From Hyphomicrobiales bacterium (GTDB lineage: Bacteria; Pseudomonadota; Alphaproteobacteria; Rhizobiales; Beijerinckiaceae), in the NCBI GenBank assembly GCA_003164915.1, contig PLRT01000178.1, positions 1 to 61,353 of the forward strand: a stretch of 61,353 nt of DNA. Reading direction: 5' to 3'. A program made the translations under genes and the position numbers. Shown in pieces: positions 1-61,353 of the stretch. The notes below the pieces were generated by a model, which searched no databases, was not told the origin of the DNA, and saw only the letters and a list, made by a program, of their open reading frames with translations. Position 1 is the stretch's first letter. Each line of letters begins with the position of its first letter.

Positions 1-57
1 GCGGCGGCGGCGGCGGCGCGCCAGGGGGCGGCGGCGCGCGCGGAGGCAGGCGCGTGA
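1..57 (+). CDS. 3' end of an upstream CDS (partial, product not identifiable)
   Basis: Frame 1 is open (AAAAAARQGAAARAEAGA) and ends at TGA 55-57, which overlaps the GTG start of the next gene (GTGA coupling). Confidence 0.45.
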   Translation, partial: AAAAAARQGAAARAEAGA

Positions 58-1001
58 AGCCCACGGCGCGCGCATTTCTGATTCTCGGCCTGACGCTCGC
101 GACGCCGGCCGCGGCTCAAACGCTGCCGTCGCCGTTCCCATCGCCGACCGCCGGGACGCAGCCCGACACCGCCTTCGCCGATTATCAGCGCGGCTATTTC
201 CTCACCGCCTTGCGCGACGCGATGAAGCGCGTCGCCGACAGTCCCAAGGACGCGGCGGCGATGACGCTGATCGGCGAGATCTATCAGGATGGCTACGCCG
301 TGCCGCGCAACCTGGCCGAGGCGGCGCGCTGGTATCGCGTCGCCAGCGGTCTCGGCGACCGCGAGGCGGCGTTCGCACTCGGCATGCTGCTGCTCAGCGG
401 CGCCGACGGCGTCCCTGCCGACCGCGCCGGCGCCAAGGCGCAGTTCGAGATCGCAGCCGCGAAAGGCCAGGCCGGCGCGCTCTACAATCTCGGGGTGATG
501 GCGCTCAAAGACAAAGGTCTCGACGGCTTTCCCGACTTCAAGACCGCCGCGGAAGAGTTTCACGCCGCAGCCGAGGCGGGCTACGAGGACGCCGCCTATT
601 CCTACGGCGTGCTGTTGCGCGAGGGCAAAGGCGTCCCGCTCGACATTGGCGAGAGCGCCCGCTGGCTGAAACGCGCCGCCGACGCGGGGGTGATCGCCGG
701 CCAGGTCGAATACGCGATCATGCTGTTCAACGGCGTCGGCGTCGCCAAGGACGAAGCGGCGGCGGCCAAGCTCCTGCTGCGCGCCGCGGCGCGCAACAAT
801 CCGATCGCCGAAAACCGCCTCGCCCATCTCTATGCGACCGGCCGCGGCGTGCCCAAGGACCTGGTCGAGGCGGCGACCTGGAACCGCTTCGCCAAGGCCG
901 CCGGCATCGACGACCCCGACCTCGACGCCGCCACCTCCGGCCTGACGCCGGAAGAGAACAAGCGGGTCGACGAACTGGTCAGACGGCAGGCGGCGTTCTG
1001 A
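54..1001 (+). CDS. Sel1-like repeat (SLR/TPR) exported protein
   Basis: N-terminal signal peptide (AFLILGLTLATPAAA); repeated A..LG.Y..G.GV..D...A..W...AA..G units. Confidence 0.9.
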   Translation: MKPTARAFLILGLTLATPAAAQTLPSPFPSPTAGTQPDTAFADYQRGYFLTALRDAMKRVADSPKDAAAMTLIGEIYQDGYAVPRNLAEAARWYRVASGLGDREAAFALGMLLLSGADGVPADRAGAKAQFEIAAAKGQAGALYNLGVMALKDKGLDGFPDFKTAAEEFHAAAEAGYEDAAYSYGVLLREGKGVPLDIGESARWLKRAADAGVIAGQVEYAIMLFNGVGVAKDEAAAAKLLLRAAARNNPIAENRLAHLYATGRGVPKDLVEAATWNRFAKAAGIDDPDLDAATSGLTPEENKRVDELVRRQAAF

Positions 1002-1502
1002 TCATTCGCCCCATCGCTTGCCTCTTCTCGCCTCGCCCAGCGCGCGGCCGAGGTCGCCGGCGAAGGCCGCCTTCTCGTTCGGGCCGAGGAAGGCCGCGAT
1101 CTCGATCCGGCGCCCGCCGCTGCGCAGCGCGAGCCCGTGGGCCGTCGGCCCGCTCTCGCCGCGCTCGAGCCGCACCCAGACCGGGTTGAAGCGCCATTCG
1201 CGCCGCGCGCCACGCGCGCTGACGCGTGCGAACTCGAGCTCGAAATAGGTGAGCCGGTAATCCTCGTAGGCGCGCGCGGCGCGGAAACTGGCGCGGAAGG
1301 CGAACCACAGCAGCAGCACGTCGAGGCCGAGGAAGCCGACGATCGGCCACGCCCCGGCAAGATAGAACGGCAAGCTGAAAAGCGCGCTGGCGACGAACGT
1401 GGCGACGAGCAGCCGGCGCGCCGCCGCCGGAGTGAACGAGCGGCGCGGACTGAGCCGCGCGGCGAAGATTGCGGAATCGCCGCGGTCTGGCTTCGCGTCC
1501 AT
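1002..1502 (-). CDS. DUF2244-type integral membrane protein
   Basis: F.A.L.P.RS N-terminus, two hydrophobic helices with GAWPIVGFLGLDV, and FL.P.EK..FA..L..AL C-terminus; divergent from nth, the usual rhizobial arrangement. Confidence 0.82.
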   Translation of the reverse strand: MDAKPDRGDSAIFAARLSPRRSFTPAAARRLLVATFVASALFSLPFYLAGAWPIVGFLGLDVLLLWFAFRASFRAARAYEDYRLTYFELEFARVSARGARREWRFNPVWVRLERGESGPTAHGLALRSGGRRIEIAAFLGPNEKAAFAGDLGRALGEARRGKRWGE

Positions 1503-1563
1503 GGCCGCTCTCCTCGCGACGCCGCCGCTTGGCGGCCCCGCCGACGCCGACTATAAGGCGCGC

Positions 1564-2259
1564 ATGGCGCGAGGCAATCCGGCCCCATCTCCTGCCCGCC
1601 GTCGCCCGGCGGGCGCGGCCAAGGCCGCCGAACGGGCGCGCGTCGAGGAAATTTTCGCCCGGCTCGCCGCAGCCAATCCCGAACCCAAGAGCGAGCTCGA
1701 ATACGCCAACCCGTTCACCCTGCTGGTCGCAGTCGTGCTGTCGGCCCAGGCGACCGACGCTGGCGTCAACAAAGCGACGCGCGCCCTGTTCGCCCTCGCC
1801 GACACGCCGGCCAGAATGGCGGCGCTGGGCGAAGCGGCGCTCGCCGAAAAGATCAGGACGATCGGCCTCTACCGCACCAAGGCGAAGAACGTCGTCGCTT
1901 TGTCGCAGGCGCTGATCCACGACTACGGCGGCGAGGTTCCAGACGACCGCGAGGCGCTCGAGGCGCTGCCCGGGGTCGGCCGCAAGACCGCAAATGTCGT
2001 GCTCAACGTCGCCTTCGGCGAGCCGACGCTCGCCGTCGACACCCATGTCTTCCGCGTCGCCAACCGCATCCCGCTCGCCAAGGGCAGCACGCCGCGCGCG
2101 GTCGAGGACGGGCTGGTGAAGATCATCCCGGCGCGCTTCATGCGCCACGCCCACCACTGGCTGATCCTGCACGGCCGCTACGTCTGCAAGGCGCGCGCGC
2201 CATCCTGCGCGCGCTGCGTCATTGCCGACCTCTGCCGCTACGAGGACAAGACGGTCTAA
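1564..2259 (+). CDS. nth: Endonuclease III (HhH-GPD, 4Fe-4S DNA glycosylase/AP lyase)
   Basis: LLVAVVLSAQATD, HhH LPGVGRKTANVV, VDTHVFR, and C-x6-C-x2-C-x5-C (CKARAPSCARCVIADLC). Start placed at ATG 1564. Confidence 0.96.
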   Translation: MARGNPAPSPARRRPAGAAKAAERARVEEIFARLAAANPEPKSELEYANPFTLLVAVVLSAQATDAGVNKATRALFALADTPARMAALGEAALAEKIRTIGLYRTKAKNVVALSQALIHDYGGEVPDDREALEALPGVGRKTANVVLNVAFGEPTLAVDTHVFRVANRIPLAKGSTPRAVEDGLVKIIPARFMRHAHHWLILHGRYVCKARAPSCARCVIADLCRYEDKTV

Positions 2260-2268
2260 AGCGACGCC

Positions 2269-3795
2269 TCAGGCGACGGCCGTTCCGGTGGTGACGTAAA
2301 TCGACACGTTGTCGGCGGCGAGCTGTTTGAGCGTGTCGGTGAAGCTCATCTGCAGCGAGCCGGAATAGGCGGAGTTCCAAGGGTTCTGGATCGAGATCGC
2401 GCCGGCGGAGGTGACCCCGGTGACGATGAACATGTGGTCGCCGACCAGATTGCCGTTGTCGGCGGTGGGCGTCGACAGGATGATGTCGTCGCCGGCGGCG
2501 AAATCGGCGGCAAGAATCGACGCCAGCGAATTGAGCGAAGACGTCGATTCGCTCGGGCTGAGATTGTAGGTGTTGAACGTTTGGTCGGTGATCTCGGAGA
2601 GCGTGATCGCCGTCCCGCCATTGACGTCTTCGTACGCGTTTCCGGTCGTATGTCCGCCGTAGCTCGCCGCGGAGGTCTGTTCGTTGAGCTCGACGAAAGC
2701 CTTCTCGACCAGCGCCACCCAATCGTCGAGCGTGCCGTTGGCGAATTCCTGAGTCGAACCGTTGGCCCATTGGTAGCCGCCGCTCATGTACGGCAGTTCC
2801 CCGTTGACGGTGACGTAGTCGGGCTGTCCGTTGACGTAGAACAGCACCGAATAGGTGCCGTTGCCGTTGTCGGTGATCATGTTCTCGATGGCGCTCGGAT
2901 CCTGTAGCGCCACTTCGCCGAGCGCGGCGACGAAGTAGCAGTCGCCGAGATAGCCCTGGTTGACGTCGAGATAGCTCGGCGCGTTGGTGTTGGGGTTGAA
3001 CAGCGGCAGCGCCGAGGTTTGGTAGGTCGGATTGTAGTTCGACTCGCCGATCGCAGAGACGCTGAGGCTCGGCAGGTCGGTTCCCAGGAACCATTTGTCG
3101 ATCAGATCGTCGACCTGGGTCTGGGTCGAGGTCGCGCTGAGGTTGCCGAGCTTCGTCGCCGTCGACGAGCCGCCGTTCCAAGAGGCGTTGGCCGAATTGC
3201 CGTTGATCACGTCGTCGGCGATCTGCTGAACATAGGCCGAGGTCGAGAGGCCGCCCGACTGGTTGAGCATCGAGGCGAGCGACTGCAGCGCGCTGAACTT
3301 GGTCGCCGTCATGCCGCCGACCGCGGCTTGGTTCAGGATAGCCAGCATGTTGTTGTAGGTCAGCGAACCGCTGTAGGTTGGCGAACCGCTCGCCGTGATG
3401 AGCGCCGCGGCTGCCGTAGCGGTGAAGCCGAGCTCCTCAAGCAGCGAGACGGGGGTTGTCGGGCTCGACGGAGCGGTCGTCGTCTCCTTGGTCGAATAGG
3501 CGGAGGACCAAGTCTTGCCGTCGTAGGCCTTGATTTCGACCGTGTCCGTTCCGGCGCTCGATCCGGCGACATAGACCAATTGCGCGAACTGCGCGGCGGT
3601 CAGCGTGTGCCAGGCGCCGTCGGACAGCGCGACGCCGTTGAGCATGAAATAACCGCCGTCTGCGCCGCTGTCGTAGACCGAGTACTCGGTGATTGAGCGT
3701 TTCGCGCTGTCGGTGACCGATTTGACGAACGACGAGGCGGAGATCGATTGGCTTTCCGTAAGCGTCTTAGGATTGAGGGTCAGTGTAATCGTCAT
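2269..3795 (-). CDS. Calpain-like C2-family cysteine protease, Ser/Thr-rich, probable T1SS substrate
   Basis: QGYLGDCYFVAAL (Cys codon 2938-2940), WVALVEKAF, GDHMFIVTG (His 2434-2436), IQNPW (Asn 2383-2385); no Sec signal peptide; N-terminal beta-rich module ending AYDGKTWS. Confidence 0.88.
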   Translation of the reverse strand: MTITLTLNPKTLTESQSISASSFVKSVTDSAKRSITEYSVYDSGADGGYFMLNGVALSDGAWHTLTAAQFAQLVYVAGSSAGTDTVEIKAYDGKTWSSAYSTKETTTAPSSPTTPVSLLEELGFTATAAAALITASGSPTYSGSLTYNNMLAILNQAAVGGMTATKFSALQSLASMLNQSGGLSTSAYVQQIADDVINGNSANASWNGGSSTATKLGNLSATSTQTQVDDLIDKWFLGTDLPSLSVSAIGESNYNPTYQTSALPLFNPNTNAPSYLDVNQGYLGDCYFVAALGEVALQDPSAIENMITDNGNGTYSVLFYVNGQPDYVTVNGELPYMSGGYQWANGSTQEFANGTLDDWVALVEKAFVELNEQTSAASYGGHTTGNAYEDVNGGTAITLSEITDQTFNTYNLSPSESTSSLNSLASILAADFAAGDDIILSTPTADNGNLVGDHMFIVTGVTSAGAISIQNPWNSAYSGSLQMSFTDTLKQLAADNVSIYVTTGTAVA

Positions 3796-3953
3796 CGCCG
3801 CACCGCTGTCAGACTTGGAGGGATCGATAGCGCCTGCGACCGCCCCTTCCCGTCCACTCCCTGGCGGCGCAAGCGCGCACCCCTCGGCGAACGTGAATCC
3901 GGTTCAGTCGCAGGCTAGCTTATTGAGTCTTTATTGAAAAGAGATTGGCGCGG

Positions 3954-3976
3954 TTCATTAAAACTTTCTGAATGAA
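3954..3976. promoter_or_regulatory. Inverted repeat / CtrA-like box in the divergent protease-T1SS promoter region
   Basis: TTCATT-N11-AATGAA, overlapping TTAA-N7-TGAA (3958-3972), in an AT-rich intergenic stretch. Confidence 0.3.
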
Positions 3977-4075
3977 TTGGCCGCCGCGAGCCGCTTGCCC
4001 AGGCATTGGAAAGGACTTAGCAATAACTCGTGGGCAACGTTAACGACAGGCGCCGTTCTCGCGCTCCGTCGATCG

Positions 4076-6379
4076 ATGCCCGATGATCCGTTCTCCTTCG
4101 ATTCTGGCCCCGCCATGCGCGCCGCACTCAGGCTGAACGATCCGCCCGCGCAGCCGACGCCGGAGGCGGCGACCGACGCTCCGAAGACGGCGGACCCGGC
4201 GGCTGCCGGACCGGCGCCGGCCGGCGCGTCGTCGCCGCTCGCCGCGCCTTCGGATTCCGGCCTCATTGCCCTGTCGATGGTTGCCGGCTTCTACCGCATC
4301 GCCGCTGACCCCGGCCAATTGCGCCACGAGCTGGCGCTCGGACCTCATGCGGCGGGGCCGGAAGACCTCGTGCGCGCCGCCAAGCGGCTGAAGCTCAAGG
4401 CCAGGCTGCTGACCGGGAAACGCGCCAAGCGCCTCGACGCCGCGCCCTATCCGGCGCTGATCGCGCTCGCGGCGGGCGGCTTCGCCATCCTCGCCGCCGC
4501 ACCGGTCAAGGGATCCGTCAGGCTGATCGATCCGTTGGCGAGAACCGCGCGCGATCTGCCGCTGGCCGAGGCGGCGACGCTGACCGGCGACGCGATCGTG
4601 CTCATCGCGCGGCGCTTCGCCGGCGCCGGCGCCGATCCGGTCGCCTTCAGCTTCCGCTGGTTCCTCCCTTCGATCGTGCGCTATCGCAAGCCGCTCGCCG
4701 AGGTCGTGGTCGCCTCGCTGTTCGTCCAGGCCTTCGCGCTGCTGACGCCGCTGTTCTTCCAGCTCATCGTCGACAAGGCGCTGGTCCACAAGAGCTACGC
4801 GACGTTGACGGTCATCGTCGTGGGCATGCTGGTCGTCGGCCTGTTCGATTCGCTGCTTCAGTTTCTGCGCGCCTATACGCTCTCCCACACCACCAACCGG
4901 ATCGACGTCGAGCTCGGCCGGCGGCTGTTCCACCACCTCTTCCGCCTGCCGCTCGCCTATTTCGAGACGCGGGCCGCCGGCCAGACGGTGGCGCGGGTGC
5001 GCGAGCTCGAGACGATCCGCAGCTTCTTGACCGGCCAGGGCCTGACGTCGCTGCTCGATCTCGTCTTCACCGTCGTCTTCTTCGCGGTGATGTTCCTCTA
5101 TTCGGCCGAGCTGACGCTGGTCGTGCTCGCTTCGATTCCGATCTATATCGGAGTCGCCGCGGCGATCCGGCCGCCCTTGCGCGACAAGATCAACGAGAAG
5201 TTCGACGCCGGCGCGCGCTCGCAGCAGTTCCTGGTCGAGTCGATCGTCGGCGCGCAGACGCTGAAGGCGGCCAGCGTCGAGCCGATGATGCAGGCGCAAT
5301 GGGAAGAGCGGCTCGCCGCCTATGTCCGCTCGTCGTTCGAGGCAGGCGTGCTCGGGTCGGTCGGCCAGAATCTCATCCAGTTCGTCTCCAAATCGACGAC
5401 CGCGCTGATTCTCCTGATCGGCGCCGAGGCGGTGATCGCCGGCGAGATGACGATCGGCGAGCTGATCGCCTTCAACATGATCGCTGGCCAGGTGGTGCAG
5501 CCGATCCTGCGCCTGTCGCAATTGTGGCAGGACTTCCAGCAGGTGCAGGTCTCGGTCGCACGGCTCGGCGACATCCTCAACGCCGCGCCGGAGCCGGTCC
5601 CGCGCAACCTCCTGACCCTGCCGCCGCCCGCCGGCGCGATCGAACTGCGCGGCGTGTCGCTGCGCTACCGACCCGACGCGCCCGACGCCCTGCGCAACGT
5701 CTCGCTGGCGATCGCGCCAGGCGAAGTGGTCGGAATCGTCGGCGCCTCGGGCTCGGGCAAATCGACGCTGACCAAGGCGATCCAGCGGCTCTACAGCCCG
5801 CACGCCGGCCAGGTGATGCTCGACGGCGTCGATGTCGCCCAGCTCGATCCCGGCTGGCTGCGCCGCCAAATCGGCGTCGTGCTGCAGGAGAACGTGCTGT
5901 TCAACCGCACCATCCACGAGAACATCGCGCTCGCCGATCCCGCCGCGCCGCGCGGGCTGGTGATGCAGGCGGCGCGGCTCGCCGGCGCCGATGAGTTCAT
6001 CGCCCAATTGCCGCAGGGCTACGACACGGTGATCGAGGAGCGCGGCGCCAATCTCTCCGGCGGCCAGCGCCAGCGCGTCGCCATCGCCCGTGCGCTGGTC
6101 ACCAACCCGCGCATCCTCATTCTCGACGAGGCGACCTCGGCGCTCGACTACGAGAGCGAGCGGATCATCCAGCGCAACATGCGCTCGATCGTGCGCGGCC
6201 GCACCGTCATCGTGATCGCCCACCGCTTGGCGGCGGTGCGAGACTGCGATCGCATCGTCGGCATGAGCCGCGGCGAGATCGTCGAAGCCGGAACGCACGA
6301 GCAATTGCTCGCCCGTCCCGGCGGGCTCTACGCGCGGTTGTGGGCGCTGCAGTCCGACTCCGATCGGAGCCCCCGATGA
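4076..6379 (+). CDS. hlyB: Type I secretion ABC transporter, HlyB family, with catalytically inactive C39-like domain
   Basis: DSGLIAL (Cys-less C39-like domain), ABC TM region HTTNRIDVELG..LF.HL..LPL.YFE, Walker A GASGSGKS, LSGGQRQR, ILILDEATSALD. Confidence 0.93.
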   Translation: MPDDPFSFDSGPAMRAALRLNDPPAQPTPEAATDAPKTADPAAAGPAPAGASSPLAAPSDSGLIALSMVAGFYRIAADPGQLRHELALGPHAAGPEDLVRAAKRLKLKARLLTGKRAKRLDAAPYPALIALAAGGFAILAAAPVKGSVRLIDPLARTARDLPLAEAATLTGDAIVLIARRFAGAGADPVAFSFRWFLPSIVRYRKPLAEVVVASLFVQAFALLTPLFFQLIVDKALVHKSYATLTVIVVGMLVVGLFDSLLQFLRAYTLSHTTNRIDVELGRRLFHHLFRLPLAYFETRAAGQTVARVRELETIRSFLTGQGLTSLLDLVFTVVFFAVMFLYSAELTLVVLASIPIYIGVAAAIRPPLRDKINEKFDAGARSQQFLVESIVGAQTLKAASVEPMMQAQWEERLAAYVRSSFEAGVLGSVGQNLIQFVSKSTTALILLIGAEAVIAGEMTIGELIAFNMIAGQVVQPILRLSQLWQDFQQVQVSVARLGDILNAAPEPVPRNLLTLPPPAGAIELRGVSLRYRPDAPDALRNVSLAIAPGEVVGIVGASGSGKSTLTKAIQRLYSPHAGQVMLDGVDVAQLDPGWLRRQIGVVLQENVLFNRTIHENIALADPAAPRGLVMQAARLAGADEFIAQLPQGYDTVIEERGANLSGGQRQRVAIARALVTNPRILILDEATSALDYESERIIQRNMRSIVRGRTVIVIAHRLAAVRDCDRIVGMSRGEIVEAGTHEQLLARPGGLYARLWALQSDSDRSPR

Positions 6380-7872
6380 GCGGCGTGCGCGCTTCCGCCG
6401 GCCGCCGCGGCCTCTCGCCTGTCTCGCGCGACAATCGCGAATTCCTGCCCGCGGCGCTGGAGATCCTCGAGACGCCGCCGGCGCCGTTGCCGGTCGCCAC
6501 GATGCTGACGATCTGCGCGGTGTTCGCCGCGGCCTTCGCCTGGTCGTTCTTCGGCCGGCTCGATGTCAACGCGGTCGCGCCGGGCAAACTCGAGTCGACC
6601 GGGCGGGTCAAGGTCATCCAGGCGCTCGATCCCGGCAAGATCGCCGCGATTCGGGTCGAGAACGGTCAGGCGGTCAGGGCGGGCGACCTGCTGCTCGAAC
6701 TCGATCCGGCGGAAGCCGCCGCCGACGAAGCTGCGGCGCGCGAAGCGTTGCAGGCGAGCCTCGGCGAGATCGCGCGCCGCCGCCTGGCGATCGACGCGGC
6801 GCGCGCGGCGCAGCGCGAGGCTGCCGCGGATGGCGCGCAGCTGCCGGCGCTCGACGCGCTCGCCGCCAATCCGCAGGGCAGGATCGCCTGGAGCGAGCCG
6901 CTGCCCGCCGGCGTGCAGACGCGCGAGGAGGCGGTGTTGTCGGCCGACCTCAGCCAGCTCGCCGACGCCTTGCGCGCGCTCGACAAGCAGATCGCCCAGA
7001 AGCAGGCGACGCTGCAGCGGCTGCAAATGAGCATCGGCTTCCAGGCGGCGCTGATCGACACGCTCAACCAGCGCGTCGCCACCCGCCAGCAGGCGATCGA
7101 CCTCAAGGTCGGCACCAAGATCAATCTCTACGACGCCAAGGAAGAGCTGCAGCGTTCGCAGTCGCAGCTCGCCTCCGACCAGGGTCAGCTGATCGAAACC
7201 GACGCCGCGATCGGCGAATTGGCCAGCGAGAAGACCAAGGCGCTGTCGCAGTTCATCGCCGATAACGAGAACAAGGTCGAAGACGCGTCGCGCAAGGCCG
7301 ACGAAGCGCGCGAGTCGCTCGCCAAGGCGTCCTCCCGGCTCGCCAGCACCAAGCTCTACGCGCCGATCGGTGGAATCGTCCAGCAACTGTCGGTGACGAC
7401 CTACGGCCAGGTGGTCAGCGCCGGCCAGCAACTGGCGACGGTGACGCCGACCGACGGCGCGCTGCAGGTCGAGGCGCTGGTCGCCAATACGGACATCGGC
7501 TTCGTCCGCGTCGGCCAGGAGGTCGCGGTCAAGCTCGACGCCTTCCCCTTCACCCGCTTCGGCGCGCTGCGCGGCAAGGTCGTGGCGATCGCCGCCGCGG
7601 CGGTCGACGAACAGCAGGCCAAGCGCTCGCTCGCCAATGCGACGACGCCGGGCAACACGCCGGATTCGACCTCCCCCGGCCAGGCGCCGAGCTTCGTCTT
7701 CCCCGTCACCGTGGCGATCGACACAGCCGCGATGCGGGTCGACGGCGCCGTCATTCCGCTGACGCCCGGGATGACCGCGACCGTCGACATCAAGACCGAA
7801 AGCCGGCGGGTGATCGACTATCTGCTGTCGCCGCTCGCCAAGACGGTGTCGGAGGCGATGACCGAGCGCTGA
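6376..7872 (+). CDS. hlyD: Type I secretion membrane fusion protein, HlyD family
   Basis: EFLPAALEILETPP, single TM helix, long coiled coil, KLDAFPFTRFG, LTPGMTATVDIKT..RRVIDYLLSPL; ATGA overlap with hlyB. Confidence 0.93.
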   Translation: MSGVRASAGRRGLSPVSRDNREFLPAALEILETPPAPLPVATMLTICAVFAAAFAWSFFGRLDVNAVAPGKLESTGRVKVIQALDPGKIAAIRVENGQAVRAGDLLLELDPAEAAADEAAAREALQASLGEIARRRLAIDAARAAQREAAADGAQLPALDALAANPQGRIAWSEPLPAGVQTREEAVLSADLSQLADALRALDKQIAQKQATLQRLQMSIGFQAALIDTLNQRVATRQQAIDLKVGTKINLYDAKEELQRSQSQLASDQGQLIETDAAIGELASEKTKALSQFIADNENKVEDASRKADEARESLAKASSRLASTKLYAPIGGIVQQLSVTTYGQVVSAGQQLATVTPTDGALQVEALVANTDIGFVRVGQEVAVKLDAFPFTRFGALRGKVVAIAAAAVDEQQAKRSLANATTPGNTPDSTSPGQAPSFVFPVTVAIDTAAMRVDGAVIPLTPGMTATVDIKTESRRVIDYLLSPLAKTVSEAMTER

Positions 7873-7911
7873 CCGCGCGTCGGGCCTCCGGTCATCTGTG
7901 CGAGAGAGGAA

Positions 7912-7988
7912 TGGTACCGCCACCCCGGATCGAACGGGGGACCTCTAGATCCACAATCTAGCGCTCTAACCAGCTGAGCTATGGCGGC
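7912..7988 (-). tRNA. tRNA-His (GUG)
   Basis: Reverse strand reads GCCGCCA TA GCTC AGCTGGTTA GAGC G CTAGA TTGTGGA TCTAG AGGTC CCCCG TTCGATC CGGGG TGGCGGT A CCA: complete cloverleaf, anticodon GTG, encoded CCA. Confidence 0.98.
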
Positions 7989-7999
7989 GACGGCGGCGG

Positions 8000-8028
8000 A
8001 ACCTAGTGTCAAAACGCGGCGCTTGCAA
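8000..8028 (-). promoter_or_regulatory. Sigma70-type promoter of tRNA-His
   Basis: Minus strand TTGCAA-17 nt-TAGGTT, 11 nt upstream of the mature tRNA 5' end. Confidence 0.6.
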
Positions 8029-8092
8029 GCCGCCCGGCGGCGGCCCGCCGCGCCTTGTCGCCAGCCTCGCCGAGCGCGGCGGAGCCTCCGCC

Positions 8093-8599
8093 TCAGCCGG
8101 CGATCTTGAAGCCCTTGGCGAACTGCGCCTGGATCGGCTCGAGCGAGTCGACGGCCGCCTTGTGCGTCAGTTCGCCGAGCGTCTTGGCCTGATCGGCGAC
8201 GGCGTCGAGCCGGGCGCGGACGAATTCGCCCTGCAGCGCGAAATAGTCGGCGAAGCCGCCGACGCCGAACGCCGATTTGACGAAGCCGAAGTTGGCTTCG
8301 ACGTTCTCGGTCAGCGAATCGAGCGCCTTGGCGTTGATCGCAACCAGCCCGGCGCGGGCGGCCGCATAGCTCGTCTCGAGCGCCTCGACCGTCTCCGAAG
8401 CGGCGACCTTGGCTTTGACGAAGGCCGAGCGGGTCTCGCCGAGGCCCTTCTCAGCCGCGGCCCGGAGAGGGGCCTGCAAGGCGCCGAGCGCGGCGGCCGG
8501 AGCGGCGGCGATTTGCGGCGCAGCGGCCGGCGGGGCGGCGACGACCGACGCGTCGACCGGCGCAGCGGAAAGAGCGGTCTTCTTCGGAGCGGTGGCCAT
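8093..8599 (-). CDS. Phasin (PHA granule-associated protein) with Ala/Pro-rich N-terminus
   Basis: LRAAAEKGL.E.R.AF.KAK...LETSY, NVEANFGF, FALQGEFVR..LDA..DQAK.LGEL pattern. Confidence 0.8.
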   Translation of the reverse strand: MATAPKKTALSAAPVDASVVAAPPAAAPQIAAAPAAALGALQAPLRAAAEKGLGETRSAFVKAKVAASETVEALETSYAAARAGLVAINAKALDSLTENVEANFGFVKSAFGVGGFADYFALQGEFVRARLDAVADQAKTLGELTHKAAVDSLEPIQAQFAKGFKIAG

Positions 8600-8655
8600 T
8601 TTCGCGGTCCCCCAATTGGTTGTCGACGGCCGAGGCAGCGCCGGCGGCGCGCCGG

Positions 8656-9021
8656 TCACTTCGCGCCGGGCGTCGCATTCTTCTGGATCTGGGCGCCGAT
8701 CTCCCTGGCCTGGGACTGAAGGCTGGCGAGCTGGGTCTTGAGGAATTCGCTCTGCAAGGCGAATGCTTCCTGGGGATCCTTGGCCTGAACCAGCTTGTGG
8801 GCGAGCTCGAGCGCGGCGTTGACGTTCTGCTCGGTGAAGCTCAGCGCCTGCGCGCCAACCGACTTGGCGTTCTGCTGCGCCGCCTCGGCGGCGTTGTCGG
8901 CCGCGCCGATCGCTTTCTGGGCGACGGAAACGAAGCCTTCGAAGGCCTTGCGCGCCTGGTCGACGCTGCGCTCGGCGAAATCGCGCAGCTCGTTGGGGAT
9001 CTCGAACGGGGGGTTGGGCAT
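8656..9021 (-). CDS. phaP: Phasin (PhaP-like)
   Basis: MPNPPFEIPNELRDFAERSVDQARKAFEGF...EQNVNAALELAHKLVQAKDPQEAFALQSEFLKTQ; this is the C-terminal 121 aa of track ORF 8656..11058. Confidence 0.9.
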   Translation of the reverse strand: MPNPPFEIPNELRDFAERSVDQARKAFEGFVSVAQKAIGAADNAAEAAQQNAKSVGAQALSFTEQNVNAALELAHKLVQAKDPQEAFALQSEFLKTQLASLQSQAREIGAQIQKNATPGAK

Positions 9022-9085
9022 GATCGGTCTCGCTTGGCGGCCGTCAGCACGGCCGATTGAGTCAGCGGCCTTATAAACGAGCTTT

Positions 9086-9118
9086 TGTTGCAGTGCAACA
9101 TAATTTTGCGCCGCAACA
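9086..9118. promoter_or_regulatory. Tandem TGC-N3-GCA palindromes, probable PhaR operator
   Basis: Perfect inverted repeat TGTTGCA-G-TGCAACA (9086-9100) plus TTTTGCGCCGCAACA (9104-9118), directly upstream of the phasin genes. Confidence 0.65.
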
Positions 9119-9179
9119 CGCCGATTAACCCTATCCCGGGCCAGCGGGGGATGATCCGAAGGAAAGCCGAGCGAAGGCG

Positions 9180-9194
9180 TTAAGTTTTTGGTAA
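9180..9194. promoter_or_regulatory. CtrA-like box upstream of the PdhS-like kinase
   Basis: TTAA-GTTTTTG-GTAA (reverse TTAC-N7-TTAAC), one mismatch from TTAA-N7-TTAA; additional TTAACC half site at 9125. Confidence 0.5.
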
Positions 9195-9249
9195 GCATGC
9201 CTTTGCCGCGCGATTTTGACCGCGCCAAGGCTGAACCGCATCGACGCCG

Positions 9250-11871
9250 ATGGACGCCGACCACGCCATGACCGCCCCCGATGAGATCGTCACCCTGCTC
9301 GCCGGGTCGCCGTTCGCCGACCGGCTGGCGCGCGGCGCGGCGACCATCGTCGCTGCTGGTCGGCCAGCGCGCGTCCTGTTCGCCAATCCGCCGGCCATGG
9401 CGTTGTTCGGCGCGGCCGACCGCGCCGCGCTCGAGGCGCAACTGTTCTCCGCGTCGAGCCCCGGCGCGCGTCGCCTTGTCGGTCTCGCCGAAGCCGAAGC
9501 GGTCGGTCCGCCGCGCGTCGAGTCCCTGCGCTTCTGGCTCGGGCGGCGGCCCCTGCCGCTTGCGCTGCTGTGCGGCCGGATCGGCGAAAGGCTCATCGTC
9601 GCCACGCCGCCGACGCCGGACGAACGTCAGATCGCCGCGCTCGACGCCCCCGCCGCCCCCGAGCCGCCGTGCGCGCCGCCGCCGCGGCGGTTTCTGTGGC
9701 GACTTGACGGCGAGGAGCGCTTCGGCGCGGTCGATCCGGCGCTCGCGGCCGCCTTCGGCGACCGGATCCCGCGCGAGGGCGAGACACTGACGGCGTTTGT
9801 CGCCCGCGCCGGCTTCGACCGCGGCGGCAGGTTCGCCGAGGCGCTCGCGACGCGCCGCACCTTCGCCGCGCTGCCGGTCGGTTGGGGCGAAAGCGAATCC
9901 GCCCGCATCGCGCTGATGTCCGGCGCGCCGCAATTCGACAGCGACCGTCGGATCGCCGGCTGGCGCGGGTTCGGGCTGTTCGCCGAAGAGCCGGCGTCCT
10001 CCCGGACGAGCCCGCCGCCGGCGGAGATCGCCGTCTCCCCCGCGTCCGCGGAAGCTGCGCCGGAATCGCCGCCCGCGCCGCCGCAGGACGCCGCGCCGCC
10101 CGCCCCCCCTCAACGCGCGGCGCCGCCGGCCGAGCGCGGGGCCGAAATCGTCGTCCTGCGTCCCGCGCCGCCAGCGGCAGCCAATGTCGTGCCGATCCGC
10201 CCCGGCGCAATGACGCCGCCGAGCCCGGAGGAGCCTCGCCACGGCGACGACAATGTCGAACTCTCGAGCCATGAACGCGACGCGTTTCGCGAAATCGCCC
10301 GCGCGCTCGGCGCGCGCCTGCCGGGGCGCGGCGAAGACGACGGACGGCGCGATCTCATCGACTTGACGCCGTCGCCTGCCCCCGAACCGACGAAGAGCGC
10401 TCCGGGCATCGTCGACGCCAACGCCGAAACGCTGCTCGACCACCTGCCGATCGGCGCGATGGTGCTCAGCGGCGGCGAACCGGTCTACCTCAACCGCACG
10501 CTGCTCGAACTCGCGGGCTATCGTGATCTCGGCGAATTCCGCGCCGCCGACGGCCTCAAGAAGATGTTCCGCGGCCGCGACGCGCAGTCCCTCGCCGAAG
10601 CGAGCGAGGGCGGCGCGGCGCCGCTGGTGGCGGCAGGCGGCGAGTTGATCGCGGTCGACGCGCTCGCCCAGACGATTGCGTGGGACGGCGCGCCAGCGAC
10701 CCTGCTGGCGCTGCGCCGCTCGCGCGAGGTCGAATATCAGGAGCGGCAGCGCCGCCTCGAGCGCGAAGCGCGCGACCTCAGGGCGCTCCTCGACTCCGCC
10801 GCCGACGGCGTGATCACCCTCGACGAATCCGGCCGCGTGCTGGCGATGAGCCGCGGCGCCGAGGCGCTGTTCGGCTACGACGCGAAGGAAGTCTCGGGCG
10901 AGAGCTTCCTCATCCTGTTCGAGCCGCAGAGCCAGAGCGAGGCGGCGGCGCGCTTCGAAGGGGCGCGGCGCGGAGAGCCGCCGGCGCGCGGCGGCGAAGA
11001 ACTCTCCGGCCGCGACCGTCGCGGCCAGACCCTGCCGGTGGCGATGACGCTCGCGCATTTCGCCGACGCCGGCGCGCCGCCGCGCTATTGCGCCGCGCTA
11101 CGCGATCTCGGGCAGGCCAAGACGATTGAACGCGCGCTGGAGACGGCGCGCGCCGCCGCCGAGCAGGCGAACGCGCGCAAGACCGAGTTCCTCGCCCGCA
11201 TCAGCCACGAAGTGCGCACGCCGCTGCACGCCATCCTCGGCTTCGCCGAAGTGATGATGGAGGAGCGCTTTGGGGCGATCGGCAACGACCGCTACAAGGA
11301 CTACGTCCGCGACATCCACGCCTCGGCGCGGCACGTCATGAGCCTCGCCAACGATCTGCTCGATCTCGCCAGGATCGAAGCGGGCAAGCTCGAGCTCGAG
11401 TTCGCACCGGTCGACGCCAACCGGGTCGTGCGCGAGTGCGTATCGCTGATGCAGCCGCAGGCTGCGCACGAGCGCATCATCATGCGCATGTCGCTGATGG
11501 AACGCCTGCCGGCGGTGATGGCCGACGAGCGCGCGCTGCGCCAAATCCTGCTCAACCTGCTCTCCAACGCGGTCAAGTTCAACGAGCCGGGCGGGCAGGT
11601 GATTGTCTCGACCGCGCTCGACGAGGCCGGCCACGCCGTCATGCGTGTTCGCGACACCGGCGTCGGCATGAACGAGAACGAGATCGCCGCCGCGCTCGAG
11701 CCGTTCCGTCAGGTCGGCGACGCGGCGCAGCGGGCCGGCGGCGTCGGCCTCGGCCTGCCGCTGACCAAGGCGCTCGCCGAGGCCAACCATGCCGATTTCT
11801 CGATCAAGAGCCGCAAACAACAAGGCACTCTGGTCGAGATCGCGTTTCCGAGCGTCAAGGCGGCGCAGTAG
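9250..11871 (+). CDS. Cytoplasmic multi-PAS histidine kinase, PleC/DivJ homolog (PdhS/CbrA-like)
   Basis: H-box EFLARISHEVRTPLHAILGFAEVM, N-box NLLSNAVKF, DTGVGM, GVGLGLPL; PAS segments; LSSHERDAFREIARALG motif; Pro-rich linker; no TM helices. Confidence 0.88.
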   Translation: MDADHAMTAPDEIVTLLAGSPFADRLARGAATIVAAGRPARVLFANPPAMALFGAADRAALEAQLFSASSPGARRLVGLAEAEAVGPPRVESLRFWLGRRPLPLALLCGRIGERLIVATPPTPDERQIAALDAPAAPEPPCAPPPRRFLWRLDGEERFGAVDPALAAAFGDRIPREGETLTAFVARAGFDRGGRFAEALATRRTFAALPVGWGESESARIALMSGAPQFDSDRRIAGWRGFGLFAEEPASSRTSPPPAEIAVSPASAEAAPESPPAPPQDAAPPAPPQRAAPPAERGAEIVVLRPAPPAAANVVPIRPGAMTPPSPEEPRHGDDNVELSSHERDAFREIARALGARLPGRGEDDGRRDLIDLTPSPAPEPTKSAPGIVDANAETLLDHLPIGAMVLSGGEPVYLNRTLLELAGYRDLGEFRAADGLKKMFRGRDAQSLAEASEGGAAPLVAAGGELIAVDALAQTIAWDGAPATLLALRRSREVEYQERQRRLEREARDLRALLDSAADGVITLDESGRVLAMSRGAEALFGYDAKEVSGESFLILFEPQSQSEAAARFEGARRGEPPARGGEELSGRDRRGQTLPVAMTLAHFADAGAPPRYCAALRDLGQAKTIERALETARAAAEQANARKTEFLARISHEVRTPLHAILGFAEVMMEERFGAIGNDRYKDYVRDIHASARHVMSLANDLLDLARIEAGKLELEFAPVDANRVVRECVSLMQPQAAHERIIMRMSLMERLPAVMADERALRQILLNLLSNAVKFNEPGGQVIVSTALDEAGHAVMRVRDTGVGMNENEIAAALEPFRQVGDAAQRAGGVGLGLPLTKALAEANHADFSIKSRKQQGTLVEIAFPSVKAAQ

Positions 11872-11993
11872 AAGCAAGGTTTGCGCGCCCGCAAAAACCG
11901 CGCAATTTGAAATAATTCGATGAAATGCCGTTAGCGGCTGAGGTTTACGGTCAGCTTGCGCCGGCCGCAGGAACGCCGAGCGGAACCGCTTCT

Positions 11994-12809
11994 ATGAAAC
12001 TCCTGGCAGGGGTCGGGCGACCGACGATCCGCGACGAACGCGAGCTGGCGGGCTACGTGGCCATGGTCACGGGGTTTGCGCTGGCGTTCGCGCTTGCCGT
12101 CGACGTCGCCAACCAGCTCACCTTCTTCGTCGACTGGGGGCGCTGCCTGTGGTCGTGGACCGTCACCACGGTCGTCTGTCTGGTGGTTGCGTCGCCGACC
12201 GCCTATGCGATCGGCCACGCCCACCTCGAGCTGTATCGCGCCAAGGAGCTCGCGGACGCGCTTGGCCGCGCCGATTCGCTGACCGGCCTTGCCAATCGTC
12301 GCGCGCTGATCGAGGAAGCCGAGGCGGAACTCTCGCAGGTGCGGGCGCTGACGATCTTCGACGTCGATCGCTTCAAGGCAGTCAACGACGCCTACGGTCA
12401 TCTGGTCGGCGACGCCGCGCTGCGGGCCGTCGGCAAGATCATGCAGGAGGAACTCGGCGGTCTCGGCCTCGTCGCGCGCTTCGGCGGCGAGGAATTCGCC
12501 GTGTTGTCGACCCGCACTTCGAACGACGAACTGGTCGCGCGGCTGCTCGCGTTCCGCGATCGCCTCCGCGCCACGCCGATCCTGGTCGGCGACGTCACGC
12601 TGCGGGTGACGGTCTCGGCCGGCGTCGCGCTGCGCGAAGAGGACGACGGCTTCGATCGCCTCTACGGCCTCGCCGACCGCGCGCTCTACGAAGCGAAGGC
12701 CGCCGGCCGCAACACATTCCGCTTTCCGCCCGCGCTCGAACCGCTGGTCAATCGAATTGCGGCGCGCTTCGATCCGAACGAGCGGATCGCCACGCTGCGC
12801 AGCGCCTGA
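11994..12809 (+). CDS. Membrane-anchored diguanylate cyclase (GGEEF)
   Basis: Two N-terminal TM helices, DSLTGLANRR, DVDRFKAVNDAYGH..GD, RFGGEEF; no RxxD I-site. Start could also be 11925. Confidence 0.9.
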   Translation: MKLLAGVGRPTIRDERELAGYVAMVTGFALAFALAVDVANQLTFFVDWGRCLWSWTVTTVVCLVVASPTAYAIGHAHLELYRAKELADALGRADSLTGLANRRALIEEAEAELSQVRALTIFDVDRFKAVNDAYGHLVGDAALRAVGKIMQEELGGLGLVARFGGEEFAVLSTRTSNDELVARLLAFRDRLRATPILVGDVTLRVTVSAGVALREEDDGFDRLYGLADRALYEAKAAGRNTFRFPPALEPLVNRIAARFDPNERIATLRSA

Positions 12810-12853
12810 CCTTCCGCGTTTATGGCGCAAAGTCCGGGCGCCAAGCGCCAGGG

Positions 12854-13232
12854 TCGCTTCGCGCGCGTCCATTCGCAGGACTTGCAGATCGGGCCGCCGA
12901 ACACGCAGCCGGCGGTGGTCAAACGTTCGCCCGCCAGCGTCATCGCGCCCGAATAGGTGCGGCCGTCGTCGGGATTGAACGCCGAGCCCGCCCCTGTCTC
13001 CTCGCGGTTCGGCTTCATGTCGAAGAAAACCTGCTGACCGACCTTGACGGGGCTGTCGGCGTCGCGCAGCCATGCGATCGCCCCGCAAACGTCGCCGCCG
13101 CCGCGATGCGTGGAACCGCACCTTCGACTTGCGGTCGTCGCGCATTCATTTGCCGAACACGTCGGCGGCGAAGGCCGCGGACGAGCAGGCGACGATGGCC
13201 GCGATCGCCAGCGTCAAGCGGCGGATCGTCAC
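12854..13232 (-). pseudogene. DUF2147-family secreted protein, disrupted
   Basis: RBS GGGGAG, GTG start and signal peptide, then VFGK-TGA (13146-13148, where Trp is expected) and a frameshift near 13105. Continues VCGAIAWL...GQQVFFDMKP...AFNPDDGRTYSG.MTL.G..L...GCVFGG.ICKS..WTR; probable old stop now reads CGA at 12854-12856. Confidence 0.75.
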
Positions 13233-13327
13233 AACTCCCCTTTGGCGTTCCCGATTCGCGCGCCCGTTCCGGCGCGGCGTCGGGGATGAAAGCCGCAAGC
13301 TTCGGGCGCGGTCATGGCCGCCGCCGA

Positions 13328-13861
13328 TCAGAAGCCGACGGCGCGGAGCGCCACCGGGCGCTGCTGATCGGCGGCGAACTCGAGCGCCCAGTAGACCCCG
13401 TAATGGGTCTGCGCGCTCTTGGCGATGGCGACGCCCATGCGGGTGAAGCCGGGCTTGCGCAGGTTGGCGTCGTGCTCGGCCGAGCCGCGCCAGCCGGCCA
13501 TCGCTTCGTCGAGGGTGAAATAGCCGGCGCCGAGATTTTCGCCCGCCTCGGTCGCGGCGATTCCGGCAGCGGCGAGCCGCGTCGTGAACGCGCCGCCGAC
13601 ATTGTGCGACAGCGCGTCGCCGGCCACCATCGCGTCGGCCTGCCGCTGCGCCATCGCGGTCAATATCGGGTCCAGCCGCAACGGCGCGAGGCCGCGACTC
13701 GAGCGATAGGCGTTGATCGCGGCCTCCGCGGCGCCGGGGTCGAGCCGCACGTCATCGAGACGGCGCGCCAGCCGCGAATCGATCGGCGCCAGCGGCTCCT
13801 CGCCGCAGGCGGCGAGCAGCAGAGTCGCGGCGGCGATCAGCGCGAACGGGCGAATCGACAT
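13328..13861 (-). CDS. CAP/SCP-domain lipoprotein
   Basis: Lipobox LLLAAC; INAYR..RGL.PL..D..L...A..QA..M, LSH, GENLG, W..S..H..NL, YWALEF. Confidence 0.88.
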   Translation of the reverse strand: MSIRPFALIAAATLLLAACGEEPLAPIDSRLARRLDDVRLDPGAAEAAINAYRSSRGLAPLRLDPILTAMAQRQADAMVAGDALSHNVGGAFTTRLAAAGIAATEAGENLGAGYFTLDEAMAGWRGSAEHDANLRKPGFTRMGVAIAKSAQTHYGVYWALEFAADQQRPVALRAVGF

Positions 13862-14472
13862 CAGGCGAGATCCTCGGCCCAGCGCGGGCGATAGCCGGCT
13901 TCGAGCGCGGCGACAAGCGCCGGCGGCGTCAAAACGCGCGCCTTTCCGCCCGCCGGCCGCGGCTCGGGCGCGCCATAGCCAAAGACGCTCCACGGCAGCA
14001 GCGCCGCGCCGCGTACGGCATAGGGCCGGCCGTCGCGCTCGATCATCGTCCCGTCAGGCAAACCGGCGAACGGGCGCTCGCCGCAGCGGTCGGGAAGCGG
14101 CGCGAGCCGCTGGCGATGGAGGATGGCGTCGATCTGCGGCGCGCCTGGCCTTCGGGCGTCGAACGCCGTGCGGAACGCCTCCGCGTCGGCGCGGCGGCAG
14201 AGAAAGCAAGGCCGATGGCCGGCGGCGAGCGCAGTCGGCTCGTCGAGGAAGAACAGCTCGGTGTAGCTCGCGCCCCACACCGCGCGATGGCGCCCCTGGA
14301 ACGCGCATCGGCACGAGATCCATTGCCGCGACGCCCAGCGACGGCGGCCGAGGGTCCGGTCGGGGCGATGGAAACGCCCGCCGCGATTGCCCATCAGCGC
14401 GCCGCGCGCGGCGACGGAGACGAGCGCGCCATAGGGATCGACGCGGTTCTGCAGTGGCCGCTGGGCGGTCAT
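13861..14472 (-). CDS. Conserved hypothetical protein with Ada-N-like Cys motif
   Basis: PLQNRVDP.G, MGNRGG, WISC, YTELFFLDE.TALAAGHRPCFLCRR; ATGA-type overlaps with both neighbours. Confidence 0.8.
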   Translation of the reverse strand: MTAQRPLQNRVDPYGALVSVAARGALMGNRGGRFHRPDRTLGRRRWASRQWISCRCAFQGRHRAVWGASYTELFFLDEPTALAAGHRPCFLCRRADAEAFRTAFDARRPGAPQIDAILHRQRLAPLPDRCGERPFAGLPDGTMIERDGRPYAVRGAALLPWSVFGYGAPEPRPAGGKARVLTPPALVAALEAGYRPRWAEDLA

Positions 14473-15968
14473 TGCGCCGATGAAGCGGGGGGCGGCGAGC
14501 GCAGCAACTCGGCGAATGGCGACGCCGGCGCGGCGCTCGCCGAAGCGTCCGCCGCCTCGTCGAGGCCATAGACGTCGTTGCGAAAATTGGCGGGGCCGTC
14601 GCCGTTGGCCCAGCCGGTGAGATAGACCCAGACCACCGGCGTCGGATGTGCGACCTTGATGTCCTCGCGCGCGCCGGTCTTGATCTCGGCGATCAGCCCC
14701 TCCTTGTCCCAGGCGCCGCCGAGCGGCGCGCCGCCCGCGCCGTCGAGCAGCCAGGCGGCAAGATCGTAGACCCCCTGCACCCGCACGCAGCCGTGGCTCA
14801 AGAAGCGGTAGTCGGCGCCGAAAAGCAGCTTCGACGGCGTGTCGTGCATGTAGACGGCGAGCTTGTTGGGCATGTCGATGCGGATCGACCCGAGCGAATT
14901 GCCGGCGCCCGAATCCTGGCGCAGCGTGTAATTGACCGCGCGCTGGGTCGACCAGTCGATGCGCTTGGGATCGACCTCGGCGCCGCTGGCGTCGAGAATG
15001 CGGATCTTCTCGCGCGCCAGATAGCCGGGATCGCGCTGCATGCGGGGGATGATCTCCTTCTTGATGATCGAAACCGGCACGGTCCAGGTCGGATTGAGGT
15101 TGATCGCGGCGACATGCGCGGCGATCTGCGGCGAGGGGTGGTCGACGTCGCCGACGATCGCCGCGTAGCGATGGACGACGACGCCGTTCTCGACCGCTTC
15201 GACCGAAGCCGAGGGCAGGTTGACGACGACATAGCGTTCGCCGAACGCGAAGCTGAGATCGGCGAGACGGCGCGCGCTGGCGGCGAGCTCTTGCGCACGC
15301 ACGCTGGCGGGAATGTTGAGCGCCTTCAGCGTCGCGCCGGCGACGGTCCCGGTCTGCCGCAGGCCCATGCGCGCCTGGAAGCGCTTGACCGCAGCCGTCA
15401 GCTCGGGGCTCCACGCCAGCGACGAAAGCCCTTCGGCTTCGCTGCGACCGAGGTCGCCTTCGATCGCCAAGCGCCGCCGCAGGTCGGCGACTTCGGGGCC
15501 CTTCGAGCGCGGGCCGAGCTGGCTTTCGATTTCGGGCCAGCCGCCCGCCGCGTCGAACGCGGCGTAACGGTCGGCGGCGCGCGCCGTCAGCGCGGCGGTG
15601 TCGGGGGTCAGCGTCGGAGTCGGGTCGGTCGACAATGCGGTTTCGAGCGGGGGTGGCGGCGCGATCCTTTTCTTTGGCTTGGCCGGCGCAGCGACGACAG
15701 GGACCGGCGCGGACGAAGGGGTTGCGGCGGGGGCGGCGGGCGCAGGAGCTTCGCCGGGCAGCGCCGGAACGGCGGAAAAGCCGGCGGGAACCAGAACCTC
15801 GGCAGGGATGGGAATGGTCGCGGGGTTGACCGCGGGCGACGCGGCTGGCGCCGGCGGGGTCGACGACGCCGGAACCGGCGCGGTCGCATCCTCGGCGAAT
15901 GTCACGGAGCCCGCGCAAACCAGCGCCAGCCCGGTCAGTCCGCCCGCCAAAAGCCGTCGAAACGCCAT
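14469..15968 (-). CDS. L,D-transpeptidase with peptidoglycan-binding domain (YcbB/LdtD-like)
   Basis: Signal peptide, Pro/Ala linker, AVKRFQARMGL PG-binding repeat, NPTWTVP, VYMHDTP, SHGCVRV catalytic motif. Confidence 0.92.
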   Translation of the reverse strand: MAFRRLLAGGLTGLALVCAGSVTFAEDATAPVPASSTPPAPAASPAVNPATIPIPAEVLVPAGFSAVPALPGEAPAPAAPAATPSSAPVPVVAAPAKPKKRIAPPPPLETALSTDPTPTLTPDTAALTARAADRYAAFDAAGGWPEIESQLGPRSKGPEVADLRRRLAIEGDLGRSEAEGLSSLAWSPELTAAVKRFQARMGLRQTGTVAGATLKALNIPASVRAQELAASARRLADLSFAFGERYVVVNLPSASVEAVENGVVVHRYAAIVGDVDHPSPQIAAHVAAINLNPTWTVPVSIIKKEIIPRMQRDPGYLAREKIRILDASGAEVDPKRIDWSTQRAVNYTLRQDSGAGNSLGSIRIDMPNKLAVYMHDTPSKLLFGADYRFLSHGCVRVQGVYDLAAWLLDGAGGAPLGGAWDKEGLIAEIKTGAREDIKVAHPTPVVWVYLTGWANGDGPANFRNDVYGLDEAADASASAAPASPFAELLRSPPPASSAQ

Positions 15969-16217
15969 CGCCACGGACCTCGTCGCATCCCGTTTCTTAA
16001 CTTCGCGTTGGTTACTAAATCGCGACGAAGGCCGGTTTGGGGCGGCCCACGGGGTCGACGCCGCGCCGGGACGCTTGCCGACGAGTCGGCGCGGGTCGTC
16101 CCACCCGCTCGGGCCAGTTGCGACTGCGGTCGCGTCAGGATTATGGCGGATATGAACTGGACGGGAAGGCGCGGCCACGCCGCCCGCCAGGCAGGGACCG
16201 GAACAAGGATCGCGACG

Positions 16218-16637
16218 ATGGCGGAATTGAGTGAATCGGTCGCCGGTCTCCGCATCGTCGGGGACGACCTCGACCCCGAGGAAGTGACCCGGCTGCTTGG
16301 AAAGGCGCCTGACCTGGCGAGGCGAAAAGGAGAGGTCGCTCTCGCCGCCGGGCGCGAGCGCGTCGCCCGCACGGGCACTTGGATGCTGAATACAGACAGT
16401 TCCGCGCCAGGCGACCTCGATCGCCAGATTGACGAGCTGCTCGCCGGAACGACCGACGACCTCGCCGTCTGGCGGCGTCTCGCCGACCGCTATCGTATCG
16501 ACGTCTTCTGCGGCCTGTTCATGAAAGAGCTGAACGAAGGAATCGCGATATCGCCGCAGACGCTGCAGAAACTAGCGGAACGCGGGATCAAGCTCGATCT
16601 CGACATTTACGCTGCGAGCAAGGAAGGCGAGGACTGA
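16218..16637 (+). CDS. DUF4279-type protein
   Basis: LRI.GDDLDPEEVTRLLG..P, TGTW.L, D.FCGLF, ISP.TL.KLAERGI.LDLDIY pattern; this is the C-terminal part of track ORF 14646..16637. Confidence 0.75.
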   Translation: MAELSESVAGLRIVGDDLDPEEVTRLLGKAPDLARRKGEVALAAGRERVARTGTWMLNTDSSAPGDLDRQIDELLAGTTDDLAVWRRLADRYRIDVFCGLFMKELNEGIAISPQTLQKLAERGIKLDLDIYAASKEGED

Positions 16638-16679
16638 CCTCGGGTCCCAGTCGAACGCCGATCGCAGGCCGGCGCCGAG

Positions 16680-17357
16680 CTAGCTCAGCCCTCTCGCCAC
16701 CACCACATGCAGCCGCCGCGGCCCGTGCGCGCCGAGCAGCAGGGTCTGCTCGATGTCGGCCGAGCGGGACGGGCCGGTGATGAAGTTGACCGTGCGCGGC
16801 AGCGCGCCCGGGCCGTATTTTTCCCGCAGCCTGGCGAACACGCTCTCGAGGTCGGCGACGAGGTCGTCGGCGAACAGCACGACGAAATGGTTGTCGGGCA
16901 GGAAATTGAGCGTGGTCGGGTTGTCGGCGCCGGAAACCAGCGCCAGCGTGCCGGTCTCGGCGACGCCCGCGAAGGCGGCCGCGACTGCGTTGAGGTCGTC
17001 GCCCTCGGACGGCCCGCGGGCGACTTCGAGCGCGGTTTCCGCCCACGGCATGTCGGCGAGGCGCGGGTCGTCGCCGAACCGGATCGTCGCCGGCAGATTG
17101 TTCTCGCGCAGGTAACGCGCGATCTCGGCCGGAACGTCGGCGGCGGTCGCGACTTCGGCGACCGTCGCCTGGACGCGCTCCGCCTCCGCCTTGAAGGTCG
17201 CCAGCCGTTCGGCGGCGTCTCCGTGGCCGCGCCGCGGAATGATTCCCACGGGAGCTTGAGCAAGCCGCGCGACGACCGCGTCGCGACGCGGCGCGTCGAC
17301 CGGGCCGACGTTCAGCGAACGGCGGATCGAAGCGAAGATCTCGTCGCGCGCGCTCAT
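16680..17357 (-). CDS. lutC: Lactate utilization protein C (LUD domain)
   Basis: GVAETGT, LNFLP, FITGPSRSADIEQTLLLGAHGPRRL; third gene of a coupled trio. Confidence 0.9.
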   Translation of the reverse strand: MSARDEIFASIRRSLNVGPVDAPRRDAVVARLAQAPVGIIPRRGHGDAAERLATFKAEAERVQATVAEVATAADVPAEIARYLRENNLPATIRFGDDPRLADMPWAETALEVARGPSEGDDLNAVAAAFAGVAETGTLALVSGADNPTTLNFLPDNHFVVLFADDLVADLESVFARLREKYGPGALPRTVNFITGPSRSADIEQTLLLGAHGPRRLHVVVARGLS

Positions 17358-18781
17358 CGCGTCGCTCCGCTCTTCGCCCGCCAGCGGCTCTGGAAGGTCG
17401 CGCCCTGCGGTGCGGGAAAGTCGCGCCCGCGCGTCCAGCCGCCGGCGAACGGCAGCCAAGCGAAGCGCCCGCGGCGGCGGCCGATCCGGGCCAGCAGCCG
17501 CATCGCCGGTTCGACCGCCAAGCCGTAGAGCGTCGGCCGGCTGGCGAAAAACGCCCAGAGGCGGATCGCGGCGCGCGCGAACGGCGACGTCAGGCCGCGT
17601 GCGAATTCGCGCTCGCGCCAGATTCGCATCAGCTTCGGCAGAGGGATGCGCATCGGGCAGACCGCTTCGCAGCGGCCGCAGAAGGTCGAGGCGTTGGGCA
17701 GGTTCCCGCCCTCGGCGACGCCGATCAGCAGCGGCGTCAGCACCGCGCCCATCGGCCCGGGATAGACCCAGCCGTAAGCGTGGCCGCCGACCGCATGATA
17801 GACCGGACAATGGTTCATGCAGGCGCCGCAGCGGATGCAGCGCAGCATCTCGGCGAACGGGCCGCCGAGCGTCGCCGAGCGGCCGTTGTCGAGCAGCACG
17901 ACGTGATACTCCTCCGGTCCGTCGGGATCGCCCGGCCGGCGCGGCCCGGTCGACAGCGTGGTGTAGACCGACATGTCCTGTCCGGTCGCCGAACGGGCCA
18001 GTACGCGCAGAATCTGCGCGACGTCGTTCAGCGTCGGCGTGATCTTCTCCAGCGAGGCGAGCACGACGTGGACCTTCGGCAGGATCTGAGTCAGGTCGCC
18101 GTTGCCCTCGTTGGTGACGATGATCGACGTCCCCGTCTCGGCGACGAGGAAATTCGCTCCGGTCAAGCCGATGTCGGCGGAAAGGAAGCGGTCGCGCAGG
18201 ATCGCGCGCGCCTCGCCGAGCAGCTGCTCGGGCTGCGAGAGGTCGCGATCGGGCGCGAGGTCGCGATGGGCGCGGCGAAAGTCGGCCTCGATGTCGTCGC
18301 GGCTGACATGAATCGCCGGAGCGATGATGTGCGAGGGCGCCTCGCCGCGCAGTTGGATGACATATTCGCCGAGGTCGGTCTCGACCGCATTTATGCCTTC
18401 GCGCTCGAGCGCCGCGTTGAGGCCGATCTCCTCGGAGATCATCGACTTGCCCTTGGTCACCACCTTGGCGTCGCGCGCCTTGCAGATGCCGAGGATGACG
18501 GCGACCGCTTCGTCGGAATCGCGCGCGTAATGGACGTGGCCGCCAGCCTCGACGACCTTCTTCTCGTAGGCCTCGAGATAGAGGTCGAGATGGGCGAGCG
18601 TATGATCCTTGATCGCGCGCGCGCTGTCGCGCAGCGCGTCGAATTCCGGCAGCCGCGCTGCGGCGTCGGCGCGGCGGCCGATGAAGTTGCGCGCATGCGG
18701 CAGCGCGCCTTGCAGGCGCAGGTCGTGCAGCGCCTCGTGGACATTGGCCTTGAAGCGCGGCGTGGTCGCGGCGACGCTCAT
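17354..18781 (-). CDS. lutB: Lactate utilization Fe-S protein B (LutB/LldF)
   Basis: KGKSMISEE, ETDLGEY, PSHIIAPA, TNEGN, CIRCGACMNHCP, STFCGRCEAVCP. Confidence 0.94.
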   Translation of the reverse strand: MSVAATTPRFKANVHEALHDLRLQGALPHARNFIGRRADAAARLPEFDALRDSARAIKDHTLAHLDLYLEAYEKKVVEAGGHVHYARDSDEAVAVILGICKARDAKVVTKGKSMISEEIGLNAALEREGINAVETDLGEYVIQLRGEAPSHIIAPAIHVSRDDIEADFRRAHRDLAPDRDLSQPEQLLGEARAILRDRFLSADIGLTGANFLVAETGTSIIVTNEGNGDLTQILPKVHVVLASLEKITPTLNDVAQILRVLARSATGQDMSVYTTLSTGPRRPGDPDGPEEYHVVLLDNGRSATLGGPFAEMLRCIRCGACMNHCPVYHAVGGHAYGWVYPGPMGAVLTPLLIGVAEGGNLPNASTFCGRCEAVCPMRIPLPKLMRIWREREFARGLTSPFARAAIRLWAFFASRPTLYGLAVEPAMRLLARIGRRRGRFAWLPFAGGWTRGRDFPAPQGATFQSRWRAKSGATR

Positions 18782-19569
18782 TTGGCCGCCTCCGCCGCCG
18801 GCTCGCCGATCGCCGGCTCGTCGCCCATGCCGGCCAGCACCTCGGCGACGTGACGGACTTTCACCGCCCGCCCCTGGCGCTGCAGCTTGCCCGCCATGTT
18901 CATCAGGCAGCCGAGATCGCCGGCGATCAGCGTGTCGGCGCCGGACGCGAGAATCTTGTCGCACTTGCGCGCGACGATCGCGTCGGACAATTCGCCGTAC
19001 TTGATCGCGAAGGTCCCGCCGAAGCCGCAGCAGACGTCGGATTCCTCGAGATCGACCAGCCGCAGTCCCTCGACGCCGGCGAGCAGCTTGCGCGGCTGGT
19101 CGCGAATGCCGAGCTCGCGCAAGCCGGAGCAGGAATCGTGGTAGGCCGCGACGCCCGCATAGCGCGCCGAGATCTTGGTCACGCCGAGCCGGTCGACCAG
19201 AAAGCTCGTCAGTTCGCAGCACTTGGCGGCGAAGGCGGCGGCCTTGATCGCCATATCGGGCTCTTCGGAGAACAGTTCGGGATAGTGCCTGGCGAGCATG
19301 CCGGCGCACGAGCCGCTCGGCGCGACGACATAGTCGCAGCCGGCGAAGCTCTCGATCGTCCGGCGGGCGATCGCCTGGGCGTCGGCGCGGTCGCCGGAAT
19401 TGTAGGCCGGCTGGCCGCAGCAGGTCTGCCGCGGCGCGATCACCGCGCAGCCCGCGTCCTCGAGCAGCTTGACCGCGGCGAAGCCGACGCTGGGGCGGAT
19501 CAGATCGACGAGGCAGGTGACGAACAGGCCGACGCGGAGCTGCGCCTGTGCCGCTTGGCTATCGGACAC
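18778..19569 (-). CDS. lutA: Lactate utilization protein A (CCG-domain, LutA/LldE)
   Basis: [45 protein letters not shown]; GTG start inferred. Confidence 0.92.
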
Positions 19570-19642
19570 GTTCCCCAGACCCTCCGGCGGCCGCCCGCGC
19601 CGCCCTTGTCGCACGTCCCGGCGCGCCCTAGTGTTGTGCGGC

Positions 19643-20956
19643 ATGATCCCGGATATCGCCACGCGTGTCTACAACCACACGTTCCGCATCGACCCGATCG
19701 TGCGGACGCTGCTGGATACCGATTTCTATAAACTATTGATGCAGCAGATGATCTGGAAGCTGCACCGCAACCGCCAGGTCACCTTCCAGCTCTACAACCG
19801 CTCGACCGAGGTCCGCCTCGCCGAGGTGATCGACGAGCGCGAGCTGATCGACCAGCTCGACCACGCCCGCTCGCTTCGCCTGGCCAAGAACGAGTTGATC
19901 TGGCTCGCGGGCAACACGTTTTACGGCGCCAAGCAGATTTTCGAGCCCGAATTCATGGAATGGCTGGCCGACTTCCGCCTGCCCGAGTACGAGCTCACCC
20001 GCAAGGAAGGACAATACGAACTGCGCTTCGCCGGCCCATGGGCCGACACGACCATGTGGGAGATCCCGGCGCTGGCGATCATCAACGAGCTGCGCGCGCG
20101 CGCCGCCATGCGCAGCATGAGCCGTTTCAATCTCGACGTGCTCTACGCCCGGGCCAAGGCCAAGCTGTGGAGCAAGGTCGAACGATTGCGCGCGCTGGCC
20201 GACGAGGGGCCGCTGAAGATCTCCGATTTCGGAACCCGCCGCCGCCACGGCTTTCTCTGGCAGCGCTGGTGCGTCGAGGCCTTGCAGGAGGGGCTCGGCG
20301 ACAATTTCATCGGCACGTCGAACGTCAAGCACGCGATGGACACCGGCCTCGAGGCGATCGGCACCAACGCCCATGAACTGCCGATGGTCTACGCCGCGCT
20401 CGCCGACGACGACGACGCGATGCGGCAGGCGCCCTATGACGTGCTACGCGACTGGGCCCGGATGTACGGCGGCAATCTGCTGATCGTGTTGCCAGACTGC
20501 TTCGGCTCGACCGCATTCCTGTCGCGCGCCCCCGACTGGGTGGCCGACTGGAAGGGCGCGCGGCCGGACTCGAAGGAGCCGCTGGCGGCGGCCAGCGAGC
20601 TGATCGCCTGGTGGCGGCGGCGCGGCCGCGATCCGCACGAAAAGCTGCTCGTCCTCTCCGACGCGATGGACATCGAAGGCATCGAGCGCGCGGTGCGCGA
20701 GTTGCGCGGGCGGATCAACGTCTCGATCGGCTGGGGCACCAATCTCACCAACGACTTCAACGGCTGCGCGACCGACGGGGTCGACGGCGAGCTGAAAGCG
20801 ATTTCGATCGTCTGCAAGGTCGCGGACGTCGAAGGTCGGCCGGCGGTCAAGCTTTCCGACAATCCCAACAAGGTGCTCGGTCCGCCCGACGAGATTGCCC
20901 GCTATCGCCGCGTGTTCGGCGTCTCCGGCATGGTCGCGCAGCCGGTGCTGGTCTAA
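19643..20956 (+). CDS. pncB: Nicotinate phosphoribosyltransferase
   Basis: [48 protein letters not shown]. Confidence 0.95.
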
Positions 20957-21011
20957 CCGACGTCTTCTGTCGCGCGTCGCGACGAACGCTTCTTCCAGAA
21001 GGACCCCTTTC

Positions 21012-21869
21012 ATGACGATGGACGCAGTGGTCACCGGCGCCTCGACCGGGATTGGCCGCGCCGCTGTCAAGGCCCTCGTCGACCATGACTGGCGCGTCTT
21101 CGCCGGCGTGCGAAAGGTCGCCGACGCCGAGTCGCTGCGCCATGAATTCGGCGAAAGGGTCGAGCCGCTGCTGTTCGATGTGACCGACGCCGACGAGGTG
21201 CGGCGCGCCGCCGAGGAAACGCGCGTCAAGCTCGAGGGGCGGACGCTGAAGGGACTGGTCAATAACGCCGGCCTCGCGCGCGGCGGACCGCTCGCTCATC
21301 AGCCGGTCGACCAGATCCGCTGGGTGCTCGACGTCAATGTGCTCGGCGCTGTGCGGGTGAGCCAGGCGTTCATCCCTCTGCTCGGCGCGGATCGTTCGTT
21401 GACCGGCGGGCCGGGGCGGATCGTCAACATCTCCTCGGTCGCCGGCCGGATCGCCGCGCCGTTCCTCGGCGACTATGCGATGTCGAAACACGCGCTCGAG
21501 GCGTTCAGCGACAGCCTGAGGCGCGAGCTGACGATCTACGGCGTCGACGTCGTCGTCATCGGCCCCGGCGCGGTGAGGACGCCGATCTGGGACAAGGCCG
21601 AAACCAGCGACGACGCCGCCTACGCCGACACCGATTACGGCCCCATTCTGAGGCGGTTCAAGAAGGTCTTCGTCGAGCGCGGGCGCGAGGGCCTGCCGCC
21701 GAAAGCGCTCGGCGAGGCGATCTACCACGCCCTGACCGCGCCGAAGCCGCGGGCGCGCTATGCGATCCTGCGCAACAAGTTCTTCAACTGGACCGTGCCG
21801 ACGCTCTTGCCCAAGCGCGCGCTCGACCGCGTCATGACGCGCGCGCTGGGCCTGACGCGGCGCGCGTAA
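21012..21869 (+). CDS. Classical short-chain dehydrogenase/reductase
   Basis: TGASTGIG, LVNNAG, NISSVAG, YAMSK. Confidence 0.92.
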   Translation: MTMDAVVTGASTGIGRAAVKALVDHDWRVFAGVRKVADAESLRHEFGERVEPLLFDVTDADEVRRAAEETRVKLEGRTLKGLVNNAGLARGGPLAHQPVDQIRWVLDVNVLGAVRVSQAFIPLLGADRSLTGGPGRIVNISSVAGRIAAPFLGDYAMSKHALEAFSDSLRRELTIYGVDVVVIGPGAVRTPIWDKAETSDDAAYADTDYGPILRRFKKVFVERGREGLPPKALGEAIYHALTAPKPRARYAILRNKFFNWTVPTLLPKRALDRVMTRALGLTRRA

Positions 21870-21988
21870 GGGCTCGCCTGGCGCGCTGCGCCGGAAGTCG
21901 TCTTGCGGCGGCTCGGCGTTCCATGGATGATTTGCGGCGCTCGGCCGGCGACCGCGCCGGCCGCCACGACGCAAGGGAGGCGCCGGCC

Positions 21989-23422
21989 ATGTCTCAGATC
22001 GCCTTTCCGTCGCCCGATCCGACGATCCTGGCGCGGCGCGACGAGATCGTCGCCGGCCTCGCCGCGATCCTGCCGCCCGACGGTCTGATCGCCGACGTCG
22101 CCGGACGACGCGCCTTCGAGACCGACGCGCTGACCGCCTATCGCCGCCTGCCGCTCGCGGTCGCCCTGCCGTGCTCGATCGACGAGGTCGCGCGTATCAT
22201 GCGCTTCTGCCGCGACGGCGGGGTCAACATCGTGGCGCGCGGCGCCGGCACGTCGCTGTCGGGCGGCGCGATCCCGCAGGAGGACGCGATCGTCCTCGGC
22301 CTCAGCAAGATGAACCGCATCCTCGAGATCAACCTCGCCGACCGCTACGCGCGGGTCGAGGCGGGCGTCACCAATCTCGCCATCTCCGAAGCGGTCGCGG
22401 CGGACGGCTTCTTCTACGCGCCCGACCCGTCCTCGCAGCTCGCCTGCACGATCGGCGGCAATGTCGGGATGAACTCCGGCGGCGCGCACTGCCTGAAATA
22501 CGGCGTGACAGTCAACAATCTGCTGGGCGTACGGCTCGTCACCCTCGACGGCGACGTCCTCGACCTCGGCGGCCCCGCGCCCGACGCGGGCGGGCTCGAT
22601 TGGCTCGGCGTGGTCTGCGGCTCCGAGGGCCAGCTCGGAATCGTCGTCGAGGCGACGGTCAAGCTGATCCGCGCCGCCGAAGGCGCGCGGCCGACGCTGT
22701 TCGGCTTCGATTCCTGCGCCGACGCGAGCCGCTGCGTCGCGGCGATCGTCGGCGCCGGCATCGTGCCGGTGGCGATGGAATACATGGACAAGGCGGCGAT
22801 CGCGATCTGCGAGAACTTCGCCAAGGCCGGCTATCCGCTCGACGTCGAGGCGATGCTGATCGTCGAGGTCGAGGGCTCCGAAGCCGAGATCGCCGCCGAG
22901 CTGGCGCGCATCGGCGCCATCGCCAAGGCGCACGGCGTGCGCGTCACCCGCGAATCGATGTCGGCGATGGAGAGCGCGCAAATCTGGAAGGGGCGCAAGT
23001 CGGCCTTCGGCGCGACCGGCCGCGTCGCCGACTACATCTGCATGGACGGCACGGTGCCGACCGGGCGGCTGCCCGAGGCGCTCGAGCGCGTCGGCGAGAT
23101 CTGCGCCGCCTATGGCTTGCGCGTCGCCAACGTCTTCCACGCCGGCGACGGCAACATGCACCCGCTCATCCTCTACGACGTCAACGATCCCGACCAGCAG
23201 CAGAAGGCAGAAGAGGCGGGGATGGAGGTCTTGAAGATGAGCGTCGCGCTCGGCGGCAGCCTGACTGGCGAACACGGCGTTGGGATCGAGAAGCGCGACC
23301 TGATGACCTGCCAATACAGCGACGCCGATCTCGCACAGCAGAAGCGCGTGCGCGCCGCCTTCGACCCGCAGGCGCAGCTCAACCCCGCCAAGGTCTTCCC
23401 GCTCGAGAGGAGGCCAGCGTGA
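21989..23422 (+). CDS. glcD: Glycolate oxidase subunit D (FAD-linked)
   Basis: RGAGTSLSGG, PDPSSQLACTIGGN, GGAHCLKYG, GSEGQLG, HAGDGNMHP, TGEHGVG.EKRD. Confidence 0.94.
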   Translation: MSQIAFPSPDPTILARRDEIVAGLAAILPPDGLIADVAGRRAFETDALTAYRRLPLAVALPCSIDEVARIMRFCRDGGVNIVARGAGTSLSGGAIPQEDAIVLGLSKMNRILEINLADRYARVEAGVTNLAISEAVAADGFFYAPDPSSQLACTIGGNVGMNSGGAHCLKYGVTVNNLLGVRLVTLDGDVLDLGGPAPDAGGLDWLGVVCGSEGQLGIVVEATVKLIRAAEGARPTLFGFDSCADASRCVAAIVGAGIVPVAMEYMDKAAIAICENFAKAGYPLDVEAMLIVEVEGSEAEIAAELARIGAIAKAHGVRVTRESMSAMESAQIWKGRKSAFGATGRVADYICMDGTVPTGRLPEALERVGEICAAYGLRVANVFHAGDGNMHPLILYDVNDPDQQQKAEEAGMEVLKMSVALGGSLTGEHGVGIEKRDLMTCQYSDADLAQQKRVRAAFDPQAQLNPAKVFPLERRPA

Positions 23423-24612
23423 TCGTCGAACAGGCCGCCGCGCTGGCGCCGGCCGACGAGGACGAAGCGCGCGCGATCGTGGCCGAAGCGCGCCTCGGCG
23501 ACGAAACGCTCGACATCGTCGGCGGCGGCTCGCGGGCCGGCTTCGGCCGCCCGCCGGAAGGCCGGCGGCGCCTGTCGAGCGCGCGGCTCGACGGAATCGT
23601 GTTCCACGAGCCGGCCGAGATGACGCTGCGCGCCAGGGCGGGCGCGCCGCTCAGCGCCATCGCCGTGGCGCTCGACGCGCACAATCAGATGCTGCCGTTC
23701 GAGCCGATCGACCATCGCGCGTTGCTGGGCGGCGGCGAACCGACGGTCGGCGGATTGGTGGCGACCAACGCCTCCGGCCCGCGCCGCGTCAGCGCCGGCG
23801 CGGCGCGCGACAGTTTGATCGGGCTGAGGCTGGTCAACGGCCTTGGCGAAGCGATCATGAGCGGCGGCCGAGTGACGAAGAACGTCGCCGGCCTCGACCT
23901 GGTCAAGCTCAATTGCGGCGCGCTCGGAACGCTCGGGTTCCTCACCGAGGCGACGTTCAAGCTCTTGCCGAAGCCGGAGAGCGAGGCGACGATCGTCATC
24001 CGCCGTCTCGACGATCCGCGCGCGATCGCGGCGATGACCGCGGCGCTCGGCTCGCCCTACGGCGTCAGCGGCGCCGCGGCGCTGACGCCCGGCATGGGAC
24101 GGGAATTTTCCCGCACGTTCCTGCGCGTCGAAGGCTTCGCCGCCTCGGTCGACCATCGCGCCGAGGCGCTGCTGAAGCTGCTCGCCGAGTTCGGACCCGA
24201 GCGCGTGTTGTGCGGCGAGGATTCGCAGCGGCTGTGGCGCGGCGTGCGCGACGTCGAGTTCCTCGCCGAGCCGCGCGTCCGCGCGGTGTGGCGCGTCGGC
24301 GTGCGCGCCTCGCGCGCGGTCGAATTTCTCGCCCGGCTCGGCCCGCATGCGTTGGCGCATCTCTTCGATTGTGGCGGCGGCCTCGTCTGGCTGGCGACCG
24401 CGCCGACGCCGGCCGACGCCGCAGCGGTGCGCGCCGCGCTGGCGCCGCTCGGCGGCCACGCGACGATCGTCCGCGCGCCGCAAGATTTGCGCGCGGCGGT
24501 CGACGTGTTTCAGCGCCAGCCGGCCGCGCTGACCGCGCTGACGCGTCGGATCAAGGCCGCCTTCGATCCCGACGGCGTGTTCAACCGCGGGCGGATGTAT
24601 GCGGGGATCTAG
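23419..24612 (+). CDS. glcE: Glycolate oxidase subunit E
   Basis: EPAEMT, QMLPFEP, TVGG.VA.N.SGPRR..GAARD, GGRV.KNVAG.DL.KL, K..FDP.GVFN.GR; GTGA overlap with glcD. Confidence 0.92.
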   Translation: MIVEQAAALAPADEDEARAIVAEARLGDETLDIVGGGSRAGFGRPPEGRRRLSSARLDGIVFHEPAEMTLRARAGAPLSAIAVALDAHNQMLPFEPIDHRALLGGGEPTVGGLVATNASGPRRVSAGAARDSLIGLRLVNGLGEAIMSGGRVTKNVAGLDLVKLNCGALGTLGFLTEATFKLLPKPESEATIVIRRLDDPRAIAAMTAALGSPYGVSGAAALTPGMGREFSRTFLRVEGFAASVDHRAEALLKLLAEFGPERVLCGEDSQRLWRGVRDVEFLAEPRVRAVWRVGVRASRAVEFLARLGPHALAHLFDCGGGLVWLATAPTPADAAAVRAALAPLGGHATIVRAPQDLRAAVDVFQRQPAALTALTRRIKAAFDPDGVFNRGRMYAGI

Positions 24613-24648
24613 CGAAGCGAGGCCCTGCCGCCGCTATGGTCGGAAGGG

Positions 24649-24793
24649 TCCTTGATGGCTTGGAGGCGATTGTGCGCGTGAGGGATTCAAACTCGAGGAC
24701 GGCCCGAAGGGTCGCTGCCGGAGGCCGTGCGCCACCCGGCGCATCCTTGACTTCGAATCCCTCGCGCGCCTCGCTCCGCCAAGCCATCAAGGA
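24649..24793. repeat. 145-bp palindromic intergenic element (MITE/RIME-like)
   Basis: Perfect 15-bp terminal inverted repeat TCCTTGATGGCTTGG / CCAAGCCATCAAGGA, with inner arms GCGCGTGAGGGATTC / GAATCCCTCGCGCGC. Confidence 0.75.
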
Positions 24794-24842
24794 ACGACTC
24801 TGCAAGTCGTCGCGCGCCTTTCTGGTCCGGGATTGAGGGCCG

Positions 24843-26144
24843 ATGCAGACCCATTTCGCTCCCGAGCAACTCGCCGACCCGCAGACGCGGGCGCTGGAGA
24901 AGATCCTGCGCTCCTGCGTCCATTGCGGCTTCTGCACCGCGACCTGCCCCACATATGTGGTCAGCGGCGACGAGCGCGATTCACCGCGCGGCCGCATCTA
25001 TCTGATCAAGGACCTGCTCGAGACCGACCGCGCGCCGACCGACGACGATGTCTGGCCGATCGACCATTGTCTTTCCTGCAACGCCTGCATGACGACCTGC
25101 CCCTCAGGCGTCGACTACCGCCGGCTCGTCGATCGCGCGCGCGCGCTGATCGAGGAGCGCTACCAGCGCCCGCTGCCCGACCGGCTGATGCGCTGGGCGC
25201 TGGCGCGCGTCTTGCCGTCGCGCCCGCTGCTCGCGCTCGGCCTCAGGATCGGCGCGCTGGCGCGGCCGTTCGCGCCGTTGATCGCCGCCATCCCGCGCGT
25301 CGGGCCGCAGCTTGGAGCGATGCTCGCGCTGGCGCAGAGGCGCAGGCCGCGCGCGACGGCCGAGCGCCGCGCCGCGACCCGCCTGGTTCAACCGACCCCC
25401 GGAGGCAGACGCGTCGCCCTGTTGACCGGCTGCGCGCAGGCTGTCCTCGCCCCCGAGATCAACGCCGCGACCGAGCGCCTTCTGAGCCGCGCCGGAATCG
25501 CCGTCGCGCCGGCGCCGGGCGAACGCTGCTGCGGTTCGCTGCTGCATCACATGGGGCGCGAGGACGCAGCGCGCGCCCAGATGCGCGCCGCCATCGACGC
25601 CTGGACGCCGCTGATCAAGGAGGGGCTGGAAGCGATCGTCGTCACCGCCTCAGGCTGCGGCGCGACGATCAAGGACTATGGCGCGCTGCTCGCCGACGAT
25701 TCCGCCTACGCCGACAAGGCGGCGCGGGTCGCGGCGATGGCGCGCGACGTGACCGAGTATGTCGCCGGCCTCGACCTCGCCTTCGCCGCGCCGAAGCCGC
25801 TCGTCGTCGCCTATCACGCCGCCTGCACCCTGCAGCACGGCCAGCAGATCGTCGAGCCGCCGAAGGCGCTGCTCAGGCGCGCGGGCTTCGAGGTGCGCAG
25901 TCCGAGCGAGAGCCATCTCTGCTGCGGCTCGGCGGGGACCTACAACATCCTCCATCCCGAGACCGCCGCCGCGCTGCGCGCGCGCAAGGTCGCCAATCTC
26001 GAGCGGCTGCAGCCCGACGTCGTCGCCGCCGGCAACATCGGCTGCCTGACCCAGATCGCCGGCGCGACCACCGTGCCGGTCGTCCACACCGTCGAACTGC
26101 TGGACTGGGCGAGCGGCGGGCCCGCGCCGGCGGGGCTGGGATGA
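24843..26144 (+). CDS. glcF: Glycolate oxidase iron-sulfur subunit
   Basis: MQT.F, CVHCGFCTATCP, DSPRGRIYLIK, CLSCNACMTTCPSGV, two CCG motifs, NIGC. Confidence 0.95.
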   Translation: MQTHFAPEQLADPQTRALEKILRSCVHCGFCTATCPTYVVSGDERDSPRGRIYLIKDLLETDRAPTDDDVWPIDHCLSCNACMTTCPSGVDYRRLVDRARALIEERYQRPLPDRLMRWALARVLPSRPLLALGLRIGALARPFAPLIAAIPRVGPQLGAMLALAQRRRPRATAERRAATRLVQPTPGGRRVALLTGCAQAVLAPEINAATERLLSRAGIAVAPAPGERCCGSLLHHMGREDAARAQMRAAIDAWTPLIKEGLEAIVVTASGCGATIKDYGALLADDSAYADKAARVAAMARDVTEYVAGLDLAFAAPKPLVVAYHAACTLQHGQQIVEPPKALLRRAGFEVRSPSESHLCCGSAGTYNILHPETAAALRARKVANLERLQPDVVAAGNIGCLTQIAGATTVPVVHTVELLDWASGGPAPAGLG

Positions 26145-26169
26145 AATTCGCCGCAGACGCCTGATCCCT

Positions 26170-26264
26170 CCGTCATTGCGACGAGCGCAGTCACGCAGCA
26201 ATCCAGGCTTGGGTTCGCAGCGGCGACCTCGTCTGGATCGCGCCGCTGCCGCTCGCCATGGCGG
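26170..26264. repeat. Degenerate alphaproteobacterial REP-like palindrome
   Basis: CCGTCATTGCGA...GCAATCCAG...CTGGATCGC...TCGCCATGGCGG, resembling the GTCATTGCGAG...GCAATCCAG/CTGGATTGC...CTCGCAATGAC rhizobial repeat. Confidence 0.6.
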
Positions 26265-26442
26265 CGGCGGGCTGACAGCGCCTCTGGCGGGCGCGGCGCC
26301 ACTTTCCGACGGGTGGGCCCGATTTCAATCGCTTGCGCGACAATATTCCGCCGCGCCGCGGGCCGGGCGCCGCGACGAAAGCGGAGACCACTTTCGAGGC
26401 CTGTGCGCGGATCGAAAGGCGCTCAAGCCGAGGCCCGCTCGA

Positions 26443-27189
26443 TCACGATCCCGTCTTCTTGAGCGCATGCCCGGCTCGCAGCTGCGGTAGATTTGCCGCC
26501 GATCGTACGCGCTCGAGAACGTCGCCCAGCATTTTGCGCATCGCCGCGCGAGCACGATCAGGCTTTTGGGTCTCAATGGCCAGCAAAACCCTTTTGTGCG
26601 CACTGAGATCGCCAACCGTATGTCCAAAGAGAGCGTTGGTCGTCGGCACGCTGAATCGCAACGCGGTGTGGATCAGCGCTGAAAGCGGCTGAAACATTCG
26701 ATTATGCGTCGCCGCAAGAATCGATTCGTGGAAGGCGGCGTCGGCGGCGACGGGATCCTCCCCGCCAAGCGAGGCGCTCTGCATATGTTCAAAAGCGGCT
26801 CGGACGGCCGCAAGGTCCTCATCGTTCCGGCGTTCGGCGGCGAGCGCGGCAGCCTCGCACTCGAACGCCAGCCGCATCTCAAATAGCTCGATGATGACCT
26901 GGCGCGGGGTTGCCGTCTCTCGTAGCCAATCGAGCACCGCCGGATCGAGGAAGTTCCAATCCTTCGTCGGACGAACGCGAGACCCACGGCGCGGACGGGT
27001 CTGTAGCAGGCCCTTGGCGGCGAGGATTTTGACCGCCTCGCGGGCGGCGCTGCGGCTAGCTGTGAAGCGCGTGCAGACTTCTTCCTCGCCAGGGATGGAA
27101 CTGCCGGGCGGGTATGTGCCGCCGACAACCTCCCGGCCAAGGACATTGGCGATCTCGCCTGTGACGGTGGAATTTTCGTGGCCAGTCAT
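26443..27189 (-). CDS. FadR/GntR-family regulator (DgoR-like)
   Basis: wHTH SRSAAREAVKILAAKGL...RPRRG, WNFLDP.VL.W, FCD domain D.AFH..IL.ATHN. Confidence 0.9.
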   Translation of the reverse strand: MTGHENSTVTGEIANVLGREVVGGTYPPGSSIPGEEEVCTRFTASRSAAREAVKILAAKGLLQTRPRRGSRVRPTKDWNFLDPAVLDWLRETATPRQVIIELFEMRLAFECEAAALAAERRNDEDLAAVRAAFEHMQSASLGGEDPVAADAAFHESILAATHNRMFQPLSALIHTALRFSVPTTNALFGHTVGDLSAHKRVLLAIETQKPDRARAAMRKMLGDVLERVRSAANLPQLRAGHALKKTGS

Positions 27190-27542
27190 TCTGGGGATCG
27201 GTGCTCACAGGGAGCGCAAGTCATATAGGCTGTAGGGCCGCACGCCTAGGGTGTGGACTCAACAGAGCGGAGTCACAGGCGCCTTGATAGGCCGCCGATC
27301 GAACAGGGAACTCGGGCGACAGCGCTGCGCGCCGCCAAGATACAACTGAGCAAGGCTGCAATCCAGATCGAAGCCGGCGCGTCCAGCGACTTGGCGGCGC
27401 TCCGGCATAGGAATAGGCCCGGCGGGTCGAAGAGCGCTGTTCCGTTGGGGCGCCCGAGCGTCGCGCTGCGCAACAGAATTAGCCAGGAGCGCGCGACGAG
27501 GACGTCCTTCCGTCAAGACAGCCCTGTTCCGCTAAATCAGAC

Positions 27543-27553
27543 TTATCCGACAA
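27543..27553. promoter_or_regulatory. Candidate FadR-type operator upstream of idnD
   Basis: Near-palindrome TTATCCGACAA within ATCAGACTT-ATCCGACAA, between the divergent regulator and idnD. Confidence 0.3.
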
Positions 27554-27639
27554 ATGAGATTGAAGCCAGCGTTCCAAAGGTGATAGACAGCGATAGATCG
27601 GATTGGCGAGGGCTTTTCGTGGTCGTTTCCACACGTTCT

Positions 27640-28668
27640 ATGCAGTCGATTGTCTTGCACAAACGGCTGGATCTGCGGATTGAAGAGCAGGCCGCGCCTT
27701 TGCCCGGTTCGGGCGAAGTGCTGGTGAGGGTCGAACGGGGCGGTATCTGCGGCTCGGACCTGCACTACTACCATCGCGGCGGCTTCGGCGCGTTTCAGAT
27801 CACGGAGCCGATGACGCTCGGTCACGAAATCGCCGGGAGGGTCGAAGCGCTCGGCGCCGGCGTCAGCTGGCCGGCTGTCGGGACTATGGTCGCCGTCAAT
27901 CCTGCAAGCCCGTGCGGTCAGTGCGAGTTCTGCCGCAAAGGTCGGCCGATCCATTGCCTTGACATGCGCTTTCTCGGCTCGGCGATGCGCACGCCGCATG
28001 TGCAAGGCGGCTTTTCGCAGTACGTCGTTTGCCGCGCCGAAAACGCGGCGCCGCTGAATAACGGCGACGCAGCGGCTGGCGCCTTCGCCGAGCCGTTGGC
28101 TGTCTGCCTTCATGCCGTGGGCGAGGCGTCGGTTTATGGCAGCCGCGTGTTGGTCATGGGCTCTGGGCCTATCGGCTCGCTGCTGGTGATGGCGGCGCGC
28201 TTTGCCGGCGCGCGCGAGATCGTGGCGGTCGACGTGAAGGACGAACCCCTCGTCTACGCCCGCAAGGTCGGCGCCGATCGCACGATCAATATCGCCGAGC
28301 GTCCGGAAGCCCTCGAACCCTTTGCGGCGAACAAGGGCTATTTCGACGTGATCTTCGAGGCGGCCGGTCAGGGGTCGACCGTCGCCAGCGCGCCGCAATA
28401 CGTGCGGCCGCGGGGCACCGTGATGCTTATCGGTCAGGGCGCCACCGCTCAGCTCGCCGTGTCGGGCATCGTCACGAAGGAGATCAACTTGCGCGGCGCG
28501 TTTCGATTCGACAGCGAGTTTGGCCTCGCCGTCGAGCTTATCGACAACAAGCGCGTCGACATCTCGCCGCTCATCAGCGACACACTGCCCGCGGCGAAAG
28601 CCAAAATCGCGTTCGATCTCGCGGGCGACCGGTCGAAATCGATGAAGGTGCAGCTTGATTTCGCGTGA
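27640..28668 (+). CDS. idnD: L-idonate 5-dehydrogenase (Zn-dependent MDR)
   Basis: GGICGSDLHYY, GHE, CGQCEFC...C, MRFLGSAMR.PHVQGGF, GSGPIG, G.FRF..EF, SMKVQL.F; followed by an idnO-like SDR. Confidence 0.85.
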   Translation: MQSIVLHKRLDLRIEEQAAPLPGSGEVLVRVERGGICGSDLHYYHRGGFGAFQITEPMTLGHEIAGRVEALGAGVSWPAVGTMVAVNPASPCGQCEFCRKGRPIHCLDMRFLGSAMRTPHVQGGFSQYVVCRAENAAPLNNGDAAAGAFAEPLAVCLHAVGEASVYGSRVLVMGSGPIGSLLVMAARFAGAREIVAVDVKDEPLVYARKVGADRTINIAERPEALEPFAANKGYFDVIFEAAGQGSTVASAPQYVRPRGTVMLIGQGATAQLAVSGIVTKEINLRGAFRFDSEFGLAVELIDNKRVDISPLISDTLPAAKAKIAFDLAGDRSKSMKVQLDFA

Positions 28669-29425
28669 CTATCTGAATGGCCTGTTTAATCTCGCCGACA
28701 AACGGGCGCTCGTCACCGGCGCAAGCCGCGGGCTCGGTCTTGCCTTCTCCAAGGCGCTCGCATCAGCGGGCGCGCATGTTGTTCTCGCGGGCCGCAGCGA
28801 GGTCCCGCTTCTAGAGGCCGCCGAGGCGCTCCGCGCTGATGGCGCTGACGTTTCGCATGTCGTCCTCGATGTCACCGACACAGCTTCGGTCGACAGCGCC
28901 GTCAGGGAAGCTGGCGCGATCGATATCCTCGTCAACAATGCCGGAATCCAGCATCGCGGGCCGCTCGAGCAGTTTACCGACGACGACTGGCGCCGGGTGA
29001 TGTCGACCAATCTCGACGGCGTGTTCCGGACGAGTCGCGCGGTCGTCAAAGGCATGATCGCTCGCGGCAAGGGGACAATCATCAATGTGTCGTCGGTGCA
29101 GAGCCTGCTCGCCCGCCCCTCGATCGGGCCCTATGCGGCCTCGAAGGGGGCCATCGGCATGCTGACCAAGTCCATGGCCGGCGAATGGGGTCCGTACGAC
29201 ATTCGCGTCAACGCGATTGCGCCGGGCTATTTCAACACCGACCTCAACGCCGCATTGGTGGCTGACGCCGACTTCTCGAAATGGCTCTCGGGGCGGACGC
29301 CGATGCGTCGCTGGGGCGAGGTCAAGGAGCTTGCCGGCGCGCTTGTGTTCCTCGCCTCCGACGCCGCGAGCTTCGTGACCGGACAGACTCTGTTCGTGGA
29401 CGGCGGGATCACCAGCGTCCTTTAG
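28655..29425 (+). CDS. idnO: Gluconate 5-dehydrogenase (SDR)
   Basis: TGASRGLG, NNAGIQ.R.PL..F, SVQS.LARP.I.PY.ASKG, APGYF.T.LN.AL, RTP..RWG...EL; TTG start overlaps idnD. Confidence 0.87.
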   Translation: MISRDYLNGLFNLADKRALVTGASRGLGLAFSKALASAGAHVVLAGRSEVPLLEAAEALRADGADVSHVVLDVTDTASVDSAVREAGAIDILVNNAGIQHRGPLEQFTDDDWRRVMSTNLDGVFRTSRAVVKGMIARGKGTIINVSSVQSLLARPSIGPYAASKGAIGMLTKSMAGEWGPYDIRVNAIAPGYFNTDLNAALVADADFSKWLSGRTPMRRWGEVKELAGALVFLASDAASFVTGQTLFVDGGITSVL

Positions 29426-29616
29426 CGGCGAGACGATCTCCCGCAGCAACCGAGACAGGCGCATTGTTGTAGACCGCCAACAAAATCGACACGGAGGAGG
29501 TACGCCACGAGGATAGCACCCAACCCGCAAATGCGTCGCCATGCGTCGCAGGGCGAATTGCCTCGGAGGGTCTTGGCGCCAGGCGAGGGGCGCATCGAAC
29601 TCTGTGGAGGCGGACG

Positions 29617-30549
29617 ATGACGTGGGGCCGTAGACGCCGAGTCGACTACCATAATTGGCGCAGTTCGGCGAGCGAAGAGGACCTGCGCGAATACGACGCC
29701 TTCGGTCCCTGGATCTATGAGATCAAGGACGAGGGCGATACGCCGAAGCGGTTCCGCGCCGCCTGCGGCCCCCACTACGGCGCCCGCTTTCTCCTCAAGG
29801 CGCCGCGCAACGTCGAGCGGCGGGACGCCCGCCCAGGCATGGACCTCTATGTCGCGGTGCTCGCCGTGCATGATCACGGCGCCAGCCTCATGAGTTTAAC
29901 CGGTGAGGGCGTCGTCACCCAGGACGTCGTCTGGAGCGATGTCGCTGCGCTCGAGAGCTACAGGGATCTCTTGTATAGCCGCTTGACGCTCAAGTTGCGC
30001 GACGGCGGCGCTTTCGACCTCGAATACAGCACCGTTTCGTCTGACCTGATGAGGAAGGTGACCGATTTCATCCGCTCCCGATGGATGCGCCACGGGGAGG
30101 CGCCGCTCCCTGTCGAACCGGAACCGGTCGTAACCATCGCCGACTTCGCTTTCCAAAATGAACTCGACGCCAAGCGGCGCAGCGGACCGCAGCCCGTCGC
30201 GCCAATTCACGCCGAGCCGGCCAACCGCTACTGCCGTGATGCGGCGAACCGCCGCCGGCTTTCGACCGGCGTGATGTTTCTCGAGGCGCCCAACGAGCTC
30301 ATCATCGTCAATCGCGACGAACCGACGCGCCGCTTCCTAGAGGCGCGCTACGCCGTGAAATGCGTCTTCGTCCCGTATGCCGGGGTCACTTCCTTCGCGC
30401 TTGTGCGCCCGCCCGTCGGCCGATCGAGGCGTTTTTACGAGCTGACGCTGCAGGTGGACAAGCAGGTCCTCCGGCAATCCTGCCTCGTCGCGCCCGAGCG
30501 GGTGCTGGCGCGACTGGCCGCGCACGGCGCAACGCAGACGAGCGCGTGA
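29617..30549 (+). CDS. Hypothetical protein (310 aa)
   Basis: RBS GGAGG before ATG; long ORF with protein-like composition (EYDAFGPWIYEI...PRNVERRDA.PGMDLY). Confidence 0.72.
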   Translation: MTWGRRRRVDYHNWRSSASEEDLREYDAFGPWIYEIKDEGDTPKRFRAACGPHYGARFLLKAPRNVERRDARPGMDLYVAVLAVHDHGASLMSLTGEGVVTQDVVWSDVAALESYRDLLYSRLTLKLRDGGAFDLEYSTVSSDLMRKVTDFIRSRWMRHGEAPLPVEPEPVVTIADFAFQNELDAKRRSGPQPVAPIHAEPANRYCRDAANRRRLSTGVMFLEAPNELIIVNRDEPTRRFLEARYAVKCVFVPYAGVTSFALVRPPVGRSRRFYELTLQVDKQVLRQSCLVAPERVLARLAAHGATQTSA

Positions 30550-30735
30550 GACGCGGTTGATGGCGATTCAATACGATCGCGCGCGCGCCATGTGCCGCGC
30601 GGCGGCGCGGTTCTTGTGACGCGAGCGCGCCGTCTGGCAGGCGACAACGCCGCCAATCGGAATATGCGCGACGCGCACGGCAGATTGCGTCTTACTGACC
30701 CGCCGACCGCCGGAGTGCGAGGCGGGATCGCTGTC

Positions 30736-30847
30736 GATGCAGCGATCGCTTCGACCAGCGCGTCCGCGGCGTCGTCAGGCAGCGCGGCGAAACGCGACCG
30801 AGATCACCCGGTGCGCCTTTCGCGAGTTCGGTCGGCGTTTGCATCAT
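30736..30847 (-). pseudogene. N-terminal remnant of a gene downstream of lacI, possibly a SIS-domain sugar-phosphate isomerase
   Basis: RBS GGAGG and ATGATG. With one base restored at GTTTCGCC it reads MMQTPTELAKGAPGDLGRV(F)AALPDDAADALVEAIAA, then degenerates. Confidence 0.3.
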
Positions 30848-30877
30848 CGTCTCGCCTCCCGGTCTCTGTCCTCGCAA

Positions 30878-31951
30878 TCAGACCGATTTGCGCTCGACAA
30901 TAGGGCATTCGACTTTGATTTGATCGAAGCGCGCGGCAAGCCGCGCCGCCATGTCGAACAGCAACTCGGCCGCGATCGTTCCCATTTCGAAATGGGGAAG
31001 AAGGACGGTCGTCAGCGGCGGATGGAGATGTCGCGCGATCTCCCGATCGTCGTATCCCATAACGGCGACGTCGTCCGGGATTCTCATCCCCAGTTCGCCA
31101 AGCGCTTCGTAGCAGCCCAAAGCCATCAAATCGTTGGCGCAAAAGATAGCCGTGGGCCGCGAGGGCAAAAGCATCAGCGCGCGGGCGCCTTCGTAGCCGG
31201 ATATCGGTTGCCAGTTGCCGTTGCGCACGAGCCCTGGATCGAACGGCAGATCGGCGGAGCTGAGCGCTCGACGATAACCCCGCAGGCGCTGTTGCGAGGC
31301 TTCCATGCTCGGCTCGCCATTGATGTAGCCAATGCGGCGGTGGCCGGCTTGCAGCAGGAAATTGGTGGCTGCGTGTCCGCCGGCGACCTCGCTCGGCACG
31401 ACCGACGGCAGCGCCCGGTTGGCGACGTGGCAATTCAGCAAGACCGTCGGCGTTTGCGGAAGCGTCGCGGGGAGATGAACGAGGCGGGTGTTGACGGTGG
31501 CGAAGATCAGCCCGAACAGCGGCTGAGACGCCAATTGCTCGAGCGCGGCCGCTTCCATGTCGACGTCGCCGCGCGTTACCGCGACCGTGACGGTGAGCCC
31601 GCGCTCCCACGCCTTTTCGCGCACGCCGTCGAAACCGATGGAGGTCCAAGGATCGGTCGAGATTTCGTCGCAGATGAAGCCGATCGTCGAGGCGCGCGAC
31701 AACGGCGCGTCTCCGCGGCGCCCCGGCTGGTAGCCGAGCTTTGCCGCCGCCTTGATCACCCGCTCGCGCGTTTGCGCCGACAGGCGCGCGCCGTCGGCGT
31801 GATTGAGCACCAACGACACGGTCGTCTGGGACACCCGCGCTTCGTTGGCGACATCGACCATTGTCGGACGGCGCGGGCGTCCGCCCCGCTTGAACCGCGG
31901 CCTCTCCTCGCCCAGCTTGTCAGCCCGTCGCGAAGGCATCGCCAGCGTCAC
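30878..31951 (-). CDS. LacI-family transcriptional regulator
   Basis: HTH PTMVDVANEARVSQTTVSLVLN, LGY.P, PTAIFCANDLMA.G, IPDD.AV.GYDD, P.LTTV. Confidence 0.95.
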   Translation of the reverse strand: MTLAMPSRRADKLGEERPRFKRGGRPRRPTMVDVANEARVSQTTVSLVLNHADGARLSAQTRERVIKAAAKLGYQPGRRGDAPLSRASTIGFICDEISTDPWTSIGFDGVREKAWERGLTVTVAVTRGDVDMEAAALEQLASQPLFGLIFATVNTRLVHLPATLPQTPTVLLNCHVANRALPSVVPSEVAGGHAATNFLLQAGHRRIGYINGEPSMEASQQRLRGYRRALSSADLPFDPGLVRNGNWQPISGYEGARALMLLPSRPTAIFCANDLMALGCYEALGELGMRIPDDVAVMGYDDREIARHLHPPLTTVLLPHFEMGTIAAELLFDMAARLAARFDQIKVECPIVERKSV

Positions 31952-32049
31952 CTCCCCGTTATTCTGTTGCGCATATTATTAGCACGGCAAGCCGTTGACA
32001 ACAAAATATAATATCCGAGCGTGGCGTTTCCGAGCGGATTTTGTCCCTT

Positions 32050-32065
32050 GACAATTATTATTGTC
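32050..32065. promoter_or_regulatory. AT-rich palindrome, candidate LacI operator overlapping a TTGACA
   Basis: GACAATTATTATTGTC; a related TATTATTA occurs near 31974-31981 upstream of lacI. Confidence 0.35.
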
Positions 32066-32197
32066 GGTGGGAACTTTTGTCGCAAACTCGAGCGGCGATC
32101 GGGACGCGCCGCGACAACAGCAAAGCCTACCTTGATCGGTACGAAACCGGGGCGTTCGGGGTCGACCGAAGTTGGGCTCGGAGCGGGAGGTAAGGGG

Positions 32198-32263
32198 ATG
32201 TCAGCGTTCGTGACCGGGGTGGTCATCGACATCCGCGATCTGACCATTCACGATGGCCCAGGA
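32198..32263 (+). pseudogene. N-terminal remnant of a glycyl-radical enzyme activating (radical SAM) protein
   Basis: RBS GGAGG then MSAFVTGVVIDIRDLTIHDGPG, matching the G.(I/V).dI....HDGPG start of GRE activases; the expected RT.VF.KGC...C..C does not follow. Confidence 0.5.
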
Positions 32264-32763
32264 CGGCGGCTGTCGGAGGAGGCCGAGAAAACCTTGCGGG
32301 ACGCGCCCATGGTCGGCCATAACAAAGACTGTAGCGCAATGACGAATACGCTGATCCCGCACAAAATAGCGGGCAATCCCGGTTCGACATTATCGTTATT
32401 CCCGACGATAATGACTTTTGCTCGCCCTTTGCCTGCCCAATGCAAAGGACCGCCTGCAGCTGGGTTTTACTCTGACGCTATTGGAATATCGGGCCGCTTA
32501 AGTGATTGATTATTGCTCAGTGGCGTACAATTGACTCAGCTCTCAAATTGATCATGATCAGATGACGTGATGTTGACATGAAACGCCTGTCGATTTTGGC
32601 CGCGTTGGCGATGATCCACCAGGCCCCGCTATCGAGCGAGGGCCAATTACAAAGGGGAGGAAACCAAGACCTTAGGGAATAAGTTAGAATGGACGGCCCA
32701 TCGAGGCCGCCGCAACACGGACCTGGGATTCAGCCGGGTCGCGGACATAGTGGGAGGAAGTTG

Positions 32764-33723
32764 ATGAACAATACTGGTAGAATCGCTGTCGCAATAGCGG
32801 CAGGCCTGACCTTGAGCTTCGCTGCGCTCTCGCCGACGCTCGCTGCCGATAAACCGCAGTTGGCCTTTGTGGCCAACGGGGCTTCGGACTTCTGGAAGGC
32901 GGCGGAAGCCGGCATGAAGAAGGCGCAGACCGAGCTGGCCGACTACGAGCTCATTTTCAGGTATCCTGACGTCGCCTCTGTCGCTAACCAGCAAGCGCTG
33001 ATGGACAACCTCGCGACGGCAGGCGTGAAAGCCATCATGGTCTCCGCCGTCGATCCGAAAGCGACGGACGTCCTCAACCGAATCGCGGGTGAGACTGCGC
33101 TCTTCACCACCGATTCCGACGCGCCCAACAGCAAGCGTATCGCCTACGTCGGTTCGTCCAACGTCCTCGCCGGCGGCCAGGCGGCGGAGATCGCCAAGAA
33201 GGCGATGCCGAACGGCGGCAAATGCATGGGCTTCGTCGGCCTGCTCGACGCCGCTAACTACAAGGAGCGCGCGCAGGGTTTCGTCGAAGGCCTCAAAGGA
33301 ACCAAAATCACGCTCGTCGACACGCGTGGCGACGGCATCGATCAAACCCGCGCCAAGAGCAATGTTGAAGACGTCTTGACGGCCGATCCCAGCATCAACT
33401 GTATGGTCGGTTTCTACTCTTACAACACGCCGCGCATTTACGAGGCGCTCAAGGGCGCCGGCAAGCTCGGCCAGATCACCGTCGTCGGCTTCGACGACGA
33501 TCCGATCACCCTCGGCGGCGTCAAAGAAGGAACGATTGCCGGCACGGTCGTGCAGCAGCCGTTTGAATGGGCTTACCAGGGCTTCAAGCTCATGGCGGCC
33601 TACCTCAAGGGCGACAAGTCCGGCATCCCGGCGAATGGTCAGATCATCATCCCGACCAAAATCCTCTACGCGGGCGACATCGACGCCTACGCAGCCAATC
33701 TGAAGGCAATGTCCGGAAAGTGA
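32764..33723 (+). CDS. Sugar ABC transporter periplasmic binding protein (RbsB-like)
   Basis: RBS GGAGG, signal peptide, SDFWK, TTDSD, YVGSSN..AG, VVGFD, VVQQPF. Confidence 0.93.
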   Translation: MNNTGRIAVAIAAGLTLSFAALSPTLAADKPQLAFVANGASDFWKAAEAGMKKAQTELADYELIFRYPDVASVANQQALMDNLATAGVKAIMVSAVDPKATDVLNRIAGETALFTTDSDAPNSKRIAYVGSSNVLAGGQAAEIAKKAMPNGGKCMGFVGLLDAANYKERAQGFVEGLKGTKITLVDTRGDGIDQTRAKSNVEDVLTADPSINCMVGFYSYNTPRIYEALKGAGKLGQITVVGFDDDPITLGGVKEGTIAGTVVQQPFEWAYQGFKLMAAYLKGDKSGIPANGQIIIPTKILYAGDIDAYAANLKAMSGK

Positions 33724-33731
33724 GGCAAGAC

Positions 33732-33821
33732 GGGAGCCGGCATCGGCGCGCCGCCTGAAGCCGGCTTCCTCTTACGCACGCGAAACATGGGGCGGCAGCC
33801 AATGACCGGCTTGCCGCCCCA
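33732..33821 (+). terminator. Two tandem GC-rich hairpins after the binding-protein gene (partial terminator or mRNA stabiliser)
   Basis: GGGAGCCGGC/GCCGGCTTCC (33732-33769) and TGGGGCGGCAGCC/GGCTTGCCGCCCCA (33788-33821). Confidence 0.6.
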
Positions 33822-33848
33822 AGAGGGTTCGTCTACTTCCGAGCGATC

Positions 33849-35402
33849 ATGACCAGCGTCGCTGCGCACATTGAACCGGCATCGGCCGAGCCGTTCCTTA
33901 CACTTGCCAACATCCGCAAGGTGTATCCGGGAGTGGTTGCGCTATCGAGCTTTTCGATGAGCGTCAGCCCGGGCGAGGTCATCGGCCTCGTCGGTGAGAA
34001 TGGGGCCGGCAAGTCGACGCTGATGAAGATTCTCGGTGGCGTCATCGCGCCGAGCCAGGGGACCATCACCATAGACGGAGTCCCGCGGGCGTCCCTGACA
34101 GTCGCCGACAGCATGGCTGCCGGCATCGCCTTCGTGCATCAGGAACTCAATCTTTTCGACAATCTCGATGTGGCGGCCAACATATTTGTTGGAAGAGAGC
34201 CACTCACCGGCGGTTTTCTCCGCCTGGTCGACGAAAAAAAGCAGCACGAGATGGTCATCCCGCTGCTCAAGCGGGTCGGCGCCAACTTTTCCGCGTTCGC
34301 GCCGTTGGCCAGTTTGTCCCTTGCGCAACGTCAGATGGTGGAAATCGCAAAAGCGCTGTCGGTAGACGCGCGGCTGGTCATCCTCGACGAACCGACTTCG
34401 ATCCTGCCGCTTTCCGAGACTGAGAAGCTGCTGGACGTGATAAGGGCGCTGAAGGCCGATGGCATCAGCGTCATTTTCATCTCGCACCGCCTGCATGAGA
34501 TCGAACTGATCGCCGACCGCGTCGTGGTGCTGCGCGACGGCGCTCTGGTGGGCACTCTGGACAGAGGCGAGATCGATCATCAGCGCATGGTCAAGTTGAT
34601 GATCGGTCGCGACATCAAGGTGCCGTCGGCGCCGCTTGCCAATGCGCCCGGCAATATCGCGATGTCGGCCGTCGGCGTCCGGACGGCCGCTCACCCCGCG
34701 CAGCCGGTAAGCCTCGATCTGCGCAATGGCGAAATACTCGGGCTTGCCGGTCTCGTCGGCTCCGGCCGGACGGAACTCGCACGCGCCATGTTCGGCGTCG
34801 ATCCGATCTACGGCGGCTATTTTGAACTCGACGGCGATAAATTTCGGCCCACTCATGCCTCTCAATCCATCGCCCGCGGAATCTTCCTCGTGCCCGAGGA
34901 CCGCCAAGGCGCCGGCGTCCTGCTCGACCTGTCGATCGCCGAAAACATCTCGTTGCCGGATCTGCCGGCGCACGCCACGAGCTTCTTTGTCAACCGCGGC
35001 CTGGAAATTCAAACCGCCGAGAGGCAGAAGCGCAATCTCGCCATCATGACGCCAAGCGTCGCGACGCGCACGGGCTCCCTATCGGGTGGAAACCAGCAGA
35101 AGGTGGTGCTCGCGAAATGGCTGGCGATGAGCCCGAAAGTCATGATCTTCGATGAGCCGACACGTGGCATCGATATCGGCGCCAAAGCGGAAATCTATCG
35201 CCTGATGCGCGAACTGGCCGACGTCGGCGTCGCCGTGCTGATGATCTCCAGCGACATGGAGGAGGTGATCGGGGTTTCTGACCGCATCGCCGTGATGCAC
35301 GAAGGCCGCGTTGCCGGCATTCTCAACCGAGACCAATTCAGCGGGGAAAACGTGCTGCTGTTGGCCGTGGGCAAGACCATCGGCGCGAAAACGGAACCAT
35401 GA
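33849..35402 (+). CDS. Sugar ABC transporter ATP-binding protein (CUT2, two NBDs)
   Basis: GENGAGKSTL, LDEPTS, ISHRL.E, GLVGSGRTEL, LSGGNQQKVVLAKW, DEPTRGID.GAK.EIY. Confidence 0.95.
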   Translation: MTSVAAHIEPASAEPFLTLANIRKVYPGVVALSSFSMSVSPGEVIGLVGENGAGKSTLMKILGGVIAPSQGTITIDGVPRASLTVADSMAAGIAFVHQELNLFDNLDVAANIFVGREPLTGGFLRLVDEKKQHEMVIPLLKRVGANFSAFAPLASLSLAQRQMVEIAKALSVDARLVILDEPTSILPLSETEKLLDVIRALKADGISVIFISHRLHEIELIADRVVVLRDGALVGTLDRGEIDHQRMVKLMIGRDIKVPSAPLANAPGNIAMSAVGVRTAAHPAQPVSLDLRNGEILGLAGLVGSGRTELARAMFGVDPIYGGYFELDGDKFRPTHASQSIARGIFLVPEDRQGAGVLLDLSIAENISLPDLPAHATSFFVNRGLEIQTAERQKRNLAIMTPSVATRTGSLSGGNQQKVVLAKWLAMSPKVMIFDEPTRGIDIGAKAEIYRLMRELADVGVAVLMISSDMEEVIGVSDRIAVMHEGRVAGILNRDQFSGENVLLLAVGKTIGAKTEP

Positions 35403-35457
35403 TCGAAATGCATTCCGGCACGGCGCGCAGTGGCGCCGCCCCCATGGGGAACATCGA

Positions 35458-36456
35458 ATGACCAAGAAAGATTTGGGCCTGCTGATCCTCATTCTGGCGG
35501 TGGGAGCGGTGGTCACGATGATCAACCCGCGCTTCATATTGCCGATCAATATCGCCAACACCGCCAACCTCGTCGGCATGTTCGGATTGTCGGCGCTCGG
35601 GCAGTCCATCGTCATTCTGACCGGCGGTATCGAGCTGTCGGTCGGTTCCGTGATTGCGCTGATAGGCGTGCTGTTCGTCGACTTTATCGCCACCCAGAAC
35701 ATCCCGTGGCCGGTCGCCGCGGCGCTGATGCTCGTGCTGGCGATAATGCTGGGCCTGACACACGGGCTGCTGATCACCAAGTTCAAGCTGCCGCCGTTCA
35801 TCGTCACGCTCTGTGGTTTGCTCATCTACCGCGGCATCGCCCGCTTCTATACGCGGGACGCAACCGCCGGTTTCGCTTTCGGTCAGAACTTTCCCAAGCT
35901 CGAGTTCATTACCGCCGGGCGCTCTTTCGGCGTGCCGAACTCCTTCATTGGCCTGATCATCGCCGCCGCCATCATGTGGATCGTGGTGCACCGGTCGGTG
36001 TTCGGTCGATACCTCTATGCGGCGGGCAAGAATGAGGAGGCCGCCCGCTTCTCCGGCATCAAGACCGACCAGGTGATCATCGCGGCGTATGTCATCTGTC
36101 AGGTGTTGACGATGTTGTCGGCCATCTACTTCGCCATGTACACCCGCTCGATCTCGCCAGCCTCCCACGGCAACTTTTATGAGCTTTACGCCATTGCCGC
36201 TGCGGTGCTCGGCGGTTTCTCGCTGCGCGGCGGCGAGGGCTCGATCATCGGCGCTCTGTTGGGCGTGGTTTTGTTGCAGGAGTTGCAGAACCTGGTGAAT
36301 CTCCTCGGCATCCCCTCGTCGTTGAACTTTGCCGTTGTGGGCGGTGTGATCCTGCTCGGCGTGCTGGGGGATCAGCAATGGGGATCGTTCCGCGAGCGCC
36401 GTCGGATCGAGGACGCAGCGCGCGGGCGCGAACCCAAACAGGCCTCCGCCGAGTAG
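35458..36456 (+). CDS. Sugar ABC transporter permease (RbsC-like)
   Basis: ILTGGIELSVGS, PPFIVTL, FGRYLYA.G.NEEAARFSGI, YELYAIAAAVLGG.SL.GG.G. Confidence 0.94.
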   Translation: MTKKDLGLLILILAVGAVVTMINPRFILPINIANTANLVGMFGLSALGQSIVILTGGIELSVGSVIALIGVLFVDFIATQNIPWPVAAALMLVLAIMLGLTHGLLITKFKLPPFIVTLCGLLIYRGIARFYTRDATAGFAFGQNFPKLEFITAGRSFGVPNSFIGLIIAAAIMWIVVHRSVFGRYLYAAGKNEEAARFSGIKTDQVIIAAYVICQVLTMLSAIYFAMYTRSISPASHGNFYELYAIAAAVLGGFSLRGGEGSIIGALLGVVLLQELQNLVNLLGIPSSLNFAVVGGVILLGVLGDQQWGSFRERRRIEDAARGREPKQASAE

Positions 36457-36654
36457 CCAAACAAGAAAGCCAACCCCGGTCGGTTCGCTCAGCCCGCGAC
36501 TTCAGACCCGGCGTGTCGAGCCTCGGGATGAGGGCGTGCACGACGGCGCCCACGTCGACTGCTGTCGAGACGCTGCCCGCTTCCTGGTGGGAATCGCTGT
36601 CGAATGCGAAACCGGATTGTTCCCAGATGATCGCCAGTCGCCGCAGCGACGAGG

Positions 36655-36773
36655 GGCTGTGGCCGCCTGTGGGTCTCGCCGCGGCGTCACGCGATGGTCG
36701 GGAGACGTTTCTGGCCGGCGTCGCCCGCCTTGCTCTCGCTCACAGGAAGCCTGATCGCCATGGCCTTTCTTGA
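36655..36773 (+). pseudogene. dgoK: Probable 3' remnant of 2-dehydro-3-deoxygalactonokinase
   Basis: AVAACG / LAAASRDGRETFLAGVARLA (frameshifted) resembles the DgoK C-terminus (DG..AFLAG) and overlaps the dgoA start; no 5' part is present. Confidence 0.4.
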
Positions 36774-37383
36774 TCGCTTCGACACGCAATTCGCCCGCTC
36801 TCCCTTCGTCGCGATCCTGCGTGGCCTGACGCCCGAAGTCGCCGTCGGAGTCGGCGAGGCGCTCGTCGCCGCCGGCGTCACGCTCATCGAAGTGCCGCTC
36901 AACTCGCCCGAGCCGTTCGTCTCGATCGGCCGCATGGCGAAAGCGTTGGGAGATCGGGCCATCGTCGGCGCCGGCACGGTGCTGACGACCGAGGATGTCG
37001 GCCGCGTCGCGGAGATCGGCGGCGGTCTGATCGTCTCGCCCCACACCGACACCGGCATCATCCGCGCGACGAAGGCGGCGGGCCTGGTCAGCATCCCGGG
37101 TTTCGTGACCCCGACCGAAGCCTTCACGGCGCTCGGCGCCGGCGCCGATGCGCTCAAGCTCTTTCCCGCCGAATTGTTCAGCCCGGCGGTCGTCATGGCA
37201 ATCGGGGTTGTCTTGCCGAAGGCGGCGCGGCTGCTCCTCGTCGGCGGCGTCGATCCCGAGACCCCGCGCCTCTACGCAGCCACTCGCGTCGCCGGCTATG
37301 GCGTCGGATCGGCTCTTTACCGCCCGGGCGACGACGCACAGAGCGTCGCCGAGAAGGCTCGCCGCTTCGTCGCCGCCCTGTGA
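36760..37383 (+). CDS. dgoA: 2-dehydro-3-deoxy-6-phosphogalactonate aldolase
   Basis: VAILRGLTP, IEVPLNSP.P..SI, GAGTV, TPTEAF.AL..GA.ALKLFPAE, VGGV, G.GS.LYRPG. Confidence 0.9.
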   Translation: MAFLDRFDTQFARSPFVAILRGLTPEVAVGVGEALVAAGVTLIEVPLNSPEPFVSIGRMAKALGDRAIVGAGTVLTTEDVGRVAEIGGGLIVSPHTDTGIIRATKAAGLVSIPGFVTPTEAFTALGAGADALKLFPAELFSPAVVMAIGVVLPKAARLLLVGGVDPETPRLYAATRVAGYGVGSALYRPGDDAQSVAEKARRFVAAL

Positions 37384-37458
37384 GACGACGCGAATCGGGC
37401 CGCGAACTCTGAACTTTTCATCGCCGCCAAAAGCCGATCATCGCGACGAAGAGCGCCC

Positions 37459-37548
37459 ATGATCATTGCCGGGATCAACAGCTTCATCGTCGGTCAGGCA
37501 GAGAGCGGTCAGCGCTGGCGCAATCCCGTTTGGCGCCATGCCGAATAG
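37459..37548 (+). pseudogene. dgoD: Galactonate dehydratase with almost the whole gene deleted in frame
   Basis: 29-aa ORF MIIAGINSFIV-GQAESGQRWRNPVWRHAE: a DgoD-like N-terminus joined to the DgoD C-terminal WRNP.WRH motif, directly after dgoA. Confidence 0.7.
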
Positions 37549-37566
37549 GCCGCAAAGAACCCTTGC

Positions 37567-38403
37567 TTACAATCCAGCGGCGATGCCGGGCGCTCTTATG
37601 TTGGAAGGGAATGTCTCGGCCGTCTTCTGTCGGTAGGCTTGCCATTCCGGCTCATTCTGGAACACCCACTCGTAATAGTCGCGCTGGGTGAGCGCGCCGG
37701 CGGCGTCCTGATCCAGGATAACCTTGCAATAGGGGTGCAACTGTATCGCCGATGCGCTGATCATGGCGGTTATCGGGCCCTCGACGGCCTTGGCGAGGAT
37801 GGCGGCCTTGGCCCGCCCCGTCGCGAGCAGCAGCAGCTCACGCGCATCGAGAATCGTCCCCACGCCCATGGTGAGCGCGCGCGCCGGCACACGATCCGGG
37901 TCGCCGCCGAACATCCCGGCGTTCTGGCGCCGCGTGGCGGGAGTCAGCGCCTTCTCGCGCGTTCGCGACATCAGCGCCGACAGAGGTTCGTTGAAGCCGA
38001 TATGGCCGTCTTCGCCGATCCCGAGAAGCTGCAAGTCGATGCCTCCCGCCTGCTCGATCCGCCGTTCATAACTTGCCACCTCTTTGCCGAGATCGGACGC
38101 CATGCCGTCGAGCAGATGGGTATTGGTCTTCACGATGTTGATCTTGTCGAACAGGCGTCCGTCCATGTAGCGGCGATAGGAGTGTTCGTCCCGTGTCGGT
38201 ACGCCGACATATTCGTCGAGGTTGAAGGTGCGGCAGCGCGAGAAATCCACGCCCAGGGTCGCGAGCCGTTGGTAGACCGCCTCCATCGTGCGTCCTGTCG
38301 CGAGTCCCAGCACCAGGTCGGGCTTCGCCTCCACCCGGGCGGCTATCAACCGAGCCGTAAGCATCGCGGCGGCGTCCGCATCGGGTTGAACAACGACTTC
38401 CAT
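37567..38403 (-). CDS. nagB: Glucosamine-6-phosphate deaminase
   Basis: LGLATG.T, TFNLDEY, GGIDLQLLGIG..GHIGFNEP, TMGVGTI, ASAIQLH. Confidence 0.95.
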   Translation of the reverse strand: MEVVVQPDADAAAMLTARLIAARVEAKPDLVLGLATGRTMEAVYQRLATLGVDFSRCRTFNLDEYVGVPTRDEHSYRRYMDGRLFDKINIVKTNTHLLDGMASDLGKEVASYERRIEQAGGIDLQLLGIGEDGHIGFNEPLSALMSRTREKALTPATRRQNAGMFGGDPDRVPARALTMGVGTILDARELLLLATGRAKAAILAKAVEGPITAMISASAIQLHPYCKVILDQDAAGALTQRDYYEWVFQNEPEWQAYRQKTAETFPSNIRAPGIAAGL

Positions 38404-38406
38404 GCC

Positions 38407-39285
38407 TCAAGCTCCCGTATTTCGTCGGAACAGCGCGTCCAAGCCATCGCCCGCCGCAATGAATTGGCCTTTGTCGAGCACGTCGTGGAAGTCGCCGTCT
38501 TTCCAGCCGCGCAGCCGATATAAAGTCGCGAAGGTGAACTGCGGCGCCGAACCGCCCTGTCCTCCGACCAATTCGGCGCCCCGGCGCACGTTGTCCATCA
38601 TCCAGGCGGGCAGGCGCAGGTGGTAGGGGTTGCGCGAGACCTCGCCCACATGTTGCGACAGCGCCGCGACCAAATCCGCCAGATCGCCAGCCGAAGATTC
38701 GATCATCAGATTGGGCGAGTCCATCGCGCGCCAATATTCGGTCTCGACGACGAGGCACGCGAGCGTCGGCAACCGACGCATGGCGTCGACGACCAGATGG
38801 TGTGCGCCGACGTGCGTCGTGTTCCAATCCTCGGCATGGGGCAGGAAGACGACGCTCGGCCGCTCGGCGATCAGCACCTCGGCCACGGCGTCGACCGCAA
38901 GGGCCCAGCGTCCCGGATCGCGCGCGCGCGACGCCAGATTGATCCCTTCCAAACCGGTTCGGTCTGGGTTGGCCAGACCGAAACCGACGTAGGCGCAGGC
39001 GGCCTGCAACTCACGCCACCGGCCGCTTCGACGCTCGACCAAACTTCCAAGCGTCACGGCCACGTCGATCACGACGAAGCCGCGCTCGCGTAGCAGACGC
39101 AGCGGTAGGCCGCCCGTGAGCAGCTCGTCGTCCGGGTGCGGCGCGAACAATAAGGCCTTGGGCGCTTCGCCGACTTTCGACGAAGCCGCCGGATGCGTCA
39201 TTTTCGCCAAGCCGATCGCCCTGCCGGCGCTCAGCGCGGTCACGAACGTTTCGACCCAGCTTTGGTAAGGATTTTCGGCCGTCAT
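38407..39285 (-). CDS. PIG-L/LmbE-family Zn-dependent de-N-acetylase
   Basis: FAPHPDDE metal motif, R..E...AC, FLPH..D...TH. Confidence 0.85.
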   Translation of the reverse strand: MTAENPYQSWVETFVTALSAGRAIGLAKMTHPAASSKVGEAPKALLFAPHPDDELLTGGLPLRLLRERGFVVIDVAVTLGSLVERRSGRWRELQAACAYVGFGLANPDRTGLEGINLASRARDPGRWALAVDAVAEVLIAERPSVVFLPHAEDWNTTHVGAHHLVVDAMRRLPTLACLVVETEYWRAMDSPNLMIESSAGDLADLVAALSQHVGEVSRNPYHLRLPAWMMDNVRRGAELVGGQGGSAPQFTFATLYRLRGWKDGDFHDVLDKGQFIAAGDGLDALFRRNTGA

Positions 39286-40190
39286 CGCTTCACTCCCGCG
39301 GCGACCGCCGAGCGCGCCATGATCAACGCGCCTTGAACCGAATCGTAGCGCGCGGGCGCGAGCCGGGCGCGCAGCGCCTTCCCGAGGAAGGGCTCATAGA
39401 ATTTTCCCAAACCTCCAAGCATGCTGCAGGGCAGCGGCCGATGGCTCTTGGCGGCCAAGGCCAGGCCGACGCGGTCGAGTTCCGCGGCGGCGGCGCGCAC
39501 GATCGACAACGCGAGCGGGGTGTCATGCCCCGCATATTCGACGACCAGCGGCGCGATCTCGCCGAACTCGGTCTCGCGCGCAGCGTTGGCCCAGGACACG
39601 AGTCGTCCCTGATCGCCTTCGAAGCGAGCGTTCACCGCCTCGAGCAGAGGATCGACGGGCTCCCGCCCGTCCAGCCATTGCAGCGTCTTTCGGACGGCCT
39701 CGAGGCCCAACAGGGCGCCGCCGCCCTCGTCGCCGTGCGGGAAGCCCCAGCCGCCGACCCGGCTCTCGCGTCCGCCCTCGACCTGAAAGCCGATCGTGCC
39801 GGTGCCGACAGCGATCACGGCCCCGTCCTCACCGCCATGGGCGCCGAGGCAAGCGGTATAACCGTCCGACCGAACGATGAGACTGGTGAAAGGGTGCGCC
39901 ACGGCGAGAAAATGATCGAGAGCGATCGCAACCTCAGTGCCCGCGATCCCTATCCCGCAATGCAGACGATGTGCGCCGTCGTCCAGGCTGAATCCGGCCT
40001 GGGAAAGCGCCTGAGCCAGCGCATCTCGGATCGAGCGCCAGCTTTCCTCGACCGACAGGCGAATGTTGGCCGCTCCGCCGTGCCCCTGCCCGACGACGCG
40101 GCCCTTCGCGTCCTCGAGGCGAAGCAGCGTCTTCGAGGCGCCGCCGTCTACGCCGATGAAGAAGTCCGAAACGTCTCGCGCCGTGCTCAT
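39282..40190 (-). CDS. BadF/BcrA-type (ASKHA) sugar kinase, probable GlcNAc/GlcN kinase
   Basis: IGVDGGASKT, G.ANI, SD...ACLGAH.G.DG, GTG, GGWGF..GDEG.G..LG. Confidence 0.87.
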   Translation of the reverse strand: MSTARDVSDFFIGVDGGASKTLLRLEDAKGRVVGQGHGGAANIRLSVEESWRSIRDALAQALSQAGFSLDDGAHRLHCGIGIAGTEVAIALDHFLAVAHPFTSLIVRSDGYTACLGAHGGEDGAVIAVGTGTIGFQVEGGRESRVGGWGFPHGDEGGGALLGLEAVRKTLQWLDGREPVDPLLEAVNARFEGDQGRLVSWANAARETEFGEIAPLVVEYAGHDTPLALSIVRAAAAELDRVGLALAAKSHRPLPCSMLGGLGKFYEPFLGKALRARLAPARYDSVQGALIMARSAVAAGVKR

Positions 40191-41965
40191 GGCGCGCCGA
40201 TCCGCGGGGCGGCGGCCGCGCTTCCCCTGTCGAACGATTGCTCGATTTCTTCCAGCGTCTTGCCCTTCGTCTCCGGAAGAATGAAGGCCGAAATCAGGAA
40301 GTAGATGACCGTGCAGATCGCCCAGAAGGCGAACATCGCGTAGTAGCCATAATAGCCCACGACCGGAAGGAAAACGCCGGCCATCACGGTCGAGACGCCT
40401 TGATTGATGAGCAGCGCGATGCCCATGCCCGTCGACCTAATGCGCGTAGGCATGAGTTCGGATAGCGCGAGCCACACCACCACGCCCGGCCCGACCGCGA
40501 ATGAAGCGATGAACAAGCACATCAACGCCATCATCAGCCAGCCCGTCGACTCGGTCGAAACGGGTCCGAAGCTGGCGCGCTTGATTGTAAGGGCCGCGGT
40601 GTTGGCGGGATCGGGGGCAATTCGGAGGACGGGATCCGGGTCGGTACTGAGCACCGTGTCGACCTTGTCGCCGCCGCCGCCGCGATCGTAGTAGACGGTC
40701 AGCACCGACGATCGACCGGCCGGGATCTCGCCGAGGGCCGAAGTGGCCAAAGGTATCGCGAGTCCGCCCGCGCTCACGGCCGCCTGAACCTGGGCGCGCA
40801 CGTCATGGCGATCGGCCTCGACGCCGTGGAACACCAGTGCGGCGGCGGCCAGGGAGATGATGATTCCCGCCGTGCCGATCTTGAGCAGGAAAGTTCGACC
40901 CTTGCGATCGACCAGAGCGACGGCCACGAGCGTCATCACCATGTTCAGCACGACCACGGCGACGTCGCCGCCGGTCGCCATCGAGGGGCTCAGACCCGCT
41001 TGCTTGAGAATGACGACGAGGAAAGCCAGGATCGAGTTGATCCCGGTGGTCTGATTGAGACCGAGGATGGCGCAGGCCAGCAGGAACGGAAGCACGTACT
41101 TTCGCTGCAACAAGGAGCCGACCACGCCGGATGAAGACGTCGAGGCTTCGTCGATCGGCGCGTCGATTTCCGCCAGCTCCAGTTCGGCCTCTGCTTCGGA
41201 GCAAGATCGTCGGATCGCCGCGAGCGCCTTGTCCCGCTGGCCCCGACGCATCAGCCACCGCGGCGACTCGCTGAGAAAGAAGGCCCCGACCAGGAAGATC
41301 AGGCCGGGATAAACGACGGACAGGAACATTCCCCGCCAGGCCGCGTTCTGCGCGGCGGCGATGAGGGTCGCATTGCCGGCGGCCGCGGCGATCGCCGCCT
41401 GCGCGCCGTGCGTATAGGCCCATCCGACCACCGACGCGATCGCGATGCCGACGGTGAGCATGAACTGGAAAATGCCAGTGCCCGCGCCGCGGCTCTTCGC
41501 GCTCAGGCATTCCGCCAGATAGAGCGGAACGACGACCGCGATGACGCCGCCGCTCATGCCCTGCAACAACCGCCCGCCGAAAAGAGGCAAGAAACTCTGT
41601 GAGATCACGATCAGTCCGACGCTAACCACGAACATCAGGCCGCTCACGATCATCATCGTCTTGCGCCCGAGCCAGTCCGCGAGCAGCCCCGCCACGACCG
41701 AGGAAAGCATGCTGCCGCCCATGACGGCGGCGACGATGATCGACGTCTGAAGAACGGTGAGATTGACCGTCTGGTTGAGGTACAGCAACGCCGCCGCGAT
41801 GATGCCGACGTCGATGCCGTAGAGCAGGCCGCCCATTCCCGAAATGAAGAGCAGATACCAATGATAGAGTTTCTTTCGACCCGCGGATCCCTCGCGCTCG
41901 CTTCCCGTGGTTGAAGGCGGCCGTCTGGCGGGACTGGCGTTCGCGAACTTCGGCTGCGGGGTCAT
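40187..41965 (-). CDS. MFS sugar porter family transporter
   Basis: GGLLYG.D.G.I, DWLGRK, PLYLAE, ESPRWL, QTTGIN, VDRKGR, SELMPTRIRS, PETKGKTLEEIE. Confidence 0.93.
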   Translation of the reverse strand: MTPQPKFANASPARRPPSTTGSEREGSAGRKKLYHWYLLFISGMGGLLYGIDVGIIAAALLYLNQTVNLTVLQTSIIVAAVMGGSMLSSVVAGLLADWLGRKTMMIVSGLMFVVSVGLIVISQSFLPLFGGRLLQGMSGGVIAVVVPLYLAECLSAKSRGAGTGIFQFMLTVGIAIASVVGWAYTHGAQAAIAAAAGNATLIAAAQNAAWRGMFLSVVYPGLIFLVGAFFLSESPRWLMRRGQRDKALAAIRRSCSEAEAELELAEIDAPIDEASTSSSGVVGSLLQRKYVLPFLLACAILGLNQTTGINSILAFLVVILKQAGLSPSMATGGDVAVVVLNMVMTLVAVALVDRKGRTFLLKIGTAGIIISLAAAALVFHGVEADRHDVRAQVQAAVSAGGLAIPLATSALGEIPAGRSSVLTVYYDRGGGGDKVDTVLSTDPDPVLRIAPDPANTAALTIKRASFGPVSTESTGWLMMALMCLFIASFAVGPGVVVWLALSELMPTRIRSTGMGIALLINQGVSTVMAGVFLPVVGYYGYYAMFAFWAICTVIYFLISAFILPETKGKTLEEIEQSFDRGSAAAAPRIGAP

Positions 41966-42142
41966 TTGAGCGCCTCTGGGCCATATTCCGTTGACGGAAC
42001 CGACGGCAGCGCGCAACCGATCATTAAGCGAGGTCCGGCGAAAGATTCGGAATCTACCTATCCGTGTGGCGTCCGCTCCCGGCTCGACGACCGCGCCGCC
42101 CAGGTCCGCGCGTCGCCGCCGTGCTTTTGCGATTCGCATTCT

Positions 42143-42958
42143 TCACGGCTGGATGGACCTGCGGCCGTCCGTCCTCCCTTCCTTGGGTTGAGGCGGCTTC
42201 AGACGAACCATCACGATCTTCTGAGGATCGCCGACGCGCTCGCTGTCGACGACGCCCGATGCTTCGACAAGGTCGCTCAAGCGGGCAAACCCATAATTTC
42301 GGGGGTCGAATTCCGGCGATTGTTTCGCAATGTGAGAACCGACGCGACCAAGACTCGCCCATCCGCTTTCGTCGGAGACGTCAGCGATCGCATTTTTCAG
42401 CATGGCGAGCAGGGTCGCATCCTTGGCGTTCTTCTTCGCCTTCGCCTTGGCCTCTTCTTGCGCCGCAGGCGTAGCCGACGCTCCCCCCCCTGGCGCATTC
42501 AACACGTCGAAATAGACGAATTTGTCGCACGCGGTGACGAATGGACGAGGCGTCTTGCGCTCGCCAAAGCCGTAGACGGTCACGCCTTGTTCGCGGACGC
42601 GCGCGGCGAGCCGGGCAAAATCGCTATCGCTCGAGACGATGCAGAAACCATCGAAGCGCGCGGTGTAGAGCAGGTCCATGGCGTCGATGATCATTGCGCC
42701 ATCCGTGGCGTTCTTTCCGGTCGTGTAGGCGAATTGCTGGATCGGCTGGATGGAGTGCTCCAACAGACAGTCCTTCCAGCCGCCGAGGTTCGGCTTGGTC
42801 CAGTCGCCATAGATACGGCGGACGCCGGCCACGCCATATTTCGCCACCTCGGCCAGAAGCCCGGCGACGATTTTGGGGGAAGCGTTGTCGCCGTCGATCA
42901 GGAGGGCGAGCGTCGCGCCCTTATCGAGGTGCTGGTCGCCTGTCGCCTGCGTCGCCAT
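42143..42958 (-). CDS. NYN-domain (LabA/DUF88-like PIN) protein with C-terminal OST-HTH/LOTUS domain
   Basis: LIDGDN, RRIYGDW, GKNATD.AMIIDAMD, VSSDSDF, ACD.F.Y; C-terminal GWA.LG.VG......PEFDPRNYGF.RLS.L. Confidence 0.92.
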   Translation of the reverse strand: MATQATGDQHLDKGATLALLIDGDNASPKIVAGLLAEVAKYGVAGVRRIYGDWTKPNLGGWKDCLLEHSIQPIQQFAYTTGKNATDGAMIIDAMDLLYTARFDGFCIVSSDSDFARLAARVREQGVTVYGFGERKTPRPFVTACDKFVYFDVLNAPGGGASATPAAQEEAKAKAKKNAKDATLLAMLKNAIADVSDESGWASLGRVGSHIAKQSPEFDPRNYGFARLSDLVEASGVVDSERVGDPQKIVMVRLKPPQPKEGRTDGRRSIQP

Positions 42959-43214
42959 GCCGTTGCCCTCCCACCGGGTCCTTTATGACGAGGCGGTTTC
43001 CGCGCCCGCGTCTTTGCTGCCGAGGTCGATGGCGCCGTGCCGAGCGGCAGGCGTTCGATCCGACGTGAGTACTATCCGACACTACCGCAGCCGCCGCGGC
43101 TTCGACTAAACAATTACAGCCAATTGCGACGACCGCAGTTCCGGTCCGCGGGTTTCCGCCTCTTCCCGGCGTCAACCTATGCAAAGCGCGATCGCCCGCG
43201 CAACGAGGTTTCAA

Positions 43215-43790
43215 ATGCGCCACATTTCTCCACTCGCGGCCCTCATCTGCGCGGGGCTCCTTTCCGCTTCGGGCGCCGAGGCCGCCGGACGCGAAGGGTT
43301 TCCTCCAGCCCAGCAAGCGCTCGACAGCGACGAACCGACAATTGCCGATCCGACCCCGCGCGAAATCGTCGACTTCACCGGGCCACAAAAGCCGGGAACT
43401 GTCATCATCAACACGTCCGAACGGCGTCTCTACTTCGTTCTGCCCGGCCAGCAGGCGATCAGATACGCGGTCGGCGTCGGCCGGCCTGGATTTGAGTGGG
43501 CCGGCGTCGAACATATCGCCAACAAGCGCGAATGGCCCGACTGGACGCCTCCAAGCCAGATGTTATTGCGCCGCCCCGATCTGCCGCGTCACATGGCCGG
43601 CGGCGTCGACAATCCACTCGGCGCCCGCGCGATGTACCTCTCCGGCACGCTCTATCGTATTCATGGCTCGAACGAAGCGGACACGATCGGCCAGGCGGTC
43701 TCATCCGGCTGCATCCGGATGACCAACGACGATGTTGTCGATCTCTACGACCGCGCCAAGATTGGCGCGACCGTGATCGTCATGCGCTGA
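43215..43790 (+). CDS. L,D-transpeptidase (ErfK/YbiS/YkuD family)
   Basis: Signal peptide, ERRLY, RY.VGVGR, WP.WTPP, NPLGARA.YL, YRIHG.N, SSGCIRM. Confidence 0.93.
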   Translation: MRHISPLAALICAGLLSASGAEAAGREGFPPAQQALDSDEPTIADPTPREIVDFTGPQKPGTVIINTSERRLYFVLPGQQAIRYAVGVGRPGFEWAGVEHIANKREWPDWTPPSQMLLRRPDLPRHMAGGVDNPLGARAMYLSGTLYRIHGSNEADTIGQAVSSGCIRMTNDDVVDLYDRAKIGATVIVMR

Positions 43791-44130
43791 GGACTGCCGT
43801 AATGGCGATCCGGCGCCTTCCAAGCGAGACATGCTTCTGGCGGAAGAATAGTCGCATGAGCAGATTCCGAGTCTTGCGCGCCAGCCAACGAAGTTTCAAT
43901 TGCACGATCAAGACGCACGAGCCGTCGGTGAGCGCAGGTCGACTTGAAGTTCCCTGGGTTGGCCCGAACGCGGATCGCGCGCCGATCCGCCCGGAAGTAT
44001 CGAGGGACCACCAAAGCGGCCTCAGGCAAATGACGGCCTCTCACTCCCGCGGCTCCCAAGAGCGGACAGCCCCTCGCAATGTGTGGGTTGACGATCAAGA
44101 ACCAATTGAGAACGAGCACGAGGAACGGCT

Positions 44131-44289
44131 ATGACGATTCAGCTTGTCGGAAGCGGATTGATATGTGTGTCATTGCTCGCGGTCGGCTTTGACTTCGTCA
44201 TCCCTGTCAGCAGCGCAGTCAGCGCTTTCTGCGACCTCTTGGCCGTCGGATCGGGGGTCGCCTTCGTCGGATTGCTTGACGGCGCGTGA
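44131..44289 (+). CDS. Small hydrophobic protein (52 aa, two putative TM segments), not in ORF track
   Basis: RBS GAGGA, then MTIQLVGSGLICVSLLAVGFDFVIPVSSAVSAFCDLLAVGSGVAFVGLLDGA; its TGA overlaps the GTG of the desaturase ORF. Confidence 0.45.
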   Translation: MTIQLVGSGLICVSLLAVGFDFVIPVSSAVSAFCDLLAVGSGVAFVGLLDGA

Positions 44290-45428
44290 CGTCCGAAGTT
44301 CTCTCAAATCGACAGCGCTCGGATTCTTTTCCACGCTGGCTAGCAGACATTCACATGCCTTCCGAACGAAACATCACCGAACCTAGGCCCGCTCGAGGCT
44401 GGAATCCGTTGCTCGATCGCTACCGAGAGCCTGACGTCTCGCGCAGCATCTTCGAACTCCTGATCACCGCTGCGCCTTTCGCGGCGCTATGGGCGCTGAT
44501 GTGGGCGGCATTGAGCGTCGGCTATTGGTTATGTCTTCTGCTCGCTTTTCCGGCAGCCTGCTTTCTCATGCGCCTCTTCATGATTCAGCACGATTGCGGG
44601 CACGGGGCATGCTTCCGGCGGCGCTCGACGAACGACTGGGTGGGCAGAACAATAGGCGTCGTGACGTTCACGCCGTATGGCTTCTGGCGTCGCGCTCATG
44701 CGGCCCATCACGCGAACGCGGGCAATCTCGACCACCGCGGCATGGGCGACATCATAACGCTGACGAGAAGCGAATATCGCGCAATGTCTCCCTCCGCTCG
44801 GTTCGCCTACCGCCTTTACCGCAATCCATTTGTCATGTTCGGATTGATTCCGACCTACCTGTTCGTGCTGCACTACCGCATCCCTTTTGGCGCCATGCGC
44901 TCTGGAATCCAGCCGTGGCTCAGCACGATGGGAACCAACGCGGCGATCGCGGCGACGGCGGGGCTGATGATCTGGCTGGTCGGCCTTGAGTCCTTCCTTC
45001 TCGTGCAGGGCCCGATCGTGGTGGTCAGCGCCACGATCGCGGTGTGGTTCTTCTATGTCCAGCATCAGTTCGAGGACACGCTTTGGGCGCACGACGGCGA
45101 TTGGAGCTTTCACGAAGCCGCGCTTCACGGGAGTTCGCATTACGAGCTGCCGCCGGCCATCGCCTGGTTCACCGGCAATATCGGGGTGCATCACGTGCAC
45201 CACCTGTCGAGCCGAATCCCGTTCTATCGCCTTCCGCAGGTGTTGCGCGACTACCCGCAACTCGCGAGCGTCGGTCGCGTCACGTTCCTGCGAAGCTTGC
45301 GATGCGCAGCGCTCGCCCTTTGGGACGAGGATCAACAGCGACTGATATCGTTTCGAGAGCTGCGCGCCGATGGCCGCGGATGTCGCCAATTGTCAGCGAG
45401 GCCAATATCGGACGAGGCGGCGTTGTAA
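44286..45428 (+). CDS. Membrane fatty acid desaturase (DesA/Des-like)
   Basis: His boxes HDCGH, HAAHH and HHVHH, YVQHQFE, RIPFYRL; alternative start ATG 44355. Confidence 0.92.
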   Translation: MTSEVLSNRQRSDSFPRWLADIHMPSERNITEPRPARGWNPLLDRYREPDVSRSIFELLITAAPFAALWALMWAALSVGYWLCLLLAFPAACFLMRLFMIQHDCGHGACFRRRSTNDWVGRTIGVVTFTPYGFWRRAHAAHHANAGNLDHRGMGDIITLTRSEYRAMSPSARFAYRLYRNPFVMFGLIPTYLFVLHYRIPFGAMRSGIQPWLSTMGTNAAIAATAGLMIWLVGLESFLLVQGPIVVVSATIAVWFFYVQHQFEDTLWAHDGDWSFHEAALHGSSHYELPPAIAWFTGNIGVHHVHHLSSRIPFYRLPQVLRDYPQLASVGRVTFLRSLRCAALALWDEDQQRLISFRELRADGRGCRQLSARPISDEAAL

Positions 45429-45674
45429 CGACCGACGAGGCGGCGCTTCGTTGAAGTTGGCCCTCCCGAGGACACTCTCGCGCGCAATCGTCGAACACAC
45501 GCGGCAAGCGCAGCGGCTCGCTTCGCAAATTGCCACACGACCGTTTGGTCCTTGGGCGCGCTGAGCCGGACAACGCTATTCAGTCCGATAGGTAATTTCC
45601 GATTCTACCGCTGCGGTGGAGGACCGATATTCTGCAGCTTGCGCCGGGGCCGGGTGCGGCCAAGCGAGGCGGTC

Positions 45675-45947
45675 ATGATGACATACAACCTGATTGGAAG
45701 CGGTCTGGTCGCATTGGCCGCGCTCTCCTTAACGACAATGCGAGCGCAGGCCAATTGGGATCCCAGCGCGCGAGATGGAGCGAGCGGCGCTCAAACGGCG
45801 ACTTCGGAACGCGCTCCGACTCGAGACGGCGATGGATCCTGGATACCCGAATCGATCGAGCTCCGTCGTGGGCTCTGTGAGCTGGGCAACGAGCCGCGAC
45901 GTCTTTCCGAGCAGGATCTCGACGTGTGCATCCTCAGGTCACTGTGA
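45675..45947 (+). CDS. Small exported hypothetical protein
   Basis: RBS GAGG, signal-like MMTYNLIGSGLVALAALSLTTMRAQA, two Cys near the C-terminus. Confidence 0.5.
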   Translation: MMTYNLIGSGLVALAALSLTTMRAQANWDPSARDGASGAQTATSERAPTRDGDGSWIPESIELRRGLCELGNEPRRLSEQDLDVCILRSL

Positions 45948-46128
45948 GCGGCTCGGAGAGGTCAGCAAAAGGGCGGCCAAAATCCTCGACCGACCCGCGG
46001 CCGGCGTGCGACTCCATCGGTCCGCCGACGATGGAGGCCCTGGCGGGACCGCGCAGGCGCAATCAAGCCGAGAGCGACATCTCCGCCACCGCGCTGTGAG
46101 CGTGCGCTCACCTATTTGAGGAACCGAG

Positions 46129-46172
46129 ATGAAGATTGCCCAGTTGCTCAATTGATGGAGAGCGCGCCGCCA
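46129..46172 (+). pseudogene. N-terminal remnant of a GT4 glycosyltransferase
   Basis: RBS GAGGA; with one base restored it reads MKIAQ(V)AQLMESAPP, matching the MKIAQVAPL.ESVPP start of a GT4 subfamily; the expected YGGTER does not follow. Confidence 0.5.
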
Positions 46173-46557
46173 CCGACGCGGTTGTCGGTCTGCTGAACGC
46201 CGCTTCGATTTCCAAGGTCAAGCCAAAGCGTCCTGACTTGGAATATGGCGTTCGACGAACGCCGTCGGCAGCGCTGCCGCGCCCTCGACGGAGAGGGTCC
46301 GCCAGGGTTCAAGAATGGCGTCATGCGCTCGGAAAAGCTACTCGGACAGGGGCGAAGGGCGCGCCAGCGGCCAGCATGACCTCCACAAGGACAAGTCGCA
46401 TCTGCCATTAGCCGAAATGGATGGCTGTAGCGCACGTAAATGGCGCTATAGCCGAGGTCCGCGGCAAGTGGAGCGGTTTCGCGAAAATCGCCAATACCAT
46501 CTGCGACGCGGAAGCAGAAGGGAGATGCGTGAGACCGGTTACCACGCGGGCAATCTG

Positions 46558-46634
46558 GCGCAATTTTGTTCTAGCGGCGCCAATTTTTGTTCACACAGCA
46601 ACTTGACTCACATTTCCTGTTAACGTAGCGTAAA
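46558..46634. promoter_or_regulatory. Candidate regulatory sites upstream of bcsA
   Basis: Direct repeat GCGCAATTTTGTTC / GCGCCAATTTTTGTTC (46558-46592) and CtrA-like TTAA-N7-TAAA (46620-46634) in an AT-rich leader. Confidence 0.3.
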
Positions 46635-46985
46635 TATTCTAAGAACGGTTCCAACATGGGCATGCGCGCAGTTGCGGAGCGAGGCATGCCGGCGGCGCAA
46701 TAATAAAATATAGGTCAGTCGATGCGGCGTTATGGCGTCGTATGGATATGTCTATCGCAAGTGACGCTTTTTTGTTGGCGAATTGTGATCGTGCGAATAA
46801 ATGGATTGCAACCATCTGGTTGCTTGCTGTCGTATAATATTCATTAATAATGTCACACGGCCGTTATTGTCGCCGTGTACACGCCCAATGACGTAAAGAA
46901 ACAACGTGAAATTGTCCGGGAAGGAAGCTGGAGGAGAGCTTTCGGTGACAATTGTTCTTTGCGTTAACAATAGAGCGGGGCGCCA

Positions 46986-49172
46986 ATGTCGAAAGTCCTC
47001 ACGTTCCTGTTGTGGTCGTTCAGCGCCGTTGCGACTTTGGGCGTCGCCAGCCTGCCGCTTGGCATCGAGGCGCAACTCGCGCTGGTCGTCGGCGCGCTGG
47101 CCGCGATGCTGGCGCTGAAGCTGCTCGACGTCAGAGGCGCGTTCCGCCCGGTGTTCCTCGCGCTCGGCACCTTCGTCATCCTGCGCTACCTGTTCTGGCG
47201 CGTGTCGAGCACGATTCCGCCGATCAGTTCTCCGGCCGACTTCGCCGCCGGCGTCGCGCTGCTGATCGCCGAAATCTACTGCGTTGTGATGCTGTTCCTC
47301 AGCCTGTTCACCGTCGCCGATCCAATCGAGCGGCCGAAGGCGCCCCGCATCGCCGAAGAGGACGCGCCGACGGTCGACGTGTTCGTCCCGAGCTACAACG
47401 AGAGCATCGAGATCGTCGCGCCGACTTTGGCCGCGGCGAAACGGCTGCGGTACCCCGAGGGAAAGCTCAACATCTTCCTGCTCGACGACGGCGCCACCGA
47501 GGAGAAGCTGCAATCGGACGATCCGGCCGTCGCACGCCGCGCGCACAACCGGCGCGAAAGCTTGCAGGCGGTTTGCGCCGAACTGGGCGTCCATTATCTT
47601 TCGCGCGAGGACAACAAGCACGCCAAGGCGGGCAATCTCAATTCGGGTCTCGCCCAAAGCCAGGGCGATCTCGTCGCGGTGTTCGACGCCGACCACGCGC
47701 CTGCCCGGGACTTCCTGACCGAGACTGTCGGCTTTTTCGCGCAGGACGAGAAGCTGTTCCTCGTCCAGACGCCGCACTTCTTCCTCAATCCCGATCCGAT
47801 TGAGCGCAACGTCGGCGCCGTCGGCATGCCGGCCGAGAACGAAATGTTCTACGGCCTCGTGCAGAAGGGTCTCGACAAATGGAACGCCGCGTTCTTCTGC
47901 GGGTCGGCGGCGTTGCTTCGTCGCCAGGCGCTCGAAGAGGTCGGCGGTTTCCACGGCTCGTCGGTCACCGAGGACGCCGAGACCGCGCTGGAACTGCACG
48001 CGCACGGTTGGAACAGCGTCTATGTCGACAAGCCGCTGATCGCCGGGCTGCAGCCGGAGACCTTCGAGTCGTTCATCGGCCAGCGCTCGCGCTGGGCGCG
48101 CGGAATGGCGCAGATCCTGCTGCTCAAGAACCCGCTGTTCATTCCCGGCCTGAAGATGGCGCAGCGGCTGTGCTACCTGTCGAGCAGCCTGTTCTGGCTC
48201 TTCCCGCTGTCTCGGATGGTGTTCATCTTCGCTCCGCTCATGTATATCTTCTTCAATATGAAGATCTACGTCGCGAACGGGCAGGAGTTCATCGCCTACA
48301 CGCTGACCTACATGCTCTCGGCGCTGCTGATCCAGAGCTATGTGTTCGGCCGGGTGCGCTGGCCGTGGACGTCCGATCTCTACGAATATGTTCAGGCGGT
48401 GAAGTTGTTCCCGGCTGTCCTCGGCGTCTTTCTCGACCCGCGCCGGCCGAAGTTCAACGTCACCGCCAAGGGCCAGACGCTCGACGAAAACCAATTGTCC
48501 AGCCTGGCGTGGCCTTATTTCGCGCTGTTCGCCTTGGTGGCGGTCAGCATGGTCGCGCTTGCTCTCCGATTCGTCCACGAGCCCGACTCGCGCGATCTGA
48601 TCAGCGTGGTCGGCGTGTGGAGCGCGTTCAATCTGTGCCTCACCGGCGTCGCGCTCGGGGTGGTGTCGGAGCGGCGCGAGCGGCGCAGCGTGCCGCGCGT
48701 CCCCAGCCGGCTGGCGGCGAGCCTGGAATTCGGCTCGCAGACCCTGCCGGTAGCGATCGAGGACATGTCGTTCGGCGGACTGAAGGTGCGCGCGCTCGAC
48801 GCCGTCAAGCTGCCGCAGAAGGGCACCGGCGTGCTGCGCGTCGCGACCGGCGGCGCGGCTGGGCGGGTTCTCGAGACCCCGATCGTCGTAGCCGGGCGGC
48901 GCGTCAGCGACGAGGCGCGCGGCGTCGGCCTCAAATTCTATGGGGTCAATGGCGATCGCTTCAAGATCATCGCCAGCGTGATGTTCTTCTCAATCGACCC
49001 GATCTATCAGCGGCGATCGCAGCAATACGTGCGCCTCGGCGTCCTGCGCGGGTCGTTCAATTTCGCGCTCGCGGCGCTGAACCAGACGTTCCGAGGCTTC
49101 TATTACGCCTTCTTCCGCCGCAGCCAGGCGCGGCCGCCGCTCGGCCGTTCGTCGGAGAGCTCCGCCTCTTGA
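46986..49172 (+). CDS. bcsA: Cellulose synthase catalytic subunit (GT2 + PilZ)
   Basis: DDG, HAKAGN, DADH, QTPH, FFCGS, TED, QRSRW, FNVTAK; PilZ RSVPR and DMSFGG. Confidence 0.97.
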   Translation: MSKVLTFLLWSFSAVATLGVASLPLGIEAQLALVVGALAAMLALKLLDVRGAFRPVFLALGTFVILRYLFWRVSSTIPPISSPADFAAGVALLIAEIYCVVMLFLSLFTVADPIERPKAPRIAEEDAPTVDVFVPSYNESIEIVAPTLAAAKRLRYPEGKLNIFLLDDGATEEKLQSDDPAVARRAHNRRESLQAVCAELGVHYLSREDNKHAKAGNLNSGLAQSQGDLVAVFDADHAPARDFLTETVGFFAQDEKLFLVQTPHFFLNPDPIERNVGAVGMPAENEMFYGLVQKGLDKWNAAFFCGSAALLRRQALEEVGGFHGSSVTEDAETALELHAHGWNSVYVDKPLIAGLQPETFESFIGQRSRWARGMAQILLLKNPLFIPGLKMAQRLCYLSSSLFWLFPLSRMVFIFAPLMYIFFNMKIYVANGQEFIAYTLTYMLSALLIQSYVFGRVRWPWTSDLYEYVQAVKLFPAVLGVFLDPRRPKFNVTAKGQTLDENQLSSLAWPYFALFALVAVSMVALALRFVHEPDSRDLISVVGVWSAFNLCLTGVALGVVSERRERRSVPRVPSRLAASLEFGSQTLPVAIEDMSFGGLKVRALDAVKLPQKGTGVLRVATGGAAGRVLETPIVVAGRRVSDEARGVGLKFYGVNGDRFKIIASVMFFSIDPIYQRRSQQYVRLGVLRGSFNFALAALNQTFRGFYYAFFRRSQARPPLGRSSESSAS

Positions 49173-49210
49173 GGGCGAAGCCGTCGTTCCCATCGCGAGA
49201 GTTTACGCGC

Positions 49211-51460
49211 ATGACTCAATCCAGTCTGTTGTTCCTGCGATCCGCTGCTGCGGGCGCGCTCGCCCTGGCGTTGACCTTGGCGCCGCTCAGCGTCGCGGCG
49301 GAGGTCGCCGCGGCCCGGCCGGTCGCCGGCCCCCCGACGCGCGCCAACGCCGACGCGCTGAAGCGGCTGCCGGCGGGGCCCAAGGAACTCGTCTTCCGCG
49401 GCGAGAACGCCAGCGGCCGCTGGTCGGTCTTCATGAGCCCCGGCGAGGCGGCGCGCACCCAGACGTTCCAGCTCGCGATCCTCAACGCGGTCGTCGCTTT
49501 GCCGGAGCGTTCGTCGCTGAAATTGGTGGTCAACGGCCGCTTGCTGTCGACCGTGCCGGTTCGCTCCGCGGAGAAGCCCGACATTGTCGCGGTCAGGATC
49601 CCGCCGGGCGTCCTGACGCCGGGCCCCAACGACGTGCAGATCCACGTCGCCCTTGCGCATCGCGTGGATTGTTCGATCAAGGCCACCTACGAGCTGTGGG
49701 CGCTGCTCGATCCCGCGCAGACCGGCTTCGTGATCGACGCCGCAGCCGCAGCCTACGCGGTCCGTTCGCTCGATGATCTGGCGGCGGAGCCGGCGGCCGA
49801 AGACGGCGCGACCCACATCCACGTGCGCCTCGCCGCCGACGCCGATCCGGAAGCGATCAGCCACGCCGGCCGGTTCGTCGACGCCCTCGTGCGTCGGGCC
49901 GGACTGCTGCGCCCGATCGTCGACGTCGGCCCGCAGGAAGGCCAGGGCGCCGGCATGGATCTCGTCGTGGCCGCCGGCGCGGCGGGCGACGCTCTCGTCA
50001 AGGATCTACGGGTTGTCGGACGCGAGAACGGCGTCACGCTGGCGCGCGACCCCGCGACGAACCGACTGATCGCCGTCCTCTCCGGCGCTGACGACGCCGA
50101 CCTCGAAACGCAGATTTCCAGCCTCGAAGACTCCGCTCCGACGACGCATGCGCCCTCGGAGGACGCCGACGGGGTCGCGATCGGCTCCGGCGGCAGCATC
50201 GCCTTCTCCGACCTCGGCCTCGCCACCGACAATTTCGTCGGCCGACGCTTTTTGGCGACCGCGAGCGTCACGCTGCCGTCCGACTTCTTCTCGGCCGACA
50301 GCGACCGCGCGCGACTGCTGATCGACGGCGGCCGTTCGGCCGATCTCGACCCGAACAGCGAGCTCGTCTTCCGCGTCAACGGCGCCATCGCGTCGTCGCT
50401 GCGCCTCGCCGCGAGCGACCTCACGGAGTTCGACCGCAAGATGGTCGAACTGCCGCTGCGGTTCTTCCACCCTGGCCACAATGAGATCGCCATCGAAGGC
50501 ATGTTGCCGTCGCCTGCCGATCGCCAATGCGACACGGCCGCGGTCAATCGCGACAGCCGCCTGACGATCGCCGGGACGTCGACGCTGGAGTTTCCCAGGT
50601 TCGCTCATCTGCGGACGCTGCCGCAACTCGCTTCGACGCTGTCGGACGGCGTCAAGGGAAGCGACGGGCAGGTCAATCTCTATCTGCCGGACGCCGCGCC
50701 CAACGCTGTCGCAGCCGGCCTGACGGTTCTGGCGAATATGGCCCCGCAACTGGGGGCGATGAAGGCGCTCGTCGTCCATTTCGAGCCGCCCGAACGCGAC
50801 GACGCTCCGGGCGTGGTGGTCGCGGCGCTCGATCAGCTTCCCGAGTTCATCACCGCTCCGCTGCGCGGAAGGCTGTCGCTTTCGGATGGCGAAGCGACGA
50901 AGGCTGCCGACGCGGCGCGGCCTTCCGACTCCGGCCAACCGTTCCGGCTCGCCCTCGACGGGAGCGCCGCGCTCAACGCGGTGAGAACCCAGTTGCGCAA
51001 TCACGGCTTCTTCTACGGGTCCGACAAGGGCCCGAGCACGCTGACGCTGGCCCGGAACGGGGTGCTGATCGGCGCGGTGAGCCCGATCCCGCCGACGCCC
51101 ATTCTCGGCGGGATCGATATCCCGCAGGTCGTCGCCAGCCCGCAGCAGTGGCTGGTCGTGGCCGCTCGCGACGCCGACGGCTACAACGCGGCGATCGACC
51201 GGATGATCGCCAACGGCCGCTGGAGCGACCTCGCGGGCCAAGCGGTCGCCTATGATCCCGATTCCGACATGCTGCAATCGGCCCAGCCTGCGCGCGTCGC
51301 CTATGTGCTGCCCAATCGCTTCGCCCTCTCCGACGTGCGGCCGATTCTCGGCGGCGTCTTCTCCGACAACATCGTCCTCAGCCTCGGCGTGCTGCTGTTG
51401 CTGATGTCGGCGCTCGGGCTTTCGACGCACGTGTTGATTCGAAGAATGGGGGGCCGGTGA
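49211..51460 (+). CDS. bcsB: Cellulose synthase periplasmic subunit
   Basis: Signal peptide, NAVV.LPE.S.L...VNG, HRVDCS..ATYELW, C-terminal TM anchor; lies between bcsA and the GH8 gene. Confidence 0.9.
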   Translation: MTQSSLLFLRSAAAGALALALTLAPLSVAAEVAAARPVAGPPTRANADALKRLPAGPKELVFRGENASGRWSVFMSPGEAARTQTFQLAILNAVVALPERSSLKLVVNGRLLSTVPVRSAEKPDIVAVRIPPGVLTPGPNDVQIHVALAHRVDCSIKATYELWALLDPAQTGFVIDAAAAAYAVRSLDDLAAEPAAEDGATHIHVRLAADADPEAISHAGRFVDALVRRAGLLRPIVDVGPQEGQGAGMDLVVAAGAAGDALVKDLRVVGRENGVTLARDPATNRLIAVLSGADDADLETQISSLEDSAPTTHAPSEDADGVAIGSGGSIAFSDLGLATDNFVGRRFLATASVTLPSDFFSADSDRARLLIDGGRSADLDPNSELVFRVNGAIASSLRLAASDLTEFDRKMVELPLRFFHPGHNEIAIEGMLPSPADRQCDTAAVNRDSRLTIAGTSTLEFPRFAHLRTLPQLASTLSDGVKGSDGQVNLYLPDAAPNAVAAGLTVLANMAPQLGAMKALVVHFEPPERDDAPGVVVAALDQLPEFITAPLRGRLSLSDGEATKAADAARPSDSGQPFRLALDGSAALNAVRTQLRNHGFFYGSDKGPSTLTLARNGVLIGAVSPIPPTPILGGIDIPQVVASPQQWLVVAARDADGYNAAIDRMIANGRWSDLAGQAVAYDPDSDMLQSAQPARVAYVLPNRFALSDVRPILGGVFSDNIVLSLGVLLLLMSALGLSTHVLIRRMGGR

Positions 51461-52602
51461 ACAAGGGTCGGTTGGCGGGACTACTGATGGCGGCGTGCCT
51501 CCAGACTTCCCCGCTGCTGGCGGGGGAAGAGACGCAGGCGTGGGCGCCGCCGGCCCGGCCGCCCGTCGCCGGCGCGTCGGTCAATGCCGATCAGGGCGCG
51601 CGCGACGCGCTCGCGCAGGTCGCGCGCATGTGGTTCAAGGCGGAGTGGCAGAACTACGCCGCGACTTTCGTGACGCCGGACGGCCGCATCGTCGACAACG
51701 CCAACGGAAACGTCTCGCACAGCGAAGGACAGGGCTACGGTCTGCTGTTGGCCGTTTACGCAGAGGACTCCGAGCGGTTCGACAAGATCTGGCGGTGGAC
51801 CGAGGCGCACATGATGGTCCGCCCCGATCACCTGCTGTCGTGGCGGTGGGACCCGCAAAAGGGCGCGATCACCGATCCGAACAACGCCACCGACGGCGAC
51901 ATTCTCGTCGCCTGGGCGCTCGCGCGCGCCGCGCAGAAATTCGATCGTCCCGACTATCGCGCCTCGGCCGCGCTGATCGCCGACGCGATCGGCGCGACGC
52001 TGATCAAGACGAGCGACCGAGGCCCGATTCTGCTGCCCGCGGCGAGCGGTTTCACCCACGACGACCAGCCCGACGGGCCGGTGGTCAACCTGTCCTACTG
52101 GGTCTTTCCCGCGTTTCCGACGCTCAAGCAGCTCGCGCCCGCCTACGATTGGGACGCGCTCAGCGCCAACGGACTGAAGCTGCTGAGCGCCGCCCGGTTC
52201 GGGCCGCTTCGCCTGCCGCCGGACTGGCTGTCGCTCGGCGGACCGGCGCCTGCGCCGGCGGAGAAGTTTCCCACCCAGTTCGGCTACAACGCCATCCGCA
52301 TTCCGCTCTACCTCGCCTGGGACGGCGCGCCGTCGGCGCGTCGCGCCTTGAGCGGATTCGTCAATCTCTGGCGCGGCCCCCGCAGCGCCGGCCCCTATGT
52401 CATCGACGTCAATTCGGGATCGGCGGAACAGACGCTCGACGGCGCCGGCTATCGCCTGGTGCTGGCGCTGGCGCGCTGCGTCGCGCTCAATCTGCCGATC
52501 GACGAAGGCGTCATCAAGGCTCGGGACTCGCTCTACTACCCGAACACGTTGCGTCTGTTGTCGCTTGCAGCGATTCAGGAAAGGTTCCCGCAATGTTTTT
52601 GA
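51457..52602 (+). CDS. bcsZ: GH8 endoglucanase (BcsZ/CelC)
   Basis: SHSEGQGYG, NNATDGD, NLSYW, LPPDW, FGYNAIRIPLYL. Confidence 0.93.
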   Translation: MNKGRLAGLLMAACLQTSPLLAGEETQAWAPPARPPVAGASVNADQGARDALAQVARMWFKAEWQNYAATFVTPDGRIVDNANGNVSHSEGQGYGLLLAVYAEDSERFDKIWRWTEAHMMVRPDHLLSWRWDPQKGAITDPNNATDGDILVAWALARAAQKFDRPDYRASAALIADAIGATLIKTSDRGPILLPAASGFTHDDQPDGPVVNLSYWVFPAFPTLKQLAPAYDWDALSANGLKLLSAARFGPLRLPPDWLSLGGPAPAPAEKFPTQFGYNAIRIPLYLAWDGAPSARRALSGFVNLWRGPRSAGPYVIDVNSGSAEQTLDGAGYRLVLALARCVALNLPIDEGVIKARDSLYYPNTLRLLSLAAIQERFPQCF

Positions 52603-54491
52603 GGCGTCCCCTCGTCATAACCGCGATGCTGGTGCTTGCGGGCACGGCCGTCCGCTCGCAAGGCGTCAATTCGAATGAGCCGCCGCCGGCGCCGCTGTTC
52701 GCCGATGCGCCGGCCGACCCGTCCGCCCCGCAGTCGGCGGCCGATGCGCCGGCCGCCGTCGCGCCGATCGACCTGCCGCCGATCAGCGCGCCGCCGCCGG
52801 TCGTTCAGGCCAGCGCGACGGGAGGATGGGACTTCTCGCCGCCCAAGCCGCAGCCGACCGACGCGCCCGACGGCGCCGCGGCGAGCAAGTCCCGCGACGG
52901 CGAGATCGATCTCACCGCGCTGCGCTACTTCGCCGGCCAGGGGGACCTCGCGCGGGTTGCCGCGGAAATCCGTCGGCTGCGCGAAAAGCACCCCGGCTGG
53001 CAGCCGCCGCAGGACCTCTTCGCCCAGCAGGGCAACGGCGCGGTCGAGAAGCCGCTGTGGGATCTCTTCGCCCAGCATGACTACGATGGCGTGCGCGCTG
53101 GCGTCGCGGCGATCCAGGACAAGAATCCGGGATGGCAACCCTCGTCCGAATTGATGACCAAGTTGTCGCTGGCCGAAGCGGACGAACAACTCGTCAAGGC
53201 GTCGGACGCGCAGCAATGGGGCGACGTCATCAATATCGCCGCCGCCAACAAGATGCTGCTGACCTGCAGCAACGTCGACGCGATCTGGCGCACCGCCGAA
53301 GCGCTGGCGCGCACCGATGACGAGCCGCGAGCGGCCGAGGCCTATCGCTACATTCTCACCGCCTGCGCCAAGCGCGAGGAAAGGCTGGCGACGGTGCAGA
53401 AGGCGGAGCAACTGCTCAAGTCGCCCGATGATCTCGAGGGCCTGTTTCGGCTCGGGCGGCGCCTGCCGAACGGAAGCTCCGAGTTCGACTCCGTCCGCCT
53501 CGACCTCATCCGCCAGAAGGTCGGCGACGCGGCGGCGGGCAAGCCGGGGCCGGAGGCGATCCAGAGTGAAATCGACCAGCTCGCTGCGCACGCGCGCAAC
53601 GCCAACGACCGCAGCGACCAGCAGCTGCTCGGTTGGCTCGCTTATTCGCGCAAGGATTACGTCCAGGCGGAAAGCTGGTTCTCGATGGCGCTCAAGCCCG
53701 GCCCCGATCCCAAGGCCGCCGAAGGGCTGGTGCTGACCTTGCGCGGCGCGGGCAAGATCGCCGACGCGCAGAAGCTGGCGGTGCAATATGCGGGATTGGG
53801 GCCGCTCAATCGCAAACTGATGATCGAGGTGCTGACGGCGGCGCTCGGCGATCCCGCCGCGACGCCGCTGGCGCCCGGCGATCTGGTGACCCTGGCGCAA
53901 GCGATCGACCAGGCGCAGTCGGCCGAAGGCGCTCAGCTCTACGGCTGGCATCTCTACAACGCCAACGATGTCGCCGGCGCGGCGGACTGGTTCCGCAAGT
54001 CGGCCGAATGGCAGCCGAACGAGGCGGCGGCGGTGGGCTTGATCGTCACGGCGCGACGCCTGCACGACACTCACGACTATGCCGAACTGGTGGCCAAGTA
54101 CCGCGACGTCTATCCCAAGGTGGCCGAGCTCGAGGCGGCGATCGGCGGGCGCAAGACGCCGACGGCGCAAGCCTCTTCGAACGGAACGGCGCGTTCTCTG
54201 GGCGGGGGGGGCGGCGGCTGGGACAAGAACGCCGACGCGATCGCCAAGGCGATGCAGTCCGGCAATGTCGATCGGACGCTCGCGATGCTCGATGACCGCA
54301 AGAGCAGGGGCGTAGGGGAGCCCTCGGGCCTGTCCGTCATCCGCGGCTGGGCGCTCTTCCAGAAGGGCGACTGGGAAGGGGCGAAGAAGGTCTTCGCCGG
54401 CCTGCGGGACAAGCAGGAGCAAGTCGAGGACGCCGAGTTCGGGCTCGCCACCATCGAGCACGCCGAACTGCCGCCCTCGATGCGGCGATAG
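52593..54491 (+). CDS. Periplasmic TPR protein of type III bcs operons (BcsK/CelG-like)
   Basis: Signal peptide, Pro-rich linker, D..ALRYFA..GD..R..AEI.RL....P.W.PP, LLTC..VD..W..AEA, TPR helices; no C-terminal beta-barrel. Confidence 0.78.
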   Translation: MFLRRPLVITAMLVLAGTAVRSQGVNSNEPPPAPLFADAPADPSAPQSAADAPAAVAPIDLPPISAPPPVVQASATGGWDFSPPKPQPTDAPDGAAASKSRDGEIDLTALRYFAGQGDLARVAAEIRRLREKHPGWQPPQDLFAQQGNGAVEKPLWDLFAQHDYDGVRAGVAAIQDKNPGWQPSSELMTKLSLAEADEQLVKASDAQQWGDVINIAAANKMLLTCSNVDAIWRTAEALARTDDEPRAAEAYRYILTACAKREERLATVQKAEQLLKSPDDLEGLFRLGRRLPNGSSEFDSVRLDLIRQKVGDAAAGKPGPEAIQSEIDQLAAHARNANDRSDQQLLGWLAYSRKDYVQAESWFSMALKPGPDPKAAEGLVLTLRGAGKIADAQKLAVQYAGLGPLNRKLMIEVLTAALGDPAATPLAPGDLVTLAQAIDQAQSAEGAQLYGWHLYNANDVAGAADWFRKSAEWQPNEAAAVGLIVTARRLHDTHDYAELVAKYRDVYPKVAELEAAIGGRKTPTAQASSNGTARSLGGGGGGWDKNADAIAKAMQSGNVDRTLAMLDDRKSRGVGEPSGLSVIRGWALFQKGDWEGAKKVFAGLRDKQEQVEDAEFGLATIEHAELPPSMRR

Positions 54492-54530
54492 CGAGGAGCG
54501 CAGGCGGCGAAACGACGAGGGGCTGACGCC

Positions 54531-55613
54531 ATGGAGACGGTGCGGGGCGGCCTGGACGATGTGGCGGACGCGCTGTCGGCGCGTGAGCGCGGCTACGACC
54601 TCGCGATCGGCGCGATGGAGCACCTCGGCGTGGCCGCTTTCGTGCTCGGCGCCGACGGCCGCGTGCTGCTGTGGAACCAGGCCTGCGAACACTTGACCGG
54701 CGTGCCGGCGCGGGACGTGCTCGGCGCGCGCAATCCCTGGCGGGCCTTCTACGACAAGCCTCGCCCCTGTCTCGCCGACCTCGTGCTGTCGCAACGCGCC
54801 GACGCCGTCGGTTCGCTCTACGTTCGCGGCGGCGCGTCGGCTCGCGGCGGAAGCGCCCTGTCGGCCGAGACCTGGTGCGCCATGCCGCAGCTCGGCCGGC
54901 CGCTCTATCTGACGATCGACGCCGCACCGATCCGCGACCAATCGGGCGCCGTGATCGCGGTGGTGGAGACGCTTCGCGATCTCACGGCGGACCGGCGGCG
55001 GCAGGAGGAGCTGGAGTCGCTCGCCACGCTCGACGGCCTGACCGGACTGCTCAATCGTCGCAGTTTCGACGAGCGCCTTGGCGGGGAGGCGCGCCGTGCG
55101 GCGCGCGACCAGCTTCCGCTGGCGCTGCTGATGATCGACCTCGACAATTTCAAGCCTTACAACGACGCCCACGGCCATCAGATCGGCGACGCGTGCCTGA
55201 AGAGCGTGGCGCTGGCGATCCGCGGCGCGCTAACGCGCGCCGGCGACCTCGCGGCGCGCTACGGCGGGGACGAATTCGCGGTCATTCTGCCGGGCGTCGA
55301 CGCCATCGGCGCGGCGCGGGTGGCGCGGCGCATCCGCGAGCGCGTCGCGGCGCTTCGCATCGTCAATCCCTTCTCCGCGAATTCGTATGGCTTGACGCTG
55401 AGCGTCGGCGGTTGCGCGGCGGCGGCCGATTTCGTCGGCTCGGCCAGCCGGCTGATCGCGACGGCAGACGCCGAGCTCTATCGCGCCAAGCGCAGCGGTC
55501 GCAATCGCATGTCGATTGTCGATTGCGAGGCGGGCGCTTCGGCGTTCGGCGATCACCGCGCCAACCCGCTCGCCGCGACGGGCGGGCGCGCGGCTGCGGG
55601 CCCGAATCCCTGA
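54531..55613 (+). CDS. PAS-GGDEF diguanylate cyclase
   Basis: PAS (WN.ACE.LTG, AAPIRD..G....VVET.RD), DGLTGLLNRR, D.DNFK.YND..GH..GD, I-site RAGD, RYGGDEF. Confidence 0.93.
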   Translation: METVRGGLDDVADALSARERGYDLAIGAMEHLGVAAFVLGADGRVLLWNQACEHLTGVPARDVLGARNPWRAFYDKPRPCLADLVLSQRADAVGSLYVRGGASARGGSALSAETWCAMPQLGRPLYLTIDAAPIRDQSGAVIAVVETLRDLTADRRRQEELESLATLDGLTGLLNRRSFDERLGGEARRAARDQLPLALLMIDLDNFKPYNDAHGHQIGDACLKSVALAIRGALTRAGDLAARYGGDEFAVILPGVDAIGAARVARRIRERVAALRIVNPFSANSYGLTLSVGGCAAAADFVGSASRLIATADAELYRAKRSGRNRMSIVDCEAGASAFGDHRANPLAATGGRAAAGPNP

Positions 55614-55732
55614 TCCGTTCCGCCGGCGTTCGCGCGCTGGCTTGTCCCCTTCGGACGCGCCGCGCGGCGCTTGCCTCGGGCGGCGCGGCGGCGCTAACGA
55701 CAGGGCGTCGAACGCAGCCCATGGTCCAAGAG

Positions 55733-56251
55733 ATGTCGCGGCCTCCGAGGCGGATCGTCACCGTCGACGATCGTATGCAGTCGGGATATTCCTATGCGCT
55801 GACGGCGCAGGAGGGGCGCGACTTCGATCCCGAGTTCCGCCCCGAGCTGACGCCGAGGGAGATGCTCGCGCTCGGCGTGTTCGGCGGCAAATACATGACC
55901 GATTGCCGCAACGAATTTCCCGCCGACTGGTTCGCGCACGCCAGGCTGTCGCCGACGCGGCGTGATCCGTCGCTCAACTATTTCGGCGTCGACGCGAGCC
56001 AGCCGCTCGCCGAATGGCGCCGCAAGGGTTGGATCCACCCCGACGATCCACGCGGCTGGTTCCAGTGGTACTGCCGCTATTGGCTGGGGCGACGCGCGCC
56101 CGAAGAGGACGCGCGGCAGATCAAGCGCTGGAAGGCGATCCGCCGCCATGTCGCGCAGATCCGGCGCCATTGCGAACCGGGCGATCCACACTGCCGCCCG
56201 CGCCAACGCCAGGCGCTGCTGCACTGGGCCTACGACAGCCGCAAGATCTGA
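55733..56251 (+). CDS. Conserved hypothetical Trp/Arg-rich protein
   Basis: F.P.LTP.EML.LGVFGGKY, NYFGV.ASQ.L..W...GWI...DPRGWFQWYCRY..GRR...D.RQIKRW, QRQALLHWAYD; start could be 55721. Confidence 0.8.
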   Translation: MSRPPRRIVTVDDRMQSGYSYALTAQEGRDFDPEFRPELTPREMLALGVFGGKYMTDCRNEFPADWFAHARLSPTRRDPSLNYFGVDASQPLAEWRRKGWIHPDDPRGWFQWYCRYWLGRRAPEEDARQIKRWKAIRRHVAQIRRHCEPGDPHCRPRQRQALLHWAYDSRKI

Positions 56252-56264
56252 GGCGGCGGCCGGA

Positions 56265-57662
56265 CTATCTCGGGCCGACCATCGCCTCCGGGCGAACGAG
56301 CCGGTCGAAGGTCGCTGCGTCGACGCCGGCTTTCAGCGCCTCCTCGCGCAAGGTTGTTCCGTTATGATGCGCGGCCTTGGCGATCGTCGCGGCGCGGTCG
56401 TAGTCGATCGCCGGCGTCAGCGCCGTCGCCAGCATCAGCGAACGGCGCATCAGCTCGTCGATCCGCGCGCGATCCGGCTCGATGCCGACGACGCAGCGGG
56501 TGACGAAACTGTCGACCGCGTCGGCGAGGAGCCCGATCGATTGCAGGGTCGCGTTGATGATCAACGGCTTCAAGGCGTTGAGCTCGAGATGGCCCTGGCT
56601 GTCGGCGAAGGCGACGATCGTTCCGTTGCCGATCGTCTGCACGCAAACCATGCACAAGGCCTCGACCTGGGTCGGGTTGACCTTGCCGGGCATGATCGAC
56701 GATCCCGGCTCGTTTTCCGGTAGACGCAGTTCGGCGAGGCCGCTTCGCGGGCCTGAGCCGAGCAGGCGAATGTCGCAAGCGATCTTGTAGAGCGCCGCGG
56801 CGAGGCTTGTCAGCGCGCCGTGGGTGAAGACCAGCGCATCGTGCGCCGCGATGGCCTCGAATTTGTTGGCGGCGGAGACGAACGACAGGCCGGCCAGCGC
56901 CGCGACACGGCGCGCGAACGCTTCGGCGAAGCGCGGGTCGGCGTTCAAGCCGGTGCCGACTGCGGTCGCGCCCTGCGCCAGCGCAAGCAACCCCGGCAGC
57001 GTCGCCTCAATCCGCGCACGGGCGAGAGCGACCTGCGCCGCCCAGCCGGAGAACTCCTGGCCGAGCGTGATCGGCGTCGCATCCTGCAAGTGCGTGCGGC
57101 CGATCTTGACCAGATCGGCGAAGGCGGCGCTCTTGGCCGCCAGCGCGTCGCCGAGGCGCGCGAGCGCAGGCTGCAGGCGCAGATGAATCTCGAGCGCGGC
57201 GGAAATATGCATCGCGCTGGGAAACGAATCGTTCGACGATTGTCCGAGATTGACGTGGTCGTTGGGATGGACCGGAGACTTGTCGCCGCGATGTCCGCCG
57301 AGCGCCTCGTTGGCGAGGTTGGCGATCACCTCGTTCACGTTCATGTTGGTCTGGGTGCCTGATCCGGTCTGCCAGACCTTGAGCGGGAATTCGTCGTCGC
57401 GCTCGCCCGCCGCGACTTCCGCCGCGGCGGCGGCGATCGCCAGCGCCAGCGGCGGCGACAGCAGCCCGAGCTCTTCATTGGTCAGCGCCGCCGCCTGCTT
57501 GACGAGGCCGAGCGCGCGGACGACCGCGCGCGGCATCCGCTCCTCGCCGATCGGGAAGTTCTCCAGCGAGCGTTGCGTTTGCGCGCCCCACAAGCGTTCG
57601 GCAGACACCTCGATCGCGCCGAAACTGTCGGTCTCGCGTCGCGTCGCTGACAAATTCGTCAT
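56265..57662 (-). CDS. fumC: Class II fumarate hydratase
   Basis: [59 protein letters not shown]. Confidence 0.96.
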
Positions 57663-57837
57663 GTATCGACTCCCAGCTGTCTCGGCGCCATTGTAGCCGC
57701 GGCGCCGCCGCGCCGCGCGACCGCCAGTCCGAAACGCCCTTGCGCCGTTAAAGACGCGGATGGGCCGCGCTTTCAAGCCGCTCGCCAGACTGTCGCCACA
57801 TTGCCAGCGAGGATGGGGCGGCCTAAGAAAGGGCGCA

Positions 57838-58611
57838 ATGATGAATTCGCACTTTCCGAAAATGGCCGGCGAGGATTTGGACTTCCGGCGCGCGGCCTTG
57901 TTCCTCGACGTCGATGGAACGTTGCTCGACATCGCCGCAGTCCCCGATCGAGTGGTGGTGCCCGACGGGCTCGTCGCGACGATCGCGCGGCTCGAACGCC
58001 TGTTGGGCGGGGCGCTGGCGATCGTCACCGGTCGTACGCTGGCCGATCTCGATCGGCTGTTCTTTCCATTGCGCACCCGCGCCGCCGGCGTACACGGCGC
58101 TGAAATGCGCTTCACGCCGGACGGGGTCGTGGTCGAAACGGAGGGCGCCGAGCGGCTGCCCGACACGCTTTGGCGCGAATTCGCCGCCGTGACGAACGCC
58201 TTCCCCGGCGCGCTGGCGGAGAACAAGCGCTATTCCTTCACCGCGCATTACCGCGCTGCGCCGAGCGCGGCCGCGCCGCTGCGCGCTGCGCTGCTGGGCG
58301 TGATCGAGCGCCGCGCGGCGGGCCGTCTCGAGTTGGCCGACACGCTCCAGGCCTATGAACTCAAGCCGAGCCGCGTCAACAAGGGCGAGGCGGTGCGCCG
58401 CTTTCTCGCCCGTCCGCCCTTTGTCGGGCGCCGGCCCATGTTCGTCGGCGACGACACCAGCGACATACCCGGCTTCCGCTCGGTCGCCGATCGTCAGGGA
58501 TTTGCTTTCGCGGTCGGCGTCGCACGGCCGGAAGTCGACCACGTTTTCGCTGATCCGGCGATGGTGCGGCTATGGCTGGAGCGGCTCGCCGCCCAGCCCG
58601 CCGCGACGTGA
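57838..58611 (+). CDS. otsB: Trehalose-6-phosphate phosphatase (HAD)
   Basis: [20 protein letters not shown].....HYR, ELKP...NKG, VGDD.SD..GF. Confidence 0.93.
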
Positions 58612-60413
58612 GCGCCGCAATCGAGGTCGGCGGAGGGATGGACCTCGCGCTGATCGGCAATTGCCAGACCGCCGCTCTCGTCGATCGGCGTGGGCGCATT
58701 GTTTGGTGGTGCTTTCCGCGCTTCGATTCCGATCCGGTGTTCTCCCGCCTGTTGGCCGGGGACGAAGAGAAAGGGTTTTGCGAAGTGGCGCTCGCCGACC
58801 TCGTCGAGGTCAAGACGCAGTACTTGCGCAACACCGCCGTCGTCGAGACGATTCTCACCGACGCGCGCGGCGGCCAGGTGCGCGTCGTCGACTTCGCGCC
58901 GCGTTTCGATCTCTACGGCCGCATCTACCGTGCGCCGCAGATCGTGCGGCGGATCGAGCCGGTCGCCGGCCTGCCGCGCATCACGATCAAGGTGCGGCCG
59001 ACCTGCAACTACGGCGAGCGGGTCGGCGAGGTCAGCATCGGTTCGCATCACATCCGCTACATCAGCGGCGGCGCCGTCGTGCGGCTGACGACCGACGCGC
59101 CGATCTCCTACATCGCCGCCGAGACCAGCTTTCCCCTGTATCGAACAATCAACCTCGTCTTCGGCCAGGACGAATCGCTTCGCGACGCCATCGACGACAC
59201 ATGCCGCGAATTTCTCGACCGCACCTGCGACCATTGGCGCGAGTGGACGCGCCGACTGAGCGTGCCGTTCGAATGGCAGTCGGCGGTGGTGCGCGCGGCG
59301 ATCACGCTCAGGCTGTGCGCCTACGAGGACACCGGCGGCATCGTCGCCGCCCACACGACCTCGATCCCGGAGGCGCCGGGCACCTCGCGCAATTGGGACT
59401 ACCGCTATTGCTGGCTGCGCGACGCCTTCTTCGTCGTTCAGGCGCTCAACCGCCTCGGCGCGACGCAGATGATGGAATCCTACATCCACTATTTCACCAC
59501 CATCGCCACGCACGAAACCGGGGCGCTGCAGCCGGTGCACGGCGTCGTGCCGTTCACCAGCCTTGACGAGAGAACGACGCCGGCGCTGAAGGGCTACCTC
59601 GGTTATGGGCCGGTGCGCATCGGCAATCAGGCGGCGGAACAGATCCAACACGATTCCTACGGCAGCGTGGTGCTCGGCGCGGCGCAGATGTTCGTCGACG
59701 AGCGGCTGACCCACATGGGCGACAACACGCTGTTCGCCGAACTCGAGACGCTCGGCGAGAAGGCGTGGAAAGTCGCCTTCGAGCCGGACGCCGGCATCTG
59801 GGAATATCGCGGCAGCACGCGGGTGCACACCTATTCCGCCGCTTTGTGCTGGGCCGCGTGCGATCGACTGGCGCGCATCGCGCACGTCCTCGATCTCGCT
59901 GAACGCCAGCGGCTCTGGGCGTCGCGCGCCGAGGTCATCCGCGAACGATTGCTCGCCGGCGCGTGGGACGAAAAGCGCGGCGCGTTGACCGCCGCGATCG
60001 GCTCGCCCGATCTCGACGCCAGCGTTCTGTTGTTCGCCGAGCTCGGCCTGCTGGCGCCCGAAGACCCGCGGTTCCGCGGCACCTGCGAAACGATCGGGCG
60101 CGAACTCATGCGCAACGGGCGCATCATGCGCTACGCCGTGCCCGACGACTTCGGCGCGCCCGAGACGGCGTTTCTCGCCTGCAACTTCTGGTACATCGAC
60201 GCGTTGGCGCAGATCGGCCGTCGTGACGAGGCGCGGGCGATGTTCGAGAGCGTGCTCGCGCGCCGCAACCATTTCGGGTTGCTGTCGGAAGATATCCACC
60301 CTGAAACAGGCGAGCTTTGGGGCAATTTCCCTCAAGCGTATTCGATGGCCGGCATTATCAATACGGCGACGCGTCTGTCGTCGAGTTGGGAGGACGCATG
60401 GCTCCGCGCCTGA
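58608..60413 (+). CDS. GH15 glycoside hydrolase (trehalase/glucoamylase-like)
   Basis: IGNC.TAAL, PRFDS, AA.TTS.PE, RNWDYRYCWLRD, Q.D.YG, GIWE.R, GLLSED, GNFPQAYS; start GTG 58608 or ATG 58638. Confidence 0.92.
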   Translation: MSAAIEVGGGMDLALIGNCQTAALVDRRGRIVWWCFPRFDSDPVFSRLLAGDEEKGFCEVALADLVEVKTQYLRNTAVVETILTDARGGQVRVVDFAPRFDLYGRIYRAPQIVRRIEPVAGLPRITIKVRPTCNYGERVGEVSIGSHHIRYISGGAVVRLTTDAPISYIAAETSFPLYRTINLVFGQDESLRDAIDDTCREFLDRTCDHWREWTRRLSVPFEWQSAVVRAAITLRLCAYEDTGGIVAAHTTSIPEAPGTSRNWDYRYCWLRDAFFVVQALNRLGATQMMESYIHYFTTIATHETGALQPVHGVVPFTSLDERTTPALKGYLGYGPVRIGNQAAEQIQHDSYGSVVLGAAQMFVDERLTHMGDNTLFAELETLGEKAWKVAFEPDAGIWEYRGSTRVHTYSAALCWAACDRLARIAHVLDLAERQRLWASRAEVIRERLLAGAWDEKRGALTAAIGSPDLDASVLLFAELGLLAPEDPRFRGTCETIGRELMRNGRIMRYAVPDDFGAPETAFLACNFWYIDALAQIGRRDEARAMFESVLARRNHFGLLSEDIHPETGELWGNFPQAYSMAGIINTATRLSSSWEDAWLRA

Positions 60414-61353
60414 TCATCGTCTCGAATCGAGTGGCCCTTCCCGACGCGCGCCAGCAGCTTGCCGGCGGGCTGGCGGTCGCCGTCAAGGCCGCGCTGCGCG
60501 AACGCGTCGGCGTCTGGTTCGGTTGGAGCGGCGACATCAGCGATCAAGAAACGGCGACGCCGCGCCGCGTCAGGCGCGGCCGGGTCGAATACGCGGTCAT
60601 CGACCTCTCCGAGGCCGATTACCAGGAATATTACAACGGCTTCGCCAACCGGGTGCTGTGGCCGATCCTGCACTATCGGGTCGATCTGCAGGAATATTCG
60701 CGCGCCGACCAAAGCGGCTACATGCGCGTCAACAGCCTGTTCGCCGATCAACTCGAAACGATCATCGAGGAGGACGACGTCGTCTGGGTTCACGACTATC
60801 ATTTGATGCCGCTGGCGCGCGAACTCAGGGCGCGCGGCCGCGTCAATCCGATCGGCTTCTTCCTCCACATTCCCTGCGCGCCGCCCGATATACTGGCCAC
60901 GATGCCCAACCACGAGGAGATCGTCGGCAGCCTCGTTCATTACGACTTGGTCGGCTTCCAGACCGACAACGATCGCGACAATTTCGGCCATTACCTGACG
61001 TCGCTGGGCGCGAAGCCGGCGCGCAGCGCGAGTTTCTCGCTCGATGGTCGGACGACTCGACTCGGCGCCTTTCCGGTCGGCATCGAATCCGCCGTCTACG
61101 CCCGCCTCGCTCGCAGCGCCGTGCGCTCGCGCTTCGTGCGCGAGATGGTCGAAAGCCTCAACGGCCAGAAGCTCGTGCTGGGCGTCGACCGGCTCGACTA
61201 TTCCAAGGGGATCATCCATCGCCTCAACGCCTTCGACCGCTTCCTCGAGGTCAATCCGGAATGGCGGTCGCGCGTCACCTACCTGCAGGTGACGCCGAAG
61301 AGTCGCGGCGAGATTCGCGAATATGCGCAGATCGAGAACGAAGTGACGACGCT
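60398..61353 (+). CDS. otsA: Trehalose-6-phosphate synthase (GT20), truncated by the window end; not in ORF track
   Basis: RBS GGAGG; MAPRLIIVSNRV, AGGLA, WFGWSG, YYNGFAN.VLWP..HY, WVHDYHL, GFFLHIP, GVDRLDYSKG. Confidence 0.95.
   Translation, partial: MAPRLIIVSNRVALPDARQQLAGGLAVAVKAALRERVGVWFGWSGDISDQETATPRRVRRGRVEYAVIDLSEADYQEYYNGFANRVLWPILHYRVDLQEYSRADQSGYMRVNSLFADQLETIIEEDDVVWVHDYHLMPLARELRARGRVNPIGFFLHIPCAPPDILATMPNHEEIVGSLVHYDLVGFQTDNDRDNFGHYLTSLGAKPARSASFSLDGRTTRLGAFPVGIESAVYARLARSAVRSRFVREMVESLNGQKLVLGVDRLDYSKGIIHRLNAFDRFLEVNPEWRSRVTYLQVTPKSRGEIREYAQIENEVTT

What the first reader, a model, noticed from the sequence alone, without database searches (positions are those of the whole stretch)
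37567..41965. NagA-independent amino-sugar operon: MFS porter, BadF-type kinase, PIG-L deacetylase, NagB
Seen: four co-oriented genes with ATGA overlaps or a 3-bp gap, and no nagA, PTS or regulator. Known: canonical GlcNAc catabolism uses the amidohydrolase NagA, while LmbE/PIG-L enzymes deacetylate GlcNAc moieties, for example in archaeal chitin catabolism. Inference: a complete alternative route (import, phosphorylate, deacetylate, deaminate to fructose-6-P) in which a PIG-L enzyme replaces NagA or handles a different N-acyl sugar.
Basis: partly seen in the sequence, partly recalled or inferred. Interest (0 to 1): 0.72.

Follow-up and report, generated by a model that had tools for sequence, protein, structure and literature searches.

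The report
Unrelated stand-in for deacetylase NagA
Four adjacent genes in a peat bacterium likely import and break down the cell-wall sugar N-acetylglucosamine, and the third is predicted to be an unrelated enzyme that does the job of the textbook enzyme NagA, because in other bacteria its relatives sit in NagA's gene position and mostly occur where a standard NagA is not found.

Summary
Observation confirmed: sugar porter, BadF kinase, PIG-L/LmbE protein and NagB, co-oriented, with two ATGA overlaps and a 3-bp gap. The four-gene order recurs in 7 of 80 metagenome loci. The PIG-L protein belongs to an uncharacterised subfamily (15-23% identity to solved LmbE enzymes) present in 46 of 301 Verrucomicrobiota genomes. 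Its relatives lie next to three different sources of GlcNAc-6-phosphate: kinases, a GlcNAc-specific PTS (NagE), and AnmK/MurQ. Behind one ROK-like kinase the next gene is either this one or nagA. Canonical nagA occurs in 2 of 46 carriers against 143 of 255 non-carriers, but the kinase tree needs only two label changes, so these counts are mostly shared ancestry. Best reading: a non-homologous GlcNAc-6-P deacetylase (about 0.7; no assay). Corrections: this genome carries two canonical nagA genes elsewhere, so the host is not NagA-independent; the cassette looks horizontally acquired (0 of 150 family relatives). A divergent NagA-like gene is present in 16 of 46 carriers. Ten literature searches found no report of this family. 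The scan noted only a distinct NagB-LmbE fusion on other DNA.

The parts
40187..41965 (-). Sugar-porter family MFS transporter, 592 aa, with an insert of about 100 residues between the two Sugar_tr stretches; predicted amino-sugar importer
   Evidence: TIGR00879 over cut-off; best PDB hit GlcP, E 4e-47; 53-85% identical copies upstream of the kinase in 7 of 80 loci; substrate inferred
39282..40190 (-). BadF/BadG-type sugar kinase, 302 aa; predicted GlcNAc kinase
   Evidence: NagK_SO3507 E 8e-62, below cut-off; 1ZC6 probable GlcNAc kinase E 8e-44; also hexokinase, MurNAc/GlcNAc kinase, human NAGK
38407..39285 (-). PIG-L/LmbE-fold metallohydrolase, 292 aa, of an uncharacterised subfamily; predicted GlcNAc-6-phosphate deacetylase
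   Evidence: Pfam PIG-L; H50-P-D52-D53 plus H158 invariant; model pLDDT 88.7 matches LmbE enzymes at Z 17.8-21.8, next fold 8.2; contexts
37567..38403 (-). Glucosamine-6-phosphate deaminase NagB, 278 aa
   Evidence: TIGR00502 over cut-off; PDB NagB hits to E 2e-50 with the G-x-D-G-H-I-x-F-N-E-P stretch kept; 73% identical to the Chthoniobacterales copy in L008
41966..42142 (-). Intergenic leader between the NYN-domain gene and the transporter; likely promoter region
   Evidence: RNA contigs of three runs (two studies) stop at 42008, 42004 and 41971 with no depth in 42024-42274 (weak hint); no sigma-70 match; not conserved in three homologues

Best explanation
The four genes form a conserved cassette that likely catabolises N-acetylglucosamine: the porter would import it, the BadF kinase would make GlcNAc-6-phosphate, the PIG-L protein is predicted to remove the acetyl group in place of NagA, and NagB would deaminate glucosamine-6-phosphate to fructose-6-phosphate. 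Shown: gene order, family assignments, intact metal and base residues, LmbE fold of the model, conservation, gene contexts. Inferred: every substrate. Chemistry inferred from the LmbE family: a divalent metal held by H50, D53 and H158 activates water, D52 is the general base; the subfamily's invariant R85, R89, R218, R235 and H150 are candidates for binding the phosphate (not modelled). In this genome the cassette is likely a horizontal acquisition that duplicates resident nagA clusters.
For: (1) NagB is bona fide and needs GlcN-6-P. (2) Relatives sit with three unrelated producers of GlcNAc-6-P: kinases (ROK-like 39, BadF 3 of 80 genome loci); PIG-L-nagB-PTS EI fusion-nagE (2 of 80 genome loci, NagE of L013 over the TIGR01998 equivalog cut-off, 661.8 vs 553.2; EI fusion in 10 and NagE in 5 of 80 metagenome loci); and AnmK/MurQ (L014 murQ directly upstream, L016 anmK-PIG-L-nagB). 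PTS and MurQ yield the phosphorylated sugar (established knowledge), which argues against a free-sugar enzyme. L060 pairs it with a SIS-domain protein (weak GlmD/GlmS hits) and has a GH20 within 3.5 kb. (3) Same slot, other gene: the ROK-like kinase is followed by PIG-L in 18 of 46 phylum loci (both kinase and nagB in 13) and by nagA in 16 of 16 loci picked for adjacency from the listings, and lies beside nagA in 2 of 20 further nagA loci (reversed order in one). (4) nagA over cut-off in 2 of 46 carriers vs 143 of 255 non-carriers. (5) The genomes of L013, L014, L016 and L060 show no full-length nagA. (6) Catalytic motif intact in 122-130 of 130 diverse relatives. (7) RNA contigs cover all four genes and bridge all three junctions in run X15 (no proof of one transcript).
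Against: No enzyme assay exists. This genome has two canonical nagA genes, so nothing is missing here. The anti-correlation is phylogenetically clumped: the kinase tree needs only 2 label changes (1), so Fisher P values overstate it. A divergent NagA-like amidohydrolase with intact catalytic residues occurs in 16 of 46 carriers (E<=1e-30; 180 of 255 non-carriers) and in 24 of 50 genomes of the best hits, 3 of them over cut-off including L009's genome with the PTS operon. 32 of 80 genome loci and 21 of 46 phylum loci have no amino-sugar gene of my panel nearby (some contigs are short), among them the closest genome hits L003 and L004; L003's genome shows neither nagA nor nagB. The LmbE HxDH stretch reads N155-T-T157-H158 here (His in 88, Asn in 35 of 130 relatives; Asp mostly Thr), and the fold also hosts a hydratase, GalB (Z 20.6). 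Absences are from MAGs of unstated completeness.
Confidence: 0.7

Rival explanations
1. The enzyme deacetylates free GlcNAc or chitobiose, as archaeal Dac does, and the kinase then phosphorylates glucosamine.
For: Nearest solved relatives by profile are diacetylchitobiose deacetylases (E 3e-5; Foldseek ranks 2-10). The window's kinase is below the NagK cut-off, so GlcN versus GlcNAc is open. A bacterial GlcNAc deacetylase, CmCBDA, exists (PMC8619855, passages; its family was not stated there).
Against: Operons with NagE-PTS and with MurQ have no kinase beside them and deliver GlcNAc-6-P. The ROK-like kinase partners nagA in other genomes, implying it makes GlcNAc-6-P. Identity to Dac is only 16-18%.
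Confidence: 0.12
2. It is a phospho-sugar de-N-acylase for a different or wider set of substrates (ManNAc-6-P, GalNAc-6-P, N-glycolyl or other acyl groups), kept beside NagA to widen the range.
For: Coexists with two nagA genes here and with NagA-like genes in 16 of 46 carriers. Altered second motif. The porter is of a different family from the resident ABC system.
Against: No epimerase or isomerase for another hexosamine in the four-gene cassette; NagE passes the GlcNAc-specific cut-off; NagB passes the GlcN-6-P equivalog cut-off.
Confidence: 0.12
3. The protein is not a deacetylase but an accessory enzyme of amino-sugar metabolism (hydratase or metabolite repair), with deacetylation done by the divergent NagA-like proteins.
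For: GalB shows the fold can be a hydratase. The acid His/Asp pair is changed. Divergent NagA-like proteins keep their catalytic residues.
Against: 30 of 46 carriers have no NagA-like hit at E<=1e-30. The HXDD+H motif, the superfamily signature in PMC4101496, is intact; in rat PIG-L the equivalent His154Ala mutant kept activity (same paper, passages), so loss of that His need not stop deacetylation.
Confidence: 0.06

Closest known systems
Canonical nag pathway (NagK or NagE-PTS, NagA, NagB)
   Same: Same inferred route and end product; true NagB; kinase related to Shewanella-type NagK; relatives use nagE-PTS operons of the usual layout.
   Different: The deacetylase slot holds a Rossmann-like LmbE protein, not a TIM-barrel amidohydrolase (fold of NagA recalled). 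Non-orthologous forms are described for NagB and NagK (PMC5583593, passages), none for NagA in the passages seen.
LmbE/PIG-L deacetylases (BshB, MshB, PIG-L, teicoplanin deacetylase, TT1542)
   Same: PF02585, HXDD+H motif, same fold (Z 17.8-21.8).
   Different: 14-23% identity; BshB1 score 28 vs cut-off 182.5; HxDH reads NxTH or HxTH; own invariant C-terminal motif around W228-R235. The word 'phosphate' does not occur in the main text of the 2014 review PMC4101496. Database labels such as 'N-acetylglucosamine malate deacetylase 1' look like over-annotation.
Archaeal diacetylchitobiose deacetylase (Dac) pathway
   Same: LmbE enzyme serving amino-sugar catabolism; best profile hits.
   Different: Dac acts on unphosphorylated sugar before the kinase (recalled); here contexts point to the 6-phosphate. 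16-18% identity.
Long NagB (PRK02122; NagB with a C-terminal extension, Andersson et al. PMC1484493)
   Same: Also links NagB to an LmbE-like domain (earlier finding e1-5124974), never assayed according to that note.
   Different: The window's PIG-L protein does not match the PRK02122 model at E<=0.001, and no NagB fusion appeared among 3 longer homologues (weak test). Separate lineage.

Membership tests
LmbE/PIG-L superfamily | PF02585 domain above gathering threshold | tested here: met
   40.4 bits vs 28.2
LmbE/PIG-L superfamily | HXD1D2 + H metal motif, 97-148 residues between ligands 2 and 3 (PMC4101496) | tested here: met
   H50, D52, D53, H158; spacing about 105; invariant in 28 of 28, 122-130 of 130
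LmbE/PIG-L superfamily | Rossmann-like alpha/beta fold | tested here: met
   Predicted model, pLDDT 88.7; Z 21.8, rmsd 2.6 over 203 residues to 2IXD
LmbE/PIG-L superfamily | Second His (BshB His110, MshB His144) and following Asp | tested here: not met
   N155 and T157 in the window protein; His in 88 and Asn in 35 of 130 relatives, Thr in 93. Not part of the defining motif; the rat PIG-L H154A mutant stays active
LmbE/PIG-L superfamily | Metal-dependent hydrolysis of an N-acylglucosamine | not testable with these tools
   Needs an assay
BshB1 / MshB | Equivalog score; pathway neighbours | tested here: not met
   TIGR04001 28.1 vs 182.5; the three neighbours are a porter, a kinase and NagB
NagA (amidohydrolase, TIGR00221) | Sequence family | tested here: not met
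   No Amidohydro_1 or nagA hit for the protein; works like NagA by inference only
NagA function (EC 3.5.1.25) | Deacetylates GlcNAc-6-P | not testable with these tools
   Context evidence only
NagB (TIGR00502) | Equivalog cut-off and catalytic stretch | tested here: met
   241.9 vs 236.9; alignment to solved NagB
NagK, BadF type (NF046058) | Equivalog cut-off | tested here: inconclusive
   209 vs 370 bits, full length, E 8e-62; sugar specificity open
Sugar porter (TIGR00879) | Subfamily cut-off | tested here: met
   247.7 vs 237.8
Long NagB C-terminal domain (PRK02122) | Homology to the fused extension | tested here: inconclusive
   No hit at E<=0.001; no NagB fusion among longer homologues, a search that can miss relatives

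The most novel reading that the evidence does not exclude
This subfamily is a second, independently evolved GlcNAc-6-phosphate deacetylase: the first LmbE-fold enzyme to act on a sugar phosphate in central catabolism, working without the usual acid His-Asp pair. It is the old form in Verrucomicrobiota, displaced in place by nagA in at least two lineages, partnered by an undescribed 465-aa ROK-like GlcNAc kinase (199 of 301 genomes), and it travels as a four-gene cassette among peat and soil bacteria.
Probability: 0.4. Interest if true: 0.72.

Novelty: new variant of a known kind. Interest (0 to 1): 0.6.

Why it matters
NagA is treated as the obligatory step that funnels chitin, peptidoglycan and mucin GlcNAc into glycolysis, and metabolic reconstructions score its absence as a pathway gap. 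A non-homologous replacement would close that gap for roughly one in ten Verrucomicrobiota species sampled (30 of 301 carry this gene and show no NagA-like hit), correct thousands of proteins now labelled generically or as BshB1 (4348 hits), and give a convergent-evolution pair (TIM barrel versus LmbE fold) for one reaction. It is cheap to test: one complementation of an E. coli nagA mutant.

Tried and rejected
Host lacks nagA: rejected (two over cut-off). Kinase-deacetylase fusions as Rosetta evidence: P0122 (BadF + PIG-L) loses similarity at kinase residue ~270 and looks frameshifted, P0121 (ROK-like + PIG-L) is a singleton; not used. Fisher P values (5e-12) not relied on because of shared ancestry. 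Conserved operator upstream: none seen; promoter and terminator scan at chance level. Plasmid carriage: no match. GC/GC3 signal of recent transfer: none clear (operon GC 0.64-0.68, GC3 0.78-0.83, genome GC 0.68). ESM Atlas returned only unnamed PIG-L clusters. NagS link: the SIS gene beside the L010 operon matches SCO4393 (E 1e-33), but PMC12680351 reports that distant homologues of about 30% identity lack NagS activity, so it is not used as support. (nagA protein query in five genomes, no hit) had no positive control and adds nothing. A joint 38581-39305 in one RNA contig (side 22 letters) was treated as noise. The careful PIG-L tree did not finish; the quick tree was used. nagA status of 30 of the 80 genome loci was not searched. 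No complex prediction was run. Literature: searches found no paper assigning GlcNAc-6-P deacetylase activity to a PIG-L/LmbE protein; the library lacks most subscription journals, and no supplements were read, so curated subsystem tables could hold such a prediction.
Full report
Observation. The four ORFs are real and lie as described on the minus strand: transporter 41965-40187, kinase 40190-39282, PIG-L protein 39285-38407, nagB 38403-37567, with two ATGA overlaps and a 3-bp gap. Pfam and NCBIfam give sugar porter (over cut-off), BadF kinase (NagK model, below cut-off), PIG-L, and nagB (over cut-off). Flanks are unrelated: a NYN/OST-HTH gene upstream and a convergent 2-dehydro-3-deoxy-6-phosphogalactonate aldolase with an ABC sugar system downstream. 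DNA identical to the stretch occurs in peat and permafrost metagenomes (14 of 20 holders may be its source). In four RNA runs chosen because they hold the stretch, contigs cover all four genes; in run X15 they bridge each junction, and in three runs they stop just upstream of the transporter. Contigs cannot show a single transcript, so this is a weak hint.

The host is not NagA-less. The genome (88% complete) has two nagA genes over cut-off: one on C50 with ABC transporter, MurQ-like, BadF kinase, GntR and SIS genes, one on C146 with a BadF kinase. The PIG-L subfamily was found in 0 of 150 family relatives and a close transporter in 0 of 200 order relatives. In the quick tree the window's protein sits in a clade whose named members are Pseudomonadota (support 97), joined to a Verrucomicrobiota clade that includes the Chthoniobacterales loci (98), and nested among Verrucomicrobiota under a midpoint root; nagB is 73% identical to a Chthoniobacterales copy. 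Horizontal acquisition is likely; the donor is not established.

The deacetylase family. It is large (4348 hits among 7997 candidates scored; 348 clusters at 50% identity with E<=1e-30) and unnamed beyond generic labels. H50-P-D52-D53 and H158 are invariant in 28 aligned members and kept in 122-130 of 130 rows of a wider set (the 129 of 150 representatives with 250-360 aa plus the window). This is the HXDD+H signature of the 2014 review PMC4101496 (read: part 1 of 6 and keyword passages). The model (pLDDT 88.7) matches only LmbE-fold chains above Z 17 (BC1534, TT1542, GalB, Dac, LnmX, Dbv21, MshB; 14-23% identity), the next fold at Z 8.2. The usual HxDH reads NxTH here and mostly HxTH in the wider family; several arginines and a C-terminal motif are family-specific.

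What it acts on: gene context. Among the 80 best of 313 genome loci, within 3.5 kb: ROK-like kinase 39, BadF kinase 3, NagB 7, SIS-domain deaminase candidate with GH20 1, PTS EI fusion plus NagE 2, AnmK 2, MurQ 1; any of these 48 of 80, none 32 of 80. Among the 80 best of 375 metagenome loci: whole four-gene cassette 7, NagB 27, PTS EI fusion 10, NagE 5, ROK-like 35. NagE of L013 passes the GlcNAc-specific equivalog cut-off. NagE-PTS and MurQ both yield GlcNAc-6-P (established biochemistry, recalled), so in those operons a deacetylase between them and NagB must take the phosphorylated sugar. The genomes of L013, L014, L016 and L060 show no full-length nagA, whereas L009's does (MAGs, completeness not given).

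Displacement. In 301 genomes of one phylum (Verrucomicrobiota: centring on G015, titled Verrucomicrobiia, returned the same handles as centring on G030), 46 carry the subfamily. Of 46 loci from 45 of them, 18 have the ROK-like kinase upstream, 20 nagB downstream, 13 both. nagA over cut-off occurs in 2 of 46 carriers and 143 of 255 non-carriers (E<=1e-66 used as proxy, which reproduces the tool's tally of 145). The same kinase is followed directly by nagA in 16 of 16 loci that I picked because the listed coordinates were adjacent and lies beside it in 2 of 20 other nagA loci. On the kinase tree the partner label changes twice. So the swap in place is real, but rests on two events, not on hundreds of genomes.

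Against. No assay. A divergent NagA-like clade with intact catalytic residues is present in 16 of 46 carriers and in 24 of 50 best-hit genomes, so many carriers may have another deacetylase. Many homologues, including the two closest genome hits, stand alone. The second motif is altered and the fold includes a hydratase.

Mechanism. Import by the porter (inferred), ATP-dependent 6-phosphorylation (inferred from family), metal-dependent amide hydrolysis with D52 as base (inferred from the motif), deamination-isomerisation by NagB (family member, activity inferred). Confidence 0.7; free-sugar deacetylase 0.12; other acyl-sugar phosphate 0.12; not a deacetylase 0.06.

Known versus new. It is a member of the LmbE/PIG-L superfamily, not of BshB1, MshB, Dac or NagA; it probably works like NagA. 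Ten searches found no paper giving this function to a PIG-L protein. PMC5583593 (passages) lists non-orthologous NagB and NagK forms and has no mention of PIG-L or LmbE in its main text. PMC1484493 (passages) describes the long NagB without naming its extension. PMC8619855 (passages) uses a free-GlcNAc deacetylase. PMC12680351 (passages) covers NagS and NagA. Other listed papers were seen as listings only; subscription journals and supplements were not visible. The scan's own index had no look-alike by sequence or place and one note on a long NagB-LmbE fusion.

Verdict. A real, conserved, mobile cassette whose third gene is a good candidate for a non-homologous GlcNAc-6-P deacetylase. New variant of a known pathway; interest 0.6; one complementation test would settle it.

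Noticed in passing
L033:4598-6007 and 199 of 301 Verrucomicrobiota genomes: A conserved 465-aa ROK-like protein with an N-terminal extension of about 150 residues, below all ROK cut-offs and with no close solved structure (best E 0.004); sits next to either nagA or the PIG-L gene. Candidate new GlcNAc kinase family.
   Followed up: partly
L130-L133, L138-L140: A divergent NagA-like amidohydrolase clade (130-205 bits, below the nagA cut-off; THLGNG and RHxN stretches) with catalytic residues kept, in two loci next to a distant NagB-like gene (32-33%). Substrate unknown.
   Followed up: partly
L010:3416-4983: A GntR/UTRA regulator diverges from a SIS gene (PRK02947, homologous to Streptomyces NagS/SCO4393, E 1e-33) that replaces the transporter in front of kinase-PIG-L-nagB.
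   Followed up: partly
P0123, P0202: Two proteins fuse an inositol-monophosphatase-like domain to this PIG-L subfamily, which hints at a sugar-phosphate substrate or a biosynthetic use.
   Followed up: no
33 of 80 genome loci, e.g. L033:6780-7328: A cytidine/guanine-deaminase-family gene follows the PIG-L gene in many Verrucomicrobiota loci, often overlapping its stop; link to amino sugars unexplained.
   Followed up: no
window 40187-41965, residues about 385-480: The porter has an insert of about 100 residues between its two Sugar_tr stretches, kept in L144, L150 and L171; it appears to be missing from L145.
   Followed up: no
window 46986-51460: Cellulose-synthase-like gene (GT2 + PilZ) followed by a long ORF that may be its partner subunit.
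   Followed up: no
window 29617-37383: LacI regulator divergent from a sugar ABC transporter and a 2-dehydro-3-deoxy-6-phosphogalactonate aldolase; ORF 29617-30549 (310 aa) has no Pfam match.
   Followed up: no
L026, L032, L033, L042, L047, L053, L057, L063, L069: Record titles (Bifidobacterium, Binatia, Limnocylindrales, Proteobacteria) disagree with Verrucomicrobiota-like gene content; for L033 the phylum sample coincided with that of a Verrucomicrobiia genome. Submitter labels may be wrong.
   Followed up: partly
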